This document shows, in pieces, positions 1 through 64,000 of a stretch of 64,000 nt of DNA; positions within the stretch are counted from its first letter, which is position 1; the number at the start of each line of letters is the position of its first letter. The notes beneath the pieces were generated by a model. That model ran no database searches. It saw only the letters and a program-made list of their open reading frames with translations, and was not told the origin of the DNA. This stretch comes from Comamonadaceae bacterium (GTDB lineage: Bacteria; Pseudomonadota; Gammaproteobacteria; Burkholderiales; Burkholderiaceae_C), in the NCBI GenBank assembly GCA_947455145.1, contig CANGME010000011.1, positions 60,182 through 124,181 on the forward strand, read 5' to 3'. The translations under genes were made by a program, and so were the position numbers.

Positions 1-392
1 CGGTTGCCGACCGTGAGTTTGATCTCAATGCCTTCGTGTTCACGCCGGAATTCGGCCAGCATGCGCGGCACAAAATACTTGGCCGTGCTGACCATGCCAA
101 TGTTCAGGATGCCGATCTCCAGTTTTTGAAGTCGGGCGGCCGCGTCCTCAGCGTCTTTGAGAGTCGCCAACATTTTCCGGGCATACACCAGCATGTACTC
201 GCCCACTGTGGAGAGCGAAACCTGACGGCCATTGCGCTCGAACAAGGCCAGACCCACATGCCCCTCCAGCTCCTTGACCTGCATGGTTACAGCGGGTGGT
301 GTGAGGTGCAAAGCCTGCGCGGCCTTGCTGAAGCTTAGGTGCTTGGCTACTTCGACGAAAACCCGAAGTTGGCGGAAGGTGGCATTTTTCAT
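1..392 (-). CDS. cbbR: LysR-family activator CbbR, N-terminal part (3' end lies outside the window)
   Basis: Absent from the ORF track because it runs off the window edge. My translation of the minus strand from the ATG (complement of 390-392) gives MKNATFRQLRVFVEVAKHLSFSKAAQALHLTPPAVTMQVKELEGHVGLALFERNGRQV..., a typical LysR wHTH N-terminus. It is divergent from cbbL, as in known cbb loci. Confidence 0.85.
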   Translation of the reverse strand, partial: MKNATFRQLRVFVEVAKHLSFSKAAQALHLTPPAVTMQVKELEGHVGLALFERNGRQVSLSTVGEYMLVYARKMLATLKDAEDAAARLQKLEIGILNIGMVSTAKYFVPRMLAEFRREHEGIEIKLTVGN

Positions 393-429
393 TAATCAAT
401 ATGTTAACTGAAAGCAAACAAAAAGTGAA

Positions 430-458
430 TTTACCTTACTTAATTGCGTGCTTATAGT
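430..458 (+). promoter_or_regulatory. Candidate sigma70 promoter of the cbb operon (-35 TTTACC, 17-nt spacer, -10 TATAGT)
   Basis: Read directly in the AT-rich 104-bp cbbR-cbbL spacer, about 39 nt upstream of the cbbL ATG. There is no experimental anchor. Confidence 0.35.
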
Positions 459-484
459 TGCTCCATCGCAACCACAAAACCTAA

Positions 485-1954
<1,470 letters not shown>

Positions 1955-1980
1955 CCCATTGACTACAGGAGAACCACACC

Positions 1981-2415
1981 ATGATGACCAATCCCACCGG
2001 CCGCTTGACGCAAGGCCAATTCAGCTTTCTGCCTGACCTGACGGACGCCGAAATCACGCTGCAAATCGAATACGGCCTGGGCAAGGGCTATGCCTGGAGC
2101 ATCGAGTACACCGACGACCCGCACCCGCGCAACACCTATTGGGAGATGTACGGCATGCCCATGTTTGATCTGAAGGACGCCGCGGGGGTTTTGATGGAGC
2201 TCAATGCCTGTCGCAAGGTCTTCCCGAATCACTACATCCGACTTATGGCCTTCGACTCGACCCGTGGCGTTGAGACGGTGGCGATGAGCTTCATCGTCAA
2301 TCGCCCCAAAAACGAGGCGGGTTTCATGCTGGAGCGCCAAGAGGTCAATGGCCGATCCATGCGCTACACCACGCGCGGATATGGCGCTAACAAGCCCGAA
2401 GGCGAGCGCGGCTAA
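1981..2415 (+). CDS. cbbS: RuBisCO small subunit (red-type)
   Basis: 144 aa, 26 nt after cbbL. Motifs FSFLPDLTD and [10 protein letters not shown] are typical of form IC/ID small subunits. Confidence 0.95.
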
Positions 2416-2477
2416 GCGCCCGGTCGCAACCAAGGCAAACAGTAAGTCAAGCATCACACTACGCAAAGAACTCCCCC

Positions 2478-3434
2478 ATGTACGCCATCCCAGGATCGAC
2501 CTCCGATGCGACCAGCGAAGCCCTCGTCGCTACGCCAGATGCGGCGGCGACTTCGCCCAAGCCTTCTACGGCCTGCACAGTGGGCGAAGTTTTGGCCGAG
2601 TCTCAGGTGGAGGCGGTTTTGCAAGAGCTGGATCACGACTTAGTGGGCTTGGCCCCGGTCAAGGCGCGCATCCGCGACATTGCGGCTTTGTTGGTGATTG
2701 ACAAGCTGAGACTCAACCTGGGCCTAGGGGCCCAAGCCCCCAGTTTGCACATGAGTTTCACCGGCAACCCCGGCACCGGCAAGACCACGGTGGCCATGCG
2801 CATGGCGCAAATTTTGTACCGTTTGGGCTATGTGCGCAAAGGCCACATGGTGGCCGTCACGCGGGACGATCTGGTGGGGCAGTACATCGGGCACACCGCG
2901 CCCAAAACTAAGGAAATTCTGAAAAAAGCCATGGGTGGTGTACTGTTCATTGACGAGGCCTACTACCTGTATCGCCCGGAAAACGAGCGTGATTATGGTC
3001 AGGAAGCCATCGAAATTCTGCTGCAAGTGATGGAAAACCAGCGTGACGATCTGGTGGTGATTCTTGCGGGTTACAAAGACCGCATGGACACTTTCTTCCA
3101 GTCCAACCCCGGGTTGTCTTCGCGCATTGCGCACCACCTTGACTTTCCCGATTACGCGGTGGATGAATTGATGCAGATTTCAAAAAAAATGCTAACGCAG
3201 CAGAACTACCACTGGGGTGAGGGTGCTTCTGAAGTATTTGACAATTACTTGCAGTTGCGAATAAAGCAGCCGCATTTTGCCAATGCACGCAGTGTGCGCA
3301 ATGCCCTAGACAGAGCCCGTCTGCGCCAAGCCAGCCGTTTGTTCGCTGATCGCGAGCGTGAGTTGACGGCCGAAGATTTAACGACCATCACGTCTTCCGA
3401 TATTTTGGCCAGCCGCCTATTTCAGGCCGCATGA
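2478..3434 (+). CDS. cbbX: AAA+ RuBisCO activase CbbX
   Basis: 318 aa. Walker [10 protein letters not shown], Walker B VLFIDEAY. Its position after cbbS is as in red-type operons. Confidence 0.93.
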
Positions 3435-4192
3435 AGGTTTCTATGGAAAACGACACCCTACAAGCTTTAATCTTCGACGTGGATGGCACCCTGGCAGACA
3501 CCGAGAGCGCACACTGCGCCGCCTTCAACCAAGCTTTCGCCGAGGTCGGTAAAGTCTGGGTGTGGGACGAGGCGCTCTACACCCGTTTGCTGGAAATTTC
3601 TGGCGGCAAAGAACGCATCCTGCACTACTGGCGCGAAGTGGCGCCGGAGCTGCGCGACATAGGCGATGGCGTGCGCGATACCGTAGCCCGCATCCATGAA
3701 CTCAAGACCGCTGCCTATGAGCGCGCAGTGCAAGAAGGTGCGGTGGCCCTGCGTCCCGGCGTCTTGCGGCTTATCGAATCAGCTCACCAAGCAGGGATGC
3801 AGCTGGCAATTGCCACCACCACCTCACCCGTCAACATTGCAGCCCTGTTGCGCAAAGCCATAGGCTCGGATTGGAGTCACTACTTCATCGTTATTGAAGA
3901 CGCCTCCACCGCACCGCACAAAAAACCACATCCGCAGGTATACCTGCAAACCTTAAAGCGGTTGCGCCTGCCAGCCAGCGCGTGCCTGGCCTTCGAAGAC
4001 TCGTCCAACGGTCTGCGCGCCGCCACAGGAGCAGGTCTGGCTACCATCGTCACGCCCAACAGCTTCACCGCGCATCACGACTTTAGCGGCGCGCTGCGGG
4101 TGCTGCCTGATCTGAGTGAGGTCACGCTGGGTCACCTGCACGACTGGCACGCTGAATCCATAGCCCGTGCGAAACCCGCCATTGCCCACTGA
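3431..4192 (+). CDS. cbbY: HAD-family phosphatase CbbY (xylulose-1,5-bisphosphate phosphatase type)
   Basis: 253 aa. HAD motif I is [15 protein letters not shown] overlap with the cbbX stop. Operon position matches cbbY. Confidence 0.8.
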
Positions 4193-4201
4193 GAGACTTC
4201 G

Positions 4202-4906
4202 ATGAGCACCACCTTGCGTATCGCACCATCCATCTTGTCCGCCGACTTTTCTCGCTTAGGCGAAGAAGTGCGCGCCATTGAGGCCGCTGGCGCGGACCTG
4301 GTGCACTTTGACGTGATGGACAACCATTACGTGCCCAACCTCACCATTGGCCCCTTGGTCTGCGAGGCGATTCGCCCGCATGTGAGCATTCCGATTGACG
4401 TGCATTTGATGGTCGAACCCGTGGACGCCTTGATCCCCTTGTTCGCCAAAGCCGGTGCCAACATCATCACTTTCCACCCCGAAGCCAGCCGCCATGTGGA
4501 TCGCACATTGCAACTGATACGCGATCATGGCTGCAAGGCAGGCATCGTGCTCAACCCGGCCACACCGCTGGCCTGTTTGGACCATGTGATGGACCGGTTG
4601 GACATCGTACTTTTAATGAGTGTGAACCCTGGTTTTGGGGGGCAGAAATTCATTCCCACCACCTTGGACAAGTTGCGCGCCACCCACGCCCGCATTGCAG
4701 CGCATACCGCCGCAGGCGGTCAACCGATCTGGCTGGAGGTTGATGGTGGTGTGAAGACCGACAACATCGCCGCCATCGTGGCCGCTGGGGCCGACACCTG
4801 CGTGGCCGGTAGTGCCGTGTTTGGTGCGCCTGATGCCGACGGCGGCTATCGCCAGGTGATGAGCGCCTTACGCCAGGCCGCCTGCCCAACTGAATCACAA
4901 ACTTGA
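4202..4906 (+). CDS. cbbE: Ribulose-phosphate 3-epimerase
   Basis: 234 aa. Rpe motifs [31 protein letters not shown]. Confidence 0.93.
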
Positions 4907-4915
4907 GAGCCCGCC

Positions 4916-6022
4916 ATGCCCCTGTCTAACCGTTTCACCCTCACCCAGTATTTGATTGAAGAACGTCGGCGCTTTCCCAGCGCCAGCGGCGACTTCAATG
5001 CTCTGATTCTCGACGTAGCACTCGCCTGCAAAGCCATCGCCCGTGCCGTCGCCTTTGGTGAACTGGGCGGCATGATGGGCAACCACAATGGCGGCGAAGG
5101 TGACCAGGTCGTGGCCAGCATCAACGTCCAGGGAGAGACACAGAAAAAATTGGACGTCATCAGCAACCAGTACTTCACCCGCATGAACGAATGGGGTGGT
5201 CATCTGGCGGGCATGGCCTCTGAAGAGATGGATGATGCCTATCAAATTCCCAAGCAGTACCCCCGCGGCAAGTACCTGCTGGTGTTCGATCCGCTGGACG
5301 GCTCCAGCAACATTGACGTGAACGTGTCGGTGGGCAGCATTTTCTCCATATTGCGCGCGCCACCAGCGGTGATCGACAGTGGCCGCGACGTGACCGAGGC
5401 CGATTTTCTGCAAGCAGGCTCACAACAGATGGCTGCTGGTTACGCGCTGTACGGCCCGACCACCATGCTGATCTTATCGGTCGGCAATGGCGTGGTCGGC
5501 TTCACGTTGGATCCAAACCTGGGCGAGTTCATGCTGACTCACCCCAGTTTGCGCGTGCCGGTTGACACGCAAGAGTTTGCTATCAACGCGTCGAACAGCC
5601 GCTTTTGGGAGCCGCCCATTACCCGTTATGTGAACGAATGCATGGCCGGCAAGACCGGGCCACGCGGCAAAGACTTCAACATGCGCTGGATCGCCAGTAT
5701 GGTGGCCGAAGCGCACCGCATTTTGATGCGCGGCGGCGTCTTCATGTACCCGCGTGACAGTAAAGACCCGAGCAAGACAGGCCGATTGCGCTTGTTGTAC
5801 GAGGCCAACCCGATTGGTTTCATCATGGAGCAAGCCGGTGGCCGCGCGAGCACCGGACGCCAGCCCATGCTGGGCGTGCAACCTGCCTCCCTGCACCAAC
5901 GTATCGGCCTGGTGTTTGGTTCCAAGAACGAGGTCGAGCGCATCGAGCGTTATCACGCCGAGCCCGCGCCGCTTGAGCTGGACAACCCCTTATTCGCCGA
6001 GCGTAGCTTGTTCCGGGTCTGA
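4916..6022 (+). CDS. cbbF: Class I fructose-1,6-/sedoheptulose-1,7-bisphosphatase
   Basis: 368 aa. Class I FBPase motifs [27 protein letters not shown]. Confidence 0.92.
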
Positions 6023-6051
6023 CCCCATTTTTTGTATCCAGGAGACCCTCC

Positions 6052-6936
6052 ATGTCCGAACGCCATCCCATCATCGCCATCACCGGCTCCAGCGGTGCGG
6101 GCACCACCTCGGTGACCCGAACCTTCGAGAACATCTTTCGCCGCGAGGGTGTCAACGCCGCCGTCATTGAAGGCGACAGCTTTCACCGCTACGATCGCAA
6201 AGACATGAAGGCCAGGGCGGCCGAGGCCGAGGCGGCTGGCAACATGAATTTCAGCCACTTCGGTCCTGAGAACAATATGTTTCCTGAGCTCGAAACCCTG
6301 TTCCGCGATTACGCTAAAACCGGCACCGGCAAGCGCCGAAAATACCTGCACGACCCTGAAGAAGCCGCGCCCTATCAACAAGAGCCGGGTACCTTCACCC
6401 CCTGGGAAGACGTGCCTGCGGGCACCGAGTTGCTGTTCTACGAAGGCCTGCACGGCGCTATCGTCACCCCTGAGATCAACATCGCCCAACACCCCGACCT
6501 GCTGATCGGCGTGGTACCGGTCATCAACCTAGAGTGGATTCAAAAACTCTGGCGCGACAAGTCCAAGCGCGGCTACAGCACCGAGGCCGTGACCGACACA
6601 ATTTTGCGCCGCATGCCGGACTACGTGCACTACATCTGCCCACAGTTCATGCACACCCATGTCAACTTTCAGCGCGTGCCCATGGTCGATACCTCCAACC
6701 CCTTCGTATCGCGCGACATCCCCACCGCTGACGAGAGCATGGTGGTGATCCGGTTTGCCAAGCCCAAAGGCATTGATTTTCAGTACCTGCTGAACATGAT
6801 CAACGACAGCTTCATGTCGCGCGCCAACACCATCGTGGTTCCTGGCGGCAAGATGGAGCTGGCCATGCAACTGATTTTTACCCCCTTTGTCTGGCGCATG
6901 ATGGAACGCCGTAAACGTGCGATGGGAGCGATCTGA
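6052..6936 (+). CDS. cbbP: Phosphoribulokinase
   Basis: 294 aa. P-loop [11 protein letters not shown]. Bacterial PRK architecture and cbb operon context. Confidence 0.93.
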
Positions 6937-9005
6937 TGACGGCACCTTCAAAAGAGATGGCCCGACAAATGGCCAACACGATTCGCATGTTGGCTGTGGA
7001 TGCGGTGGAGAAGGCCAAGTCCGGTCACCCCGGCGCTCCTATGGGCATGGCTGACATGGCCGAAGTGCTGTGGAACCGCCATCTCAAGCACAACCCGGTA
7101 AACCCGCATTGGGCTGACCGAGACCGCTTTGTCCTGTCAAACGGGCATGGCTCCATGCTTTTGTATGCGCTCTTGCACCTCACAGGTTACGACCTGCCCA
7201 TGGAGGAGCTTAAAAATTTCCGTCAGTTGCACAGCAAAACGCCGGGTCACCCTGAAGTGAACTTGACCCCCGGCGTGGAAACCACCACCGGCCCGCTGGG
7301 CCAGGGCTTGGCCAACGCGGTGGGCATGGCCTTGAGCGAGAAGCTGTTGGCAAGGGAGTTCAACCGTGAAGAGCACTGCATCGTGGATCATTTCACCTAC
7401 GTGTTTCTAGGTGATGGCTGCCTGATGGAGGGCATCAGCCACGAGGTTTGCTCGCTGGCGGGTACCTTGCGGCTGTCCAAGCTGGTGGCTCTGTATGACG
7501 ACAACGGTATCTCGATTGACGGTCATGTGGAAGGCTGGTTCACTGATGACACACCGCAACGCTTTTTGGCGTATGGCTGGCATGTAATCGCCAATGTGGA
7601 CGGACACGATGCAGCTGCGGTGGACGCGGCCCTGCATGCCGCGCGCGCACAGGCGGTGCTCCCCAATGGGAAACCCACCCTGATCTGCTGCAAAACAGTG
7701 ATCGGCCAGGGCTCGCCCAACAAAGCGGGAACGCATGATGTGCATGGGGCTGCACTTGGCACTGTCGAAGTGGCGGCCACGCGAGAAGCATTGGGCTGGA
7801 CGCATGGTCCGTTCGAAGTGCCCGAGGATGTTGCGCAAGCTTGGAATGCCGTTGTACGCGGTCAGGTGGCGCAAGCGCAGTGGCGTCAGCGTTTCGAGAG
7901 TTACCGCACGGACTATCCGCTTGAGGCGGCAGAGTTTGAACGCCGCATGACAGGTGATCTGATGGCCGATTACGCCACTCGTTTGCCCGCCCTGCTCAAG
8001 GGTGTCGCGGCCCGCCCCGACGCCCTTGCGACACGCAAAGCTAGCCAGAATGCACTCGACTTGCTCGCGCCGTTGCTACCGGAGTTTTTTGGCGGCTCTG
8101 CCGACCTGACCGGCTCCAATCTCACCAACTTCAAGAATTGCACCCCAGCTGGGCGCGACCAGTGGGGCAACCACCTGTCTTACGGTGTGCGTGAGTTCGG
8201 TATGGCTGCCATCATGAATGGCATGGCCTTGCATGGTGGCCACATTCCCTACGGTGGCACGTTTTTGACCTTTAGTGACTACAGCCGCAACGCCATTCGC
8301 ATGGCCGCACTCATGAAGCGACGCGTGATCCATGTGTTCACACACGACTCCATTGGGCTGGGGGAAGACGGTCCGACCCATCAAAGCGTAGAGCACGTGC
8401 CCTCGTTGCGTTTGATTCCGGGGCTTGATGTGTGGCGACCGGCCGATGGCCTGGAGACGGCGGTGGCCTGGACCTGTGCCGTAGAGCGGCATGATGGCCC
8501 TAGCGTGCTGGCCCTATCTCGTCAAAACCTGCCGCAGCTGACGGGCATCGATCAGGTGAATGACATCCGGCGCGGTGGCTATGTGCTGGCCGATATGGAG
8601 GGCGCTCAGGCGATCATCCTGGCCACGGGTTCTGAAACTGAACTCGCCATCCAGGCGCAGGCCACGCTGGCGGGGCAGGGCATCGCCACCCGTGTCGTGT
8701 CTATGCCTTGCACCAATGTGTTTGACCGACAACCTCAGCTTTACCAAGATCAGGTGTTGCCACTCACCTTACCCGCTGTAGCCATTGAAGCCGCTCACCC
8801 GGATTTTTGGCGCAAGTACGTTGGACGCACCGGCGCAGTGGTGGGGATGGCCAGCTTTGGTGAGTCGGCACCCGCCAAAGATTTGTATGCTCACTTTGGC
8901 ATCACGGCACAACGTGTTGTGGACACGGTGCGCACCCTGGTGCACCGCAATACCTATCGGGCAACAGCGCCTTTGACAGAATCAACTGTTTTACAGATGG
9001 ACTGA
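6936..9005 (+). CDS. cbbT: Transketolase
   Basis: 689 aa. Motifs [35 protein letters not shown]. 1-nt overlap with the cbbP stop. Confidence 0.95.
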
Positions 9006-9007
9006 AC

Positions 9008-9688
9008 ATGAACTTTGACTTGATGATTTTTGACTTGGACGGCACCTTGATCGAGACTGCTCCAGAAATATGTGACGCAGTGAATGACACACTGACGCGA
9101 TTTGACTTGCCAGAGGTAACCCAAACTCAAGTCAATGACTGGATTGGTCACGGTACCCGAGAGTTGCTGATTCAGGCCTTGGCTTTCAGCGGCAAGACTA
9201 CTGTGGACACCGTGCGTGCCAGCTCCACCTTGGCACTGATCGCTGCCGAGTTTGACAAGCATTACCAAAGTCGCTGCGGCACTCGCAGTCATCTCTATCC
9301 GCATGTGCGTGAGGTACTGACGCAGTTGCGACGTGATGGCGTGCGCTTGGCGGTGTTGACCAATAAGGAAGGGCGCTACACCCAAACCGTGCTGGATGCG
9401 CATCAACTCGCTCCGCTGTTTGACATGGTCATCAGTGGCGATAGCTTGCCCACCAAGAAGCCCGATCCGGCGGGCATCTTGAAATGCCTTGACCAGTTTC
9501 AAGTGGTTCGCCGCAGGTCGCTTTTTGTCGGGGATTCATCCATCGACGTGGCAACTGCCCGTAATGCCGATGTGTCCGTATGGGCCTTGCCCTATGGTTA
9601 CAACATGGGGCAGCCGATCGAGGCCTGCAAGCCGGACCGGGTGATTCCTGATTTTCGCTCGTTGTTGGTCACGGTGACCACTGCTTAA
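9008..9688 (+). CDS. cbbZ: Phosphoglycolate phosphatase
   Basis: 226 aa HAD enzyme with motif I FDLDGTLIETAPE. It lies 2 nt after cbbT, and its operon position matches cbbZ/gph. Confidence 0.85.
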   Translation: MNFDLMIFDLDGTLIETAPEICDAVNDTLTRFDLPEVTQTQVNDWIGHGTRELLIQALAFSGKTTVDTVRASSTLALIAAEFDKHYQSRCGTRSHLYPHVREVLTQLRRDGVRLAVLTNKEGRYTQTVLDAHQLAPLFDMVISGDSLPTKKPDPAGILKCLDQFQVVRRRSLFVGDSSIDVATARNADVSVWALPYGYNMGQPIEACKPDRVIPDFRSLLVTVTTA

Positions 9689-9780
9689 GCACTGCTTCGT
9701 TTTAATCGTGTCACAGCACTTTGATACGCGCTTCAAGTCTGCAGGTTTGCTGATATTTTTTTCAAATAGGACATCACCCA

Positions 9781-10818
9781 ATGGCTTTTGTATCTCTCAG
9801 ACAAGTACTCGACCACGCCGCCGAACACGGTTACGGCATCCCCGCCTTTAACGTCAACAACCTGGAGCAGGTGTTGGCCATCATGGAAGCTGCTCAGGAG
9901 ACGGACAGCCCGGTCATCTTGCAGGCGTCTGCCGGTGCGCGCAAGTACGCGGGGGAGGCCTATTTGCGGCATTTGATGCTGGCGGCCGTTGAGACGCACC
10001 CGGATATTCCTGTCGTGTTGCACCAGGACCACGGCACGTCAGCGGCCGTGTGCCAGCAGTCGATTCGTTCGGGCTTCACCAGCGTGATGATGGACGGCTC
10101 GTTGATGACGGATGGCAAGACGCCTGCGAGCTACGAGTACAACCTGGAGATCACCCGCCGTGTGTGCGAAATGGCGCACACGGTGGGGGTATCGGTGGAG
10201 GGTGAGCTTGGCTGTCTTGGGTCTCTTGAAACTGGTGAGGCGGGTGAGGAAGACGGTGTGGGTGCTGCGGGAAAACTCACCCACGACATGATGCTCACCG
10301 ACCCGGTTCAGGCCAAGGATTTTGTGGCCCGAACAGGTGTTGATGCCCTGGCGATTGCCATTGGCACCAGCCACGGCGCGTACAAATTCACGCGCAAGCC
10401 CACGGGCGATATTCTGGCGATTGACCGCATCGCGGCTATCCACGCCCAGATTCCCAATACCCATCTGGTCATGCACGGCTCCAGCAGCGTGCCTCAGGAG
10501 TGGCTGGCGATCATTCGCGAATTTGGTGGCGACATCAAGGAAACCTATGGCGTACCAGTCGAGGAAATCCAGCGTGGCATCCAGAACGGCGTGCGAAAGG
10601 TCAACATCGACACTGACATCCGGTTGGCCATGACCGGCGCCATGCGTCAATTGTTCGCGCAACAGCCCAGTGAATTCGATCCGCGCAAGGCGCTGACGGC
10701 GGCAAAACAGGCAGCGCACGGAATCGTCAAGGCGCGATTCGAGGCCTTTGGTTGCGCGGGCCAGGCATCAAAAATAAAACCGATTTCACTGGAGGCGATG
10801 GCCATGCGCTACGTCTGA
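9781..10818 (+). CDS. cbbA: Class II fructose-/sedoheptulose-bisphosphate aldolase
   Basis: 345 aa. Motifs [30 protein letters not shown]. Confidence 0.93.
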
Positions 10819-10864
10819 TTGCAGGGGCTCTGGTGCTAGCCATCCATGCGGGGCTGTGCAGTCG

Positions 10865-11188
10865 TCAGCCGAACTTCTCTAGCAAGCGGGTGGAGCGCTC
10901 AACCTCGCTGATGGCTTGTGCATCATCTTTGGAGTCGTACACCGCCTCCATGAGTGAGCAAGCCATCATCCGGTAGAAGGCCTTGTCCATCGCTTTGCGG
11001 GCGGCCGACATCTGCAAGGCGATGTCTTCACAGGAGCGTCCGCCCTGAATCATCTCGACCAGGCCGCGCACTTGCCCTTCAATCCGGCGCAAGCGGTTGA
11101 CCACATCTTTTTGATGGTCAGCCCGAAAGGTTGATGAGTTTGTTGGATTTTCGGCGACGGTTTTTGGGTTTTTGCTTGCCATAGACAT
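10865..11188 (-). CDS. CsoR/RcnR/FrmR-family (DUF156) transcriptional repressor, two-Cys His-less variant (CstR-like?)
   Basis: 107 aa with the family core RLRRIEGQVRGLVEMI. The only Cys residues are C53 (GRSCEDI) and C77 (RMMACSL). R73 sits where Cu(I)-CsoR has its His ligand. Confidence 0.8.
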   Translation of the reverse strand: MSMASKNPKTVAENPTNSSTFRADHQKDVVNRLRRIEGQVRGLVEMIQGGRSCEDIALQMSAARKAMDKAFYRMMACSLMEAVYDSKDDAQAISEVERSTRLLEKFG

Positions 11189-11253
11189 CGAAGTAGGTGG
11201 TTTGAAACACTGTCAGTGTGCCATTAAACAGACTAGGAATTTACTGCTTATTA

Positions 11254-11278
11254 ATACCCTACCCCGCATGGTATAGGG
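11254..11278. promoter_or_regulatory. Candidate CsoR-family operator (ATACC-N11-GGTAT around a C-tract)
   Basis: ATACCCTACCCCGCATGGTATAGGG lies in the divergent spacer between the regulator and the DUF302 gene. A further CCTATACC half-site is at 11285-11292. It resembles remembered CsoR/CstR operators. Confidence 0.35.
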
Positions 11279-11413
11279 AAAGCACCTATACCGCAGTTCA
11301 TGCGCATATGGGAATATTCAAATACTTACAGTGCTCATTTGCCTGCTGTTACCCGCATCACTCTATGCGCCGATAGAGACATTTTTTTGAACAAGGAATT
11401 GAACGTGAAAATT

Positions 11414-11977
11414 ATGACTAAATACCTGCTTTGGCTGCCCCTGTTGGGCGCTGTTTTTTTGACCGGTTGCGGCACCATCAGCACGCTAGGCAAGCTGGAG
11501 GATGGTGCTGGCACCGAGGCCAGCAAAATGTGGGACCGCTGGGTGGACAGTGGCGGCGACATCGCTGTGGCCACCACATGGGAGCGCAAGGTCAAGGATG
11601 GCGTGACCGTCAATGACATTGAGCAGGTGTTTACTCAGATTGCCGCTGAGAAGAACATGAAAGGCGTGGGCGAGTTGCCCTTGTCCCAGGAGCTGGCCGC
11701 CCGCACCGGCAAGCCGCAAAAATTTCTCAAGGTCTATTCTTTCTGCACCCCGGCCACGGCACGGATCATGGTCGATTTCAGCCCGCACATGGCGGCCTAT
11801 CTGCCCTGCCGTTTGACCGTGGTGGAGAAGGAGGACGGCCTGTGGATCTACACGCTCAATATGGACATGATGGTGAAGATGGGGCGCAAGTTACCATCGC
11901 CACTGAAGGAAGAGGCCATGAAGGTACGCGACACGATCTATGAAATGCTGGACCGTGGTGCCAAGGGGGAATTTTGA
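11414..11977 (+). CDS. DUF302-family lipoprotein
   Basis: The track ORF 11300-11977 is trimmed to the ATG at 11414. Lipoprotein signal MTKYLLWLPLLGAVFLTGC. The C-terminal part (VYSFCTPATARIMVDFSPHMAAYLPCRLTVVEKEDGLWIYTLN) matches the DUF302 pattern from memory. Confidence 0.7.
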   Translation: MTKYLLWLPLLGAVFLTGCGTISTLGKLEDGAGTEASKMWDRWVDSGGDIAVATTWERKVKDGVTVNDIEQVFTQIAAEKNMKGVGELPLSQELAARTGKPQKFLKVYSFCTPATARIMVDFSPHMAAYLPCRLTVVEKEDGLWIYTLNMDMMVKMGRKLPSPLKEEAMKVRDTIYEMLDRGAKGEF

Positions 11978-12033
11978 GTGCGGGGTGAGTTGATGGTCTT
12001 TGGAAGTTATTAAATTTATTACAGGAGTTTTTT

Positions 12034-13290
12034 GTGAATAATAGTAAAGCGTTTCGTTTGGCGGCCATTGCGGCCGTGATCTCCGGCCCGTTAACTGCAG
12101 CAATGGCCACTGATGGCTATTTTTCGCACGGCTACGGCATGAAGGCCAAAGGCATGGGCGGCGCATCGGCTGCGATGACCGACAACGCTTTTGCCGGCGC
12201 CAACAATCCGGCGGCAGCGGCTTGGGCAGGCAACAGGCTGGAGGTGGGGTTGGATCTGTTTTCGCCAGAGCGCTCTATGGACCGCGCCGGACTGGGCAGC
12301 ACTAAAAGCGACAGCAATCTTTTTTACATCCCCGAGTTTGGCTACAACAAGGCTATTAGCAACAAGCTAGGCGTTGGCATCACGGTGTATGGCAATGGGG
12401 GCATGAATACCGATTACCCAGCGGGGCGGATTCCTGCTAATGGATGCGGGCCTGGTGCGCCTGCATCCAATCTGTTTTGCGGCTCAGGTCGTTTGGGCGT
12501 TGACTTGACGCAATTGATCATTGCGCCAACAGCCGCCTACAAAGTAAGTGATAGCCATTCCTTCGGTGTTTCCCCTTTGATCGTGCAGCAGCAGTTCAAA
12601 GCGGAAGGCCTCGGTGCTTTCGCGGGTCAATCTCAGAACGGTGCGGCATTAACTAACAATGGCTACGACACCAGCAGCGGCTTTGGTGTTCGCTTGGGCT
12701 ATCTGGGCAAGATTAGCAACCAGCTGAGCATCGGTGCTTCATATGCGCCCAAGATTTCCATGTCCAAATTCTCCAAATATGCAGGGCTGTTTGCTGAAGG
12801 CGGCGGCTTTGACATTCCGGAAACCTACACCGTCGGTGCCAGTTTTATGGCTGCATCAAATGTGACCTTGGCCTTGGATTACCAACGCATCAATTACGGT
12901 GATGTGAAGTCAATTGCGAATCCAAGCGCCGGTTTGGGCGGACCACTGGGTGCGGCCAACGGTCCTGGATTTGGTTGGGCCAGCATTAACGTCTGGAAAC
13001 TGGGTGCTCAATGGCAGGCTATGCCTAATTTGACGCTGCGCGCGGGTGTCAATGTGGGAGACAATCCAATCAAGAGCGCAGATGCATCGTTCAATACGTT
13101 GGCACCTGGTGTGATAACGACGCATTACACCTTGGGCGGCACCTATGCCTTGTCCAAAGAGCTTGATATGACTGTCGCTTACATGTACGCGCCGTCTAAC
13201 TCGGTGACAGGTCCCAACCAGGGCGGCTCTACGGACGCCATCAAAATGTCCCAACAATCCCTGGGCATTCAACTCGGCTGGCATTGGTAA
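12034..13290 (+). CDS. FadL/TodX/OmpP1-family outer-membrane channel
   Basis: 418 aa. Signal peptide ending AAMA. N-terminal hatch-like DGYFSHGYGMKAKGMGGAS. Alternating beta-strand pattern with a C-terminal aromatic residue (GWHW). Confidence 0.75.
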   Translation: MNNSKAFRLAAIAAVISGPLTAAMATDGYFSHGYGMKAKGMGGASAAMTDNAFAGANNPAAAAWAGNRLEVGLDLFSPERSMDRAGLGSTKSDSNLFYIPEFGYNKAISNKLGVGITVYGNGGMNTDYPAGRIPANGCGPGAPASNLFCGSGRLGVDLTQLIIAPTAAYKVSDSHSFGVSPLIVQQQFKAEGLGAFAGQSQNGAALTNNGYDTSSGFGVRLGYLGKISNQLSIGASYAPKISMSKFSKYAGLFAEGGGFDIPETYTVGASFMAASNVTLALDYQRINYGDVKSIANPSAGLGGPLGAANGPGFGWASINVWKLGAQWQAMPNLTLRAGVNVGDNPIKSADASFNTLAPGVITTHYTLGGTYALSKELDMTVAYMYAPSNSVTGPNQGGSTDAIKMSQQSLGIQLGWHW

Positions 13291-13330
13291 GCTGATGGGC
13301 CAGCAAGTCTGGCTTCAGGCTTAAAGTCCA

Positions 13331-13364
13331 AAAAGGGCCGAATCTCTGATTCGGCCCTTTTTTT
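13331..13364 (+). terminator. Rho-independent terminator
   Basis: Perfect 10-bp stem GGGCCGAATC/GATTCGGCCC, 3-nt loop, T7 tail. It lies 41 nt after the porin stop. Confidence 0.8.
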
Positions 13365-13432
13365 GATATTTGCAATAACTTTCGTGCAGAGATCGCTTGC
13401 ATACCCAGATTGTTTTAACTAGTCTTACGAGC

Positions 13433-13747
13433 ATGAAAAAACTGATATTTCTCCTGTCCCTAGTTGCTGCCTCGGTCAGTGCCCAGGTGCCTGCCTTTTA
13501 TAAAGAGGCTGATCTCAAGCTTGGCGAGAAGCTGATGATCGATAGCAAGTGCGCCGCCTGTCACCAGCAGAAGGTGGGGGGCGACGGCAGTGCCATATAC
13601 AGGCCCTTGGGTCGAGTCAACACCTCAAGCGCATTGCTCAGCATGGTCGAACGGTGCTCAACCGAACTCAATCTGGGACTCTTCCCGGAGGATGTCGCCT
13701 CGGTAGCTGCGGTACTGAACCGAGATCACTACCGCTTTACCAAATAG
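13433..13747 (+). CDS. Small exported mono-haem c-type cytochrome-like protein
   Basis: Track ORF trimmed to the ATG at 13433. Signal peptide MKKLIFLLSLVAASVSAQ. A single CAACH haem-binding motif. It vaguely resembles DUF1924-type proteins from memory. Confidence 0.55.
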   Translation: MKKLIFLLSLVAASVSAQVPAFYKEADLKLGEKLMIDSKCAACHQQKVGGDGSAIYRPLGRVNTSSALLSMVERCSTELNLGLFPEDVASVAAVLNRDHYRFTK

Positions 13748-13762
13748 TGAACCAGTGGCGGG

Positions 13763-14746
13763 TTACTTAGCCCGTGACACAGATTCCATCGGGCGCTTTT
13801 CTTGAGCCCATTGGTGCATAGAGCCGTCGTACAGCTTGGTTTGCTTGTTGCCCAGCACTTCAGACATCACAAACCAGGTGCCTGAAGCTTGATGGCCGGT
13901 GTTGCAGTAGGCGATGGTGTTGGCTTGGGGGTCGGCGCCACTCATCTTGAATATGTCGCGGTACGTGTCGCTGGTCATCAACCGGGCTGCATCACCGCCT
14001 TGGCTTGACATCAAGGTGGTGGGCACGTTTTTGGCACCTTGTAGGTGGCCATAGGCACTGACTGAGCCCGGCTTGCTCAGGCCCAGAAACGTGGCGTTGT
14101 CGCGCGCGTCGATCAGTTGCGATTTGGCATTGAGCGCTTTTTCCACGTCGTCCGATGTCGCCATCAGCTCGGCGCTGCGGTCGGCTTTGGCAGCCCACGT
14201 TCCCTCACCCGCCTTGACGGGTGCGGTGCTCACATCGCGCCCCTCGCCAATCCAACCTGCCGTGCCGCCATTGAGCACGGCAATGTTGTCCTCGCCGTAC
14301 ACTTTGAATTGCCAGTATAGGCGCGCGGCATCGTTGAAATCAATCGGCTCCATACCGGCAGACACGATCACCACGGGGCGATTGGCTTGGACGCCCCAGG
14401 ACCGCACCAGCTTTTCAAAGTCTGCACGTTCGGGAAGCATGCCGCTGAGTTTGAGGCCATTGATGACGCGTTCGACCCGCACCTTTTTGTTGTCCACCGG
14501 CACCGCATCCGCAATGTGGCCGCCCAGTTCGACCAGAAATTTCTTGCCGGTTTTTTTGTCGGTCTCGAATTCAGGCGTAAGCGTGAACGATTTTTGATTT
14601 GAGCGCACATCGAGTACGGTGACTTCGGCCCGGTTCTTGGCCAGCCACTCACCATCGACGACAGGGCCGGGTACTTGAAGGGCCAGAGCCCACTGGGTCA
14701 GGCCGAGCAGGGCGGCGCCTGCGATATATCGAATCTGCATTTTCAT
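13763..14746 (-). CDS. Periplasmic tandem-rhodanese sulfurtransferase
   Basis: 327 aa. Signal peptide ...LTQWALA. Active-site loop YCNTGHQASG in the C-terminal rhodanese domain. Confidence 0.85.
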   Translation of the reverse strand: MKMQIRYIAGAALLGLTQWALALQVPGPVVDGEWLAKNRAEVTVLDVRSNQKSFTLTPEFETDKKTGKKFLVELGGHIADAVPVDNKKVRVERVINGLKLSGMLPERADFEKLVRSWGVQANRPVVIVSAGMEPIDFNDAARLYWQFKVYGEDNIAVLNGGTAGWIGEGRDVSTAPVKAGEGTWAAKADRSAELMATSDDVEKALNAKSQLIDARDNATFLGLSKPGSVSAYGHLQGAKNVPTTLMSSQGGDAARLMTSDTYRDIFKMSGADPQANTIAYCNTGHQASGTWFVMSEVLGNKQTKLYDGSMHQWAQEKRPMESVSRAK

Positions 14747-15411
14747 GAGGAACTCCTAGATTGAGGTGAAGATGAAACCGGAGCCACAAGTTGCAGGGCA
14801 TCTTGCGGCCAATGAATGAATTTTGAACACCAGACCGCGACCCGGCGGTCGGCCCAGGCCTGTTGGCTGCTGAGGCTGTGACGCGTGCAATAGTGGGCTA
14901 GAGCTTCGTCCCGTTCCAGTAGTAGCTGGCGCAAGTCCTCGGCATAGAAGCGAACCATGTCGGCCAGCCACAGCGCCGCACCAGCCAGCGGCCCGCGTAA
15001 GTTCAATTCGATGGCCTGCAGCTTGCGCGTCAGCGGGTCGGCGTCCATCCAACGTTCGCCAGTGACCCACTGGTTGGGGGCAAACCAGCGCAGAGGAATC
15101 CCTTTGCTGTCCAGGGATAGACCTGTCAGGTGAGACAGTCTGCCTTGAGGGTCGCGTCGGAACAAATGAATATGTCCATGCTCTTGGTTGAGTGGTGCAG
15201 GGGCGCTCTCAGCCGGGTCGTGCGCATGAAAGTAGAACTGCCAATGACCTGTGCTATCCATGGCGTCGTGACGCGGATAATGTTGCCAGATTTCAAAACG
15301 ACGACTGCGCCCGATAAAGGGATGCAGCAGCGAGCGGCCCTGCTGTGCCAAGCGCAATTGACGCCCCAGCGCGCTGCGGGCAGCGTCTTCACGCGAAACG
15401 AGTGTGCTCAC
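14743..15411 (-). CDS. Hypothetical cytoplasmic His-rich protein
   Basis: 222 aa with a GTG start and no signal peptide. Motifs HWQFYFHAH and EHGHIHLF. 4-nt overlap with the rhodanese start. I cannot name a family. Confidence 0.6.
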   Translation of the reverse strand: MSTLVSREDAARSALGRQLRLAQQGRSLLHPFIGRSRRFEIWQHYPRHDAMDSTGHWQFYFHAHDPAESAPAPLNQEHGHIHLFRRDPQGRLSHLTGLSLDSKGIPLRWFAPNQWVTGERWMDADPLTRKLQAIELNLRGPLAGAALWLADMVRFYAEDLRQLLLERDEALAHYCTRHSLSSQQAWADRRVAVWCSKFIHWPQDALQLVAPVSSSPQSRSSS

Positions 15412-15450
15412 TGGGTGCGTTGATCTGGAGTCGATTGGTCTTAGGGCACT

Positions 15451-15753
15451 TTACCGGGTCTTGCCCGCACAAGGGTTGTCACCACCGCTTCTACGGCGTG
15501 ACTTGCCCGCGCAAGGGTTATTGGATTCGTCCCCACCCGAGCGCTTGCGGCTACCGGCACAGGGGTTGCCCGCACAAGGGTTGTCGCTGCGGTTGCGGCG
15601 TTTGGTTGCGGCGCAGGGGTTGCCAGCGGCACAGGGTGCTGCGGTTTTGGCGGGCGCGTCAGCGGCCAGTGCTTGGGGCGCGACGGGTACGGTCAAGAGG
15701 GTCATGGCCAGTGCGGATACCAGCGAACCGAGATGCTTGCGAGAATTTTTCAA
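15451..15753 (-). CDS. Secreted (N/A)PCA-repeat cysteine-rich basic mini-protein
   Basis: 100 aa. TTG start with a GGAG RBS 7 nt upstream. Signal peptide MKNSRKHLGSLVSALAMTLLTVPVAPQALA. The mature part is APCAAGNPCAA..NPCAGNPCAG..NPCAG..NPCAG separated by R/K/S/G spacers. It is co-directional with the operon. Confidence 0.6.
   Translation of the reverse strand: MKNSRKHLGSLVSALAMTLLTVPVAPQALAADAPAKTAAPCAAGNPCAATKRRNRSDNPCAGNPCAGSRKRSGGDESNNPCAGKSRRRSGGDNPCAGKTR
15463..15640. repeat. Six imperfect copies of GC[AG]CA[AG]GG[GT]T (coding repeat of the mini-protein)
   Basis: Read directly, e.g. gcccgcacaagggttg, gcccgcgcaagggtta, ggcacaggggttgcccgcacaagggttg, gcgcaggggttgccagcggcacagggtg. Confidence 0.8.
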
Positions 15754-15806
15754 GTTTCAACTCCAGAGAAAAAACGGATGTGATTGTGATGAGTAAAGCG
15801 CAGCCA

Positions 15807-16385
15807 TCAGGCTAGGGCGCTTTGTCGCGCCCTGCGCTCAAACCAGCCACCCAGATAGAACACGCCAACAGCAGCGGCGACCAGCACGGCTAACACCATC
15901 CATTCGGGCACGCCGAGCAGCTCAGGCAGGCGGTCGCCTTTGGTCAATTCGCCCGCAGTCGTGAGCGGCTCCAGCATAGGGAACAGGCTGGCAAAGGCAA
16001 AGGTGCCGATCAGGATGCCCACTAAAAACACCAATGCATCAATGCGACCAGTCATCACACCGACCGCTGATGTCCCCGGGCAGTAGCCCCCGACGGCAAA
16101 GCCAGCGCCAATCAATACGCCACCAGCGGCCACCGCCCACATGTAAGGAATGGGCACATAGATCGAGGCGGGATCGACCCAGCCTGCCAGCTCTAACACG
16201 TAGATGCCGACAGCGGCAAAAACAATCGCGGTGAACATGACTTTGAACACCGACCAATCAGTCAACCGGAATTGAGCGGTGAGCTTGCAACCACTACCAA
16301 ACCCAGCACGCTCCAGCACAAAGCCAAACCCCAAACCCAACAACAAGCCCACGACGGGACCACTCGCAGTCATCAGACCGTTCAT
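15807..16385 (-). CDS. YeeE/YedE-family half-transporter (PmpB-like)
   Basis: 192 aa, polytopic. Motifs ERAGFGSGCK and GGYCPGTS are typical of YeeE/YedE sulfur-compound transporters. Confidence 0.85.
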   Translation of the reverse strand: MNGLMTASGPVVGLLLGLGFGFVLERAGFGSGCKLTAQFRLTDWSVFKVMFTAIVFAAVGIYVLELAGWVDPASIYVPIPYMWAVAAGGVLIGAGFAVGGYCPGTSAVGVMTGRIDALVFLVGILIGTFAFASLFPMLEPLTTAGELTKGDRLPELLGVPEWMVLAVLVAAAVGVFYLGGWFERRARQSALA

Positions 16386-16915
16386 TTCACACCTCCACCC
16401 GTCAGTCGCGAAACAATCAATCCGGATACAAAAAATGCACCCAAAAATACGAAACCTGCGACGCCCAAGACGGCAGAGCCTGACAAACCAAGTCCACTGG
16501 TACAGCCAGCGGCAATGCGAGCCCCAAACCCTGCAAAAATGCCTCCTGCCAGTGCCTTTAACAAACGCCCAGTCCGCCCCGAGGAGCTGGCCCCCTCAAT
16601 CCGCAAGGCCATGCGCCCGGCCAGTGCCGCTGATATCAAAGCGCCGATGAACACACCCACTACCTGCCAGCTGATCCAGGAAGACAAAACCGAGCCACCT
16701 TCCAACATTGGCCCCAGGTAGTCGTTTGAGGCGGTCCATCCGGGCACAGTTGCGTCACCCAGCCACGCGCTCAGACGGGTGGTGAAACCGGTCGCGCCCA
16801 AACCGTGGCCGGTCAAAACAAAGGTCAATAACAACACCACGCCGAGCGATAGCCCGGCCACTAACGACGACCAATAGGGCTGACGGGGGATTTCACATTC
16901 ATTCAAAATCTTCAT
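16382..16915 (-). CDS. YeeE/YedE-family half-transporter (PmpA-like)
   Basis: 177 aa, polytopic. Conserved AAGCTSG motif. 4-nt overlap with the next half. Confidence 0.85.
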   Translation of the reverse strand: MKILNECEIPRQPYWSSLVAGLSLGVVLLLTFVLTGHGLGATGFTTRLSAWLGDATVPGWTASNDYLGPMLEGGSVLSSWISWQVVGVFIGALISAALAGRMALRIEGASSSGRTGRLLKALAGGIFAGFGARIAAGCTSGLGLSGSAVLGVAGFVFLGAFFVSGLIVSRLTGGGVK

Positions 16916-16942
16916 TTTTTCACCTGGTTTTCAATGGTCGTT

Positions 16943-17434
16943 TCAACTTGATAGTTTTTTGATTGCCGCACGTGCCTGGAGTAATCGCTCGTCCAAATAG
17001 GCACCGTAAAAGTCGGGTATGTATCCGCCCACCATGCGCGCAGCAATCTCCTGCCCGCCTTGGCCAAAGAACAGCACGGTGGGTGCCACCTTGACGCCCC
17101 AAGCACGCCGCATGTCGTCATGGCTCAGGCTGGCTCCGCTGAAGTTCTTCAAAATACGGGTGCTACGCATGTCCACTTGGACGATCGGTAAGCCCTGCTG
17201 CTCGTGCAGCGGACCCAAATAGTTCTCTCTCGCAATCTTGCAAAACGGGCATCCGTCCAGGCTGATCATCACTACCAGGGGCTGTTGCTTTTTCAATGCG
17301 AGTGCCAACTCATCTTGCAAAGAGAGCGCCAAAGGCAGGCTGGCTGGCGCGGCGAATGCTAAGCCACTGGCATAAACACCCGCCGTGGCTGCAAACAATT
17401 GACGTCGTGAAAGTAGTAGGGTCGAAGACATCAC
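16943..17434 (-). CDS. Tat-exported thioredoxin-fold protein (SoxS/SoxW-like)
   Basis: 163 aa. Twin-arginine signal LLSRRQLFAATAG...AFA. Redox motif CPFC. Confidence 0.75.
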   Translation of the reverse strand: MMSSTLLLSRRQLFAATAGVYASGLAFAAPASLPLALSLQDELALALKKQQPLVVMISLDGCPFCKIARENYLGPLHEQQGLPIVQVDMRSTRILKNFSGASLSHDDMRRAWGVKVAPTVLFFGQGGQEIAARMVGGYIPDFYGAYLDERLLQARAAIKKLSS

Positions 17435-18390
17435 CGGGTCTCCTGCTCCATCAGGATGTAGGTGTTGTAGGCATTCATGCGGTTGGCCACCTTGAACAAC
17501 GGCAAATGCTCAAAAGGTGTCCAGTCGGTTGCGGCATAGGCTTCCTCGAAGGGGTCCATATTTTTGGCCGCGCGTTCCATGGCGGCGCGAAGATAGACCA
17601 GATAGTCGCGGGTGAGTTGCATGTCCTTGCGCGCTTCTTCGGAAAATGGACCATGGCCTGGCACGATGATTTGAGCATCAAACGCGAGCAGTTGCTCCAA
17701 GGCTGCAATCCAATGCCTGCTGTCGGCCTGCCCAACATAGGGGATGCGGCTACGAAACACCAGATCGCCTGCAAAGAGTACTTTTTCCTGGGGCAGATAG
17801 ATGACCAAGTCTTCGGGCGTGTGCGATGGCCCCACCGGTTTGATTTTGAAAACAATGCCACCCACAGTTAAATCCTTGGGGCCATCAATCCATTCATCGG
17901 CTTGCACCAGATGGGTGTCGGCATTCACCCAGGGTGCGAGGTCTTTTCTTGATACTTCCAGCCGCAACCGCGCCGTTTCTGAGTTGAGGTATTCACGGGC
18001 TGCCTGGTGGGCCACGATGCGGGCGCCTAGGGCCTTGAACGTCTGAAGGCCATAAACGTGATCGGCGTGGTAATGCGTCACGATGACGTGGGTGATGGGT
18101 AGCGGCGTGACCTTGTGAATCTCCTCCACAAGCCGGGATGCCAATGCAGGTGAACCCAGGGCGTCAATCACGACCACACCGGTTTGGGTCACCACAAAGC
18201 CGGCATTCGAGATGAAATTTTGGTTGGCCGGTGACCCCAGCGCGGAGACGCCTTCCACATACCAGGCCGAAGCCGACACCTTTTTCGCCACCATGGCAGG
18301 CGCATCTTCGGCGCAGGCCAAGGAGGCACTCAAGACGGCCAACGATGCAAGGATGCAGCGCTGCCAAAAATTATTCCTGATCACTGTCAT
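17431..18390 (-). CDS. Exported metallo-beta-lactamase-fold hydrolase (SoxH-like)
   Basis: HxHxDH motif THYHADHVYG. Signal peptide MTVIRNNFWQRCILASLAVLSASLACA. ATG at 18390 is preferred (GGGGAAG RBS) over the track GTG at 18435. Confidence 0.8.
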   Translation of the reverse strand: MTVIRNNFWQRCILASLAVLSASLACAEDAPAMVAKKVSASAWYVEGVSALGSPANQNFISNAGFVVTQTGVVVIDALGSPALASRLVEEIHKVTPLPITHVIVTHYHADHVYGLQTFKALGARIVAHQAAREYLNSETARLRLEVSRKDLAPWVNADTHLVQADEWIDGPKDLTVGGIVFKIKPVGPSHTPEDLVIYLPQEKVLFAGDLVFRSRIPYVGQADSRHWIAALEQLLAFDAQIIVPGHGPFSEEARKDMQLTRDYLVYLRAAMERAAKNMDPFEEAYAATDWTPFEHLPLFKVANRMNAYNTYILMEQETR

Positions 18391-18453
18391 ACAGCTTCCC
18401 CGCAGACTGAATGTGCCACTTTCGCGCAGTGACACTCATTACAAATAAAAAAT

Positions 18454-18487
18454 TTGGGTAGAACGAACATGAAGCTTTTCTGCCCAA
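18454..18487. promoter_or_regulatory. Inverted repeat in a divergent promoter region (candidate operator)
   Basis: TTGGGTAGAA-N14-TTCTGCCCAA (10-nt arms, one mismatch) between the MBL-led operon and the full-length yeeE/yedE gene. Confidence 0.3.
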
Positions 18488-18526
18488 CTTAACAACTTGG
18501 CGCTAATATAAGCTATTGTTGAATTA

Positions 18527-19639
18527 ATGAGAAGCCACATGGATCTGTCAAGTATTCTTGAGCGCTATGGAAATAGTGCGGTTCTGGCCTTGGGCGGGCT
18601 GGTCATCGGTTTTTTGTTCGGTTTTTTGGCCCAACGTTCAAAGTTCTGCCTGCGGGCTGCCGTTATCGAATTTTGGCATCGCAAATTTGGTGAAAAGCTC
18701 TCCGTGTGGTTGCTTGCGTTTTCCAGTGCGGTGGTTGGGGTTCAACTCCTCATCTTGATGCATTCGCTGGATGTCGGTGCAGCACGCCAGATTGCTGCAC
18801 GCGGCAGCCTCTCGGGCGCGTTGATCGGTGGCCTGCTGTTTGGCGCTGGCATGATCATGACGCGGGGTTGCGCCAGCCGTTTGCTGGTTTTGTCAGCCAA
18901 TGGCAATTTGCGAGCGCTGCTGTCTGGGCTGATTTTTGCCGTTACGGCACAAGCGGCACTCTCAGGCGGACTGGCACCTCTGCGCAGCACCATCAGTGCG
19001 TGGTGGACCGTCGAGGGCGGCCCATCGCGTGATCTGCTGGCCATTGCTGGCGTCGGCCACTGGGGTGGGCTCCTGGCTGGACTGGTCTGGTTCGTGGCGG
19101 CTCTGTTTTTTTCCATTCGAAGTGGTGGCGGATTCTGGAAATGGGTGGGCGGCATCGGTACGGGTCTGACGATTGCTGCAGGTTGGTGGTACACCTACCA
19201 AGTCTCGTCCAGTTCGTTCGATGTTGTGCAGGTTCAGGGGTTGACCTTCAGCGGCCCGTCCGCAGAGTGGCTGATGCGTGTGCTGGCGGCGACAAGCCCC
19301 GTGATCGGTTTTGATTTTGGACTGCTGCCGGGTGTGTTTGTTGGCTCCTTCATGGGAGCCTGGTTCGGCAAGGAGCTGAAACTTGAAGGCTTCAATGACG
19401 GCTACAGCATGCGACGCTATATCGGAGGTGCTATCTTGATGGGGTTTGGGTCGATGCTGGCAGGCGGCTGCGCCGTTGGCGCTGGCATGAGTGGTGGATC
19501 TGTTTTTGCGCTGACGGCGTGGATGGCACTCGTTGGCATGTGGGTTGGTGCTGGCATCACTGACCGGTTGATGGACAGTGCGACCTCTAGTTACGAGAAC
19601 CGCGTCAAAGGCTCCATTGCCAACATGAAAGCGCCTTGA
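18527..19639 (+). CDS. Full-length YeeE/YedE-family sulfur-compound transporter
   Basis: 370 aa, polytopic. Conserved Cys motifs SKFCLRAA, TRGCASR, AGGCAVGAG. The start could instead be the ATG at 18539. Confidence 0.85.
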   Translation: MRSHMDLSSILERYGNSAVLALGGLVIGFLFGFLAQRSKFCLRAAVIEFWHRKFGEKLSVWLLAFSSAVVGVQLLILMHSLDVGAARQIAARGSLSGALIGGLLFGAGMIMTRGCASRLLVLSANGNLRALLSGLIFAVTAQAALSGGLAPLRSTISAWWTVEGGPSRDLLAIAGVGHWGGLLAGLVWFVAALFFSIRSGGGFWKWVGGIGTGLTIAAGWWYTYQVSSSSFDVVQVQGLTFSGPSAEWLMRVLAATSPVIGFDFGLLPGVFVGSFMGAWFGKELKLEGFNDGYSMRRYIGGAILMGFGSMLAGGCAVGAGMSGGSVFALTAWMALVGMWVGAGITDRLMDSATSSYENRVKGSIANMKAP

Positions 19640-19747
19640 TCCGCGTTGACAGAGGCGGTAATTAGGGTTTTTGCTAGGTGTTTTTTTTTGTAATGTAAGT
19701 ACATTCGCATTCAGTTATGTTTTGTAGCCATTTGAAAGGGTATCCAC

Positions 19748-20065
19748 ATGCGAATTAACTATCGGCTCCCAGCCATGTTGCTGTTGGCATTGGCCGCAGG
19801 CCATGCCACGGCCCAAAGTGCGACCACATTAAACGTACGTAGCTTGGCCGCGACTTGCGCCACTTGTCACGGCACAGAGGGACGTTCGGTCAACGGTTCT
19901 GCGATCGTGGGGCTGGCCGGTATGCCGCGTGACTACATGCTGACGCAGTTCAAGGCATTCAAGGATGGCAGCCGCCCTGCGACCGTGATGCATCAACTGG
20001 CCAAAGGCTATACCGAGCAACAGCTCGATGCCTTGGCCACCTATTTTTCTACCTTGAAGCGCTAA
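19748..20065 (+). CDS. fccA: Flavocytochrome c sulfide dehydrogenase, mono-haem cytochrome subunit
   Basis: 105 aa. Signal peptide. One CATCH motif. It lies immediately upstream of the flavoprotein subunit. Confidence 0.75.
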   Translation: MRINYRLPAMLLLALAAGHATAQSATTLNVRSLAATCATCHGTEGRSVNGSAIVGLAGMPRDYMLTQFKAFKDGSRPATVMHQLAKGYTEQQLDALATYFSTLKR

Positions 20066-20078
20066 GCAGGAGCTCACC

Positions 20079-21359
20079 ATGATGAAAAGACGCAGTTTTG
20101 TAGGTGCATCCCTCACCCTGGGTACCCTGGGCAGCCTCGTGGGTTGTGCAAGCACGGGCACTATTCCTTCCAAAGCCAAAGTGGTGGTGATCGGCGGCGG
20201 CTACGGCGGAGCCACGGCCGCCAAATATGTGCGGATGTTGTCGGATTACAAGATCGACGTGGTGTTGGTCGAGCCCAACGCCAGTTTTATCTCGTGCCCC
20301 ATTTCCAATCTGGTGATCGGCGGCTCCAAGACCATGGGGGACATTACAACCCCCTATGACAATCTGGGCGGCAAACACGGCGTGACCCTGGTCAGAGACA
20401 TGGTGAGCAGCATCGATTCAAACAAGAAAACCGTCACGCTGTCGGGCGGCGCAACCATCGGCTATGACAAGCTGATCGTCTCGCCCGGCATTGACATGAT
20501 GTGGGGCAGCGTAGAAGGTCTGCAGGCCGCCAACGCTTCAGGTCAGATCCTGCACGCATGGAAGGCCGGGGCTGAAACCATTGCCCTGCGTAAACAGCTC
20601 GAAGCCATGCCTGATGGTGGTGTGTACGCCCTGTCCATCCCGCTGGCCCCTTACCGCTGCCCGCCCGGCCCTTATGAGCGCGCCAGCCAAGTGGCCTCTT
20701 ACTTTAAGCAATTCAAGCCCAAATCCAAAGTGCTGATTCTGGACGCCAACCCGGATGTGACGTCCAAAGGGCCGTTGTTCAAAAAATTCTGGGCTGACAA
20801 CTACAAAGGCATGTTGGAGTATCACGGCGGCCACAAGGCGATTGCCGTAGACGCCAAGACCAATACAGTGAAGTTCGAAGTGCAAGACGACGTCAAGGCA
20901 AACGTGCTTAATGTGTTGCCCAATATGAGTGCCGGTGCCATCGCCGTGCGATCCGGTCTGGCCAACGCTAACGCTCGTTGGTGCAATGTGAACTACTTGA
21001 CGTTTGAATCCACCGTTGCCAAGGATTTGCACGTCATTGGAGACTCGGTGTTGGCTGCGCCGCTAATGCCCAAGTCGGGTCATATGGCTAACTCGCAGGG
21101 CAAAGTGGTGGCGGCCGCTGTGGTGGCGCAGCTCTCAGGTATTGAAGTCAACCCGAACCCTGTGTTGACCAACACTTGCTACAGTTTTGTCAACGACAAA
21201 TTGGTCGTGCACGTGGCCTCAGTTCACCAGTATGTGGCGGCTGAGAAAACCTTCAAGGCCGTGGCGGGTTCGGGGGGGGTGTCGCCTGGCCCAACCGAGC
21301 TGGAAGGTGCATACGCCATGAGTTGGGCACACAACATCTGGGCGGACACTCTCTCTTAA
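20079..21359 (+). CDS. fccB: Flavocytochrome c sulfide dehydrogenase flavoprotein subunit (FccB/SoxF)
   Basis: 426 aa. Tat signal MMKRRSFVGASL. Rossmann motif VVVIGGGYGGATAAKY. FCSD-like CPISNLV. Confidence 0.9.
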   Translation: MMKRRSFVGASLTLGTLGSLVGCASTGTIPSKAKVVVIGGGYGGATAAKYVRMLSDYKIDVVLVEPNASFISCPISNLVIGGSKTMGDITTPYDNLGGKHGVTLVRDMVSSIDSNKKTVTLSGGATIGYDKLIVSPGIDMMWGSVEGLQAANASGQILHAWKAGAETIALRKQLEAMPDGGVYALSIPLAPYRCPPGPYERASQVASYFKQFKPKSKVLILDANPDVTSKGPLFKKFWADNYKGMLEYHGGHKAIAVDAKTNTVKFEVQDDVKANVLNVLPNMSAGAIAVRSGLANANARWCNVNYLTFESTVAKDLHVIGDSVLAAPLMPKSGHMANSQGKVVAAAVVAQLSGIEVNPNPVLTNTCYSFVNDKLVVHVASVHQYVAAEKTFKAVAGSGGVSPGPTELEGAYAMSWAHNIWADTLS

Positions 21360-21410
21360 CTCTTGCAGCCTGGTTAAATTGCTTAAATTCCACAAATCTT
21401 AGGAGCGGCC

Positions 21411-21824
21411 ATGCTTAAATTTTTATTGGCAGTGCTGCTGATTTGTGGGACGGGCTTGGCTGCGGCCCAGAACGTGAAGGCGGTCTACCACATCAACACC
21501 GATGTGGACACCGTCTCAGCGGTTCTGGGCAACATACGCAACCATCTCAGCGAAGACCCCAAGGCCAAGATAGTGGTGGTCGCGCATGGTCCGGGGATTA
21601 ACTTTCTGTTGCAAGACGCCAAGGATTCACGCGGCCGTGAATTCAGTGGCCCGGTCAGTGACCTGGTCAGCAACGGCGTTGACTTCAGGGTGTGCAACAA
21701 CACATTGACGAGTATGGATATCAACCCGAACCGCTTGCTGATGGAGGCCAGCGTCGTACCATCTGGCGTGGCCGAGATTGCGCGCCTTCAAGCCAAAGAG
21801 GGCTTTGTTTATCTCAAGCCTTGA
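21411..21824 (+). CDS. Exported DsrE/DsrF-like (COG1416-type) protein
   Basis: 137 aa. Signal peptide MLKFLLAVLLICGTGLAAAQ. Pattern VVVAHGPGINFL...FRVCNNTL...VPSGVAEI is typical of the DsrE-like family from memory. Confidence 0.65.
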   Translation: MLKFLLAVLLICGTGLAAAQNVKAVYHINTDVDTVSAVLGNIRNHLSEDPKAKIVVVAHGPGINFLLQDAKDSRGREFSGPVSDLVSNGVDFRVCNNTLTSMDINPNRLLMEASVVPSGVAEIARLQAKEGFVYLKP

Positions 21825-21854
21825 AAAAGCGTGGGCCGCTAGAGGGAGCAGACT

Positions 21855-22199
21855 TCATTCGGAATCCAAGTTGCCATCAATGGCAATTTGCGTGCAGACC
21901 GTGCGGCACAGATTGGCTACTCGTTCGTTAATGATGCGGTAGTGAATTTGCACGCCTTCGCGGCGCTTGCCCAGCACGCCAGCCTGGTACAGCGTGGTGA
22001 GGTGCTGCGACATATTGGGCTGGGTGGTGTCAATCTTGCTGAGCAAGTAGCTCACGTTCTTTTCTCCATCGCACAGGCAACTGATGATCTTCAGCCGCAT
22101 CGGTGCTGACATGACCCGAAACACTTCTGCGGCCAGTTCGAACACCTGATCGGGCTCAGTCACTTCTTTCGACGACTTCTGGATTGATCTGTTGACCAT
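21855..22199 (-). CDS. soxR: ArsR/SmtB-family repressor (SoxR; SqrR/BigR-like Cys pattern)
   Basis: 114 aa. wHTH region VSYLLSKIDTTQPNMSQHLTTLYQAGVL. Cys at 41/43 and 98/102. Divergent from soxC. Confidence 0.8.
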   Translation of the reverse strand: MVNRSIQKSSKEVTEPDQVFELAAEVFRVMSAPMRLKIISCLCDGEKNVSYLLSKIDTTQPNMSQHLTTLYQAGVLGKRREGVQIHYRIINERVANLCRTVCTQIAIDGNLDSE

Positions 22200-22278
22200 G
22201 GCAGTTCAGTTTTAGAGGGGATAGAGCGTTCATTTTAGGGCCTGCATGGGAAGGCCCTCATTTGATGACTGAATGGTG

Positions 22279-22304
22279 ATGCACTAGTGAAAACCCTAGT
22301 GCAT
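22279..22304. promoter_or_regulatory. Perfect palindrome ATGCACTAG-N8-CTAGTGCAT (candidate SoxR operator)
   Basis: Read directly in the AT-rich soxR-soxC spacer. 9-bp arms with no mismatch. Confidence 0.4.
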
Positions 22305-22382
22305 ATAAATAATTAAAACGTTATATTCGCCATTAACGATATTGAAACGCTTCGGCATGCCTCAAATTTTGAAGGAGATTGT

Positions 22383-23750
22383 GTGATGCAAGATGAATTG
22401 AGCTCGGGCCGCGTCCGCAAGGCCCCCGAGAGTTTTTTGGACAAAGCTGGCATTAAGACCGTGTTTGCAGAGGCGCGGCACGGTCGCCGTGACTTCATTC
22501 GCAGCGCGTTTGCTGCTGCCGCTGCCGGTGCTGCGGTGCCTGCCGCACTGGCGCAGGCTAACCCGGTGCCCAACGAGGGCGGTGACCCCAATATTTTGAA
22601 CCTGCCAGAGCACAGCAAGGGCTTGGGTCAGGGCGTGGCAGCGAATGATGGCTATGGCAAGCCCTCAAAATATGAAGCCAATGTGCAGCGCCGCCAGAGC
22701 CCCGGTCTGACCCAGACCACCCAGGCTTCGGTGTCGTTCGCGCCGTTGCAGTCCTTGTTTGGCATCATCACCCCGAGCGGCCTTCACTTTGAGCGACATC
22801 ACCAAGGCTGGTGGGATATTGACCCTTCCAAGCATCGCTTGATGATTAACGGCATGGTCAAGGCCAACAAGGTGTTTACGCTGGACGAGATCATGCGACT
22901 CCCGTCAGTCTCGCGCTTTCACTTCATTGAGTGCGGTGCCAACACGGCGGTGGATTGGGGCAACGTAGCGGTGCCAACGGTTCAATACACGCACGGCATG
23001 GTGTCGTGCAGCGAGTTCACAGGCGTTCCGCTGATCACGCTGCTGGAGCTGGCGGGCGCGGATTTGAAGAATGGAAAATTTGTGCTGGCCGAGGGCGCAG
23101 ACGGTTCTTCCATGACCCGCACCATTCCCATGGATCTCATCAAGTCGGGCGAGGTCTTCGTGGCCTATGGCCAGAACGGCGAAATGTTGCGCCCTGAGCA
23201 GGGTTATCCATTGCGACTTATCGTGCCAGGTGTGCAGGGTGTGAGCTGGGTCAAGTACCTGCGCCGCCTTGAGGTGGGGGACCAGCCCTACGCGGCCAAG
23301 GATGAGGCCGTTCACTACATTGATTTACAGCCCGGCGGTTTGCATCGGCAGTACACCAGCATTCAGGAATGCAAAAGCGTTGTCACCACGCCTTCTGGTG
23401 GGCAGGTGCTGCTGGACAAAGGTTTCTACAACATTACTGGTCTGGCTTGGTCGGGTCGGGGTAAGGTGAAGCGAGTGGATGTGTCCGTGGATGGTGGGCG
23501 CAATTGGCGCACAGCGCGTCTTGAAGGCACGGTGCAAACCAAGTCGTTGACGCGCTTTAACCTTGACTGGGTGTGGGACGGCAAGCCCGCCATCATTCAG
23601 AGCCGTGCCATGGATGACACGGGTTATGTGCAGCCCACCTACCAACAATTGCGTACCGTGCGCGGTACACGTTCGATCTATCACAACAATGCCATCCAGT
23701 CGTGGTTGGTTGGCGAGTCCGGCGAGGTGAAAAATGTTCAGGTTTCGTAA
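22383..23750 (+). CDS. soxC: Sulfane dehydrogenase molybdopterin subunit SoxC
   Basis: 455 aa. Tat signal GRRDFIRSAFAAAAAG. Sulfite-oxidase-family Moco and dimerisation domains. The start is GTG 22383 or ATG 22386, after GGAG at 22374-22377. Confidence 0.92.
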   Translation: MMQDELSSGRVRKAPESFLDKAGIKTVFAEARHGRRDFIRSAFAAAAAGAAVPAALAQANPVPNEGGDPNILNLPEHSKGLGQGVAANDGYGKPSKYEANVQRRQSPGLTQTTQASVSFAPLQSLFGIITPSGLHFERHHQGWWDIDPSKHRLMINGMVKANKVFTLDEIMRLPSVSRFHFIECGANTAVDWGNVAVPTVQYTHGMVSCSEFTGVPLITLLELAGADLKNGKFVLAEGADGSSMTRTIPMDLIKSGEVFVAYGQNGEMLRPEQGYPLRLIVPGVQGVSWVKYLRRLEVGDQPYAAKDEAVHYIDLQPGGLHRQYTSIQECKSVVTTPSGGQVLLDKGFYNITGLAWSGRGKVKRVDVSVDGGRNWRTARLEGTVQTKSLTRFNLDWVWDGKPAIIQSRAMDDTGYVQPTYQQLRTVRGTRSIYHNNAIQSWLVGESGEVKNVQVS

Positions 23751-24864
23751 AACTCTTCTCAGCGCAGCTCTACTCGCATTTGCCGGTCTTGCTCTTGCAC
23801 AAAGCGGCGGCAAATACCCTGGCGTGGGGCGCGATGCCACACCCAAGGAGGTCGCAGCTTGGGACATCGATGTTCGACCAGACTTCAAGGGTTTGCCTGC
23901 CGGTTCAGGGAGTGTGGCCAAAGGTCAGGACGTGTGGGAGAGCAAGTGCGCCAGCTGCCACGGCATCTTCGGCGAGTCGGGTGAGGTGTTTAGCCCCTTG
24001 GTGGGTGGCACCACGGCAGATGACATCAAGACGGGTCGTGTGGCCAATTTGAATACGACCACATACCCGGGTCGCACCACCTTGATGAAGGTCTCCACCC
24101 TCTCCACACTGTGGGACTACATCAACCGCGCCATGCCTTGGACGGCCCCAAAATCACTGAGCACTGATGAGGTGTATGCAGTGACGGCCTTTTTGCTGAA
24201 CCTTGGCAACATCTTGCCTGATGACTTTGTGCTGTCGGACAAAAACATCGCCGAAGTACAAAAGCGCATGCCCAACCGCAACGGCATGACCACTCAGCAC
24301 GCCCTGTGGCCGGGCAATGAGTTTGGTGCGGGCAAGATTAAGCCCGACACGAAAAACGTGGCCTGCATGAAGGACTGCGTGGCCGAGGCTAAAGTGGCTT
24401 CTTTCTTGCCGGACTATGCCCGTAATGCCCACGGCAACCTGGCCGAGCAGAACCGTCTGGTGGGTGCGCAGCACGGCGCGGACACGACCCGCCCCGAAGC
24501 CAAGCTGGGCGCTGTGGCGCCGTCACCGGTCACTGCTGTTCCTGCTGCGGCACAGAAGCCAGCTCCCGCTAGCAAGCCTGCCAACGCACCCAAGGCCGAA
24601 TCCTCGGGCGTTGACGGAAATGCAGCACTGGCCATGGCACAGAAATACAGCTGCACCGCTTGCCATGGTGTTGATAAGAAGATTGTTGGCCCCAGCTTCC
24701 AAGAAATAGGCAAGAAGCATGCGGGCAAGGTGGACTACCTGGCAGGCAAAATTAAGTCCGGTGGCAGTGGTGTCTGGGGTCCGATTCCCATGCCAGCACA
24801 GGCCCTGGGTGACACCGATGCCAAAACACTGGCGGCTTGGCTGGCTGCTGGTGCAGGAAAATAG
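23734..24864 (+). CDS. soxD: Di-haem cytochrome c SoxD
   Basis: 376 aa. Signal peptide. CASCH and CTACH motifs. Overlaps the soxC end. Ala/Pro linker before the C-terminal c8-like domain. Confidence 0.85.
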   Translation: MFRFRKTLLSAALLAFAGLALAQSGGKYPGVGRDATPKEVAAWDIDVRPDFKGLPAGSGSVAKGQDVWESKCASCHGIFGESGEVFSPLVGGTTADDIKTGRVANLNTTTYPGRTTLMKVSTLSTLWDYINRAMPWTAPKSLSTDEVYAVTAFLLNLGNILPDDFVLSDKNIAEVQKRMPNRNGMTTQHALWPGNEFGAGKIKPDTKNVACMKDCVAEAKVASFLPDYARNAHGNLAEQNRLVGAQHGADTTRPEAKLGAVAPSPVTAVPAAAQKPAPASKPANAPKAESSGVDGNAALAMAQKYSCTACHGVDKKIVGPSFQEIGKKHAGKVDYLAGKIKSGGSGVWGPIPMPAQALGDTDAKTLAAWLAAGAGK

Positions 24865-24926
24865 GGGAACTACGCATTCAGGGTCTGTTTTTTTTCATTA
24901 CCATGTTCTTAATTTAGGAGATATTT

Positions 24927-25385
24927 ATGCAAACTCGTCGCGAGACACTTAAGCAAAGCGCCATCGTTGCAGGCCTATTGGCTTCTACAGGGCTTTTCCC
25001 CCAGTACGCATTTGCCGCGTATAACAAAACCGCCTTTGAGGCCAAATCCTTGGCCGACGTGCTCAAGGCCATTGGCGCAGGCGCCCCTGTCCAGAGCAAG
25101 GACGTCACCATTGGTGGTCCTGACATTGCAGAAAATGGTGCCGTGGTGCCCTTGACGGCCAGCACTTCGCTGCCCGGCGTCAAGCAAATATTGATCCTTG
25201 TCGAGAAGAACCCGGCAGCAATGGTGGCCATGTTCAATGTGACCGACAGCGTTGAAGCGAATTTCGCGACACGCTCAAAAATGGGCCAATCTTCGGACGT
25301 GTATGCCGTTGCCGTGATGAACGATGGCAAAGCACTGTTTGCGAAGAAAGAAGTCAAGGTCACCCTCGGCGGCTGCGGCGGTTAA
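24927..25385 (+). CDS. soxY: Sulfur carrier SoxY
   Basis: 152 aa. Tat signal MQTRRETLKQ. Diagnostic C-terminus ...VTLGGCGG. Confidence 0.93.
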   Translation: MQTRRETLKQSAIVAGLLASTGLFPQYAFAAYNKTAFEAKSLADVLKAIGAGAPVQSKDVTIGGPDIAENGAVVPLTASTSLPGVKQILILVEKNPAAMVAMFNVTDSVEANFATRSKMGQSSDVYAVAVMNDGKALFAKKEVKVTLGGCGG

Positions 25386-25433
25386 TCGGCAGCACCCCCC
25401 CCATCGTTTCAACACAGATTTAGGAGTATCAAA

Positions 25434-25745
25434 ATGGCAGATCCAATGCGCATTCGCGCCCAAGCAGCTGGTGACAAGGCGACCGTCCGTGTCTTGATGA
25501 GTCACGAAATGGAGTCCGGTCAGCGTAAAGATGCCGCCGGCAAAATCGTTCCCGCGTGGTTTATCAATGAAGTGTCCGCCTCGCACAATGGCAAGGTGGT
25601 CATGACCGCCGAGTGGGGCCCCGCAGTATCCAAGAACCCATTTTTGCAATTCGTCGTCAAGGGTGCCAAAGCAGGGGACAAAATTGCAGTGAGTTGGAAA
25701 GACACCAAAGGCGATAGCCGAACAGACGAGGCGACGGTTTCTTGA
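25434..25745 (+). CDS. soxZ: SoxZ
   Basis: 103 aa, no signal peptide, directly after soxY. SoxZ-like MSHEMESG...AVSKNPFLQF. Confidence 0.9.
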   Translation: MADPMRIRAQAAGDKATVRVLMSHEMESGQRKDAAGKIVPAWFINEVSASHNGKVVMTAEWGPAVSKNPFLQFVVKGAKAGDKIAVSWKDTKGDSRTDEATVS

Positions 25746-25802
25746 CCTCATAGTGACCCGGTGCGTGACTTTGCAGCTAGTTCAGAGAACAAAGGTGACA
25801 TC

Positions 25803-26606
25803 ATGAAAATGAAAAAAACGTGGATTTTGATTTTGCTTGCAGGTCTAGGCACTGCGTCAGCTTTTGCACAAAAAAGCGCCTCCGAGTCGATCGACGAATA
25901 CCGTGCCATGTTGGCCGACGGCAACCCGGCCGAGCTCTTTGAAGCCAAGGGCGAAGACCTTTGGAAGAAAAAGCGCGGCCCTAAAAACGCATCGCTGGAG
26001 CAGTGCGACTTGGGCAAGGGTGTGGGCGTGGTCAAGGGCGCATTCGTTGAGCTACCACGTTTCTTTGCCGATGTGGGCAAGATGCAAGACTTGGAGTCGC
26101 GCCTCTTGACCTGCATGCAAACACTGCAAGGCTTCAACACCGCCGAAATCGCGGCAACACCCTTCGGCAAAGGCGAGCAAAACAACGTGACCGCACTGGC
26201 CACTTGGATTGCTGCTGAGTCCAAGGGCATGAAGTTCAACTTGTCACAGTCACACCCTCAAGAGAAAGTGTTTTACGAGGTCGGCAAGCGCCTGTTCTTC
26301 CAACGCGGTGGCGCGCATGACTTTGCTTGTGCTTCTTGCCATGGTGAAGACGGCAAGCGAATCCGTCTGCAAGACCTGCCCAATCTCACCAAGAACCCGG
26401 GTGATGGTGTGGGCTTTGCAGCCTGGCCTGCGTACCGTGTCTCCAACGGGCAGATGTGGGGCATGCAGCAGCGTTTGAACGATTGCTATCGGCAACAGCG
26501 TTTTCCGTATCCCGGTTTTGGCAGCGATGCGATCACGGCCGTCTCCACCTACCTGGGTGTAAATAGCAAGGGTTCGGCTTCAGTTGCACCGGCCCTTAAA
26601 CGCTGA
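25803..26606 (+). CDS. soxA: Mono-haem cytochrome SoxA
   Basis: Track ORF trimmed to the ATG at 25803 (MKMKKTWILILLAGLGTASAFA). A single CASCH motif. SoxA-like C-terminal part. Confidence 0.9.
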   Translation: MKMKKTWILILLAGLGTASAFAQKSASESIDEYRAMLADGNPAELFEAKGEDLWKKKRGPKNASLEQCDLGKGVGVVKGAFVELPRFFADVGKMQDLESRLLTCMQTLQGFNTAEIAATPFGKGEQNNVTALATWIAAESKGMKFNLSQSHPQEKVFYEVGKRLFFQRGGAHDFACASCHGEDGKRIRLQDLPNLTKNPGDGVGFAAWPAYRVSNGQMWGMQQRLNDCYRQQRFPYPGFGSDAITAVSTYLGVNSKGSASVAPALKR

Positions 26607-26620
26607 TCGAGGAGACTTCA

Positions 26621-27271
26621 ATGAAACTTCAATTCAAACTCACCTTGTTGGCCTTGACGGCTGTGGCAGTGGCCGGTTGCGCCAGTAACTACAGCAGTAC
26701 AAATATCGACAAACTGACGGCCGATATGATCAAGGCCGCGTTCCGCGATAAAGGCATTGTCAAGGTGTCAACGCTCGAACAAGACGACGCTACGCGCGAA
26801 TGCAGCGCCGCTGATGCCAATGGCAAACCGATTGACGCCAAGGTTGCCCAAGACATCGAAGCCGCCAACCTTAAAACCATCCAATGGCCGTCTGACGGCA
26901 AGTTCTTAGGTGATTGGAAAGAAGGCGAAAAAATTGCCCAAAATGGGCGTGGCATGACTTGGACGGACGACGCCAAGATGCCGAACGGCGGCAACTGCTA
27001 CAACTGCCACCAGATTGACAAGAAGGAAATTTCCTTCGGCACCATCGGCCCCAGCCTGTACAACTACGGCAAGATTCGCGGCGTAAGCAACCCAGCCGAC
27101 CCAGCGTCCAAGCCTATTGTGGAATACACCTGGGGCAAGATCTGGAACTCCAAGGCCTACAACGCCTGCTCCAACATGCCGCGTGCCGGTCACAAAGGCA
27201 TCCTGACTCAAGCTCAGGTGCGTGACATCGTTGCGTTGCTGCTCGACCCCAAATCCCCCGTCAATCAGTAA
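26621..27271 (+). CDS. soxX: Cytochrome SoxX (predicted lipoprotein form)
   Basis: 216 aa. Lipobox VAGC. CYNCH haem motif. Follows soxA. Confidence 0.85.
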   Translation: MKLQFKLTLLALTAVAVAGCASNYSSTNIDKLTADMIKAAFRDKGIVKVSTLEQDDATRECSAADANGKPIDAKVAQDIEAANLKTIQWPSDGKFLGDWKEGEKIAQNGRGMTWTDDAKMPNGGNCYNCHQIDKKEISFGTIGPSLYNYGKIRGVSNPADPASKPIVEYTWGKIWNSKAYNACSNMPRAGHKGILTQAQVRDIVALLLDPKSPVNQ

Positions 27272-27276
27272 CATCC

Positions 27277-27303
27277 AAAACCCGGCGGGGCCGGGTTTTT
27301 TTT
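27277..27303 (+). terminator. Rho-independent terminator/attenuator between soxX and soxB
   Basis: Stem CCCGGC/GCCGGG with a GGG loop, followed by T8. It starts 6 nt after the soxX stop. Confidence 0.75.
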
Positions 27304-27341
27304 GTTTCATAAATATCAGTAAACACTTAATTGAGTGAGCC

Positions 27342-29075
27342 ATGAATTTAACCAAACGTGATTTCTTCCAACTCTTGGGCGCAGGCACCATGGCCGGTAT
27401 GGGCTTGGGTACCTACGCCGATGCCGACGCCGCCACAGCCGCCAATGGCCTGTACGACATCCCATCATTTGGCAAGGTGTCTTTTCTGCACATGACGGAT
27501 TGCCATGCGCAGCTCAAGCCGATTTACTTTCGTGAACCCACGGTGAATTTAGGCGTGGGCAGCATGAAGGGTCGGCTGCCCCACTTGGTGGGTGAGCACT
27601 TGCTGAAAGAAGCCAAGGTGCGCCCCGGCAGTGCGCAGGCTCATGCGCTGACCGCGCTTGACTTTGAAAAAGCTGCACGCCGCTACGGCAAGGTCGGCGG
27701 CTTCGCGCACCTGGCCACGCTGGTCAAACGCCTCAAAGCCAGTCGCCCTGGCGCGCTGCTGCTGGACGGCGGCGACACCTGGCAGGGCTCGGCCACGTCC
27801 CTGTGGACGAATGCCCAAGACATGGTGGACGCGGCCAAGCTGCTGGGTGTGGACATCATGACCGGCCACTGGGAGTTCACCTACGGCATGGAGCGCGTGA
27901 AGGAAATTGTGGAGAAAGACTTTGCGGGCAAGATTGAATTTTTGGCGCAAAACATCAAGACCAATGACTTTGGCGACCCCGTCTTCAAACCCTATGTGAT
28001 CCGTGAAATAAACGGCGTGCCCTGCGCCATCATTGGCCAGGCCTTCCCCTACACCCCCATTGCCAACCCGCGCTACATGGTGGCCGACTGGGCCTTTGGC
28101 ATTCAAGAAGAAACCATGCAGGCCACGGTGAACGAGGCCCGCGCCAAAGGCGCGTTGGTGGTGGTGCTGCTCTCTCACAACGGCATGGACGTAGATTTGA
28201 AGATGGCCAGCCGCGTGACCGGCATCGACGCCATCCTGGGCGGCCACACACACGACGGCATGCCCGTAGCCACGCTGGTCAGCAACAAGAGTGGCAAGAC
28301 CATCGTCACCAATGCGGGCTCCAACAGCAAGTTCTTGGGTGTGCTGGACTTTGAGGTCAAAGACAAACGCATCACCGACTTCCGCTACAAACTGCTGCCC
28401 ATCTTCTCCAACATGCTGCCCGCTGATGTGGAGATGGACGCGCTCATCACCAAGGTGCGCGCGCCCTATGAAGCCAAGCTGGCCGAGAAGTTGGCCATCA
28501 CCGAAGGCACGCTGTACCGCCGAGGCAACTTCAACGGCACGGGCGACCAGTTGCTGCTGGACGCCTTGATGGACGTGCAGGGCGCTGACATGGCCTTCTC
28601 CCCCGGCTTCCGCTGGGGCACCAGCCTGCTGCCGGGCCAGGCCATCACGCGCGAATGGCTGATGGACATGACCGCCACCACCTACTCCTACGCCACCGTG
28701 ACCGAGATGAGCGGTGAGACCATCAAAACCGTGCTGGAAGACGTGGCCGACAACCTCTTCAACCCTGACCCCTACTACCAGCAAGGCGGTGACATGGTGC
28801 GCGTGGGCGGCATGCAGTACAGCTGCAACCCCAACGAGACCATGGGCAAACGCATCGACGACATGCGCCTGAACGGCAAGCCGATTGAAGCGGACAAAAA
28901 ATACAAAGTGGCCGGTTGGGCGCCCGTGTCTGAAGAGGCCAAAGCCGCAGGCGGCAAGCCGGTGTGGGAACTGGCTGAGCAGTGGCTTAAGGCCCAGGGT
29001 GGCAAGGTGTCAGCGCGCAAGCTTAACGCGCCTAAGCTGAAGGCGGTGTTGCCGAATCCGGGGTATGTAGGCTAA
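27342..29075 (+). CDS. soxB: Thiosulfohydrolase SoxB
   Basis: 577 aa. Tat signal TKRDFFQLLGAG. Calcineurin-like/5'-nucleotidase motifs (FLHMTDCHAQ, DGGDTWQGS, GHWEF, LSHNG, GGHTHD). Confidence 0.95.
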   Translation: MNLTKRDFFQLLGAGTMAGMGLGTYADADAATAANGLYDIPSFGKVSFLHMTDCHAQLKPIYFREPTVNLGVGSMKGRLPHLVGEHLLKEAKVRPGSAQAHALTALDFEKAARRYGKVGGFAHLATLVKRLKASRPGALLLDGGDTWQGSATSLWTNAQDMVDAAKLLGVDIMTGHWEFTYGMERVKEIVEKDFAGKIEFLAQNIKTNDFGDPVFKPYVIREINGVPCAIIGQAFPYTPIANPRYMVADWAFGIQEETMQATVNEARAKGALVVVLLSHNGMDVDLKMASRVTGIDAILGGHTHDGMPVATLVSNKSGKTIVTNAGSNSKFLGVLDFEVKDKRITDFRYKLLPIFSNMLPADVEMDALITKVRAPYEAKLAEKLAITEGTLYRRGNFNGTGDQLLLDALMDVQGADMAFSPGFRWGTSLLPGQAITREWLMDMTATTYSYATVTEMSGETIKTVLEDVADNLFNPDPYYQQGGDMVRVGGMQYSCNPNETMGKRIDDMRLNGKPIEADKKYKVAGWAPVSEEAKAAGGKPVWELAEQWLKAQGGKVSARKLNAPKLKAVLPNPGYVG

Positions 29076-29097
29076 GGTTGCGAACTACAGCACCGTC

Positions 29098-29117
29098 ATT
29101 CCCGCGAAGGCGGGAAT
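29098..29117. repeat. REP-type hairpin (ATTCCCGC-GAAG-GCGGGAAT)
   Basis: Perfect 8-bp stem 23 nt after soxB. It produces the spurious peptide ..IPAFAGMT.. in track ORF 29085-29285, a signature I recognise from REP-derived ORFs in proteobacteria. Confidence 0.6.
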
Positions 29118-29250
29118 CCATCGGTCGGTGATCTGGCGGTGAAGCATCAGCCATGGGCTTGCAACGTAATACAGGGTCAGGGCGCGTCTACCTGAATATC
29201 CTACGGCCCACATTAGGACACCGCATAGTTCGGCATCACAAAGTCTCCCC

Positions 29251-29871
29251 ATGAAGCCCAATAGCAGCATACAGTTCTTCGACAAGCAGTTTCAGCAGCA
29301 AGTACGTAACAGCGACTGTTTGCTCAATCCGTTTGAATTGGCTGCAATTCCTTACCTGACAGGACGGGTACTGGACTACGGGTGCGGTATGGGTAATTTG
29401 GCGTTCGCCGCCGCTGAGCGCGGATGCTCTGTTCTTGCCTTAGATGCTAGCCCTGCGGCAATTGGCCACATTCAAAAGCGTGCCGTAGCAGAGTCTCTTC
29501 CAGTACAAGGCGCGGTTGCCGATCTTCGTGACTTTGAACTGGTGGAAGTCTTTGACGCGGTGGTGTCTATTGGATTGCTCATGTTCTTCGACTGCCCCAC
29601 AGCATTCAAGGCTTTGTCGAATCTACAAGCCCACGTTCGTGAAGGTGGAGTGGCAGTAATCAACGTCTTGGTGGAGGGCACAACGTACCTGGACATGTTC
29701 GACACCGAGGGCCATTGCCTCTTCTCTCGCTCGGAGATGGAGGCGCGCTTTGCTGGCTGGAGAATTCTGCACTCTGCGTTCAATGACTTTGAGGCACCCG
29801 GAGGAAAGAACAAGGCTTTCGTCACCGTTATCGCACGCAAACCGAGTGCCCAGCACGGAAATTCGGTCTAA
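29251..29871 (+). CDS. Class I SAM-dependent methyltransferase (TehB-like)
   Basis: 206 aa. SAM motif I VLDYGCGMGNLAF. Visibly lower GC than its neighbours. Confidence 0.8.
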   Translation: MKPNSSIQFFDKQFQQQVRNSDCLLNPFELAAIPYLTGRVLDYGCGMGNLAFAAAERGCSVLALDASPAAIGHIQKRAVAESLPVQGAVADLRDFELVEVFDAVVSIGLLMFFDCPTAFKALSNLQAHVREGGVAVINVLVEGTTYLDMFDTEGHCLFSRSEMEARFAGWRILHSAFNDFEAPGGKNKAFVTVIARKPSAQHGNSV

Positions 29872-29872
29872 C

Positions 29873-31042
29873 CTACCCCGCCACAATCTGCCGCATAACC
29901 TCATAAAGCGTGTTTTGCCCTTCAAAGCCAATACCAGGCCGCTCCGACAAGCTCAGCATGCCGTTCTCCACAATAGAGTCATCGGCGAATCCGGCAAAGA
30001 TGCCAAAAGTCCCGGGGTAGGCCTCACACCCGCCGAGCCCGAAGCCCGCCACGATGGCCAGCGTCATTAAGTTGCCGCCATGGGGAAAGATCGAATGCCG
30101 TCCCCAGCCCCGGCTCTCCAGCATCTTGACGGTGCGGCCGAACTGAACGATGCCGTAGGACTGTGGCACGTCGATTTGAATGATGTCGCGGTCTTTGCGC
30201 AGGCCACCAAAGTGCACCAAATTTTGAATGTCTTGGGTAGAGAAAAGATTCTCCCCCGTGCCGATGGGTGATGGGTACAGGCTGGCAACTTCTGCGAGCA
30301 ATGCAAAGTCGAGTGGGTCGGTCGGCTCCTCGAACCAGCGCAGCTTGTAAGGGGCCAGCGCCTTGGCGTAGGCGATTGCACGCTCGGGGCTGAATCCGGC
30401 ATTGGCATCGACGGCCAGATGGTCGCTGCTACCCACTACTTTGAGTGAGGCCTCGATGCGGGCCAAGTCTTCGGCCACAGAAGCGCCGCCCACCTTGATC
30501 TTCATCGTGGTGTAGCCCTGCGCAAGCCGGTTGCGAATCTCGTCTTGCAACTCGGGGATGCCTTTGTTGGGCGCGTACCAGCCGCCGCCTACATAGCAAG
30601 GGATCACCTTGCGCACCTGGCCGCCGTTATAGAGGTCGGCCAACACGGCGTGCAAGGGGCGCTCTTGAATTTTGGCCACAGCGTCCCAAACCGCAACTTC
30701 GATGGTGCCGACAGCGACAGAGCGTTCGGTGTGGCCACCGGGTTTTTCGCGCTGCATCATGCAGGCGAGTATTTTTTCTGGGTCAAGGTTATCGCCAGCC
30801 ACGTTCAGCAGCGTCTCGGGTGCGGCCTTCATGATGCGCGGGATCAGGCGGTCGCGCATCTGGGCGCCGCAGGCATAACGGCCCGTTGAGTTGAATGCAA
30901 ACCCCACCACGGGCCGACCATCGCGGATGACGTCTGTGGCCACGGCCACAACCGAGGTGGTCATCTCGCTGAAGTCAAATACAGCGTTGCGGATGGATGA
31001 ATTCAGGGGGACGGCAATTTCACGGATGTCGGTGATTCTCAC
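29873..31042 (-). CDS. Enolase-superfamily dehydratase, D-tartrate dehydratase (TarD)-like
   Basis: 389 aa. The N-terminus ITDIREIAVPLNSSIRNAVFDFSEMTTSVVAVATDVIRDGRPVVGFAFNSTGRY and GDNLDPEKI...EKPGGHTERSVAVGTIEVAVWDAVAK closely track the Bradyrhizobium TarD sequence as I remember it. Confidence 0.7.
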   Translation of the reverse strand: MRITDIREIAVPLNSSIRNAVFDFSEMTTSVVAVATDVIRDGRPVVGFAFNSTGRYACGAQMRDRLIPRIMKAAPETLLNVAGDNLDPEKILACMMQREKPGGHTERSVAVGTIEVAVWDAVAKIQERPLHAVLADLYNGGQVRKVIPCYVGGGWYAPNKGIPELQDEIRNRLAQGYTTMKIKVGGASVAEDLARIEASLKVVGSSDHLAVDANAGFSPERAIAYAKALAPYKLRWFEEPTDPLDFALLAEVASLYPSPIGTGENLFSTQDIQNLVHFGGLRKDRDIIQIDVPQSYGIVQFGRTVKMLESRGWGRHSIFPHGGNLMTLAIVAGFGLGGCEAYPGTFGIFAGFADDSIVENGMLSLSERPGIGFEGQNTLYEVMRQIVAG

Positions 31043-31063
31043 GGGGGCTTCCTTTGTTTTGGT

Positions 31064-32089
31064 TCAGTCAATTTTGATGTTGGCGCGCTTGATGACCTCG
31101 GCCCATTTGGGGATTTCAGTGCGCAAGATTTTTTCATAGTTCGATGGGCTGCCACCAGTGGGCTCCACACCTTGATCGACGAGACGTTGGTAAATATCGG
31201 GGCGCTTCACCGTGGCGTTCACTGCGGTACTGAGCTTGTCCAGCACATCACTCGGCGTACCCGCCGGGGCCAGCATGCCCCAGTAACCCACCACGGTGGC
31301 CGACGCAAGGCCTAGCTCCGCCAAGGTGGGTACATCGGGCAGGACAGAGCTGCGACTTTCACCCGTGACCGCCAAGGCAAAAACTTTGCCCGATTTGATG
31401 TGTTGTGCGACAGTGCCGATGCTGCTGAACATCATGGGAACCTGCCCACCCAGCAAGTCCACCACCGCGAGCCCTGCGCCTTTGTAGGGCACATGCATGA
31501 TGTCAACCCCCGCCACTTGCTTGAACAATTCACCGGCCAAATGGGTCAAGGTGCCGTTCCCACCCGAGGCGTAGTTCAGAGCGCCGGGCTTGCTTTTGGC
31601 CAACGCGATGAGCGCTTTCAAGTCGCGCACCGCTAGCGATGGATGCACGACGATCACTGAGCTGGCAGAACCCACTAAGGCGACGGGCTGCAGGTCTTTG
31701 AGGGTGTCGTAAGGGAGCTTCTGGAACAAGCTGGCGTTGCTGATCAACGCTTGGTCGGCCATGAGCAGCGTGTAGCCGTCAGCCTGCGCCTTGGCGACTA
31801 CATCTGTGCCGATACTGCTGCCGCCACCGCCCCGATTTTCAACAACGACTTTTTGACCAAAGACCTCGGACAACCGGGGTGCCAAGGTGCGGGCCACACC
31901 ATCCGTCAAACCGCCGGGCGCATAACCCACCATGAGACGGATGGGTTTGGCGGGATAGCTTTGGGCGTGCGCACACGTGGCCGAAACCATTAAGCCAATG
32001 AGCACAACACTTAGTGCACGCTGAAAAGTTCGGAGTCCTCCATGAAGTAAGGCGTACAAAATTCCGCAAGGCACTTGGGTAGTGTTCAT
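31064..32089 (-). CDS. Bug/TctC-family periplasmic solute-binding protein
   Basis: 341 aa. YPAKPIRLMVGYAPGGLTDGVAR, HVPYKGAGLAVVDLLGGQVPMMF. Confidence 0.9.
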   Translation of the reverse strand: MNTTQVPCGILYALLHGGLRTFQRALSVVLIGLMVSATCAHAQSYPAKPIRLMVGYAPGGLTDGVARTLAPRLSEVFGQKVVVENRGGGGSSIGTDVVAKAQADGYTLLMADQALISNASLFQKLPYDTLKDLQPVALVGSASSVIVVHPSLAVRDLKALIALAKSKPGALNYASGGNGTLTHLAGELFKQVAGVDIMHVPYKGAGLAVVDLLGGQVPMMFSSIGTVAQHIKSGKVFALAVTGESRSSVLPDVPTLAELGLASATVVGYWGMLAPAGTPSDVLDKLSTAVNATVKRPDIYQRLVDQGVEPTGGSPSNYEKILRTEIPKWAEVIKRANIKID

Positions 32090-32205
32090 GTTTTTGGCAG
32101 TTGAATTGTTTCAGCAGCTTACACAGCGGGTCACTATAGCCAATAAATTATTTGAGGTACATTGAATTGAAATTTGACAACCCAACCTACGCGAGGAGGC
32201 CGTGA

Positions 32206-32988
32206 TTGGCTAATATTTTTGTGCAACAGATCGGTGCTGTGGGCCATGTTGTTTTCTCCAATGCCAGCAAGTTCAACGCGCTGACAACACAGATGTGGCA
32301 AGACCTGCCAACGCGCATTGCAGAGCTTGACGCCGACCCGGCTATCCGCGCCATCGTCTTGATGGGCGATGGCGACAAGGCCTTTGTTTCTGGCGCTGAT
32401 ATCTCTCAGTTTGGTGCTGAGCGCACCGATGCTCTGGCCCAGCAGAATTACAAAAACCTGGTTGACGCCGCCTACTTAGCGCCAACGCTGGCCAGCAAGC
32501 CGACCATCGCCAAAATCCGGGGCATTTGTATGGGCGGTGGCTTGGGTTTGGCGGCAGGCTGTGACATCCGTATCTGTGCGGACGATGCGCGCTTTCGCAT
32601 GCCAGCAGGGCGGCTCAGCCTGGGCTATGACCAAGCGGGTGTGCGTCGCTTTATCGCATTGATCGGCGTGCAAAACACCTACGATATTTTCTACTCAGCG
32701 CGAATCTTCGATGCACAAGAAGCACTGCGCATGGGGTTTGTCAGCCGCGTGGTGCCCGCCGCCCAGCTCGACGCAGCGGTGCAAGAGCTGACCAACGCGA
32801 TAGCCGACAACGGCCCTCTGACGCTGAAGGCCGTCAAGCTCAGTGTGAACGCATTTCTTCAAAACCCGGAACAACACCATTCACCGCAAGCACAGGCCGC
32901 CATCGATGCGGCCAATGGCAGCGAAGATTACGTTGAAGGCGTGCGCGCATTCGCCGAAAAACGCAGGCCACACTTCACTGGCCGCTAA
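32206..32988 (+). CDS. Enoyl-CoA hydratase/isomerase (crotonase) family protein
   Basis: 260 aa. TTG start 6 nt after GAGGAGG. Motifs FVSGADISQF and CMGGGLGLAAGCDIR. Confidence 0.85.
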   Translation: MANIFVQQIGAVGHVVFSNASKFNALTTQMWQDLPTRIAELDADPAIRAIVLMGDGDKAFVSGADISQFGAERTDALAQQNYKNLVDAAYLAPTLASKPTIAKIRGICMGGGLGLAAGCDIRICADDARFRMPAGRLSLGYDQAGVRRFIALIGVQNTYDIFYSARIFDAQEALRMGFVSRVVPAAQLDAAVQELTNAIADNGPLTLKAVKLSVNAFLQNPEQHHSPQAQAAIDAANGSEDYVEGVRAFAEKRRPHFTGR

Positions 32989-33011
32989 GGTCAAAAATTT
33001 TCAAGCGTTAT

Positions 33012-34019
33012 ATGCAATCTCCCTATGCCGTATTTGTCACCCGCCTCGGCGGCCCAGAAGTTCTTGAGCCGCGCACCATACCAATGCCGGCCGCACAAGC
33101 CGATCAACTGGTGCTGGAGCACACGGCCATCGGTGTCAACTTCGTCGATATTTATTTGCGTGCCGGACAGCCGCACGCACACAACCCTGAACCGCCTTTC
33201 GTGCCCGGTATCAACGCGGTGGGGCGGGTCATCGAAGTGGGGCGCGATGTTGTCGGCTTTCAGATCGGCGACCGGGTGACCTACACCAACGCCGGTGTGG
33301 GCAGCTATGCCAGCCATGTGGCCTTGTCGGCCGAACGTGCGGTCAAAGTGCCCGCTGCGTTAAGCGACGTCCGCATCGCTGCGGGTCTGGTGCGCGCCCT
33401 GACCGCGCAATACCTGCTCAAGCAAATGAGGCCATTGAAGCCGGGCGACACGGTGCTGATCCATGCCGCTGCGGGCGGCGTGGGGCAGATCCTGGTGCAA
33501 TGGGCGAAGCGGCTGGGCTTGCGAGTGGTGGCGACGGTGGGCAGCGATCTCAAGGCGAGCACCGCGCGTGAACTGGGCGCAGACTTCGTCATCAATTATT
33601 TGACCCACAATTTTGTCGATGAGGTTAAGCGCATCACCCAAGGCGAAGGCGTGAGTGTGGTGTACGACTCCGTCGGGCGCGACACCTTCATGGGTTCGCT
33701 GGCCTGCCTTGAACCCAAAGGGCTGGTGGTGAATTTCGGTACGGCCTCGGGCCAAGTAGAAGGGTTTGCGCTGCAGGAGCTGCATGCCAAATCGCTGTGG
33801 GTGTGTCGCCCTACCTTGCGCAGCTACATCGCCAAACGCATCGACTTGCTGGCCATGTGCGAGGAGGTGTTTGAATTGCTGGCGGATCCGACCCTGCGAC
33901 TCGATATTGAAGCCACCCTGCCGCTACATGAGGCAGCCCAGGCGCACCGCTTGCTGGAGGGGCGCACGACGCGAGGGGCGATTGTGTTAACGCCTACCAA
34001 CGCCCACAGTGCGCCATGA
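33012..34019 (+). CDS. NADPH:quinone oxidoreductase / zeta-crystallin-type MDR
   Basis: 335 aa. Motifs GVNFVDIY and HAAAGGVGQILVQWAK. Confidence 0.85.
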   Translation: MQSPYAVFVTRLGGPEVLEPRTIPMPAAQADQLVLEHTAIGVNFVDIYLRAGQPHAHNPEPPFVPGINAVGRVIEVGRDVVGFQIGDRVTYTNAGVGSYASHVALSAERAVKVPAALSDVRIAAGLVRALTAQYLLKQMRPLKPGDTVLIHAAAGGVGQILVQWAKRLGLRVVATVGSDLKASTARELGADFVINYLTHNFVDEVKRITQGEGVSVVYDSVGRDTFMGSLACLEPKGLVVNFGTASGQVEGFALQELHAKSLWVCRPTLRSYIAKRIDLLAMCEEVFELLADPTLRLDIEATLPLHEAAQAHRLLEGRTTRGAIVLTPTNAHSAP

Positions 34020-34052
34020 TGTTTTCACGTTTCACTTGAAAGGGCCAGTTTC

Positions 34053-34472
34053 ATGAAGCTTGCAATGATTCACTTCTCCTTCCCGATTCGGGACATTGAA
34101 TCGACACTCGCGTTCTATCGCGACCTGTTGGGCTGCACCGCAACCCGGGTGCAAGACGACCGGATTGATTTCGAGTTCTTCGGTCATCACTTGGTGGCGC
34201 AGTTGTCAGAAGTTGAAGCGGCACATCAGTCTGTGAACATCGGCAAAGACAACTACCCGCTGCGCCATTTCGGTGTGATTGTTGAACCCAGCGACTACGA
34301 CAGCATGCTCAACCGGTTGCGCCAAGCCCAGGTACCGTTTGCCATGGCGCCGACCCGGATCTTCATCGGCACGCCGCGCGAGCAGTCCGTGTTTCTGGTG
34401 CTTGACCCTTCCGGCAATGCAATTGAGGTCAAGGGTTTGCCACAGCCGGGTCAAGTGTTTTCTACGCAATAG
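34053..34472 (+). CDS. VOC (glyoxalase/bleomycin-resistance/dioxygenase) family protein
   Basis: 139 aa. HFSFPIRDIESTLAFYRDLLG and GNAIEVKG are typical VOC modules. Confidence 0.7.
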   Translation: MKLAMIHFSFPIRDIESTLAFYRDLLGCTATRVQDDRIDFEFFGHHLVAQLSEVEAAHQSVNIGKDNYPLRHFGVIVEPSDYDSMLNRLRQAQVPFAMAPTRIFIGTPREQSVFLVLDPSGNAIEVKGLPQPGQVFSTQ

Positions 34473-34512
34473 TTTTCCACGCAATAAACCGACAACGACA
34501 AGGAGTCACGAC

Positions 34513-35478
34513 ATGCCTAAGTTTGCAAGATTGCTGCTTCCCTTCATTGCTTTGGGCCTCAGCGCCGCTTCAGCCTGGGCCGACTACCCTGACAAACCGA
34601 TACGCATGGTGGTCGGCTACGCACCAGGTGGTGGTGCTGACAACCTCATTCGGCCCATTGCAGAACGCCTGAGCAAAATCCTCGGCCAGCCCATCGTGAT
34701 GGATTACCGTGCAGGCGCGGGTGGCGTGATCGCGGCGGAACTTCTGGCCCGTGCCCCGGCCGACGGCTACACGCTGCACATCACCGACTCGGGCCCGATG
34801 ACCATCGTGCCCAATATGCGCAAGACCGCCTACAACCCGTTGACCGATTTCACGCCCATTTCGATGGTGGGCGGTGGCGGTACGGTGATCGTGACGCCTA
34901 CTAATTCGCCCGCGACTGATCTGAAAAAATTGATCGAACTCATGAAGCAAAAACCCGAAGCCTGGAGCTACGGCACATCGGGCATCGGTGGTGTGGGTCA
35001 CCTCGCGGGTGAGCAGTTCAAAGCGGCAGCGGGCGTGAACATCACCCACGTGCCCTACAAGGGCGGGGCACCGGCCATGGTCGAACTGCTGGGTGGTCAC
35101 ATACCCGTGTTGTTCTCGTCGCTGGGTGCTGCGGCCACGCACATCAAGGCCGGTCGCATCATGCCGCTGGCCGTGACATCGGCCAAGCGCAGCACGCTGT
35201 TGGCCGAGACGCCGACGCTGGCCGAGTCTGGCTTTGCGGGTTTAGATGCCAGCATCTGGTTTGGCATCGTCGGCCCGCCCGGCTTGCCGGCCTCAGTGAT
35301 GGACAAGCTGGTGCCCGCTTTGAACGCCGTTATGCGTGAGCCTGAAGTGCAGGCTGCGATCCGCAAAGAGGGCTATGAGCCGATGTTGTTCACACCGGCT
35401 GAAATGCGGCTGCAGATCAGCCAAGACTTGACGCGCTGGGGCAAAACCGTCAAGGAAGCCAATGTGACGATGGAGTAA
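34513..35478 (+). CDS. Bug/TctC-family solute-binding protein
   Basis: Track ORF 34279-35478 trimmed to MPKFARLLLPFIALGLSAASAWA. YPDKPIRMVVGYAPGGGAD, HVPYKGGAPAMVELLGGHIPVLF. Confidence 0.9.
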   Translation: MPKFARLLLPFIALGLSAASAWADYPDKPIRMVVGYAPGGGADNLIRPIAERLSKILGQPIVMDYRAGAGGVIAAELLARAPADGYTLHITDSGPMTIVPNMRKTAYNPLTDFTPISMVGGGGTVIVTPTNSPATDLKKLIELMKQKPEAWSYGTSGIGGVGHLAGEQFKAAAGVNITHVPYKGGAPAMVELLGGHIPVLFSSLGAAATHIKAGRIMPLAVTSAKRSTLLAETPTLAESGFAGLDASIWFGIVGPPGLPASVMDKLVPALNAVMREPEVQAAIRKEGYEPMLFTPAEMRLQISQDLTRWGKTVKEANVTME

Positions 35479-35508
35479 ACCCTGAAGTCGTCAGGGTTCA
35501 AAGCCGCT

Positions 35509-36561
35509 TTAAAGCCGCTTAAGCAAAGCCACACCCGTCTCCCGCGTGCCCAGGCTGCCACCTACATCGCGCGTGCATTCACCGGCGGCAATGGTAGCTT
35601 CCATGGCCTGCTCAATGGCTTTAGCAGCAGCAAGGTAAGCGGGCAGGGCGCGGCGCTGGCCGTGCCAGGTCAGCAGCATGGCGGCTGAGATGACTTGCGA
35701 GAAAGGGTTGGCTTTGTTCTGGCCTGCGATGTCGGGCGCAGAGCCATGTGCGGCCTGGCCCATGGCATGCTCGGCCCCGGCGTTGAGTGAGCCACCCAAG
35801 CCCAGGCTGCCCGACAGTTCGGCGGTCAGGTCAGACAAGATATCGCCAAACATATTGGTCGAGACGATCACGTCAAAGCGCGCCGGGTCGCGCACCACGT
35901 GGGCCATCATGGCGTCCACGATGAAGTCGTCCACCGTGACCTGCGGGAACTCTTTGGCCACCTTGTGGCACTCGTCCAGGAAGATGCCGTCCGTCACGCG
36001 CAGCACATTGGCTTTGTGCACCAGCGTCACGTGTTGGCGGCGTATTGCAGCCAACTCAAAGGCGCTGCGGGCAATGCGCTCGCAGCAATGGCGGGTGATG
36101 CGGCGCAGCGAGATGGCGACATCGGGTGTGACCAAAATTTCGCTGTTGCCAGACTCCACATTGCGGTCGGCGTAAAAGCCCTCGGTGTTTTCACGCACCA
36201 CGACCAGATCGAAAGGCCCGGTGAGCGTTTCGACGCCGGGGTAGGTTCGGGCTGGGCGAATGTTGGCAAACAAGTCCAGGCTCTTGCGGAAGAACTTGGA
36301 CGGGTTGATCTCGCCCTTGGCTTCGTCTTTGAAGTCATAAGTGGCCATGGGGCCAAGCAGCAGGCCATCGGCAGCGCGCACCTTGGCCAGCAGCTCAGGG
36401 GTGACGGTGGCACCGCGTTGTTGCAAGCTGTCATGGCCTGCGATCTCGTGTTCCATGATTAGACCGAGGTCAAACTTTTGATTGACTGCGTGCAGCACGT
36501 CAACTGCGACTTGCATGGTTTCAGGGCCAATGCCGTCGCCGGGGATAACGATGAGTTTCAT
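35509..36561 (-). CDS. Isocitrate/isopropylmalate/tartrate dehydrogenase-family oxidative decarboxylase
   Basis: Trimmed to MKLIVIPGDGIGPE. VVVRENTEGFY and NMFGDILSDL motifs. Confidence 0.85.
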   Translation of the reverse strand: MKLIVIPGDGIGPETMQVAVDVLHAVNQKFDLGLIMEHEIAGHDSLQQRGATVTPELLAKVRAADGLLLGPMATYDFKDEAKGEINPSKFFRKSLDLFANIRPARTYPGVETLTGPFDLVVVRENTEGFYADRNVESGNSEILVTPDVAISLRRITRHCCERIARSAFELAAIRRQHVTLVHKANVLRVTDGIFLDECHKVAKEFPQVTVDDFIVDAMMAHVVRDPARFDVIVSTNMFGDILSDLTAELSGSLGLGGSLNAGAEHAMGQAAHGSAPDIAGQNKANPFSQVISAAMLLTWHGQRRALPAYLAAAKAIEQAMEATIAAGECTRDVGGSLGTRETGVALLKRL

Positions 36562-36568
36562 GGTGTTT

Positions 36569-37576
36569 TTAATCAATTTTGATGTTGGCATCCTTCACCA
36601 CCTTCTCGAACTTGGTGGCCTCGGTGCGGACGAACTCGGTAAATTCTGCGACTGTGTTTTTCGGCACGGCCAAGTCTTCGGCCACAAAGCGGTTGTGAAT
36701 TTCGGTGGAGGCCATGATGGCATTCACTTCACGGTTCAAGCTCTGGACGATGGCCGCTGGCGTGTCTGCTGGTGCAAACAAACCACCCCACAGGCTGTAG
36801 CTAAAGCCGGGCAAAGTGCCCTCGGCCACGGTGGGCACTTGCGGCAGCGACTTCATGCGCTGCGGTGACGTGACCGCCAGCGCCTTGAGCTTGCCGCCCT
36901 TAATGTGCGGCATAGCGGCTGAGGCACTGCTGAAAAAGAGTTGAATGCGATCGGTCATCAAATCCGTGAGCAGCGGCCCCACGCCTTTGTAGGGGATGTG
37001 CGTCATGTCCAACTTGGTGCCCATGGTCAAGGCCACGGCAGACAAATGCCCCGGCGTGCCCGCACCGACTGAGCCGTAGCTGAAGCTGCCCGGTTTGGCA
37101 CGTGCCATTTGAATCAGCTCGGTCAGGCTGTTGTACGGCGCACTGGCAGAGGCCAGCAAGACCAGCGGCGCGTTGCCAATCATCACCACGGGGATCAGGT
37201 CTTTGAGTGGGTCGTATCCCAAGTCCTTCATGATGACGCGGTTCACCACCATCTCGCCGGTTTGCCCCAGCAGCAAGGTGTAGCCATCGTTGCGCGACTT
37301 CACCGCCAGGCGCGTGCCCACCGTGCCCGAAACGCCGGGCTTGTTGTCCACCACCACCGACTGCTTGTAGGCAAGGGCCAAGCGTTCGCTGACCAGCCGC
37401 GCAAAGGTGTCGCCTTGGCCGCCGGGGGCGTAGGCAACCACGATGGAGATGGGTTTGGCGGGATAGTCGCCTTCGGCGGCGGTGGCCGATAGGGCGAGGC
37501 CTGTGAGGCTGGTGAGGGCAAAACCTAGACGAAGGAAGCGTTGCACTGAAAAAAGGATCATGGTCTTGAACTCCAA
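36569..37576 (-). CDS. Bug/TctC-family solute-binding protein
   Basis: 335 aa. YPAKPISIVVAYAPGGQGD, HIPYKGVGPLLTDLMTDRIQLFF. Confidence 0.9.
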   Translation of the reverse strand: MEFKTMILFSVQRFLRLGFALTSLTGLALSATAAEGDYPAKPISIVVAYAPGGQGDTFARLVSERLALAYKQSVVVDNKPGVSGTVGTRLAVKSRNDGYTLLLGQTGEMVVNRVIMKDLGYDPLKDLIPVVMIGNAPLVLLASASAPYNSLTELIQMARAKPGSFSYGSVGAGTPGHLSAVALTMGTKLDMTHIPYKGVGPLLTDLMTDRIQLFFSSASAAMPHIKGGKLKALAVTSPQRMKSLPQVPTVAEGTLPGFSYSLWGGLFAPADTPAAIVQSLNREVNAIMASTEIHNRFVAEDLAVPKNTVAEFTEFVRTEATKFEKVVKDANIKID

Positions 37577-37593
37577 TTAGGGTTTTCGTTGCA

Positions 37594-37668
37594 TGGTCCC
37601 CTCGACAGGAATCGAACCTGTATCTGACGCTTAGGAGGCATCCGTTCTATCCATTGAACTACGAGGAG
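37594..37668 (-). tRNA. tRNA-Arg (anticodon CCT)
   Basis: Hand-folded minus-strand cloverleaf: CTCCTCG-TA-GTTC-AATGGATA-GAAC-G-GATGC-CTCCTAA-GCGTC-AGAT-ACAGG-TTCGATT-CCTGT-CGAGGGG-A-CCA. Similar to E. coli argW as remembered. Ends are good to about 1-2 nt. Confidence 0.85.
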
Positions 37669-37726
37669 AACATTGGATTGTAATTTGCGAGCATGGTACG
37701 TCAGCCCAGGATTGGCCCACTCGCCG

Positions 37727-38263
37727 TCAACGGATCGATTCGTTTGAAAACTTTTTCTCTTGCACGGTGGCTGTGATCAGCGCGTAGCCCTGGTTCTGCC
37801 AATGCATGAGCTCGGTGATCGCAGATGGTGTCACTTCCACAAAATCCTGCATCTCCTGCGGTGAGTACTGAAAATCCTGTAAAGCCAGACCGCAGACCTT
37901 GAACTTGACGCCCATGTTGGCGTAGTAGCGCATCCGCTGAACGACTTCCTCGTAACGAGCCTCATTTTTTCGTGCAAGCGTCACGATTTCGGTTCCATGC
38001 ATTAGCACGATGATGCTCATATCCTCTTGGAACATGCTGTAAGGGGCTTCGGTCAGCGGGTTGATGAGTCCACGAAGCCAATAGAGGGCTGAACCGAGTT
38101 TTTGCGGGTCATCAAGGTAGATGTCTACCAGTGCTTTGGGGTTTTGGTACGGTGTTTGAACAACTTTGGCCTGCGCATGGGCTGGAATGGCTTGGATGCC
38201 GACGGCAAGGAACGCCGCAAACATGAAGTAGCGCACGAGTTGAATGGCTTTTAGGGCTTGCAC
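37727..38263 (-). CDS. Exported DsrE-like family protein (second paralogue)
   Basis: 178 aa. Signal peptide ...GIQAIPAHAQA. The pattern IIVLMHGTEIVTL...FKVCGLAL...VTPSAITEL parallels the 21411-21824 protein. Lower GC by eye. Confidence 0.5.
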   Translation of the reverse strand: MQALKAIQLVRYFMFAAFLAVGIQAIPAHAQAKVVQTPYQNPKALVDIYLDDPQKLGSALYWLRGLINPLTEAPYSMFQEDMSIIVLMHGTEIVTLARKNEARYEEVVQRMRYYANMGVKFKVCGLALQDFQYSPQEMQDFVEVTPSAITELMHWQNQGYALITATVQEKKFSNESIR

Positions 38264-38437
38264 AGAGAGGTCTCCTTCACAAAAAATCTATGCCTACTTC
38301 GGACGTTGGCGTCATCGAGCCAAGCATAGGGGAACCAATGCAGTGACCATTGTGTCAGGCAAAGACGGCCTGAGTTTGACGTTAAATCGCAGTGGGCGCG
38401 AGGTGTGCGAAAGTGAGGTCTCTTTTGGTGGAGGTTT

Positions 38438-39652
38438 TCACTTAGTTAGCAAGCGCATGGCCTCTTCTAGCCCTTTGAGCGTGAGCGGGAACATGCGCTG
38501 GTTCATGAGTTGTTGGATGACAGCGATGCTTTGGCGGTAGTGCCACACGCCTTGCGGCTCGGGGTTGATCCAGACGAATTTGGGGAAGGTGGTGGTCAGG
38601 CGTTGCAGCCATTCGACCCCGGCTTCTTCGTTGTTGTATTCCACGCTGCCACCGGGTTGCAAAATCTCATAGGGGCTCATGGTGGCGTCGCCGACAAAGA
38701 TCAGTTTGTAGTCTTTGTTGTACTTGCGCAGGATGTCCCAGGTGGCGAATTTTTCGGCAAAGCGGCGGCGGTTGTTCTTCCACATGAAGTCATAGACGCA
38801 GTTGTGGAAGTAGTAGAACTCGATGTGCTTGAACTCGGACTTGGCGGCGCTGAAGAGCTCTTCCACTCGGGTGATGTGCTCGTCCATGGTGCCGCCCACG
38901 TCCATGAGCAGCAGTACTTTGACGTTGTTGTGGCGCTCGGGCCGCATTTTGATGTCGAGAAAACCCGCGTTGGCCGCGGTGGAGCGGATGGTGTCGTCCA
39001 GGTCAAGCTCGTCCTCATGCCCTTCACGGGCGAACTTGCGCAGGCGGCGCAGCGCCACCTTGATGTTGCGCGTGCCCAGCTCTTGCGTGTCGTCGTAGTC
39101 TTTGTAGACGCGCTGATCCCACACTTTCACCGCGCTCTTGTTCCGGCCTTTCTCTTGGCCAATGCGTATGCCTTGCGGGTTGTAGCCGTTGGCCCCAAAG
39201 GGTGATGTGCCGCCGGTGCCAATCCACTTGCTGCCGCCTTCGTGGCGTTCTTTTTGTTCTTCAAAGCGTTTCTTGAGCGTCTCCATCAGCTCGTCCCAAC
39301 CCATCTTCTCGATCTTGGCGCGCTCCTCGGGGCTCAGGTTGAGCTCCAGATTTTTACGCAGCCAATCCAGCGGGATGTCCTGGGTGAAGTCGGTCAACAT
39401 CTCCACGCCTTTGAAGTAGGCGGCGAAGGCACGATCAAACTTGTCGTAGTGTTTTTCGTCCTTCACCAGCGTGGTGCGGCTGAGGTAGTAGAAGTCGTCA
39501 ATCTTGTAGCCGGTGGGTTCGGCCCCGCTCTCAGGCGCGGGCATCTTGGGGCCGACCACGCCTTCTTTCAAAGCTTCGAGCAGCGTTAAATACTCCTTGA
39601 CCGAAACGGGGAGTTTGGCGGAGCGCAGGGTGTAGAAGAAGTCGATGAGCAT
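38438..39652 (-). CDS. VWA-domain protein, CoxE-like partner of the MoxR ATPase
   Basis: 404 aa. N-terminus MLIDFFYTLRSAKLPVSVKEYLTLLEAL. VWA core VKVLLLMDVGGTMDEH, where DxGGT replaces the canonical MIDAS DxSGS. Confidence 0.8.
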   Translation of the reverse strand: MLIDFFYTLRSAKLPVSVKEYLTLLEALKEGVVGPKMPAPESGAEPTGYKIDDFYYLSRTTLVKDEKHYDKFDRAFAAYFKGVEMLTDFTQDIPLDWLRKNLELNLSPEERAKIEKMGWDELMETLKKRFEEQKERHEGGSKWIGTGGTSPFGANGYNPQGIRIGQEKGRNKSAVKVWDQRVYKDYDDTQELGTRNIKVALRRLRKFAREGHEDELDLDDTIRSTAANAGFLDIKMRPERHNNVKVLLLMDVGGTMDEHITRVEELFSAAKSEFKHIEFYYFHNCVYDFMWKNNRRRFAEKFATWDILRKYNKDYKLIFVGDATMSPYEILQPGGSVEYNNEEAGVEWLQRLTTTFPKFVWINPEPQGVWHYRQSIAVIQQLMNQRMFPLTLKGLEEAMRLLTK

Positions 39653-39661
39653 GTGAACTCC

Positions 39662-40258
39662 CTAACTGCGCGGCTTGTCCCGCGAATACAGCAGATGCGC
39701 CCGCACCTCTGGCCATTCGCCCCGCGTCACGCTGTACATCACGGTGTCGCGGATGGTGCCGTCACGGCGCAGGGCGTGGCCGCGAATCACACCGTCTTTT
39801 TTTGCACCCAGTCGCTCAATGGCTGCTTGAGAGGCGAAGTTGAAGTTGTCGGTGCGCCAGCCCACCACGTGGCAACCTAAAGTGTCGAAGGCGTGGCTCA
39901 GCATCAGTAGTTTGCAGGTGGTGTTGATGTGGCTGCGCTGCACGCTTTTGGCGTACCAGGTATAGCCAATCTCCACACGTTTAACCGCAGGCAGGATGTC
40001 GTGGTAGCTGGTGCTGCCCAGAATCTTGCCGCTGAATTCGTCCACCACGGCGAAGGCAAAGCGGTGGCCCTCGGCACGGGCTTGCAAGGCAGTTTCGATA
40101 TAGCTGCGGGTCTCGTCCGGTGCAGGCACGGAGGTCACGCGCAATTGCCACAGCGTACCGTCAGCGGCGGCGGTTTTCAGGCCTTCCTCGTGTTCCAGAC
40201 CTAGGGGGACGAGTTGCACTCCGCGCTGTGACAGGGTGAGCGGTGAGACGAAGGTCAT
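39662..40258 (-). CDS. GNAT-family N-acetyltransferase (RimJ/RimL-like)
   Basis: 198 aa. VEIGYTWYAKSVQRSHINTTCKLLMLSHAFDTLGCHVVGWRTDNFNFASQAAIERLGAKKDGVIR matches the Acetyltransf_3 pattern. Confidence 0.8.
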   Translation of the reverse strand: MTFVSPLTLSQRGVQLVPLGLEHEEGLKTAAADGTLWQLRVTSVPAPDETRSYIETALQARAEGHRFAFAVVDEFSGKILGSTSYHDILPAVKRVEIGYTWYAKSVQRSHINTTCKLLMLSHAFDTLGCHVVGWRTDNFNFASQAAIERLGAKKDGVIRGHALRRDGTIRDTVMYSVTRGEWPEVRAHLLYSRDKPRS

Positions 40259-40267
40259 ATGGATTCC

Positions 40268-40492
40268 TTACTCCTCGTTTTTTTCTTTGCTGGCACGCCG
40301 CCAGCGGCGTGCCAGTTGCAAGCCTAAGCCGCCGCCCAGACCCACTAACACAATGCCAAAAATACTGGCGTTGCCGTAGCCTTCAGAAAAAATGTCCAGG
40401 CCCAGCAGGCGACCAACCCAAAAGCCCAGCAGCGCGCCGCCGACAAAGCCGATGGCGTCGGACAGGCCTTCGATGAGTAAATTTTTGTCCAT
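40268..40492 (-). CDS. Small two-helix membrane protein with Gly-zipper motifs
   Basis: 74 aa. AIGFVGGALLGFWVGRLLG and IFGIVLVGLGGGLGLQLA, with a basic C-tail. It is packed between the ATPase and GNAT genes with 15-nt and 9-nt gaps. Confidence 0.55.
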   Translation of the reverse strand: MDKNLLIEGLSDAIGFVGGALLGFWVGRLLGLDIFSEGYGNASIFGIVLVGLGGGLGLQLARRWRRASKEKNEE

Positions 40493-40507
40493 GGTGTTCC
40501 TTTTGGG

Positions 40508-41362
40508 TTATCTGTTGCGCTGATTCATGAACACCAGCTTTTCAAACAGGGTCACGTCCTGCTCGTTCTTGAGCAGGGCACCCACCAGCGGCGGCACGGC
40601 CACTTTGTCGTCCTGGCTGTGCAGGGCGGCCAGGGAGATGTCTTCGGCCACCAGCAGTTTGAGCCAGTCCAGCAGCTCGCTGGTGGAGGGCTTTTTCTTC
40701 AGGCCCGGCAGGTTGCGCACGTCGAAGAAGGTTTTCATGGCGGCGGTGAGCAGCTCTTTTTTCAGGCCGGGGAAGTGCACATCCACGATCTGCGTCATGG
40801 TGGTCGCATCGGGGAACTTGATGTAGTGGAAGAAGCAGCGGCGCAAAAAAGCGTCGGGCAGTTCTTTTTCGTTGTTGGAGGTGATGAAGACCAGCGGGCG
40901 GTGCTTGGCCTTGATGAGCTCGCGGGTTTCGTAGCAGTAGAACTCCATGCGGTCGATCTCGCGCAGCAAGTCGTTGGGGAACTCGATGTCGGCTTTGTCG
41001 ATTTCGTCAATCAGCAGCGCCACGGGCTGATCGGCGGTGAAGGCCTGCCACAGCACGCCTTTGACGATGTAGTTGTGGATGTCCTTGACGCGCTCGCCGC
41101 CGTCCACATCTGAGAGCTGCGAGTCACGCAGGCGGCTCACGGCGTCGTATTCATACAGGCCTTGCTGGGCCTTGGTGGTGGACTTGATGTGCCACTGCAA
41201 GAGCGGCAGATTCAGCGCTTGGGACACTTCCTCGGCCAGCATGGTTTTGCCAGTGCCAGGCTCGCCCTTGACGAGCAGGGGGCGCTTGAGGGTGATTGCG
41301 GCGTTGACCGACAGCATCAGGTCTTGGGTGGCGACGTAGGTTTGAGTTCCGTGAAATTTCAT
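40508..41362 (-). CDS. MoxR-family AAA+ ATPase
   Basis: 284 aa. Walker A GEPGTGKT, Walker B LLIDEIDK, sensor region ITSNNEKELPDAFLRRC. Confidence 0.9.
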   Translation of the reverse strand: MKFHGTQTYVATQDLMLSVNAAITLKRPLLVKGEPGTGKTMLAEEVSQALNLPLLQWHIKSTTKAQQGLYEYDAVSRLRDSQLSDVDGGERVKDIHNYIVKGVLWQAFTADQPVALLIDEIDKADIEFPNDLLREIDRMEFYCYETRELIKAKHRPLVFITSNNEKELPDAFLRRCFFHYIKFPDATTMTQIVDVHFPGLKKELLTAAMKTFFDVRNLPGLKKKPSTSELLDWLKLLVAEDISLAALHSQDDKVAVPPLVGALLKNEQDVTLFEKLVFMNQRNR

Positions 41363-41463
41363 GGTGCGGCGCGGTGGATTGAAGGGAGACGCTAAAAGGC
41401 TCAGGGGGCTAGATATAATCAGCGGTTGAATTGAACCAAATACCGGCTGATTGTCCTCGCAAA

Positions 41464-42138
41464 ATGAACAAACTGTTGCTGACGCTACTCCCTCTGGTCC
41501 TCGCTGCCGCTTCGACCTTTTCCGCCCATGCTCAAGAAGTCAAGGGTGACGCCCATGCGGGTCAGAAAAAAATCGCCATGTGCATTGGCTGCCACGGCAT
41601 CCCTGGCTACCAAGCCAGCTTCCCCGAAGTGCACAAAGTGCCGATGATCTCTGGCCAAGGCGCCAAATACATCGTCTCGGCCCTGGGCGCTTATAAAAAG
41701 GGCGAGCGCAAGCACCCCACCATGCGTGCCATTGCCGACTCGTTGACTGATCAAGACATGGCCGATCTGGGTGCCTACTATGAAGGCCATGGCAAGGTCG
41801 AGAGCGCAGCCCCCGCGAAGGCCACCGAGCCGTCTGCCAAAGTTGCCGAGCTGCTGAAAAAAGGAACTTGCGTCGCTTGCCACGGCGACAACTTCAGCAA
41901 ACCGATTGACCCGAGCTACCCCAAGATTGCAGGTCAGCATGCGGATTACCTCTTTGTGGCTCTCAAGGCCTATAAATCCGAAGGCCACGCCACTTGGGGC
42001 CGCAGCAACGGCATCATGGGCGGCATGGCCAAGCAGTTCTCCAATGCCGAACTCAAGGAAATGGCCAAATACATCAGCGCTCAGCAGGGTGAATTGAAGA
42101 CTGTGCCGCAATCACGCGTGCACTCCGCAGCGCACTAA
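41464..42138 (+). CDS. Di-haem cytochrome c4
   Basis: Trimmed to MNKLLLTLLPLVLAAASTFSAHA. CIGCH and CVACH motifs in two homologous halves. Confidence 0.85.
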   Translation: MNKLLLTLLPLVLAAASTFSAHAQEVKGDAHAGQKKIAMCIGCHGIPGYQASFPEVHKVPMISGQGAKYIVSALGAYKKGERKHPTMRAIADSLTDQDMADLGAYYEGHGKVESAAPAKATEPSAKVAELLKKGTCVACHGDNFSKPIDPSYPKIAGQHADYLFVALKAYKSEGHATWGRSNGIMGGMAKQFSNAELKEMAKYISAQQGELKTVPQSRVHSAAH

Positions 42139-42153
42139 GCTCTTAACGCTCAC

Positions 42154-42182
42154 AAAAAAGCCACTCATTGAGTGGCTTTTTT
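42154..42182. terminator. Bidirectional rho-independent terminator
   Basis: AAAAAAGCCACT-CATTG-AGTGGCTTTTTT between convergent cytochrome c4 and DUF1841 genes. Confidence 0.8.
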
Positions 42183-42207
42183 GCGTCTGAGAGCTGTTAG
42201 CTCCGAC

Positions 42208-42645
42208 TCAATCCCGCGTCGCCTGCCGCTGCACGCAGGCGATGTAGGCGTCGCCATCGGGCGGGCGACCCGCGCGCTGGCTTTCCCATAGCATCTTGCC
42301 CAGGCATTCCATGGTTTCATGGTGTGCATCGTGCAGCGAATCCCGTCGCGCGGTCAGCAACTCCACCGCTTGGCGGATGCCGCGCGGCTGGTCAATGCTG
42401 CACTGCTCGGTGATGGACAGGTGCATGGAGAGGTGCAAAAACGGGTTGGTTTGATCCGTCGGGGCTTCCTGCAACTGGGCCAACGCCTGATCCAGGTTGG
42501 CAAAATCGGCGTGGTATTCGGGGTGCTCGTCCATCCACTGGCTGGCGATGACCTCTATGGCCTCCATCGCTTGGCCCGCGCGGGCCTTGGCGAAAGCAGT
42601 ACAAAAAAATCGGCGCACATCGGCTTGGGAGGGTTGAAATAACAT
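42208..42645 (-). CDS. DUF1841-family protein
   Basis: Trimmed to MLFQPSQADVRRFFCTAF... HPEYH motif, as remembered for DUF1841. Confidence 0.6.
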   Translation of the reverse strand: MLFQPSQADVRRFFCTAFAKARAGQAMEAIEVIASQWMDEHPEYHADFANLDQALAQLQEAPTDQTNPFLHLSMHLSITEQCSIDQPRGIRQAVELLTARRDSLHDAHHETMECLGKMLWESQRAGRPPDGDAYIACVQRQATRD

Positions 42646-42740
42646 GGCGGTGAGCATAAGCGAGATCAGGTTTGTCTCGCTTGGGAAGGGCGAAAATCCG
42701 CATACACTTTGCACTCTTATCTCTTCGAGTGAGCCCAAGC

Positions 42741-43457
42741 ATGATTAACAAAATATCTTCTTCCGTCGCCGACGCCCTGGCCAGCATTCAGGACGGCGCC
42801 ACCATCATGATCGGCGGATTTGGCACCGCTGGTATCCCTAACGAGCTGATTGACGGCTTGATCGACCAGGGGGCCAAAGACCTCACCATCGTCAACAACA
42901 ACGCGGGCAATGGCGAGACCGGGCTGGCCGCGCTGCTCAAAACCGGGCGCGTGCGCAAGATCATTTGCAGCTTCCCGCGCCAGGCCGACAGCCACGTGTT
43001 TGACGGCCTGTACCGCAGCGGCAAGTTGGCACTGGAGCTGGTGCCGCAGGGCAATCTGTCAGAGCGCATCCGCGCAGCTGGCGCAGGCGTGGGCGCGTTC
43101 TTCTCGCCCACCGGTTACGGCACCGAGCTGGCCAAAAACAGCGACGGTACGCCCAAAGAAACCCGCCAGATCAACGGCAAAAATTACGTGCTGGAGATGC
43201 CAATTTATGGCGACGTGGCCCTCATCAAAGCCGAGCAGGGCGACCGCTGGGGCAACTTGACTTACCGCATGACCGCGCGCAACTTTGGCCCCACCATGGC
43301 CATGGCCTGCAAGACCACCATCGCCACAGTGCATGAAATCGTGGAGCTTGGCGCGCTGGACCCAGAGAGCGTGGTCACCCCGGCCCTGTTCGTGAGCAAA
43401 ATCGTCAAAATCAAACGCCAGGCCACACAGGCCGGTGGCTTCAAGAAAGCAGCGTGA
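42741..43457 (+). CDS. pcaI: 3-oxoacid/3-oxoadipate CoA-transferase subunit A
   Basis: Trimmed to MINKISSSVADALASIQDGATIMIGGFGTAGIPNELIDGLI, very close to the remembered Pseudomonas PcaI N-terminus. A ScoA-type function cannot be excluded. Confidence 0.8.
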   Translation: MINKISSSVADALASIQDGATIMIGGFGTAGIPNELIDGLIDQGAKDLTIVNNNAGNGETGLAALLKTGRVRKIICSFPRQADSHVFDGLYRSGKLALELVPQGNLSERIRAAGAGVGAFFSPTGYGTELAKNSDGTPKETRQINGKNYVLEMPIYGDVALIKAEQGDRWGNLTYRMTARNFGPTMAMACKTTIATVHEIVELGALDPESVVTPALFVSKIVKIKRQATQAGGFKKAA

Positions 43458-43458
43458 A

Positions 43459-44100
43459 ATGAGCTACACCAAACGCACCAAAGACCAGCTCGCCGCCCGA
43501 GTGGCACAAGACATCCCCGAGGGCGCGGTGGTCAACCTTGGCATCGGCATGCCCACGCTGGTGGCCAACCACATCCCGTCTGACCGCGAGGTGCTGCTGC
43601 ACAGCGAAAACGGCATTTTGGGCATGGGCCCGGCCCCCGCACCGGGCGAAGAAGACTACGACCTCATCAACGCTGGCAAGCAGCCCGTCACGCTGCTCAA
43701 AGGCGGCTCGTTCTTTCACCACACCGACAGCTTTGCCATGATGCGCGGTGGCCATCTGGACATCTGCGTGCTGGGCGCGTTTCAAGTCTCCGCCACAGGC
43801 GACTTGGCCAACTGGCACACGGGTGAGCAAGACGCCATTCCCGCTGTGGGCGGGGCGATGGACTTGGCGGTGGGGGCCAAGCAAACGTGGGTGATGATGG
43901 ACTTGCTCACCAAGCAGGGGCAAAGCAAGGTGGTGCCACAGTGCACTTACCCGCTCACTGGCATTGCTTGCGTCAAACGCATTTACTCGGAGTTGGCAAC
44001 GCTGGACTGCACGCCGAACGGCCTGAAGTTGATTGACAAGGTCGATGGCTTGGAGCATGCCGAGCTGGAGCGGTTGGTGGGGTTGCCGATTGCGGTCTGA
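43459..44100 (+). CDS. pcaJ: 3-oxoacid/3-oxoadipate CoA-transferase subunit B
   Basis: Trimmed to MSYTKRTKDQLAARVAQDIPEGAVVNLGIGMPT. SENG active-site motif (LHSENGILG). It starts 1 nt after the subunit A stop. Confidence 0.8.
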   Translation: MSYTKRTKDQLAARVAQDIPEGAVVNLGIGMPTLVANHIPSDREVLLHSENGILGMGPAPAPGEEDYDLINAGKQPVTLLKGGSFFHHTDSFAMMRGGHLDICVLGAFQVSATGDLANWHTGEQDAIPAVGGAMDLAVGAKQTWVMMDLLTKQGQSKVVPQCTYPLTGIACVKRIYSELATLDCTPNGLKLIDKVDGLEHAELERLVGLPIAV

Positions 44101-44197
44101 CGGCGGCTGACCTAGGGTATTCGCTAGTAGGTTGTGAGCCCGTCAGCGCGGCTCTTGGATTAGGATGCGGGATTGTCTTTTTCCAAAGGTGGCTGCT

Positions 44198-45160
44198 ATG
44201 CGTTTCATTAAATTCCTGACGGTTTTTGCCTGGGTTTTGGCGGGCGCTTTGTCAACATTGGCGCAGGCTGCCTTCCCCGAAAAACCCATCAAAATCATCG
44301 TCGCCTTTCCTCCCGGTAGCTCGACCGATATCGTGGCGCGTGCCCTGTCGCAACCTTTGAGCGAAGCACTGGGTCAGCCGGTGGTGATTGAAAACCGGCC
44401 CGGTGCGGGCGGTAATATCGGCACGCAGGCCGTGGCGCGTTCTGCGGCAGATGGTTACACCTTTTTGATGCACAGCGTGGCCTACTCGGTGAACCCCTCG
44501 CTTTACAGCAAGGCGGGGTACGAGGTGGGCAAAGAGCTGACGGGTGTGGCCATGGGTGCGGTGTCGCCCAACATCATTTACGTGCACCCTTCCGTCAAAG
44601 CCAATGACATGAAAGAGCTGTTGGCGCTGGCCAAGACCGAGTCTTTGAGCTATGCCTCGTCAGGCAACGGCACCACCACGCACTTGGGCGCGGAGCTGTT
44701 CTTTCGCAACTTGGCCAAGGTCGAGATTCAGCATGTACCTTACTCGCCTGCCGCCGCCGCCAATGCGGTGGTCAGCGGCCAGGTCATGGTGGGCTCCACC
44801 TCCATTCCACCCGTGGTGCAGTTGGCTAAAGCAGGTCGGGTGCGCCCGTTGGCCGTGACCAGCGCCAAGCGCAGCGGCGCGCTGCCCAACGTGCCCACGG
44901 TGGCTGAGTTGGGTTACCCCGGCTTTGAGGCCAACACCTGGTTTGCGATGTTGGCCCCTGCCGCCACACCCACTGATGTGCTGGACCGTGTCAACGCCGA
45001 GGTGAACAAAATTCTGCAAAACAAATCCATCAACGAAGGCTTTGCCGCCCAATCGCTCGAAGCTATTCGTATGGATCGGCCCACTTTGGACGCTTACTTG
45101 GCAGCTGAGGCCAAGAAGTGGGCTGGGGTGGTGCAACAGACCGGGGCGAAGGTGGATTAA
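44198..45160 (+). CDS. Bug/TctC-family solute-binding protein
   Basis: Trimmed to MRFIKFLTVFAWVLAGALSTLAQA. FPEKPIKIIVAFPPGSSTD, HVPYSPAAAANAVVSGQVMV. Confidence 0.9.
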   Translation: MRFIKFLTVFAWVLAGALSTLAQAAFPEKPIKIIVAFPPGSSTDIVARALSQPLSEALGQPVVIENRPGAGGNIGTQAVARSAADGYTFLMHSVAYSVNPSLYSKAGYEVGKELTGVAMGAVSPNIIYVHPSVKANDMKELLALAKTESLSYASSGNGTTTHLGAELFFRNLAKVEIQHVPYSPAAAANAVVSGQVMVGSTSIPPVVQLAKAGRVRPLAVTSAKRSGALPNVPTVAELGYPGFEANTWFAMLAPAATPTDVLDRVNAEVNKILQNKSINEGFAAQSLEAIRMDRPTLDAYLAAEAKKWAGVVQQTGAKVD

Positions 45161-45225
45161 CCGCTCACAGAATTCCTGCCCCTGCGAGGGGCGCCACATA
45201 CATTTTTAATCAGAAAGTTGAGAAT

Positions 45226-46152
45226 ATGACAAACAGCATTGGATGGATAGGTTTGGGTCGCATGGGTGAGGCCATGGTGAAACGCTTGCTCAAGGCCGGG
45301 CACCCGGTGAGCGTGTGGAACCGCACGGCCTCCAAGGCCGAGCCTTTGAAGGAATACGGCGCGAGCATCGCCGCCAGCAAACTCGACTTGGCGAGCTGCC
45401 ACGCCGTGTTCACCATGGTGTCCACCACTGACGACTTGAAAGAAGTGTTGTTTGGTGCGGGTGGTTTGGTCACGGGCAAGACCTTGCCCAAGGTGGTCGT
45501 CGATAGCTCATCCATCTCGCAAGAAGGATCGACAGAAATTCGCGCGCAGCTCGAAGCCATGGGCGTGGCCTACTTGTGCACCCCTGTCTCGGGCAATGCC
45601 AAGGTGGCCAAGGCAGGTAAGCTGCTCATGGTGTCATCTGGCCCGAAAGATTTGTACACCTCGGTCGAGCCCTACTTGCAGGCCATGGCCCGCAAAGTGA
45701 TGTGGGTGGGCGAGGGCGAGTTGGCGCGGGTCTGGAAGATCGCGCACAACACCATGTTTGGCGTCATCATCCAAAACCTGTGCGAGATCACCGTGCTGGC
45801 CGAAAAAGCGGGCATCCCGCGCCATGTATTTTTGGAGAGCATCAACGACTCGGTGCTGGGCTCCATGTACACGCGCTATAAAACCCCGGTGCTCACCAAC
45901 TTGACGTTTGAGAACGTCACCTTCACACCTAAGCTCTTGCTCAAGGACATGGACCTAGGCATGGCCGCCGCCAAGACTTATGGCGTGCCCATGCCTGCCG
46001 CAGCAGCTACGCGTGAGAGCGTGGCGCGCATGGTGGGCCACGGTCATGACGACGTTGATTTCGCCATCCTCTTGCAAGAAACCGCTGCCGATGCGGGCTT
46101 GAAGCTGGTGTCCGAAAACAAGGTCATCGACGACGGCTTGCAGTCGCAATAA
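45226..46152 (+). CDS. NAD(P)-dependent 3-hydroxyisobutyrate/6-phosphogluconate dehydrogenase-family oxidoreductase
   Basis: Trimmed to MTNSIGWIGLGRMGEAM (Rossmann GxGxMG). Confidence 0.8.
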   Translation: MTNSIGWIGLGRMGEAMVKRLLKAGHPVSVWNRTASKAEPLKEYGASIAASKLDLASCHAVFTMVSTTDDLKEVLFGAGGLVTGKTLPKVVVDSSSISQEGSTEIRAQLEAMGVAYLCTPVSGNAKVAKAGKLLMVSSGPKDLYTSVEPYLQAMARKVMWVGEGELARVWKIAHNTMFGVIIQNLCEITVLAEKAGIPRHVFLESINDSVLGSMYTRYKTPVLTNLTFENVTFTPKLLLKDMDLGMAAAKTYGVPMPAAAATRESVARMVGHGHDDVDFAILLQETAADAGLKLVSENKVIDDGLQSQ

Positions 46153-46156
46153 AACT

Positions 46157-47506
46157 ATGACCCGTACCCTCATTCGCGGCGCCAGCGTTATCACCATGGA
46201 CGCGCAGGGCGACCTGCCTTGCGCCGATGTGCTGGTCACCGGCGACACCATCACCGCCATTGCACCCAACTTGCAGGTGGACGACGCGCAGGTGGTGGAG
46301 GGCGCTGGCTGCATCCTCATCCCCGGCCTCATCAACGCCCACATGCACACTTGGCAGACCGCGCTGCGGGGCGTGGCGGCCAACTGGACGCTGCTGGAGT
46401 ACTTCAAGAACATGCACGCCGGGCTGGCCACCGTGTTCGAGCCGCAAGACCTGCACATCGCCACCCTGATGGGCGCGCTCAATCAGATCAACTGCGGCAC
46501 CACCACGCTGGCAGATTGGTGCCACAACAACCGCACGCCCGAGCACAACGACGCGGCGATTAATGGCTTGCTGGAATCCGGCATCCGTGCCGAGTTTTTT
46601 CATGGCACGCCCAAGCCCGACCCCAAGCCGGGTGAGCGACCGTTCTGGGAAGTGCCGCATCCGCGTGCCGAGATCGAGCGCTTGCTGGCTAAACACCAAG
46701 GCGCTGAGCTGCTGCGCGTGCACGCCGCCGTGCTGGGCCCGCATTACTCGACGCTGGATGTCGCTCTGCACGATTTCCGCATGGCCAAAGAGCTGGGCAT
46801 CATCGCCTCGCTGCACCAAGGTGGCGGGCCAGCGCGCACGCCCGAGGGCTGGGAGGCGCTGGAGGCCGAAGGTCTGCTAGGGCCGCACGTCAACATCGTG
46901 CATGGCCATGCTTTGACTGACGCGCAGCTTAAGCGATTTTGCGGCTTAGGTATGAGCTTTTCTGCCGCCGCTGAGAGCGAAATGTCGCAAGGCCACGGCC
47001 ACCCCATCACTGGTCGCTTGCTGGCCCTGGGCCATGCGCCCTCATTGGGCGTGGACCTGGAAAGCGTGATGAGCGGCGACATGCTGAGCCAGGCGCGCAT
47101 TGCCCTGGGCATCCAGCGCAGCCTGGACAACGTGGCGCACCGCGAGGCGCATGGCAGCATCCCGTCCACTTCCACGGTCACCACACGACAAGCCTTGTCT
47201 TGGGTCACCATCGAGGGCGCGAAGATGCTGGGCCAGCAACACCGCATCGGCTCGCTGGCGGTGGGCAAGCAGGCCGACATGGTGCTGATCCGCGCGAGCG
47301 ACCTCAACATGCAGCCCGTGCATGACGCGGTCAGCAGCGTGGTGATGCAGACCTCGCTGGCCAATATCGACAGCGTGATGGTGGCCGGGCGTTGGAAGAA
47401 ACGCCACGGGCAAATGTTGGGTGTGGACTTGGCCCCCAAGCTGGTGGCCTTGCAGGCCTCGGGTACCAAGATCACACGCGCACTGGGTTTGTCAAATTCA
47501 ATATGA
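46157..47506 (+). CDS. Amidohydrolase-superfamily protein (ATZ/TRZ / deaminase-like)
   Basis: 449 aa. PGLINAHMH metal-binding motif. Chlorohydrolase/deaminase-like layout. Confidence 0.75.
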   Translation: MTRTLIRGASVITMDAQGDLPCADVLVTGDTITAIAPNLQVDDAQVVEGAGCILIPGLINAHMHTWQTALRGVAANWTLLEYFKNMHAGLATVFEPQDLHIATLMGALNQINCGTTTLADWCHNNRTPEHNDAAINGLLESGIRAEFFHGTPKPDPKPGERPFWEVPHPRAEIERLLAKHQGAELLRVHAAVLGPHYSTLDVALHDFRMAKELGIIASLHQGGGPARTPEGWEALEAEGLLGPHVNIVHGHALTDAQLKRFCGLGMSFSAAAESEMSQGHGHPITGRLLALGHAPSLGVDLESVMSGDMLSQARIALGIQRSLDNVAHREAHGSIPSTSTVTTRQALSWVTIEGAKMLGQQHRIGSLAVGKQADMVLIRASDLNMQPVHDAVSSVVMQTSLANIDSVMVAGRWKKRHGQMLGVDLAPKLVALQASGTKITRALGLSNSI

Positions 47507-47517
47507 GGAAAACAATC

Positions 47518-48471
47518 ATGAAACGCTATTTACTGTCTGCCGCTTTGCTCGTATCTGGTGCAGTCCTGGCCCAAGGCTACCCCAGCAAGCCCATCAAGTT
47601 TATTGTGCCCTTCAGCGCGGGCAGCGCCACCGACATCGTGGCCCGCACCGTGGGCGACGCCATGGGCAAGAGCATGGGCCAGCCCATCGTGATCGAGAAC
47701 AAGCTCGGCGCGGGCGGCACCATTGCCGCAGCCCTGGTGGCGCGCAGTGAGCCCGATGGCTACACGCTCTTGGTGCACTCATCCGGCCACGCGCTGAACC
47801 CCGCGCTCTACCCCAATCCCGGCTACGACACGCTCAAAGACCTCACCGGCATCACCACCCTGGCCGCCGTGCCCAATGTGCTGGTGGTCAACCCAGCAAA
47901 GGGCTGGAAGACGCAGGCCGACTTGGTGGCTGCGGTCAAAGCCAAGCCCGGCACCTTCAACTACGCCTCAGCCGGTGTGGGCAGCGGCACGCACATGAAC
48001 GCCGAAATCTTCCGTATGCAGACGGGCATCGATGCGTTGCACGTGCCCTACAAAGGCACGCCAGATGCGATGAGCAACGTCATCGGCGGCTCCAACGACT
48101 GGTTCTTTGCACCGCTGGCCTCGGCCCTGCCGCTCATCAAAGACGGCAAACTGCAAGCGCTCTCGGTCAGCACCAAGGCCCGCGCAGCCACCTTGCCCCA
48201 AGTGCCCACCAGCATCGAGGCCGGTGTGCCGGGCTCGGACTACACCCTGTGGGTCGGCATGATCGCGCCCAGCGCCACGCCACCCGCCCTCATTAAAAAG
48301 CTGCATGACGAGGCGCTCAAAGCGCTGGCCAGTCCCGAGATCAAAGAGCGTTTGGCCAAGCTCGGGGCTGACCCTTTCCCCATGAGCCCTGAGGCTTTTA
48401 ACGCCTACATCAAGACCGAGATGGACACGGCCGCGCGCATCGCAAAAGCGGCCAACCTCAAAGCCCAATGA
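47518..48471 (+). CDS. Bug/TctC-family solute-binding protein
   Basis: Trimmed to MKRYLLSAALLVSGAVLAQG (GAGGA RBS 7 nt upstream). YPSKPIKFIVPFSAGSATD, HVPYKGTPDAMSNVIGG. Confidence 0.9.
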   Translation: MKRYLLSAALLVSGAVLAQGYPSKPIKFIVPFSAGSATDIVARTVGDAMGKSMGQPIVIENKLGAGGTIAAALVARSEPDGYTLLVHSSGHALNPALYPNPGYDTLKDLTGITTLAAVPNVLVVNPAKGWKTQADLVAAVKAKPGTFNYASAGVGSGTHMNAEIFRMQTGIDALHVPYKGTPDAMSNVIGGSNDWFFAPLASALPLIKDGKLQALSVSTKARAATLPQVPTSIEAGVPGSDYTLWVGMIAPSATPPALIKKLHDEALKALASPEIKERLAKLGADPFPMSPEAFNAYIKTEMDTAARIAKAANLKAQ

Positions 48472-49361
48472 GTTCACACATTCATTTCATGGGCATGGGC
48501 AAAATGGGTCTGCCCATGGCCACGCACCTTAAGGCTGCAGGCCACGCCATCAGCGTGAGCGACCCCAGCACGGCGCGTCAGTTGCTTGCCTATGAGCGCG
48601 GCCTGTCGGTTGCAGATGATTTAAGCGCCGTGAGCGCCGAGTTGGCCGCCGCCGACTTTATTTTTTCGTCCTTGCCCGATGACGCTGCCTTGTTGGAGGT
48701 GGCCGCGCAAGTAGTGGACACCGCGCGGCGTGGTGCGATCTTTATCGACACCAGCACCGTGTCGCCCACCGTCTCTAGCCAGGTGGCCGACCAATGCCAT
48801 GAAGCGGGCATCGAGTACCTGCGCTGCACCGTATCCGGCAACAACCACATGGCCGAAGTTGCGCAGCTCACCGTCATGGCCTCTGGCCCGCGTTTGGCCT
48901 ATGACGCCGCGCTGCCGCTCTTGAAATGCCTGGGCGTGAACCAGTTTTACCTGGGTGACGCGGAGCAAGCCCGCTTGATGAAGCTCGTCGTCAACCTGAT
49001 GATCGCGCAGACCAGCGCGATGCTGGCCGAGGGTCTCACACTGGGCCGCGCAGGTGGCTTGGACTGGCACGACATGTGGGCCGTGCTGAGCGCCAGCGCC
49101 GTGGCCTCGCCCATCGTCAAGGCCAAAGGCGTGCAGTTGGCCGAGCGCGACTTCACCCCCACCTTCACCGTGCCACAGATGCTCAAAGACCTGGACTTGA
49201 TCACCGCTGCAGCAGCCAGTCACCACGTCGCCCTGCCGCAAACCGCGCTGACGCAGCAACTCATGCACACCGCCATTGCACAAGGCGATGCGGCTCTGGA
49301 CTACGCCGCCATTATTCGTGCGGTGGAGCGTAGCGCGGGCGTAGCAACGGATTTCCTATGA
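48468..49361 (+). CDS. NAD(P)-dependent 3-hydroxyisobutyrate dehydrogenase-family oxidoreductase
   Basis: 297 aa. IHFMGMGKMGLPMA Rossmann motif. ATGA overlap with the upstream gene. Confidence 0.8.
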   Translation: MSSHIHFMGMGKMGLPMATHLKAAGHAISVSDPSTARQLLAYERGLSVADDLSAVSAELAAADFIFSSLPDDAALLEVAAQVVDTARRGAIFIDTSTVSPTVSSQVADQCHEAGIEYLRCTVSGNNHMAEVAQLTVMASGPRLAYDAALPLLKCLGVNQFYLGDAEQARLMKLVVNLMIAQTSAMLAEGLTLGRAGGLDWHDMWAVLSASAVASPIVKAKGVQLAERDFTPTFTVPQMLKDLDLITAAAASHHVALPQTALTQQLMHTAIAQGDAALDYAAIIRAVERSAGVATDFL

Positions 49362-50452
49362 CTGACACTCTCAAAAACTTTGTGTACCACGGCCAAGCAG
49401 GTCGTGTCGTGTTTGGCCAGGGCGCGCTGCAGCACTTGGGCCGCGAGATCGAGCTGATGGGTGCCAAGCGCGCCCTGGTGCTCTCCACACCCGAGCAAGC
49501 CGACCAAGCGCAGCGCATTGCCGACCTGCTCGGCCCCCGTGCCGCAGGCATCTTCCCGCGTGCGGTCATGCATGTGCCGATTGAGACGGCGCGTGAGGCG
49601 CGCGAGCTGGCGCACAAGCTGGGCGCGGACTGCGCCGTGGCTATCGGCGGCGGCTCCACCACTGGTTTGGGCAAAGCCATCGCGCTCGACTCTGGCCTGC
49701 CCATCCTCGCCATCCCCACCACTTACGCAGGCTCGGAAATGACGACGATTTACGGCATCACCGAAGCGGGGATGAAGAAGACCGGTAAAGACCCGCGCAT
49801 CCTGCCGCGCACAGTCATCTATGACCCCGAACTCACACTCACCTTGCCCGTGGGCCTGAGTGTGACCAGCGGCATCAACGCCATCGCCCACGCGGCCGAA
49901 GGCCTGTACGCGGTGGACAGCAACCCCATCATGGATTTGATGGCCGTCGAAGGCATCAGCGCACTCGGTCGTGCACTGCCAGTCATCCACACCGATGCCA
50001 CCAACCTCCAAGCCCGAAGCGACGCCCTCTACGGTGCCTGGCTGTGCGGCATCGTGCTGGGCAATGCGGGCATGGCGCTGCACCACAAGCTGTGCCACAC
50101 CCTGGGCGGCAGCTTCAACCTGCCGCACGCCGAAACCCACACCGTGGTGCTGCCGCACGCGCTGGCCTACAACGCCGCCGCAGCGCCCCACGCCATGCAG
50201 CGCATCGCCAAGGCCTTGGGCGTTGATTCATCGGCCAACAGCACGACGATAAGCGCCGCGCAAGCCGTTTATGCTTTGGCCAAAAATAACGGCGCTCCAG
50301 TGGCGCTCAAAGACCTCGGCATGAAAGCCGAAGACCTGGACAAAGCCTGCGACATTGCAATGCAAAACCAATACGCCAATCCTCGCCCGCTGGAGCGTGT
50401 GGCTTTGCGTCAGTTGTTCCAAAATGCGTTTGATGGCGTGATGCCAAACTAA
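49358..50452 (+). CDS. Maleylacetate reductase (Fe-ADH family)
   Basis: 364 aa. N-terminus FVYHGQAGRVVFGQGALQHLGREI and IGGGSTTGLGKAIA are typical of maleylacetate reductases. Adjacent to an intradiol dioxygenase. Confidence 0.85.
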   Translation: MTDTLKNFVYHGQAGRVVFGQGALQHLGREIELMGAKRALVLSTPEQADQAQRIADLLGPRAAGIFPRAVMHVPIETAREARELAHKLGADCAVAIGGGSTTGLGKAIALDSGLPILAIPTTYAGSEMTTIYGITEAGMKKTGKDPRILPRTVIYDPELTLTLPVGLSVTSGINAIAHAAEGLYAVDSNPIMDLMAVEGISALGRALPVIHTDATNLQARSDALYGAWLCGIVLGNAGMALHHKLCHTLGGSFNLPHAETHTVVLPHALAYNAAAAPHAMQRIAKALGVDSSANSTTISAAQAVYALAKNNGAPVALKDLGMKAEDLDKACDIAMQNQYANPRPLERVALRQLFQNAFDGVMPN

Positions 50453-50478
50453 ACAGAAACCTCACCAGGAGACACAAC

Positions 50479-51369
50479 ATGCAACTCGAAGCCCAAGACC
50501 TCGCCCAAGCCGTCATCGCCCGCATGGCTGACTGCAAAGAACCTCGCCTCAAAGAAGTGATGACCTCGCTCATCAAACACGCCCACGCCTTTGTGCAAGA
50601 CGTGCAGCTCACACCCGATGAGTGGATGGCTGGCATCCAGTTCCTCACAGCAGCTGGCCAGATGTGCGATGAGAAACGTCAAGAGTTCATCTTGCTGTCG
50701 GACACCCTGGGCATCTCCATGCTGGTGGTCGCCATCGAGCAGGCCAAGGCCGCTGCGGCCTTCAAACCCGAGGCCGGTGCAGACCGCCCCACCGAGGCCA
50801 CCGTGCTCGGCCCCTTCTTCTGGGAAGGAGCGCCTGAGTTGGCCTTAGGTTCAGACCTCAGCATTGGTCAACCTGGTGAGCCCACCTACTACCATGGCCG
50901 CGTGACTGACACCGTGGGCAAACCCATTGCCAACTGCCAGCTCGATGTCTGGTCGGGTGACGCCGAAGGCTTTTACGACTTGCAAAAAGGCCCGGATGCG
51001 CCCATGGCCTTGCGTGCACGCTTTCATACCGATGCTGATGGTTACTACCGCTTTTGGTCCATCCGCCCCACGTTTTACCCCGTGCCCAACGACGGCCCGG
51101 TGGGAAATATGCTGCACCGCCTGGGGCGTCACCCCAACCGCCCCGGCCACATGCACACCTGGCTCCAATCGCCGAATCACGAGAGCCTGATCACCCACCT
51201 GTTCGTGTCCGACAGCCCCTACATTGATTCCGACGTAGTGTTCGGTGTGCGCAACAGCTTGGTCGTTGACTTCGCCAAGCACGCGCCGGGTGTTGCGCCC
51301 GACGGTCGAGTGATGGACAAGACGTATCACACCTGCCATTACGACTTCAAGCTCGTTCCGAAAGCCTGA
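50479..51369 (+). CDS. Hydroxyquinol 1,2-dioxygenase (intradiol dioxygenase)
   Basis: 296 aa. LGPFF, YYHGRVTD, DVWSGDAEGFYD, RPGHMH motifs of intradiol ring-cleavage enzymes. Confidence 0.85.
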   Translation: MQLEAQDLAQAVIARMADCKEPRLKEVMTSLIKHAHAFVQDVQLTPDEWMAGIQFLTAAGQMCDEKRQEFILLSDTLGISMLVVAIEQAKAAAAFKPEAGADRPTEATVLGPFFWEGAPELALGSDLSIGQPGEPTYYHGRVTDTVGKPIANCQLDVWSGDAEGFYDLQKGPDAPMALRARFHTDADGYYRFWSIRPTFYPVPNDGPVGNMLHRLGRHPNRPGHMHTWLQSPNHESLITHLFVSDSPYIDSDVVFGVRNSLVVDFAKHAPGVAPDGRVMDKTYHTCHYDFKLVPKA

Positions 51370-51377
51370 AAGAAATT

Positions 51378-52187
51378 ATGAAAATCGGCAAAGCCACCGC
51401 CCCCCATACCGCTATCTGCACGTCCAACGAACACACCATCGTCGTTCGTGGGGCCGATCTGGCGCAGGACTTGATTGGTCACATCAACTTTGGTGACTAC
51501 TTCTTTTTGTTGGTCACGGGCCGTCGTGCGGACGCGGCCACCAGTGCCGTGCTCAACTCCACATTGGTGGCTATTGCAGAGCACGGCCTGGTGCCCAGTG
51601 TGCAGGCCGCGCGCATGACGCTGGCGGCTGCGCCCGATGCAATGCAGGGCGCAGTGGCGGCGGGTTTGTTGGGTTCGGGCTCGGTCATCTTGGGCGCATC
51701 AGAAACCGCAGGGCGTTTGTTCCTTGAGGTAGAAGCTGAAGCTAAAAACCACGGTGGTGATTTGAAGGCTGCGGCCCGTGTGGTGGTGGCTGCGCGCCGC
51801 GCCAACCGCTTGCCTATCGCGGGGTATGGCCACCCCGAGCACAAGTCACGCGACCCGCGTGTGGACGCGCTGTTCAAAGTGTCGAGAGAGGCAGGCGGTG
51901 GCCAGCGCTATGTGGAGATTGCCACCATCATTGAATCCGTCATCCCCGAGATCGTGGGCAAAGACCTCAAGCTCAATGTCTCTGCGGCCATTCCTGCGGT
52001 TCTCTTGGGCGTGGGCTTCCCCGTGAATGCGCTCAAAGGTGTGCCCATGTTGGCGCGCACCGCCAGCCTGATTGCGCATCTGAACGAAGAGCTCACCGAC
52101 CCGATTGGTTTTGGTCTGTCTTACCAAGCCACGCGTGAGCAGACTTACACCGGCGAGCTGCCTGCAGGCTTTACGCCCAAAGCTTAA
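51378..52187 (+). CDS. Citrate-synthase-superfamily citryl-CoA lyase-like protein
   Basis: 269 aa. ICTSNEHTIVVRGADL...DYFFLLVTGR and GYGHPEHKSRDPR resemble short citryl-CoA lyase-type proteins. Confidence 0.65.
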   Translation: MKIGKATAPHTAICTSNEHTIVVRGADLAQDLIGHINFGDYFFLLVTGRRADAATSAVLNSTLVAIAEHGLVPSVQAARMTLAAAPDAMQGAVAAGLLGSGSVILGASETAGRLFLEVEAEAKNHGGDLKAAARVVVAARRANRLPIAGYGHPEHKSRDPRVDALFKVSREAGGGQRYVEIATIIESVIPEIVGKDLKLNVSAAIPAVLLGVGFPVNALKGVPMLARTASLIAHLNEELTDPIGFGLSYQATREQTYTGELPAGFTPKA

Positions 52188-52201
52188 GGATCACCCAAGC
52201 C

Positions 52202-53356
52202 ATGGCCCAAGTTCTCAAAGACGTGCGCGTGGTAGAGCACGGCACCTTCATCACCGGCCCGGCGGCGTCCATGCTGCTGGCCGACTTGGGGGCGGACGTG
52301 GTGAAGGTGGAATTGCCCGAGACGGGTGACCCGTTTCGTGCTTTTAAGGGTGGCCTGTACAGCCCACATTTCCAAACCTACAACCGCAATAAGCGCAGCA
52401 TCACGCTCAACACCAAGCAAGCCAAAGACCTGGAAGCGTTTGATGAGCTCATTCGTGGTGCCGATGTTTACATCCAGAACTTTCGCCCCGGCGTGGCCGA
52501 GCAAATCGGTGCGGGTGAAGAGCGGTTGCGCAAGCTCAACCCCAAGCTAATTTACTGCGCCATCAGCGGTTTTGGTCCCGATGGCCCTTACGCGCAACGC
52601 CCCAGCTACGACACGGTGGCCCAAGCGGCCAGCGCCTTTCTGGGCCTGCTGGTGAACCCAGACAACCCCCGCGTCACCGGCCCGGCGCTGGCCGATTCTT
52701 TGACTGGTTTTTACGCCGCCTACGGCATCCTGGGTGCGCTTCATGAGCGCCACAGCACCGGCGTGGGCCGCAAGGTCGAGGTGTCTATGTTGGAGGCCAT
52801 GACGCACTTCAACCTCGATGCGTTCACACATCTGTTTTCTGCCAACGAGGTCATGGGGCCGTTCAGCCGCCCTAGCGTATCGCAGTCCTATGTGCTCAAG
52901 TGCGCGGACGACAAGTGGATTGCGCTGCACATGTCCTCGCCGCCAAAGTTTTGGCAAGGCCTGGCCACGGCGATGGAGCGCAGCGATATTTTTGAAGACC
53001 CGCGATTCGCCACGCGCGAAGGCCGCATTGAGAATCAAGAAGCACTGATGCACGTGCTGGGCGGCATCTTCTGCGGGCGCACGCGCGCCGATTGGTGTGC
53101 GCGCCTGCTGGCCCAAGACGTGCCGCATTCGCCTATGTACACCACGGCTGAAGTGCCTAACGATCCGCAGGCGCAGCACCTGCAATTGTTTGTGGAGACG
53201 CAGCACCCCACCATGGGCAACTTTCGCACCGTGCGCTCACCGGTGTCGTTTGATGGCGAACGCGCCTTGCAGGTCACGGCACCGCCGGTACTGGGTGAGC
53301 ACAATGCAGTTTTTAAAGCGGGTTGGCCGTCAACTGAGGAAACACCTTCATCATGA
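52202..53356 (+). CDS. Family III (CaiB/BaiF) CoA-transferase
   Basis: 384 aa. Typical N-terminus LKDVRVVEHGTFITGPAASMLLADLGADVVKVE, and NFRPGV. Confidence 0.88.
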   Translation: MAQVLKDVRVVEHGTFITGPAASMLLADLGADVVKVELPETGDPFRAFKGGLYSPHFQTYNRNKRSITLNTKQAKDLEAFDELIRGADVYIQNFRPGVAEQIGAGEERLRKLNPKLIYCAISGFGPDGPYAQRPSYDTVAQAASAFLGLLVNPDNPRVTGPALADSLTGFYAAYGILGALHERHSTGVGRKVEVSMLEAMTHFNLDAFTHLFSANEVMGPFSRPSVSQSYVLKCADDKWIALHMSSPPKFWQGLATAMERSDIFEDPRFATREGRIENQEALMHVLGGIFCGRTRADWCARLLAQDVPHSPMYTTAEVPNDPQAQHLQLFVETQHPTMGNFRTVRSPVSFDGERALQVTAPPVLGEHNAVFKAGWPSTEETPSS

Positions 53357-54336
53357 ACATTCTCTCTTTGATTTCATGGGCCACCCGGCGCACCGGCATG
53401 GTGCTGATGGCGCTGTTGTCCGCTGTAGCGCTGGCGCAAGATTTTCCGAATCGACCCGTCAAACTGGTCGTGCCTTTCGGGCCGGGCGCCACCACCGACA
53501 TTGTTTCGCGCGGCATTGCCGAGGGGCTTGCCAAGACCTTGGGCCAGCCTGTGGTGGTGGAAAACCGAGCCGGTGCGGGCGGCAATATCGGCTCGGACGT
53601 GGTGGCCAAAGGCGCGGCCGATGGCTACACCATTTTGATGGGTACGGTGGGCACGCACGCCATCAACGCCACGCTGTACAAAAAAGTGGCCTTCGATGCG
53701 CAAAAAGATTTCGCACCCTTGGCCTTTGCAGGCTACACACCCACGCTGTTGGTGGTGGCTGCCAACTCGCCATTGAAATCGCTCAAGGACATTGCGACTC
53801 AAGCGGCTCGCCCTGAGGGCATCAGCTTTGCGTCCTCGGGCAACGGCACTTCGGGTCATCTGGCGGGTGAGATGCTCAAAGCCAAATTAGGCGGCAACAT
53901 GGTGCACGTGCCCTACAAAGAGGGTGGCTTGGCCTTGTCCGACGTGATCTCGGGCCAGGTGCCGTTTATGTTTTACCACCCTGCGGCGGTGATGCAGCAC
54001 ATCAAAGCGGGCAAGCTGCGCGCCCTAGGTGCTTCAGGCATTCAGCGCAGCGCCGCCGCACCTGATGTGCCCACCATTGCCGAGCAGGGCTACCCCGACT
54101 TTGATCTGGTGGCTTGGTTCATGTTGTACGCGCCCGTTAACACGCCCGCACCGGTGTTGGCTCGTCTGCGCGAGGCCGCCAGCCTAGCCATGGCCAGCAC
54201 CGAGGTCGGTGCCAAGCTGGCCACGCAAGGCGTAGAGTTGCGTGGCATGACGACTGAGGAGCAGATTGCATTTGGTCGGACTGAGACCGCCAAATGGGCC
54301 GACCTGGTCAAGCGCTCCGGCGCACAGGTGGACTGA
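53353..54336 (+). CDS. Bug/TctC-family solute-binding protein
   Basis: 327 aa. FPNRPVKLVVPFGPGATTD, HVPYKEGGLALSDVISGQVPFMF. ATGA overlap with the upstream gene. Confidence 0.9.
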   Translation: MNILSLISWATRRTGMVLMALLSAVALAQDFPNRPVKLVVPFGPGATTDIVSRGIAEGLAKTLGQPVVVENRAGAGGNIGSDVVAKGAADGYTILMGTVGTHAINATLYKKVAFDAQKDFAPLAFAGYTPTLLVVAANSPLKSLKDIATQAARPEGISFASSGNGTSGHLAGEMLKAKLGGNMVHVPYKEGGLALSDVISGQVPFMFYHPAAVMQHIKAGKLRALGASGIQRSAAAPDVPTIAEQGYPDFDLVAWFMLYAPVNTPAPVLARLREAASLAMASTEVGAKLATQGVELRGMTTEEQIAFGRTETAKWADLVKRSGAQVD

Positions 54337-54388
54337 TAAGCAGACAGATTTTTTGACCGCAATGATTCAGTAACCAGGAGACAAAACC

Positions 54389-55588
54389 ATGAAATTCGTA
54401 CGTCGTAGTTTGATGCTTGCCACCGCCGCCACGGCTGTGTTGGCGGCCATCCCCGCACTGGCACAAACCGGTGCACCTCTGCGCATCGGCAGCACATTGG
54501 CGCTGACCGGGCCGCTCTCGGCCACTGCGCTCACACACAAGTTGGTTGGTGAGATTTATGTTGAGCAGCTCAACGCGCGCGGCGGCTTGCTGGGCCGCAA
54601 GGTGGAGTGGCTGCTCAAAGACGACCAGTCCAAGCCTGAGCTGGCCCGCACGCTGTACGAGCAGTTGATCACCTCTGACAAGGTGGACTTGCTCATGGGC
54701 CCCTATGCCACCGGCGCAATTTTGTCGGCCATGGGCGTGGCGCAGCGCTACGGCAAGGTTCTGGTGCACCACACCTTCGGTATCCCTGCGTTGTCCACTT
54801 ACGACTTTGCCTTCCCGGCCTGGTCGATTGGTGCGGATCCCGGAACGACCGTGCCCAACACCGTCTTCGACCTGCTGGCCACCGCGCCCAAGCCGCCCAA
54901 GACCGTGGCTTTTGTCACCAGCAAATTCCCTTCGATCCACTTTCTGACCTTGGGCGCGCGTGAAGTCGCCAAGAAGCGCGGTTTGCAAGAGGTCTTGTTC
55001 CTGGAATGGGACTTTGGCAACCGCGATTTCGGCCCCATTGCCGCACGCATCAAAGATGCCAAGCCTGATCTGGTGTGGATGGGTGACATCGCGCTGGAAG
55101 GCAATATGCTGCTCGACGCGATGAAGAAGATCGACTACTCGCCGCCACTGCATTTCCACACCTATCCCGCACCCGGCCCCATGACCGCCTCGCCTGAAGG
55201 AAACCGTGCCTTGTCACTCACCATCTTTGAAGAGCACGCCCCGTTCACCACTTACCTGGGTGCGGCGGAGTTCATCAAGATTTTCAAAGAGCGCGCCACC
55301 AAGGCGGGTCTGCCTTACACCACGGTCGAAGTGCAAGCTGCAGCGTCTTATTCGGCTTGGCAAATTCTGGAAGCCGGCATTCGGGCCACCAACAGCTTTG
55401 ACGACAAAAAAATCGCCATCTGGTTGAAGAAGAACAAGGTGGACACGATTCACGGCAAGCTGCGCTTTGACGGCATGAATAACTATGGCGACGACCTGAT
55501 GCGCGTCAAGCAAGTGCAAGGCGGCAAGTGGAACGTGATCTGGCCCAAGCAATACGCCGCGCCGGGTGCCAAGCTGCAAGTGCAATAA
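54389..55588 (+). CDS. ABC transporter substrate-binding protein (LivK/HAAT family)
   Basis: 399 aa. Signal peptide ...AAIPALAQ. Type 1 periplasmic binding-protein layout. Confidence 0.85.
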   Translation: MKFVRRSLMLATAATAVLAAIPALAQTGAPLRIGSTLALTGPLSATALTHKLVGEIYVEQLNARGGLLGRKVEWLLKDDQSKPELARTLYEQLITSDKVDLLMGPYATGAILSAMGVAQRYGKVLVHHTFGIPALSTYDFAFPAWSIGADPGTTVPNTVFDLLATAPKPPKTVAFVTSKFPSIHFLTLGAREVAKKRGLQEVLFLEWDFGNRDFGPIAARIKDAKPDLVWMGDIALEGNMLLDAMKKIDYSPPLHFHTYPAPGPMTASPEGNRALSLTIFEEHAPFTTYLGAAEFIKIFKERATKAGLPYTTVEVQAAASYSAWQILEAGIRATNSFDDKKIAIWLKKNKVDTIHGKLRFDGMNNYGDDLMRVKQVQGGKWNVIWPKQYAAPGAKLQVQ

Positions 55589-55614
55589 GACTTTAAAAAA
55601 GTACAACAAAGCCC

Positions 55615-56478
55615 ATGAACTTCCCCAGTTTTAACCTGTTAACCCAGTCCATCCTCTCGGGGGTTTTCATCGGTGCTTTGTACGGCTTGATCGGTCTGGG
55701 CCTGGGGCTGACCTGGGGCTTGCTGCGCCAGATTAACCTGGCTCATTTTGGCTTGGTGTTTCTATCGGCCTATCTGAGCTACCACATGGCCAGCGTATGG
55801 GGGGTGGATCCGCTGCTCACGCTGCTGATCTTGCCGCCGCTGTTTTTCTTGATCGGCGTGGCCATGCAGTGGGTGCTGGCCCGCTTTGAGATCACACCTT
55901 TCAATTCGCTCTTGGTCACCTTTGGTATCACGGTGGTGATCGAGAGCGGCATTCAAGCCCTGTGGACGGCGGATTTTCGCCGCATGGAAACGCATTACAA
56001 CGACCTGAAGTTCACCATCGGCTCGCTCTACGTGCCCGTACCTGAGCTGATCACGCTGGTGTTGTCGGTGACGATTGCTCTGAGTATTTGGGCGGTGATG
56101 CGCTACACCGATCTGGGCAAGGCCATGCGCGCCATGGCAGAAGACGGACCGATTGCGTCGGCTTTCGGCATCAACCAAAAAGGCCTGTCACTGATCTTGG
56201 CCGGGCTGTGTGCATCGTTGGCGGCGGTGGCGGGTATCTGCTTGGCCTTGACCTTCACGCTCACGCCATCGCAAATTTTTGCCTGGGTCGGCGTCGTGTT
56301 CGCGGCGGTTATGTTGGGCGGGCTGGGTAGTGCGTTGGGGCCGCTGGTTGCGGGTGTCATCATCGGCGTGAGCGAGGCCATCACCATGGCCGTGGCCGCA
56401 CCGTCGTGGGCACCGATTGTGTCGTTCTCGCTGCTCATTGTTGTGCTGCTGTTTCTGCCCGGAAGAATCAAAGCATGA
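55615..56478 (+). CDS. Branched-chain-amino-acid-type ABC permease (LivH-like)
   Basis: 287 aa, polytopic, with a typical LivH pattern. Confidence 0.88.
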   Translation: MNFPSFNLLTQSILSGVFIGALYGLIGLGLGLTWGLLRQINLAHFGLVFLSAYLSYHMASVWGVDPLLTLLILPPLFFLIGVAMQWVLARFEITPFNSLLVTFGITVVIESGIQALWTADFRRMETHYNDLKFTIGSLYVPVPELITLVLSVTIALSIWAVMRYTDLGKAMRAMAEDGPIASAFGINQKGLSLILAGLCASLAAVAGICLALTFTLTPSQIFAWVGVVFAAVMLGGLGSALGPLVAGVIIGVSEAITMAVAAPSWAPIVSFSLLIVVLLFLPGRIKA

Positions 56479-58262
56479 ACAAAACCATCATCGGCATTGT
56501 TCTGAGCGGCGCAGCCCTGGCCAGCGTGCCCTGGCTGGAATTGCCCGCGTTTTACGAATCCTTTCTCTACCTGATTTGCAGTTGGATGGTGCTGGCTCTG
56601 TCCTGGAATATTTTGTCTGGCTATTCGGGCTATTTCTCGTTTGGCCACGGCGCATTTTTTGGCATTGGCATGTACGCCACCGCCAACCTGTCCGTGAAAT
56701 TGCACTGGCCTTTTTTGTGGACGCTGCCTGCGGCTGCCGCGCTGGCGGCTTTGCTCGGCTTGGGGCTGGGTGCCGTGGTGTTTCGGGTCAAGTCGGTACG
56801 CGGTGAGCTGTTTGCTTTGCTCACATTGGCCGTCACGTTTGTGGTGGGCACCATTGTGCTCAACACACCGATTGACGGTGGCCCCGGCATCTTTTTGAAC
56901 GCCGTAAAAATTCCTGCCATTGGCCCCACGCCATCGGCCTCCATGTATTTGATGGCGCTGGCGGCTGCGGTGCTCACGCTCCTCATCTCTTACCAAATTT
57001 ACGTCTCGCGTTTGGGCCTGGGTCTGTTCGCCATTCATGATGATGAGGATGTGGCCGAAGTCATGGGCGTGCCCACCTACCGCTACAAGCTGGTGGCCTT
57101 TGGCATTTCTTGCGCGCTTGCCGGTTTGGCCGGGGGCATCCACGCGCTGTTCGTCTCCTACGTCACAGCGGGCGAGACCTTCACCATTGTGGTGCCCCTC
57201 ACCGTGGTGTTGATGAGCGTTCTGGGTGGCACGCGCCACTGGGCCGGGCCTGCGGTGGGCGCGGTCTTCATCACCGGTTTGCTCTACTTCTTTACCGCAG
57301 GCAATAATCCGCTGGCAGGCAAGGCGGCAGTGGGTGTGATTTTGGTGGTGGTGATTTTGTTCATGCCGAATGGGATCTTGGGTTATTTGTTCAAGCGCAA
57401 GCAGGGTAAGGCCAGTCAGAAAACTACAACCGTTCGCCCTGAGCTTGTCGAAGGGTCTGCGCCGAACCACGAGGAGGCTTCGACAAGCTCAGCCCGAACG
57501 GATCGGGCCGGCTCTCGCGACTCGGCACAGGTCATCAAACCCCTGCTCGAAGTCCGCCAGCTCACTAAAACCTTCACCGGCGTGGTGGCGGTGGATGCAC
57601 TCGATCTGAAAGTCTTCCCCGGTGAAATCCTCGGCCTGCTCGGCCCCAACGGTTCCGGCAAGTCCACCTTCATCAACGTGGTCAGCGGGCATTACCCCAT
57701 CACCAGCGGTGAGGTTTTCTTTGAAAACCAAGCCCTGCACGGCCTGCCCGCCCACCGCATAGCGCAGGCAGGCATTGCCCGCACCTACCAAATCCCACGG
57801 CCCTTTGCGCACCTCACCGTATTGCAAAACGTGGCCCTGGTGGCCATGTTTGGCGGTGAGTCACTCAGCCATCAGCAAGCGACCCAAGAGGCTTCAACCT
57901 GGCTGGCCTTCACCGGCCTGAGCGACAAGGCCGACGCACTTCCCGATGAGTTGAATCTGCACCAACGGAAATTTCTGGAACTCACCCGCGCACTGGCCGG
58001 TCGCCCGCGACTGGTGCTGTTGGACGAGGTGCTTTCGGGTCTGACGCCGGGTGAGATCAACGAAGCGATTGAGCTGATCCGCAAAATCAGGGAACGGGGC
58101 GCGACCATTGTGTTTGTGGAGCACGTCATGCACGCGGTGATGGCGCTGGCTGACCGCGTGGCCGTGCTCAATTACGGCAAGCTGATTGCAGTGGGCTTGC
58201 CGCAAGACGTGATGCAAAACCCAGAAGTGGTCAAAGCTTATTTGGGGACGATGGATGCTTGA
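56475..58262 (+). CDS. Fused LivM-like permease / LivG-like ATPase
   Basis: 596 aa starting at the ATG at 56475 (ATGA overlap with livH). The permease part ends ...ILFMPNGILGYLFKRK. A ~50-aa linker follows, then the ATPase LLEVRQLTKTFTG...GPNGSGKST...VLLDEV. There is no in-frame start for a separate livG. Confidence 0.8.
   Translation: MNKTIIGIVLSGAALASVPWLELPAFYESFLYLICSWMVLALSWNILSGYSGYFSFGHGAFFGIGMYATANLSVKLHWPFLWTLPAAAALAALLGLGLGAVVFRVKSVRGELFALLTLAVTFVVGTIVLNTPIDGGPGIFLNAVKIPAIGPTPSASMYLMALAAAVLTLLISYQIYVSRLGLGLFAIHDDEDVAEVMGVPTYRYKLVAFGISCALAGLAGGIHALFVSYVTAGETFTIVVPLTVVLMSVLGGTRHWAGPAVGAVFITGLLYFFTAGNNPLAGKAAVGVILVVVILFMPNGILGYLFKRKQGKASQKTTTVRPELVEGSAPNHEEASTSSARTDRAGSRDSAQVIKPLLEVRQLTKTFTGVVAVDALDLKVFPGEILGLLGPNGSGKSTFINVVSGHYPITSGEVFFENQALHGLPAHRIAQAGIARTYQIPRPFAHLTVLQNVALVAMFGGESLSHQQATQEASTWLAFTGLSDKADALPDELNLHQRKFLELTRALAGRPRLVLLDEVLSGLTPGEINEAIELIRKIRERGATIVFVEHVMHAVMALADRVAVLNYGKLIAVGLPQDVMQNPEVVKAYLGTMDA
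57430..57501. repeat. REP/MITE-like 72-bp palindromic element inside the livM-livG linker
   Basis: Arms CCGTTCGCCCTGAGCTTGTCGAAG and CTTCGACAAGCTCAGCCCGAACGG flank a ~24-nt centre. Translated as RPELVEG... in the gene frame, and as PFALSLSKG...LRQAQPER in another frame (track ORF 57370-57609). Confidence 0.7.
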
Positions 58263-58959
58263 AGTCAACGATATTCACGTGAACTACGGCGCAGCCCCTG
58301 CCCTGTGGGGTGTGAGCCTGTGCGTGCAGCCGGGTGAGCTGGTGTGCGTGGTTGGCCCCAATGGCGCGGGCAAGACCACGCTGATCAACGCCATTGCAGG
58401 TTTGCACCGCACCCGCGCAGGTCAACTGCACTTCAACGGGCAAGACATCACGCAACTGGCGAGCCATCGTTTCTGTGAAGCCGGTATTGCCATCGTGCCT
58501 GAAGGGCGACGCCTGTTTACCCAGATGACGGTGTTGGACAACCTTGAGCTGGGCAGCTTTATTGCCAGCGCCAAACCCCACCGGGCCGAGTCGCTGGCAC
58601 GGGTGCTGGATTTGTTCCCGGCCCTCAAGGTCAAGTTGCCCAGCCCCGCAGGCTCACTGTCGGGCGGGCAGCAGCAGATGGTGGCAATTGGCCGCGCGCT
58701 GATGGCCAGGCCCAGCCTGTTGTTGTTGGATGAGCCCTCATTGGGTTTGGCCCCGGCCATCGTCGGCGATATGTTTCGCGCCATCCAGCAGATCAACGCC
58801 AGCGGCACTTCGGTGTTGCTGGTGGAGCAAAACGTGGCCATGGCGATGAAGCTGGCGAAACGTGCCTACGTGTTGGAAGAAGGGCGCATTGTGTTGCAGG
58901 GGGCGGCCAGTGAATTGCTAGAGAACCCCAAAATAAAGTCCGTTTATTTAGGTTTGTAG
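58255..58959 (+). CDS. ABC transporter ATP-binding protein (LivF-like)
   Basis: 234 aa. Walker A GPNGAGKTT, signature LSGGQQQ, Walker B LLLLDEPS. Overlaps the upstream gene end by 8 nt. Confidence 0.9.
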   Translation: MLEVNDIHVNYGAAPALWGVSLCVQPGELVCVVGPNGAGKTTLINAIAGLHRTRAGQLHFNGQDITQLASHRFCEAGIAIVPEGRRLFTQMTVLDNLELGSFIASAKPHRAESLARVLDLFPALKVKLPSPAGSLSGGQQQMVAIGRALMARPSLLLLDEPSLGLAPAIVGDMFRAIQQINASGTSVLLVEQNVAMAMKLAKRAYVLEEGRIVLQGAASELLENPKIKSVYLGL

Positions 58960-59008
58960 AGGACAGCAAGGCGAATGGTTTCTAAATTTTCAAACTGAGG
59001 AGACAGGT

Positions 59009-60139
59009 ATGAACACACTGAACAAGGCTTCGAAGCCCTCTGCCGATGAATTTGATTTGGGTCATCCGCAACGCTTGTCTCCCAGCTGCGCTTGCCCCAC
59101 GCCGCGTCGGGGCTTCCTCAGCGGTTTGATGGCTCTGGGCGCGGGGGCGATGCTGCCGGGGTGCGCCACGACAGATTCAGGCTCTGCTGCGGCAGCCGCG
59201 TTTATGTCGGCACACAACCGTATCGACACCCATCACCACCTATTCTCGCCAGCGTATTTGGCTGAGCTGGCCAAAGTCAATCAGGCGCCCCCCATCGTTA
59301 AGAATTGGTCGGTTGCCAAGACCTTGGACGACATGGACAAGGCGGGCGTAGCCACCTCCATTCTTTCGGTCACTACGCCACAGGTGAGCTTTGCCGACGC
59401 ACCGAACGCCCGACGCATTGCGCGCGAGAGCAATGAGTGGGTCGCCAAACTCGGCAAAGACAACCCAGGACGCTTTGGCTCCTTTGCCATGTTGCCGATG
59501 CAAGACACCGACAGCGCCTTGCGCGAGGTGGAGTACGCACTCGATGTACTTAAGGCGGATGGCATCGGCCTGCTCACCAGCTATGGTGATAAATGGTTAG
59601 GCCATCCCTCATTTGCCCCGGTGATGGATGAACTCAACCGACGCAAGGCCGTGCTGTACACCCACCCCACTGTAGCTAATTGCTGTCGCAATCTGTTGCC
59701 CAATGTGCCACCTACCGTGATTGAGTTCGGGACAGATACGACCCGCACCATCACTGATATTGTGTTCTCAGGAACGGCCGCGCGCTGTCCCGATCTGCGC
59801 TTTATCTTTTCCCATGCTGGCGGAACGCTGCCATTTTTGACTGAGAGACTGGTCAAGATGCCGATTTTGGACCCCAAACTGGCACCACGCGTACCCCAGG
59901 GCGTGATGCACGAACTCAAACGCTTCTACTACGACACCGCATGGTCCGCCAACCCTATGGCCCTGGCCTCCCTCACCAAGCTGGTTGATGTCTCGCAAAT
60001 TTTGTTTGGTTCCGACTACCCCTATCGCACCGGCGCCGACAACGTCAAAGGCCTGGCCGAGTACGGCTTCAGCGCTGCCGACTTGCAGGCCATTGGCCGC
60101 GATAACGCGCTGCGTTTATTGCCTCGCTGGAGAGTCTAA
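59009..60139 (+). CDS. Amidohydrolase_2 (ACMSD/LigI-type) family protein with a Tat/lipobox-like leader
   Basis: 376 aa. PRRGFLSGLMALGAGAMLPGCAT leader, then IDTHHHLF metal motif and a TIM-barrel hydrolase/decarboxylase pattern. Confidence 0.75.
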   Translation: MNTLNKASKPSADEFDLGHPQRLSPSCACPTPRRGFLSGLMALGAGAMLPGCATTDSGSAAAAAFMSAHNRIDTHHHLFSPAYLAELAKVNQAPPIVKNWSVAKTLDDMDKAGVATSILSVTTPQVSFADAPNARRIARESNEWVAKLGKDNPGRFGSFAMLPMQDTDSALREVEYALDVLKADGIGLLTSYGDKWLGHPSFAPVMDELNRRKAVLYTHPTVANCCRNLLPNVPPTVIEFGTDTTRTITDIVFSGTAARCPDLRFIFSHAGGTLPFLTERLVKMPILDPKLAPRVPQGVMHELKRFYYDTAWSANPMALASLTKLVDVSQILFGSDYPYRTGADNVKGLAEYGFSAADLQAIGRDNALRLLPRWRV

Positions 60140-61831
60140 ACCCAGCACCTGATCCATCACTGCCTGCGCACCTGCTTCGCTGGTGCCACGCCATGCAACG
60201 ATGTGATCGGGGCGGATCAGCACCAGCGGGGCTTCGTACAACGCCAGCAGCTCAGGGTCTGCGTGCTGCACCACGCCCAGGCTGATGCCGCGCTGCGTGG
60301 CTTGAGATTCAAACGCCGCTGTCGTGGGCGGTGTTGGCCCCAGCACCAGCAAAGTCCACTCCGAATGAAAGCTGTCAAACAAAGAGCGCCCATCGGCCAG
60401 CCAGGCATGGGGTGGACGACCACCGGGGCAGGCGCTGGGGGTGTAGCTATTGGGTGCATCGGGGGGCGGCGTTGTGCCGTCGGTCACGATGATGGGTGAG
60501 CCGTCATAGCGGCCCCCTAGGGTGATGCCGGGGATGTTGAACTCGCGCCGCACGTGGGCGTTGAGGTACTCGGACGCGATTTGCCTAGCTTGCTCGCCCG
60601 CAGCGGACTCATCATCCAGTTCAGGCACGGCATCGAAAAGGCCAATTGAATCGGCCAAACGCCGGGCGTGGCCGGTGTTGCGCTGGGCCAGTGGTTTGCG
60701 CTCTTGCTCGTAGCTGTCCAGCAGCGCGGTAGGGGCCTGGCCTTTGATGACGGCGGCCAACTTCCAGCCCAGGTTTACCGCGTCTTCCACCGCTGTGTTG
60801 TAGCCCAGGCCACCGGTGGGGGTGAAGAGGTGCACCGCGTCGCCACCCAAGATCACACGGCCTTTCTGAAAGCCGGAGGCCACCAGCGCGTGGCCTGCCG
60901 TCCAGATGGCCAGCGACAAAATTTCAATCGGGATATCGAGCCCACTGGCCTGCGCAAACAAGCGCCGCGCGTCGGCCTCGGTCAAGCTGTCGCCGTCCAC
61001 GCCCTCGGGCACTTGGGTGTGAAAGGCGAACTCACTAAGGCCGTCCACCGACATGATGAAGGCGCGCAAAGCGGGGTTCACCATCACGTACATCCAGGCC
61101 CGGTCGTTCGGGTTGAGGCGGTAGAAGTCGGGGGCCTTCATGTACACGGCAAACATCTTGCCGCCCATGAAATTGCGCTTGATGCCGGTGTTGCCTTCCC
61201 ACTTGAAGCCGAGCTGGTTGCGCACCATGCTGCGCGCGCCGTCTGCGCCAATCAGGTAGTGGGCGCTCACGGTCGTGTGTTGGCTGTCATCCACGGGGGC
61301 GATGGTGGCTTCAATGTGGTCGCCGCAGTCTTCAAACGATGCCAGTCGCCAGCCGTAGCGCACATCGACGCTGGCCTGTTTCTCGGCCTCTTCGCGCAAG
61401 GTGACTTCCACATACTTTTGCGACACCCGGTGCGGCAGCTCGGCCGCACTCCAGGACCCGCCCATGGTTTTGATGACTTGCGTGGCCGCAGCGGCGGTGG
61501 GCAAGCGCAGACGCGCCAACTCGCGCCCGCTAAAGCGCGTCAGGTAAGCAATGTCGCTGGGGTGATCGGCAGGCAAACCTTGAGCGCGAATCTTGTGCGC
61601 AAAGCCCAGGCGACGAAAGTGCTCCATGGTGCGCGCCTGCGTTGCATTGGCCTGCGGGTTGAAGGCCGTGCCGGGCTTGGGGTCAACCAGCAAGCAGCGA
61701 ATGCCACGCCGCCCCAACTCATTGGCCAGCATCAAGCCGCAAGGGCCACCGCCGGCGATCAGCACGTCGGTGGAGATGTGATTGGTCATAACTACAGTCG
61801 CCCTTTGTTTGCACAGGGCGTCATCATACAA
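60116..61831 (-). CDS. FAD-dependent aromatic-ring monooxygenase (PheA/TfdB/MhpA family)
   Basis: 571 aa. DVLIAGGGPCGLMLANELGRRGI, GDAVHLFTPTGGLGYNTAVEDAVNLGWK. Confidence 0.88.
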   Translation of the reverse strand: MYDDALCKQRATVVMTNHISTDVLIAGGGPCGLMLANELGRRGIRCLLVDPKPGTAFNPQANATQARTMEHFRRLGFAHKIRAQGLPADHPSDIAYLTRFSGRELARLRLPTAAAATQVIKTMGGSWSAAELPHRVSQKYVEVTLREEAEKQASVDVRYGWRLASFEDCGDHIEATIAPVDDSQHTTVSAHYLIGADGARSMVRNQLGFKWEGNTGIKRNFMGGKMFAVYMKAPDFYRLNPNDRAWMYVMVNPALRAFIMSVDGLSEFAFHTQVPEGVDGDSLTEADARRLFAQASGLDIPIEILSLAIWTAGHALVASGFQKGRVILGGDAVHLFTPTGGLGYNTAVEDAVNLGWKLAAVIKGQAPTALLDSYEQERKPLAQRNTGHARRLADSIGLFDAVPELDDESAAGEQARQIASEYLNAHVRREFNIPGITLGGRYDGSPIIVTDGTTPPPDAPNSYTPSACPGGRPPHAWLADGRSLFDSFHSEWTLLVLGPTPPTTAAFESQATQRGISLGVVQHADPELLALYEAPLVLIRPDHIVAWRGTSEAGAQAVMDQVLGLDSPARQ

Positions 61832-61858
61832 AGCGGACGGAGCCGCTTTATCAATGGC

Positions 61859-64000
61859 TTAGGCTAGGGCTTGTTTTACCCGGTCCGGCGTGAAGGGCAA
61901 GTCGCGCAAGCGCCGCCCGGTGGCGTTGGCAAAGGCGTTGGCAATGGCACCCACCGTCGGGCCTTGCGATCCCTCACCCACACCCAGAGACCGCTCATCG
62001 GGCCGGTTGATCAGCTCGACTTGCAGGGCAGGCACTTCGGGGAAACGCATGATGCGGTAGTCGGGCCAATTGCGGCTGATGAGGTGGCGGCTGTCGTGCT
62101 GGGCGGTCTCAAACAGGCTCCAGCTGGCAGACTGCACAATGCCACCCTCGATCTGGTTGCGCACACCGTCGGGGTTGACGACCAGGCCCACGTCTACGGC
62201 AGACCAGGCTTTCTCTAACGTGATGACGCCAGAGCGGGTGTCCACCGCGATGTCGATGACCATGGCCACGTAAGAAGCCAAGTTTTTGTACTTCGAGAAG
62301 GAGACCCCCCGACCTTTCAAAACACCCGTTTTCACGGGCGATTTGGCATTGCGCGTATCAGGGGCGGGCGCGGCCTTCCAGTTGGCCATGGTCGCCACGC
62401 GCTCCATGACGGCGCGGCCACGCGGGTCGTTCATGTGGGTGAGGCGGAAGGCCAAGGGGTCAGCGCCAGCCGCACCGGCCATCTCGTCCATGAAGGACTC
62501 CAGCGCGAAGGTGTTGGCATAGGCCCCTAGCGTGCGTAGGGCTGAGGTGCGGATGGGCGAATCCAGCAGCAGGTGGTTGATGGTCTTGTGCTGGCCGAAA
62601 TTGTAGAGTGGCACAGCATTGCGGTCACTGCCGCCCGCAGGCTGGGGGATGTTGCGTGCCGGGCCGGGTTTGGCGGGCTCTTGCAGCAGCCAAGCCGCGC
62701 TCAGGTTGACGCCCTCGGGGTCATAGGGGCGGGTGCTGTGGGTGTAGCTCCACAGCTCGTGCTGCCAGTCCACCACCTTGCCTGCGGCGTCCAGTGCGCC
62801 GCGCATCTGCATCACCATGGCCGAGCCCAAGGGCTCAGAAGAGAACTCGTCCTCTCGCATCCACTGCAAACGCACCGGCACGCCGGGCAGGGCGCGTGCC
62901 AGCAGGGCGGCGTCTAGTGCCACGTCGTCAGCGCCGTTGTGGCCGTAGCAGCCCGAGCCCTCGCGGTGGCTGACGATGATGTTGTCTTGCGGCATGCGCA
63001 ATGCCTTGGCCATGTCGTTGCGCAGGGGGAATACGCTTTGCGAATGACACCAGACGTGGAGCTTGTTGTCGGCCTTGTTGGCGCTCCACTGCGCAACAGC
63101 GCAAGACGGGCCGATAGATGCGTGGGACTGGTAGGGGCGGGTGTATTCGGCGTTGACTTTGACGGTGGCGGTTGCCGCTACTCCGACATTTTTCTTGTCG
63201 GACACGACAGATTCTTGGCTGCGCGCTTTTTTCATGTGTTCAAAAAGTGCGGGGCCGTTGGGGGGCAGGTCACCGGGCTCGTCCCATTTGGCACTTGCGC
63301 GCAAGGCGTTGGCGGCGGCAATGGCTTGTTCTTCACGGTCTGCTGCGACGGCCAGGAAGTTTCCATCACGGTGCACAGCGCGCACACCGGCCATGCGCTG
63401 CACGGCGGCTATGTCCACCGACACCAGCTTGGCACGCGGCGCACTGGGGCGCACCACGCGGCCATGCACCATGCCGGGCAGTCGCAGGTCTTGCACGTAG
63501 GCCTCACCGCCGGTGACCTTGGCGGGGATGTCGCGCCGCTGCACGCTCTGGCCCGTCAAGCGGTGTTGGGCGCTGGGTTTGGGCGCGGTTTTGGCGGTGG
63601 CTTCGCGTTGCAGCGAGGCATCGCCTGTCACTTCCCAATACGTCGTTTTTGCCGTGCTGCCTTGGCGCGCGCTGATAGCACCGTCGGCCACTTGCAAGTC
63701 GCCTGCCGCCACACCTAATTTGGCAGCCGCAGCGGCCAGCAACAGACCGCGCGCTTCAGCGCAGGCAAAGCGCAGCGCCGTGCCGCTGTCTTGCACCGAC
63801 AAGCTGCCTGCGGTCACGCCCTCATTAGGCGTGAGTGAGGTGTCACCCGAGATAATTTGCAGGCGCTTGATATCGACATCGAGCTCGTCGGAGACGATTT
63901 GCGTCAGCGCCGTCAAAATGCCCTGGCCAAGTTCAACCTTGCCGGTGAGCATGGTCACCGTGCCATTGGCGTTGATGCGCAGCCAGCCGTCTAGGCGGCG
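61859..64000 (-). CDS. Molybdopterin-binding subunit of a xanthine dehydrogenase/aldehyde oxidase-family hydroxylase (IorB-like), N-terminus outside the window
   Basis: The track ORF starts at an internal Met. The frame stays open to the window edge (...RRLDGWLRINANGTVTMLTGKVELGQG). Typical IorB-like segments. Confidence 0.85.
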   Translation of the reverse strand, partial: RRLDGWLRINANGTVTMLTGKVELGQGILTALTQIVSDELDVDIKRLQIISGDTSLTPNEGVTAGSLSVQDSGTALRFACAEARGLLLAAAAAKLGVAAGDLQVADGAISARQGSTAKTTYWEVTGDASLQREATAKTAPKPSAQHRLTGQSVQRRDIPAKVTGGEAYVQDLRLPGMVHGRVVRPSAPRAKLVSVDIAAVQRMAGVRAVHRDGNFLAVAADREEQAIAAANALRASAKWDEPGDLPPNGPALFEHMKKARSQESVVSDKKNVGVAATATVKVNAEYTRPYQSHASIGPSCAVAQWSANKADNKLHVWCHSQSVFPLRNDMAKALRMPQDNIIVSHREGSGCYGHNGADDVALDAALLARALPGVPVRLQWMREDEFSSEPLGSAMVMQMRGALDAAGKVVDWQHELWSYTHSTRPYDPEGVNLSAAWLLQEPAKPGPARNIPQPAGGSDRNAVPLYNFGQHKTINHLLLDSPIRTSALRTLGAYANTFALESFMDEMAGAAGADPLAFRLTHMNDPRGRAVMERVATMANWKAAPAPDTRNAKSPVKTGVLKGRGVSFSKYKNLASYVAMVIDIAVDTRSGVITLEKAWSAVDVGLVVNPDGVRNQIEGGIVQSASWSLFETAQHDSRHLISRNWPDYRIMRFPEVPALQVELINRPDERSLGVGEGSQGPTVGAIANAFANATGRRLRDLPFTPDRVKQALA

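Follow-up and report, generated by a model that had tools for sequence, protein, structure and literature searches.

A seven-gene operon beside the sox genes of a Comamonadaceae bacterium joins two familiar types of accessory gene to a conserved five-gene module

What task is served by the seven closely packed genes that lie beside the sox genes in the 64-kb stretch of DNA analysed here (the window), and do they form a single system? A sequence-only reading had proposed one sulfur-trafficking relay, in which exported proteins capture sulfane sulfur and pass it through a split YeeE/YedE channel to a cytoplasmic acceptor. The features concerned are as follows.

13763..14746, minus strand: Sec-exported tandem rhodanese of the thiosulfate/3-mercaptopyruvate sulfurtransferase type (two rhodanese domains)
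14743..15411, minus strand: cytoplasmic histidine-cluster protein of family DUF6969 (PF22308, 156 bits)
15451..15753, minus strand: strongly basic mini-protein exported via Sec and containing five NPC(A)(G/A) repeats (TTG start, GGAG upstream)
15807..16385, minus strand: YeeE/YedE half B, counterpart of the N-terminal half with one additional helix, 5 predicted TM helices (Sulf_transp profile 2-150)
16382..16915, minus strand: YeeE/YedE half A, the C-terminal half of full-length proteins, 4 predicted TM helices (Sulf_transp profile 176-308)
16943..17434, minus strand: thioredoxin-fold protein bearing a CPFC motif, exported via Tat (Thioredoxin_2, 26 bits)
17431..18390, minus strand: secreted metallo-beta-lactamase-fold (MBL) hydrolase, SoxH-like (Lactamase_B, 98 bits)
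18505..18526, minus strand: 22-nt element TAATTCAACAATAGCTTATATT, candidate operator in the promoter region from which the operon and the full-length YeeE gene diverge
18527..21824, plus strand: divergent operon of full-length YeeE (SoxT-like), cytochrome c, FCSD flavoprotein and secreted DsrE-like protein (Pfam)
21855..22199, minus strand: ArsR-family regulator of the SoxR/SqrR/BigR type with the Cys pairs ISCLCDGE and NLCRTVC (HTH_5)

ORF calling on the window confirmed the seven minus-strand ORFs at 13763-18390, and their proposed content, domains, topology and tight packing were borne out by ORFs, profiles and junctions. As had been claimed, 4-nt start/stop overlaps were read at the MBL/thioredoxin-like junction (GTGA, 17431-17434, with an alternative ATG start at 17431-17429), between YeeE half A and half B (ATGA, 16382-16385) and between DUF6969 and rhodanese (ATGA, 14743-14746), while the remaining gaps of 27, 53 and 39 nt lie within the range of 27-53 nt given earlier. 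Terminator-like hits inside the operon (11, against a shuffled expectation of 6.7 +/- 2.5) were not above expectation and all fell within coding sequence; judging from the sequence, one transcript is likely. In the public record GCA_947374525.1 (CANCCI010000001.1), which contains an identical rhodanese, independent gene calls agree for the five genes examined (177/192/100/222/327 aa). Export signals were assigned by eye and hydropathy, backed by conservation in homologues. The operon is real, tightly packed and next to sox genes, and it joins two already known types of accessory gene to a conserved five-gene module; no description of this combination was found in the searched literature, in keeping with the novelty supposed for it.

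The surroundings tie the operon to sulfur more strongly than the sequence-only reading knew. It is part of a cbb-sox island, where it lies between the gene of a CstR-like regulator and the ArsR (SoxR-like)/soxCDYZAXB block, and within 11 kb are found soxCDYZAXB, FccAB, a secreted DsrE-like protein, a SoxT-like full-length YeeE, the Cys-bearing ArsR protein and the CstR-like regulator. The latter belongs to the CsoR family and looks CstR-like because the Cu-ligand His, which we take to stand four residues before the second Cys, is missing. The ArsR gene is divergent from soxC, and a TehB-like methyltransferase gene follows soxB. The 22-nt element occurs only once in the window at 0 mismatches and is conserved in 18/18 aligned homologous intergenic regions, and in related loci a similar element (...CTTATATT) precedes the ArsR gene; this candidate operator may be bound by the ArsR protein.

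Synteny elsewhere, on which the earlier proposal had been staked, was found in many genomes, but the single seven-gene module that it described proved to be two. Of the 80 species genomes that matched best, 53 keep the order of the five-gene core (the C-half and then the N-half of YeeE, the secreted NPC-repeat peptide, DUF6969 and the secreted tandem rhodanese), with DUF6969 identity as low as ~33%, and the core is conserved across Burkholderiales. The MBL-thioredoxin pair is directly upstream in just 13 of the 53 core loci; one Polaromonas locus (L170) has the pair without the core, and other Polaromonas genomes (L017, L019) have the core alone. The pair co-travels with the ArsR-DsrE-FccAB-SoxT block, and the genes of 18527..21824 accompany it in loci L001, L007-L014, L016, L170 and L171. 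The operon is therefore two modules and not one evolutionary unit. Around the core, sox, ArsR, DsrE, FccB or SoxT genes were present in the flanks of 33 of the 53 loci and sox core genes in those of 15, while sulfur genes were absent from the 10-kb flanks of 20.

The first module belongs with the SoxR-like/DsrE/FccAB/SoxT block. The longest ORF of the MBL hydrolase (17431-18435) has a GTG start at 18435, and the true start is probably the ATG at 18390. The protein scored 185 bits against the NCBIfam model SoxH_rel_PQQ_2, under the cut-off of 280; its HxHxDH motif, H190 and H246 are shared by all 25 homologues compared (100%), and a Sec-type signal peptide, seen by eye and hydropathy, is conserved in homologues. 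The thioredoxin-fold protein, just below the Thioredoxin_2 cut-off of 27 bits, carries a twin-arginine motif (SRRxLL) and C62/C65, all conserved in homologues. It had been called SoxS-type, which could not be demonstrated: a sequence search against SoxS structures gave no match at E<=1, SoxS is absent among the 50 structure matches listed for the AF2 model (pLDDT 82), and these matches are generic thioredoxins and DsbD-gamma. The Sec-type signal on the hydrolase and the twin-arginine signal on the thioredoxin contrast with Paracoccus, where SoxH is reportedly a Tat substrate. As in Paracoccus soxH with soxS/soxW and in the dsrE-soxW-soxH sets known in Campylobacterota (PMC10045233), a periplasmic MBL protein and a CxxC thioredoxin-fold protein stand beside sox together with a DsrE-like protein; unlike in those sets, the pair shares one operon with the five-gene core, and the thioredoxin has no specific similarity to SoxS. 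The module would probably repair or recycle periplasmic thiol carriers; against this, no CcdA/DsbD/SoxV supply of reductant for a periplasmic thioredoxin was seen in the ~37 kb of the window examined.

In the second module, the proposed split YeeE/YedE channel holds as regards its two halves, but it is not a plain PmpAB-type 4+4 pair. Half A (177 aa) can be aligned with residues 239-319 of YeeE from S. thermophila (6leo) and, in the full-length YeeE of the window, with residues 269-348, its GC(T/N/A)xG cysteine being in register with both, and its C138 is 98% conserved; half B (192 aa) aligns to residues 24-154 of the full-length protein, with C102 conserved in 100% and C33 in 75%. Hydropathy predicts 4+5 helices, with three conserved Cys positions, whereas PmpAB halves have ~130 aa, 4+4 helices and one Cys each. 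The nine helices in total, the three Cys positions and the sox locus with a SoxR-type repressor recall SoxT1/SoxT2 and TsuA, from which the pair differs in its two polypeptides and permuted gene order. In addition, the opposite strand carries a separate gene for a full-length SoxT-like protein 140 nt away. YedE1E2/PmpAB of Cupriavidus pinatubonensis, Sinorhizobium and Serratia (PMC10812762; PMC11582611) likewise consist of adjacent half-genes of a Sulf_transp protein, the C-half-like one first, with conserved Cys in GC-x-G motifs and with ArsR-type regulators and sulfur genes adjoining, but in place of PDO/Blh the module here has a secreted peptide, DUF6969 and a secreted rhodanese as partners. 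The split YedE1E2 of Cupriavidus and Sinorhizobium imports zero-valent sulfur and requires its two cysteines (PMC10812762), and the sulfur taken up by YeeE-like SoxT proteins serves oxidation or SoxR signalling (PMC11582611). By this obvious analogy, import of zero-valent sulfur by the present pair may be supposed.

The deepest link in the module is that between the peptide and DUF6969. The mini-protein (mature part ~69 aa, 6 Cys, net charge +9) is the sole NPC-repeat ORF in the window and is called as a gene in GCA_947374525.1; it matched no Pfam or NCBIfam family, and its 26 close homologues are all unnamed. A signal peptide, judged by eye and hydropathy, is present on every mini-protein of the homologous loci. 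With two exceptions, each core locus examined has a clear NPC-repeat ORF between half B and DUF6969, and the N-P-C triplet is strictly kept across classes. Over 160 loci (1.72 Mb), 79 of 100 NPC-repeat ORFs preceded a same-strand DUF6969 gene by no more than 500 nt, a zone comprising 2.3% of strand space. Such pairs were also found without YeeE in Coxiellaceae, Parvularcula and Rhodospirillales loci, Alphaproteobacteria included. Among distant DUF6969 loci the peptide was directly upstream in 16/80 and within 4 kb in 27/80, its place at others being taken by a secreted FGE-sulfatase-domain protein, a cytochrome c or a small rhodanese, so that peptide modification cannot be the only role of the family. 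Since the secreted NPC peptide is the most constant neighbour of DUF6969 even where YeeE is lacking, the two would seem either to be directly related as peptide and enzyme or to share a task in which the channel has no part.

The DUF6969 family comprises 648 clusters at 50% identity. Across 64 diverse members H62, H64, H80, H82, H94, W115 and V116 are invariant, with E77 and D49 accompanying the five His, while C175, the one Cys conserved in the close clade, is not kept throughout the family. Hydropathy revealed no hydrophobic segment. The AF2 model, a confident one (pLDDT 94.4), gave nothing below E=0.37 in a Foldseek search against PDB, and a profile search of PDB sequences gave nothing below E=0.07. 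The kept N-P-C triplet and the invariant His, E77 and D49 would fit an enzyme-substrate pair. The pairing is undescribed, the searched literature containing no mention of DUF6969 or of the NPC motif, and it is possibly a new peptide-enzyme pair. A comparable arrangement exists in the bufferin and oxazolin RiPP systems, in which Sec-signal Cys-repeat precursors are modified by a cytoplasmic metalloenzyme (MNIO enzyme DUF692 with its DUF2063 partner; PMC12452194). There, too, a Sec-signal peptide gene with short Cys repeats is immediately upstream of a gene for a cytoplasmic His-rich putative metalloenzyme, and the pair is widespread in Pseudomonadota. However, neither the sequence nor the predicted fold of DUF6969 is related to that of DUF692, the peptide here repeats NPC(A/G)x rather than EGKCG or the bufferin Cys pattern, its modification is putative, and no DUF2063 or DoxX gene occurs here; the absence of a recognition or partner protein like DUF2063 speaks against peptide maturation by DUF6969.

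The best PDB sequence matches of the tandem rhodanese are thiosulfate sulfurtransferases (E about 1e-25); C281, within the loop YCN(S/T)GH, is 100% conserved, and a Sec-type signal is present in all ~60 aligned homologues. Like Sud, PspE, YnjE, SoxL and ExtH, it is a secreted rhodanese-domain protein with a catalytic Cys for thiosulfate/polysulfide, but it has a two-domain TST/MST-type architecture and its own loop, falls under the ExtH cut-off and matches YnjE weakly.

We tentatively prefer to read the operon as a composite sox-accessory unit that handles periplasmic sulfane (zero-valent) sulfur, with DUF6969 as partner of the NPC peptide; a role in sulfane-sulfur capture and import is plausible. 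Against it stand the SoxCD of the organism, which leaves no obvious need for bulk sulfur import, and the 20 of 53 core loci without sulfur genes in their flanks. In the chemistry that we infer throughout, the rhodanese, as its family suggests, would accept sulfane sulfur on Cys281, with thiosulfate or polysulfide as the donor, the basic NPC-repeat peptide would be its periplasmic thiol partner or carrier, and the split nine-helix pair could carry zero-valent sulfur inward via its conserved cysteines, as YedE1E2 does. DUF6969 would be a cytoplasmic His-cluster metalloprotein dedicated to the peptide, probably not just a passive sulfur acceptor; most likely it would modify or prepare the peptide cysteines before Sec export, by analogy with MNIO enzymes acting on Sec-signal bufferin precursors.

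The linear relay of the sequence-only reading, with capture by rhodanese and peptide, import by the channel, and DUF6969 as an acceptor or an oxidising enzyme that replaces persulfide dioxygenase without direct contact with the peptide, is somewhat unlikely. It agrees with the co-occurrence of YedE1E2 genes with PDO in ~83% of genomes and the known yedE1-yedE2-pdo2 operons (PMC10812762), with the position of the DUF6969 gene after the channel genes, with an invariant His/Glu/Asp set that suits a mononuclear non-haem metal site and with the small rhodaneses adjoining distant DUF6969 genes. However, an end-acceptor behind the channel misfits the distribution of DUF6969, which pairs with the NPC peptide where YeeE is absent, and the simple "cytoplasmic acceptor" is the weakest step of that reading; DUF6969 is also without similarity to the PDO/MBL fold or any solved structure, and C175 is not kept family-wide.

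Unlikely, too, is a signal-transduction module that conveys a small sulfane-sulfur signal from periplasmic Sox to the cytoplasmic SoxR-like repressor. In Hyphomicrobium denitrificans SoxT1B, SoxS and TusA relay the Sox signal, SoxT1B being the signal unit for SoxR (PMC11582611), and SoxR of Cupriavidus senses sulfane sulfur only with functional Sox (PMC13122954). The conserved operator-like element and the gene order in Polynucleobacter, where the ArsR gene directly follows the rhodanese gene and precedes soxC, point the same way. As the organism has SoxCD, full periplasmic thiosulfate oxidation is possible, and a need for bulk sulfur import is not obvious. Against this, the full-length SoxT-like YeeE beside the ArsR block is the more obvious signal transporter, 20/53 core loci have no nearby regulator or sox genes, and five genes, among them a multi-Cys peptide, seem heavy for a signal.

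It is quite improbable that the peptide, matured by DUF6969, is a periplasmic chelator of Cu(I) or another soft metal and that the link with sulfur genes reflects copper-sulfide cross-toxicity, as might be supposed from bufferins and oxazolins, which are Sec-exported Cys-repeat copper chelators (PMC12452194; PMC11626156). No copper-resistance genes (CopA, CusABC, CueO types) were present in the operon or the ~37 kb of the window examined, and the constant partners in Burkholderiales are a rhodanese and a sulfur transporter. FGE is copper-dependent, and both FGE-sulfatase-domain proteins and c-type cytochromes adjoin distant DUF6969 genes, but the nearby CsoR-family regulator is presumably CstR-like. 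Processing of selenite or tellurite by a YedE-type transporter and an ExtH-like rhodanese is hardly credible, for although weak NCBIfam hits (YedE selenium transporter, 46 bits; ExtH rhodanese, 64 bits) and the TehB-like gene would suit it, both hits are far under their cut-offs (350 and 200 bits), neither selD nor yedF nor any selenoprotein gene was seen, and the context is consistently that of sox, FccAB and DsrE.

Seven minus-strand ORFs were found where the sequence-only reading had placed them, and most of its domain calls were borne out by Pfam and NCBIfam; the thioredoxin match fell just short of its cut-off and the SoxH-related models scored below theirs.

Genes of the operon.
17431-18435 (likely ATG start at 18390), minus strand: MBL hydrolase ORF
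16943-17434, minus strand: thioredoxin-like ORF, Thioredoxin_2 at 26 bits (cut-off 27)
16382-16915, minus strand: YeeE half A ORF, C-terminal half of Sulf_transp
15807-16385, minus strand: YeeE half B ORF, N-terminal half of Sulf_transp
15451-15753, minus strand: mini-protein ORF, no Pfam or NCBIfam family
14743-15411, minus strand: His-rich protein ORF, DUF6969
13763-14746, minus strand: tandem rhodanese ORF, two rhodanese domains

The overlaps that had been claimed are real when read from the sequence (GTGA at 17431-17434, ATGA at 16382-16385 and ATGA at 14743-14746), and the remaining gaps of 27, 53 and 39 nt, the last of them between the mini-protein and DUF6969, lie within the range reported. 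The same calls were obtained for the five genes inspected in GCA_947374525.1, a metagenome-assembled genome with an identical rhodanese, including the peptide of 100 aa. Terminator-like matches within the operon did not exceed the shuffled expectation. The single transcript proposed earlier is likely. Export signals were assessed by eye and from hydropathy.

The neighbourhood was surveyed over roughly 37 kb (window about 0.5-36.6 kb).

Features surrounding the operon.
0.5-10.8 kb: Calvin-cycle operon (RuBisCO large and small subunits, AAA activase, FBPase, transketolase, HAD phosphatase, aldolase)
10865-11188: CsoR-family regulator without the copper-ligand His
11.3-13.7 kb: operon of DUF302, FadL-like outer-membrane protein and cytochrome c
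18527-21824, divergent from the operon: full-length YeeE, cytochrome c, FCSD flavoprotein, secreted DsrE-like protein
21855-22199: Cys-bearing ArsR regulator
22383-29075: soxCDYZAXB
29251-29871: TehB-like SAM methyltransferase, directly 3' of soxB

With Calvin-cycle and sox genes around it, the operon belongs to a chemolithoautotrophy island, amid recognised sox accessory genes. The nearest relatives were Curvibacter, Hylemonella, Rhodoferax and Polaromonas, and the organism probably belongs to the Comamonadaceae. Accessory gene sets linked to sox, with a transporter of the YeeE type, SoxH, a thioredoxin and a sulfurtransferase, are of an already known kind. The five-gene core (half A, half B, the mini-protein or NPC-repeat peptide, DUF6969 and the rhodanese) is not described in the literature searched, where no paper was found on 'DUF6969', on the NPC-repeat strings or on the gene combination, in agreement with the earlier impression that this is not a described system.

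Loci were gathered from genomes and metagenomes via DUF6969 homologues, and all window proteins were mapped onto 86 of them by tblastn. Of the 80 best-matching species genomes, 53 had half A, half B, DUF6969 and the rhodanese in this order, with DUF6969 identities reaching down to about 33%, the carriers including Polynucleobacter, Roseateles, Ideonella, Hydrogenophaga, Tibeticola, Macromonas and Duganella. A small signal-peptide ORF with NPC repeats lay between half B and DUF6969 in all core loci examined but two, in which the automatically picked ORF was not clearly an NPC peptide. Sox core genes occurred within 10 kb of 15/53 core loci, and sox, ArsR, DsrE, FccB or SoxT-like genes were present in the flanks of 33; the 10-kb flanks of the other 20 held no sulfur genes. 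In Polynucleobacter the module is followed by ArsR and then soxCDYZAXB. The full seven-gene arrangement, for which synteny had been proposed as the check, recurs in L001, L007-L014, L016 and L171. However, the MBL and thioredoxin-like genes lay directly upstream of the core in only 13 of the 53 core loci; in a Polaromonas locus (L170) they stand without the core, in the arrangement ArsR-DsrE-FccBA-SoxT, divergent MBL-thioredoxin pair, second MBL, soxCDYZAXB, and other Polaromonas genomes (L017, L019) carry the core alone. The seven-gene operon is therefore a fusion of two separable modules. In Rhodoferax sp. BAB1 (CP054424, L001:7311-8444) half A is separated from the thioredoxin gene by an inserted gene for a methyl-accepting chemotaxis protein, exactly at the junction of the two modules. 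The second MBL-fold gene of the Polaromonas locus (L170:8639-9577), on the opposite strand between the MBL-thioredoxin pair and soxC, recalls the soxG/soxH pair of Paracoccus.

The channel of the core is encoded by two adjacent genes overlapping by 4 nt, each one half of Sulf_transp (PF04143): half A (177 aa) covers profile positions 176-308 and half B (192 aa) positions 2-150, aligning with the C-terminal and N-terminal parts, respectively, of both 6leo, the S. thermophila YeeE structure, and the full-length YeeE of the window. Their GC-x-G cysteines are in register with these two proteins. The AAGCTSG of half A aligns with AGGCNIG of 6leo (residues 239-319), which we take, from its position, to contain Cys293, and with AGGCAVG of the full-length YeeE, while GGYCPG of half B aligns with TRGCAS of the latter. 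The positions equivalent to Cys91 and Cys293 of TsuA are thus occupied by cysteines in the half pair, 98-100% conserved (C138 of half A, 98%; C102 of half B, 100%); C33 of half B, aligned with the first Cys of the full-length YeeE, is conserved in 75%. Two adjacent genes for two halves of a Sulf_transp fold are also the arrangement of PmpAB/YedE1E2. However, each PmpAB half has about 130 aa, 4 helices and one conserved Cys (PMC11582611), whereas both halves here are longer and half B has two conserved Cys positions, and the predicted 4 + 5 helices (hydropathy) make nine in total, as in TsuA/SoxT, and not the 4 + 4 of PmpAB. Such a nine-helix split channel is not described in the literature searched.

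The tandem rhodanese, with two Pfam rhodanese stretches, has a C281 that is 100% conserved in the loop of the C-terminal domain, and a Sec-type signal peptide followed by LPGPVV, together with the loop YCN(S/T)GH, was found in all of about 60 homologues. Its best solved relatives in the PDB are thiosulfate sulfurtransferases (E about 1e-25); rhodaneses hold sulfane sulfur on the catalytic Cys.

In the other module, the MBL protein (Lactamase_B, 98 bits) has a Sec-type signal and a classical HxHxDH di-metal site whose His ligands are 100% conserved, and lies 4 kb from soxC. It thus shares with SoxH the secreted MBL fold, the HxHxDH site and the sox locus, but the SoxH-related NCBIfam models scored below cut-off (SoxH_rel_PQQ_2, 185 bits against 280; SoxH_rel_PQQ_1, 160 against 300), and none of the matches listed was a model of SoxH proper; the sulfate-releasing role proposed in Sulfurovum is speculative (PMC10045233). 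In the thioredoxin-like protein the CPFC motif is 100% conserved and the twin-arginine signal is also conserved. Its AF2 model (pLDDT 82) has a thioredoxin fold, matched in Foldseek by generic thioredoxins, DsbD-gamma, DsbH and an H. pylori thioredoxin-fold protein, with no SoxS entry among the 50 best matches; by phmmer against PDB sequences at E<=1, DsbD-gamma was the sole return and SoxS was absent. A SoxS-type identity was not upheld, as neither the sequence nor the AF2 model singles out SoxS. What is shared with SoxS/SoxW is an exported CxxC thioredoxin fold in a sox locus, without specific SoxS similarity. The survey of roughly 37 kb showed no route by which the periplasmic thioredoxin could be supplied with reductant. 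The MBL-thioredoxin pair probably services thiol carriers, as is assumed for soxH and soxS/W.

No association in the operon is older or more constant than that of the peptide with DUF6969. The mature peptide has about 69 aa, 6 Cys and a net charge of +9, and belongs to no Pfam or NCBIfam family, even when longer alphaproteobacterial versions were searched at E<=10. Distant DUF6969 members (29-35% identity) occur in Alphaproteobacteria, Coxiellaceae and Legionellales, with neither YeeE nor a tandem rhodanese nearby. Many of these genes, although a minority of them, are directly preceded on the same strand by a gene for a Sec-signal peptide with NPCAA or CNPCNPCAA repeats, and a further 80 metagenome loci, sampled independently, gave the same picture. 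When ORFs carrying three or more NPC triplets in a stretch of 60 residues were counted over 160 loci (1.72 Mb), 79 out of 100 lay upstream of DUF6969, on its strand and no more than 500 nt away, in a zone making up 2.3% of the strand space; 79/160 DUF6969 loci have such an ORF there, and the window contains exactly one. The N-P-C triplet is strictly kept across classes. The pair has no counterpart among the annotated families searched.

The families enriched among the immediate neighbours of DUF6969 where the peptide is absent were counted in the genome sample (21 loci) and the metagenome sample (80 loci).

Neighbours of DUF6969 without the peptide (genome sample; metagenome sample).
Secreted FGE-sulfatase-domain protein: 7 proteins; 15
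Small rhodanese: 5; 8
c-type cytochrome: dash; 8
SoxA/TsdA-type domain: dash; 2

The secreted FGE-sulfatase-domain protein, of about 290 aa, often precedes peptide-free distant DUF6969 genes (L063, L065, L068, L073, L082), and 15 such proteins adjoin DUF6969 among L087-L166. In the genome sample a small rhodanese gene on the opposite strand follows these peptide-free genes, and DUF2336 is another recurrent neighbour. At some metagenome loci (L127:322-1254, L153:3093-3905) a larger secreted protein is encoded upstream of DUF6969, in which NPCAAK repeats flank a domain with the CxxCH haem-binding motif.

DUF6969 itself (PF22308, 156 bits; gathering cut-off 27) represents a moderately large family of 648 clusters at 50% identity, with at least 595 relative-encoding stretches in the species-genome set. 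Across 64 diverse members H62, H64, H80, H82, H94, W115 and V116 are invariant and H44, P46, D49 and E77 nearly so, while C175 is conserved in the close clade only. The AF2 model (pLDDT 94.4, pTM 0.89) places the histidines on consecutive beta-strands. Foldseek against the PDB gave no structural relative (best E 0.37), and the profile of 64 members found none among PDB sequences (best E 0.07, an unrelated helical stretch); the cupin fold suggested by the HxH...HxH pattern gained no support from these comparisons. Domain fusions were also sought and rejected: the long members are tandem copies, one with DUF2007, or owe their length to wrongly placed starts, from which translation runs through the NPC gene upstream in a different frame, as in the false N-terminal extensions of family representatives P0134, P0147 and P0160. 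From these extensions, the peptide gene is probably under-annotated in public records.

We favour a direct link of DUF6969 with the peptide, supported by their pairing without the channel, by the strict N-P-C triplet and by the documented precedent of the bufferins/oxazolins (PMC12452194), in which a Sec-signal Cys-repeat precursor gene likewise directly precedes the enzyme gene. The likeness to the MNIO enzymes of those systems is one of analogy and not of membership: MNIO systems combine a DUF692 enzyme with a DUF2063-type partner, but DUF6969, its protein's only Pfam match, is unrelated to DUF692 and the operon has neither component. DUF6969 would modify or prepare the NPC cysteines before Sec export, the core would capture periplasmic sulfane sulfur via the rhodanese and the peptide, and the captured sulfur would pass inward through the split YeeE. 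This picture, with the MBL-thioredoxin pair servicing thiol carriers, is tentative and falls somewhat short of an even chance; it draws on rhodanese chemistry, SoxR sensing, the import of zero-valent sulfur by YedE1E2, whose cysteines are required (PMC10812762), and SoxT proteins, which bring in sulfur for oxidation or SoxR signalling (PMC11582611). Against it, the organism has SoxCD, so that bulk sulfur import is not obviously required, 20 core loci have flanks free of sulfur genes, and most distant DUF6969 genes lack the peptide. The fuller version, in which DUF6969 is a metalloenzyme of novel fold modifying peptide cysteines before export, its products would form a new and widespread class of ribosomal peptides in Pseudomonadota, and those of Burkholderiales carry periplasmic sulfane sulfur or soft metal with the rhodanese and split YeeE, is possible but rather doubtful.

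The alternative that DUF6969 is a cytoplasmic acceptor, as in the relay of the sequence-only reading, or an enzyme akin to a persulfide dioxygenase, is unlikely. Persulfide dioxygenases of the ETHE1/Blh/CstB type are cytoplasmic, with a glyoxalase-II-like MBL fold and a His/His/Asp iron site, whereas DUF6969 has no MBL similarity by Pfam, Foldseek or profile against PDB sequences, and the sole MBL protein of the operon is secreted and nearest to class B beta-lactamases and SoxH-related models. Delivery of a signal to SoxR would accord with the Cupriavidus SoxR, which senses sulfane sulfur only with a working Sox system (PMC13122954), and is quite unlikely; metal buffering is improbable. Selenium or tellurium handling is very improbable, because the YedE and ExtH matches score far below curated cut-offs; with the MBL matches, also far below theirs, the selenium and antibiotic-resistance readings were rejected.

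A candidate SoxR-type operator was recognised in a 22-nt element, TAATTCAACAATAGCTTATATT, at window 18505-18526, adjacent to where the full-length YeeE gene starts and conserved in 18/18 homologous divergent promoter regions. A related element, ...CTTATATT, lies upstream of the ArsR gene in related genomes. In the ArsR-soxC intergenic region of the window the element was not found within 3 mismatches, and by eye only a looser resemblance, ATAATTAAAACGTTATATT, could be seen; for this reason co-regulation by ArsR is inferred solely from the element at 18505-18526 and from those upstream of ArsR genes elsewhere.

Both the route by which periplasmic sulfane sulfur made by Sox and FccAB reaches the cytoplasm and the way in which SoxR-type repressors come to sense it are acknowledged gaps (PMC11582611, PMC13122954). 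The five-gene module is a defined candidate, and its presence in cultivable freshwater bacteria (Polynucleobacter, Curvibacter, Rhodoferax, Hydrogenophaga, Roseateles) makes the question testable by genetics. The NPC-peptide/DUF6969 pair joins two families of no known function, one of them confidently modelled yet lacking structural relatives. Should DUF6969 modify the peptide, it would add an independent second example of a cytoplasmic metalloenzyme that matures peptides with Sec signals.

Several neighbouring genes may also be mentioned. The CsoR-family protein (10865-11188) looks like the persulfide sensor CstR, given the missing copper-ligand His, and its gene is divergent from the operon of DUF302, FadL-like channel and small cytochrome c (together 10865-13747). 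DUF302/FadL genes, sometimes with cytochrome c, recur beside sox or the module (L005, L028, L030, L053, L060, L077); entry of hydrophobic elemental sulfur through a FadL-type channel is a speculation. The DsrE-like protein (21411-21824) has an N-terminal signal peptide, MLKFLLAVLLICGTGLAAAQ, which predicts a periplasmic location, unusual among DsrE-family sulfur carriers, and in related loci its gene always adjoins the ArsR gene.

Follow-up and report, generated by a model that had tools for sequence, protein, structure and literature searches.

The DNA analysed here (the window, 64,000 nucleotides from a Comamonadaceae bacterium) contains a short open reading frame on the minus strand whose translation joins an export signal to a row of Asn-Pro-Cys units, and the question it raises is whether this frame is a gene and, if so, what such an exported peptide would do among the genes that surround it. 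The features of the frame and its product are, in window positions:

15451-15753 (-): NPC-repeat peptide gene, 100 aa, with a TTG start at 15751-15753 and the stop codon at 15451-15453 (ORF list and sequence)
15761-15764 (-): Shine-Dalgarno GGAG, 7 nt 5' of the start codon (from sequence)
15664-15753 (-): Sec-type signal peptide, residues 1-30, MKNSRKHLGSLVSALAMTLLTVPVAPQALA, predicted cut after A-L-A (hydropathy, AF2, conservation)
15454-15663 (-): mature peptide, residues 31-100, predicted disordered, polybasic, six Cys (composition, AF2, dN/dS 0.20)
15607-15639 (-): first Cys pair APCAA-G-NPCAA, Cys41 and Cys47, spacing 6 (translation)
15553-15582 (-): second Cys pair NPCAG-NPCAG, Cys60 and Cys65, spacing 5
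15505-15519 (-): single NPCAG, Cys81, between the basic linkers SRKRSGGDESN and KSRRRSGGD
15463-15477 (-): C-terminal NPCAG, Cys95, followed by KTR and the stop codon

The frame exists and its translation is exactly as quoted in an earlier sequence-only reading of this DNA, and the ribosome-binding site named there is also found in the sequence. That reading had further counted six DNA copies of GC[AG]CA[AG]GG[GT]T; five were found, all within 15467-15620 and none elsewhere in the 64 kb. No DNA-level tandem array was detected in the window copy by Tandem Repeats Finder, and the repeats of the window peptide lie at the level of the protein motif; some Hylemonella copies have 54-nt periodic units.

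The DNA is GC-rich and antisense frames are open too, including one of 130 aa with 'LPAQG' repeats on the plus strand (15404-15796), which would speak for reading 15451-15753 as nonfunctional, be it as a chance frame, as the mirror of an antisense gene, or as a leader rich in Cys codons that regulates the genes 3' of it. Loci of the peptide type were collected by a DNA pattern scan. Across 27 orthologues the differences at the three codon positions were 0.19, 0.15 and 0.40, and the sense frame had the lowest dN/dS (0.25, and 0.20 for the mature part alone), against values above 1.5 for the four out-of-phase frames. The wobble-matched antisense frame was also low (0.33), and since 0.25 against 0.33 cannot alone decide the strand, the decision comes from the stop codons, the start, the ribosome-binding site and the signal peptide. 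Stop codons interrupt the antisense frame in loci L022 and L041. The start position is ATG ('MK...') in 28 of 29 gene copies from the window and related loci, GGAG, GAGG or AGGA lies 4-16 nt 5' of the start in 24 of the 29, with a T-run before it, and a signal peptide with an AxA-like c-region is kept in all homologues. The orthologue comparison proposed in the earlier reading as a check of the minus-strand frame came out, taken together with these features, in favour of the sense strand. Indels among the orthologues are whole repeat units, and the 26 homologues (identity up to 99%) are called as genes in 26 protein clusters. An attenuation leader rich in Cys is ruled out by the length of 100 aa and by the export signal, which are unlike such leaders. 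The nonfunctional reading is largely refuted already, and we regard it as highly improbable. The ORF is a real, conserved gene under purifying selection.

The hydropathy profile of the N-terminus consists of a basic n-region, a hydrophobic stretch of ~19 residues and then A-L-A, and the sole helix predicted by AF2 in the whole peptide (residues 8-20) is located inside the signal peptide. Neither a twin-arginine motif nor a lipobox could be read from the N-terminal sequence. The mature 70 residues are solely A, C, D, E, G, K, N, P, R, S and T, with no L, I, V, F, W, Y or M, have a net charge of +8.7 and a pI of 10.0, and were modelled by AF2 with a pLDDT of ~50 and no secondary structure. The product is predicted to be a Sec-exported, intrinsically disordered, polybasic peptide of ~7 kDa, which bears out the proposal of a secreted Cys-repeat mini-protein. 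An antimicrobial cationic peptide was ruled out by the absence of hydrophobic residues, and a sulfur-globule protein by the composition.

The six Cys (residues 41, 47, 60, 65, 81 and 95, or ~9% of the mature peptide) are each preceded by Pro, an arrangement that occurred in 0 of 200,000 shuffles of the mature sequence. Six Cys in a region of about 70 residues without a hydrophobic core is as had been described; the identical context claimed for them does not hold, as four are in NPCAG, one in NPCAA and one in APCAA. The spacings in the window peptide are 6, 13, 5, 16 and 14. In a tabulation of 76 distinct peptides of the family there are 3-8 Cys per peptide, with Asn at -2 in 91%, Pro at -1 in 97% and small residues at +1 and +2, a net charge of +5 to +12, and 0.6% hydrophobic residues. 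Family-wide, the Cys-Cys spacing is bimodal, with 5-6 inside pairs and 12-16 between pairs. A divergent form reads NPCGPSNPCGP-K6-NPCGPANPCAPKK. The C-terminal unit has decayed to (T/A)P(E/D)A(G/D) in one Hylemonella subgroup, so the equivalent of Cys95 is dispensable there. The window peptide has what defines the family, a Sec-type signal followed by a hydrophobic-free polybasic region with at least three N-P-C units.

The earlier statement that the peptide belongs to no named family was upheld, since Pfam and NCBIfam returned nothing for it even at E<=10, and a PDB sequence search with profiles of the peptide and of the neighbouring DUF6969 protein gave nothing meaningful (best E 0.73, a mite allergen). 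A literature search found no paper on the peptide and nothing relevant on DUF6969, NPCAG/NPCA repeats or CefA.

Further evidence comes from the gene neighbours, which in the window are:

16382-16915 (-): YeeE/YedE half A, 177 aa (PF04143, 7e-18, profile 176-308 of 310, the C-terminal half)
15807-16385 (-): YeeE/YedE half B, 192 aa (PF04143, 1.5e-15, profile 2-150 of 310, the N-terminal half)
14743-15411 (-): DUF6969 protein, 222 aa, no signal peptide (PF22308, 1e-45)
13763-14746 (-): two-domain rhodanese, 327 aa, with an N-terminal signal peptide and the active-site loop CNTGHQA (PF00581 in two stretches)
16943-17434 (-): accessory thioredoxin-like protein with a twin-arginine signal (SRRQLF) and a CPFC motif (PF13098, 1.3e-5, just below cut-off)
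17431-18435 (-): accessory exported SoxH-like metallo-beta-lactamase-fold hydrolase (PF00753, 7e-28; best NCBIfam match TIGR04559 SoxH_rel_PQQ_2, below cut-off)

The window gene order confirms the operon position that had been proposed, between the YeeE halves and the His-rich and rhodanese genes, and the neighbours bear out that the peptide is embedded among genes of sulfur trafficking. There are overlaps of 4 nt at two junctions, between the end of half A and the start of half B and between the DUF6969 stop and the rhodanese start; half B ends 53 nt before the peptide start, and 39 nt separate the peptide stop from the DUF6969 start. A pair of neighbouring PF04143 genes of half size is what marks a split channel of the YedE1E2/PmpAB type. 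The NCBIfam matches of the rhodanese are 3-MST and ExtH, both below cut-off; a signal-like N-terminus is also present on the rhodanese of L075 and L113, and the signal peptide places this enzyme in the same compartment as the peptide, the periplasm.

When the gene neighbours were tabulated after motif searches, as the sequence-only reading had suggested, the order YeeE-half, YeeE-half, peptide, DUF6969, exported two-domain rhodanese proved invariant in 109 related loci, all the named ones being Comamonadaceae, and the window gene fits this context. The peptide is directly 5' of DUF6969 in 97/97 loci, the YeeE halves are 5' of the peptide on the same strand in 77/77, and the rhodanese is directly 3' of DUF6969 in 83/83. 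The cassette is kept even at 35-45% DUF6969 identity with divergent peptide forms. The gaps between peptide and DUF6969 are 9-129 nt, while in L002 and L004 the pair touches or overlaps. Among loci with enough upstream sequence the Tat-thioredoxin is present in 41 of 56 and the SoxH-like hydrolase in 37 of 56; these two genes are accessory, and the five-gene core is invariant. The suggestion that the peptide is a substrate maintained by the thioredoxin and the hydrolase is therefore weakened, as both are patchy while the core is not. Two further candidates for the core were rejected, a FadL-like outer-membrane protein (within 4 kb in just 9 of 48 loci) and a small cytochrome c (6 of 48). Around the window cassette lie genes for a full-length YeeE, FccAB, a DsrE-like protein and a BigR-like ArsR regulator, together with a full sox set that includes a SoxY (24927-25385, PF13501, 7.8e-34); the cassette is also found away from sox genes. 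A CsoR/RcnR-family regulator is encoded near the cassette in the window and in L134. The five-gene cassette is previously undescribed, and this gene context is the main new result of the analysis.

The same motif searches also found NPCA repeats beyond the cassette. Uninterrupted tandem rows of NPCA[AG] units, in which every fifth residue is Cys, stand at the N-terminus of secreted proteins and of lipoproteins from cyanobacteria, Planctomycetota, Myxococcota and Gemmatimonadota. The fusion partners of these arms are SoxA/TsdA-type cytochrome c (PF21342, above threshold), thioredoxin, YHS (seleno)protein domains (NF041384 'YHS domain-containing (seleno)protein', 164 bits) and a weak cupredoxin-like region (E 0.04). 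The loci have neither DUF6969 nor the YeeE-DUF6969-rhodanese cassette, which argues that the function of the NPC motif is independent of DUF6969. The breadth of this unannotated element in several phyla was absent from the earlier reading, and in secreted redox proteins the NPCA repeat is likely to be an arm that bears reactive thiols. The alignment of the NPCA-fused cytochrome domains with the window SoxA, in which an axial Cys was sought, was poor.

Many thiols on a flexible chain, with a bimodal spacing that gives pairs, are also what would be expected if the Cys pairs spaced by 5-6 chelated Cu(I), Hg(II), Cd(II) or As(III), or bound selenite as a selenotrisulfide, in order to shield the sulfur-oxidising periplasm or to bring selenium to the YedE-type channel. 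The CsoR/RcnR-family regulator close by and the fusion of NPCA repeats to YHS, a domain often called metal-binding, and to the cupredoxin-like region are in line with such buffering, as are weak selenium-family matches of YeeE half A (to YedE/FdhT) and of the rhodanese (to ExtH), but these matches are far below the cut-offs, and the name of NF041384 implies some selenoprotein members, which points away from a plain metal site and towards a redox-active residue. The annotated neighbours include no recurring pump, chaperone or oxidase of metal resistance; the four invariant partners are sulfur-trafficking or uncharacterised proteins. The peptide itself has no CxC or CxxC and a low Cys content, and its charge of +9 disfavours cations and favours anions such as thiosulfate, polysulfide and selenite. 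Metal or metalloid buffering, which takes up the soft-metal hypothesis of the sequence-only reading, is in our view distinctly unlikely.

That the peptide and the signal-less DUF6969 protein are conserved together so strictly and at such long range is the strongest signal in the data, and it had gone unnoticed in the sequence-only reading. Alignments of DUF6969 give H44, P46, D49, H62, H64, E77, H80 and H82 as invariant. No Cys is invariant (C175 is lost in a divergent clade), so the protein is not a TusA-like persulfide relay. The AF2 model (pLDDT 83, pTM 0.83) has no fold match in the PDB by Foldseek (best E 0.19), which leaves the cupin identity that might be read from the HxH...EHGHxH pattern unsupported. 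In a profile search the best 120 of 962 matches were all close relatives. In the model the His/Glu/Asp cluster lies on neighbouring strands, which suggests a metal site. The cassette is the first functional context for this Pfam family.

DUF6969 might on these grounds be a new cytoplasmic metalloenzyme that modifies the Cys of the NPC units before Sec export, as MNIO enzymes do on bufferin precursors, and the product would be a periplasmic metallophore or a redox-active or sulfur-binding peptide. On this view the precursor would have several cores, and the polybasic linkers might be where it is recognised or cut. The peptide gene is immediately 5' of DUF6969 throughout, and the pair stays together down to 35% DUF6969 identity as the peptide motif shifts. 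Lacking a signal peptide, DUF6969 could meet the peptide only before export. Its invariant cluster (H44, D49, H62, H64, E77, H80, H82) in a fold with no PDB match, and the repeated N-P-C-small-small unit, which resembles an enzyme recognition site, agree with such a role, and Sec-signal RiPP precursors with modified Cys have precedent (PMC11626156). In the window, however, the 4-nt overlap couples DUF6969 translationally to the rhodanese and not to the peptide, and adjacency says no more about the pair of peptide and DUF6969 than about the rest of the cassette, all five genes of which are co-conserved to the same degree. The NPCA motif, being widespread in four other phyla at loci without DUF6969, is not dictated by this protein. 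The window and the annotated loci showed neither a protease nor an RRE-like domain nor any other RiPP hallmark, and the peptide does not match the NF038108 CefA model even at E<=10. We consider modification by DUF6969 rather unlikely, and slightly less likely again that a fold-novel metalloenzyme and a multi-core precursor form here a new class of ribosomal natural product, coupled to a YeeE-type channel and a rhodanese.

The explanation we prefer, tentatively and with a confidence somewhat short of even, is that the peptide is a multivalent thiol acceptor and donor of sulfane sulfur which, together with the rhodanese, feeds the split YedE1E2-type importer. The extracytoplasmic solubilisation of zero-valent or sulfane sulfur and its presentation to YeeE/YedE/SoxT-type channels are described as poorly understood (PMC11582611). 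Import of zero-valent sulfur through a split YedE1E2 by way of conserved Cys has been demonstrated experimentally for Cupriavidus YedE1E2 (PMC10812762), PmpAB-type halves are proposed to form a YeeE-like heterodimer, and SoxYZ/SoxT1A is a proposed case in which a periplasmic carrier and a thioredoxin feed a YeeE-type importer (both PMC11582611). We infer the chemical steps, the direction of transport and the role of DUF6969 as follows. The two YeeE halves, the peptide, DUF6969 and the exported rhodanese would be the five obligate parts of a self-contained cassette, in which the Asn-Pro-Cys units provide multivalent reactive thiols in the periplasm. Their thiolates, with a pKa probably lowered by nearby Arg and Lys, would load sulfane sulfur as persulfide or polysulfide, either by direct attack on S0 or polysulfide or from the exported rhodanese, itself drawing on thiosulfate or polysulfide. 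The flexible arms would then hand the sulfur to the heterodimeric split YeeE/YedE channel, and zero-valent sulfur would enter the cytoplasm, where the signal-less and probably metal-binding DUF6969 protein might receive or process it; this place for DUF6969 is a guess. The Tat-exported CPFC thioredoxin, where present, would maintain the arms in their reduced state, the part that SoxS plays for SoxY.

A periplasmic persulfide or polysulfide carrier had been the first hypothesis of the sequence-only reading, and it is, still as a hypothesis, the best fit to the rhodanese, the split channel and the NPCA fusions. The fusion of NPCA arms elsewhere to thiol and sulfur redox modules is a hint in its favour. 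Against it, the Asn-Pro before every Cys would equally fit recognition by a modifying enzyme, and the Cys pairs spaced by 5-6 might end up as plain disulfides if the periplasm is oxidising, given that some loci lack the reducing thioredoxin. A second carrier would also need a role of its own, because SoxYZ is present in the organism as well. If the carrier explanation is true, the peptide would be a disordered multivalent sulfur carrier, the first of its kind, and a genetically encoded periplasmic stand-in for glutathione. The cassette offers compact, genetically tractable candidates, namely a thiol polymer, an exported rhodanese, a split channel and a conserved cytoplasmic protein without a PDB fold match, and its cultured carriers include Curvibacter delicatus NBRC 14919 (L010) and Rhodoferax sp. 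BAB1.

In being short, Cys-containing and largely unstructured thiol polymers, metallothioneins and phytochelatins resemble the peptide. They are, however, cytoplasmic and not polybasic, use CxC, CxxC or (gamma-EC)n and have a far higher Cys content, whereas the peptide has no CxC, CxxC or CC and 6 Cys in 70 residues; to our knowledge they have no link to YeeE or rhodanese genes. Closer in location are Wolinella Sud and E. coli PspE and YnjE. They are of rhodanese type and exported, they bind sulfane sulfur or polysulfide in the periplasm or pass it on, and basic residues lie near their active Cys. These act through their own single catalytic Cys, and we know of no dedicated multi-Cys peptide partner for them.

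The tandem NPCA proteins reach 27.9 bits against the CefA model (NF038108 'Cys-every-fifth RiPP peptide'), for which the cut-off is 30. The window peptide shares with both the NPCA[AG] unit and two closely spaced pairs, but neither its full nor its mature form matches CefA at E<=10, its Cys do not recur at every fifth residue, polybasic linkers separate its units, and it is tied to the cassette. Bufferins and oxazolins are similar in having a Sec-signal Cys precursor of 80-120 aa, an adjacent cytoplasmic His-rich putative metalloenzyme and a periplasmic product (PMC11626156), and the Sec signal with conserved Cys is found in the peptide as well. Bufferins are, however, predicted small folded proteins in a copper context, whereas the peptide is predicted to be disordered and lies in a sulfur context. 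DUF6969 is unrelated to MNIO by Pfam and fold search, and genes for MNIO (DUF692) and DUF2063 are absent among the window genes at 11300-29871 and the called genes in L001, L002, L004, L134 and L136.

The channel halves match the C-terminal and then the N-terminal half of YeeE, which is the pmpA-pmpB order (PMC11582611), and with 177 and 192 aa they are longer than the ~130 aa of PmpAB. YeeE is described as requiring a dedicated soluble protein as partner, YeeD (PMC11073785). The known YeeE(TsuA)-YeeD(TsuB), SoxT and PmpAB systems have a cytoplasmic TusA-like partner (YeeD/PmpC) or PDO, and none of the YeeE-type importers described has an exported Cys-repeat peptide, an exported rhodanese or DUF6969. 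With regard to the carrier itself, SoxY differs in having a folded domain (PF13501), a single Cys in a C-terminal GGCGG, SoxZ as partner and a Tat signal; the peptide has no predicted fold and no Pfam match, SoxY included, 3-8 Cys in N-P-C, polybasic linkers and a Sec signal, and in the window its six [NA]PCA[AG] are internal and it ends in ...NPCAGKTR. Both are nevertheless periplasmic, with Cys in a motif of small residues on a flexible segment that can reach partner enzymes, and both are encoded among sulfur-oxidation genes, often with a periplasmic thioredoxin and a SoxH-like hydrolase alongside. SoxYZ has been proposed as the donor of sulfane sulfur to a YeeE-type importer (PMC11582611), the role that our preferred explanation would give to the peptide.

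The minus-strand frame at 15451-15753, whose translation is MKNSRKHLGSLVSALAMTLLTVPVAPQALA/ADAPAKTAAPCAAGNPCAATKRRNRSDNPCAGNPCAGSRKRSGGDESNNPCAGKSRRRSGGDNPCAGKTR, starts at a TTG codon with a GGAG sequence (15761-15764) 7 nt upstream, as the sequence-only reading had stated. The Sec signal proposed in that reading is also borne out, since the N-terminus has all three regions of such a peptide, with A-L-A at the cut site, the hydropathy peak at residues 8-26 and neither a twin-arginine motif nor a lipobox; the sole helix in the AlphaFold2 model covers residues 8-20. The mature part of 70 residues, described earlier as lacking a hydrophobic core, is indeed limited to A, C, D, E, G, K, N, P, R, S and T, has a pI of 10.0 and a net charge of +8.7, and is predicted by AlphaFold2 to be disordered (pLDDT about 50). 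Six cysteines are present as claimed, but not in identical contexts (four NPCAG, one NPCAA and one APCAA). Proline precedes all six, an arrangement found in none of 200,000 shuffles. The DNA repeat reported alongside them occurs in five copies rather than six, all within 15467-15620 and none elsewhere in the window. Directly upstream of the gene's AGGAG there is a T-run (TTTTTT, 15765-15776), conserved at the equivalent site in about 25 homologous loci, and in the window a GC-rich hairpin extends over the YeeE half B stop codon; these features may enhance translation, or may serve in processing or attenuation.

A homologue search and a codon-level comparison of the two strands, both suggested by the earlier reading, came out in favour of the minus-strand frame. 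Among the 5.8 billion proteins searched, 26 clusters share this architecture, with identities of 44-99%. The gene copies from 28 related loci and the window amount to 27 distinct DNA sequences, which differ pairwise on average by 0.19, 0.15 and 0.40 at codon positions 1, 2 and 3. Their median dN/dS is 0.25 over the whole peptide, with 0.36 in the signal peptide and 0.20 in the mature part, against ratios above 1.5 in the four out-of-phase frames and 0.33 in the wobble-matched antisense frame. The latter, a 130-aa 'LPAQG' ORF at 15404-15796 on the plus strand, gains stop codons in two related loci (L022 and L041), has no conserved start across the related loci, and was rejected as a mirror of the NPCAG gene, an expected artefact of GC-rich DNA. 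In the sense frame, 28 of 29 gene copies have ATG where the window has TTG, a GGAG-type ribosome-binding site is present in 24 of the 29, and indels are whole repeat units. Codon-position bias, dN/dS, conserved start, ribosome-binding site and whole-unit indels together establish a real protein-coding gene, and the alternative that the frame is non-coding or a leader artefact is exceedingly improbable and effectively refuted.

In the window, this gene lies in a series of minus-strand genes spaced by 4-nt overlaps or short gaps, in the order foreseen earlier, between the YeeE halves and the downstream His-rich (DUF6969) and rhodanese genes.

Minus-strand cassette genes and accessory genes in the window
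17431-18435, minus strand, SoxH-like MBL
16943-17434, minus strand, Tat-signal CPFC thioredoxin
16382-16915, minus strand, YeeE half A
15807-16385, minus strand, YeeE half B
15451-15753, minus strand, peptide
14743-15411, minus strand, DUF6969
13763-14746, minus strand, signal-peptide-bearing two-domain rhodanese

Related loci were collected by a DNA scan for NPCAGNPCAG in 185,579 species genomes and, independently, by a DUF6969 profile scan of metagenome contigs that was blind to the peptide; individual peptide look-ups were added to both sets. Counting was based on the 109 loci holding DUF6969, with loci having enough flanking sequence as denominators. A polybasic NPC-repeat ORF with a signal peptide lies directly upstream of DUF6969 in 97/97, both YeeE halves lie upstream on the same strand in 77/77, the rhodanese follows DUF6969 directly in 83/83, and the thioredoxin and MBL are found upstream in 41/56 and 37/56, counts that derive from one bacterial order and are not phylogenetically independent. 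The order is kept even where DUF6969 is just 35-45% identical to the window copy. The five-gene cassette is a self-contained unit, since it also occurs amid unrelated housekeeping genes (loci L004, L075 and L113). A FadL-like outer-membrane protein (9/48 loci) and a small cytochrome c (6/48) were considered as core members and rejected as occasional neighbours. Locus L045 has one additional gene, roughly 1.3 kb long and absent from the window, between thioredoxin and YeeE half A (3816-5147, plus strand); by eye it has a conserved signalling motif and is a candidate methyl-accepting chemotaxis protein, and a gap of equal size is found at this position in L012, L054, L057, L058, L060, L073, L074, L079, L082 and L107.

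Among 76 distinct peptides tabulated from all fetched loci, the number of cysteines is 3-8 (commonest 6-7), Asn occupies position -2 in 91% and Pro position -1 in 97%, and small residues follow (A/G/S at +1, G/P/A at +2). Cys-Cys spacing is bimodal, 5-6 within pairs (NPCxxNPC) and 12-16 over polybasic linkers; net charge ranges from +5 to +12, and 0.6% of mature residues are hydrophobic. A divergent clade has NPCGPSNPCGP-KKKKKK-x-NPCGPANPCAPKK, and a second divergent form (protein P0050) has three cysteines only. In one Hylemonella subgroup the final cysteine is gone (NPCAG to TPEAG or APDAD) and is therefore dispensable there. In L001, L009, L011, L020, L030, L033, L038, L039 and L044 the last unit is degraded to (T/A)P(E/D)A(G/D), with KKSR next, and unit number in the subgroup drifts by gain or loss of 18-aa (54-nt) repeats. 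Since the divergent forms vary in the rest, what stays constant in the family is that the peptides are exported, disordered and strongly positive and bear several N-P-C units, mostly in close pairs. The family is narrow: against 1.84 billion representative proteins, an exhaustive HMM search had only 40 matches at E<=1e-3 and 11 at E<=1e-10, the latter all of the basic-linker type. Named sources among the matches listed are Hylemonella, Curvibacter, Rhodoferax, Tibeticola and Polaromonas; Hylemonella and Tibeticola, the two looked up, belong to Comamonadaceae. The window is closest to a Hylemonella MAG, represented by L042, where the peptide is 90% identical and the flanks are the same. Neither a paper nor a family model turned up for the peptide, in keeping with the earlier statement that it fits no named family.

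The cassette of the window sits in a sulfur island.

Genes of the sulfur island and nearby
10865-11188, minus strand, CsoR/RcnR/FrmR-family regulator, its two Cys separated by about 24 residues (also at L134:6849-7151)
18527-19639, divergent full-length YeeE
19748-21359, FccAB
within the island, DsrE-like gene
21855-22199, BigR-like ArsR regulator
22383-29075, SoxCD, SoxY, SoxA, SoxX and SoxB
29251-29871, plus strand, TehB-like SAM methyltransferase directly after soxB

The CsoR/RcnR/FrmR-family regulator, near the cassette, matches RicR, FrmR and RcnR below threshold and adjoins DUF302 and a FadL/TodX-like outer-membrane protein; its candidate effector is a persulfide or a metal. The TehB-like methyltransferase might be relevant if the locus is read as one for selenium or tellurium. 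That the peptide binds soft metals or selenite is improbable, as the annotated neighbourhoods hold no metal genes and the peptide carries a +9 charge and no CxC or CxxC motifs.

On the Sulf_transp profile, YeeE half A aligns with the C-terminal half and half B with the N-terminal one, the same arrangement as in PmpA/PmpB, which have been proposed to form a YeeE-like heterodimer (PMC11582611). For the related split pair YedE1E2, import of zero-valent sulfur via conserved cysteines has been shown experimentally (PMC10812762). The rhodanese N-terminus is signal-peptide-like in all three cases examined (window, L075 and the divergent L113), so that this enzyme would share the periplasm with the peptide. 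DUF6969, for which we found no literature, lacks a signal peptide. AlphaFold2 models it confidently (pLDDT 83, pTM 0.83), with a five-stranded sheet and helices, and no relatives came from Foldseek (best E 0.19) or from PDB sequences searched by profile. Invariant residues in a deep alignment include H44, P46, D49, H62, H64, E77, H80, H82 and an NxWVTG motif; the HxH pairs lie at adjoining ends of neighbouring strands and, judged from secondary-structure topology rather than coordinates, likely form a putative metal site. A TusA-type persulfide relay was rejected for DUF6969, because C175, the sole cysteine conserved in its close relatives, is lost in the divergent clade.

A pattern scan and HMM search also revealed pure tandem NPCA[AG] runs, without basic linkers, in many secreted proteins and lipoproteins of cyanobacteria, Planctomycetota, Myxococcota and Gemmatimonadota (e.g. 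L017:1548-2719(-), L019:1845-2642(-), L014:4282-4872(-) and L048:6322-7590(-)). The arms are N- or C-terminal with Cys at every fifth residue (L006-L053, P0038-P0062). No Pfam model covers the repeat; tandem proteins reach 27.9 bits against NF038108, 'Cys-every-fifth RiPP peptide CefA' (cut-off 30), and the window peptide does not match this model at all. Fused to the arms are a SoxA/TsdA-type cytochrome c (PF21342, above gathering score in P0038, P0046 and P0047), a thioredoxin, the NCBIfam 'YHS domain-containing (seleno)protein' (164 bits), DUF5666 and a weak cupredoxin-like region, and these partner domains point mostly to thiol/sulfur redox chemistry. As enzymes, it is SoxA-type haem domains that attach thiosulfate to a carrier cysteine. 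At L019:774-1766 (-), adjoining a cyanobacterial NPC-repeat/YHS (seleno)protein gene, lies the gene of a candidate radical SAM enzyme, which by eye has the typical CxxxCxxC motif (CNLACTHC).

The tandem-NPCA loci hold no DUF6969, YeeE halves or rhodanese, so the N-P-C unit works in its own right and is more than a site that DUF6969 recognises. This bears on a RiPP-like system in which DUF6969 would modify the cysteines prior to export, on the model of bufferins, which likewise have precursors with Sec signal peptides (PMC11626156). Strict peptide-DUF6969 adjacency and the invariant motif would fit such a system, but the motif is widespread without DUF6969 and all five cassette genes are equally conserved, and we regard it as unlikely.

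Taking the observed anatomy, locations and co-conservation together with reactions that we infer, the best-supported reading, though still tentative, is that the peptide is a multivalent periplasmic thiol carrying sulfane sulfur to the split YeeE channel. Its thiols would take up sulfane sulfur as persulfide or polysulfide, either by direct nucleophilic attack on S0/polysulfide or from the exported rhodanese, and the loaded peptide would offer it to the channel for import. DUF6969 would act on the cytoplasmic side, and the optional Tat-thioredoxin would keep the arms reduced. From general thiol chemistry, the positive charge would lower the thiol pKa and draw anionic thiosulfate or polysulfide. 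The remaining probability goes to functions that we have not thought of.

The invariant cassette and the nature of its peptide should be notable to the sulfur-metabolism specialist, and make directly testable the presentation of sulfur to YeeE-type channels, which has been called poorly understood (PMC11582611). The finding belongs with thiol-based sulfur relays around YeeE-type importers, here with two uncharacterised components. The peptide belongs to none of SoxY, bufferin/MNIO precursors, CefA and metallothioneins, as a defining feature tested for each of them is lacking. It may well work like SoxY, although it is built quite otherwise, as a disordered, multivalent and polybasic chain.
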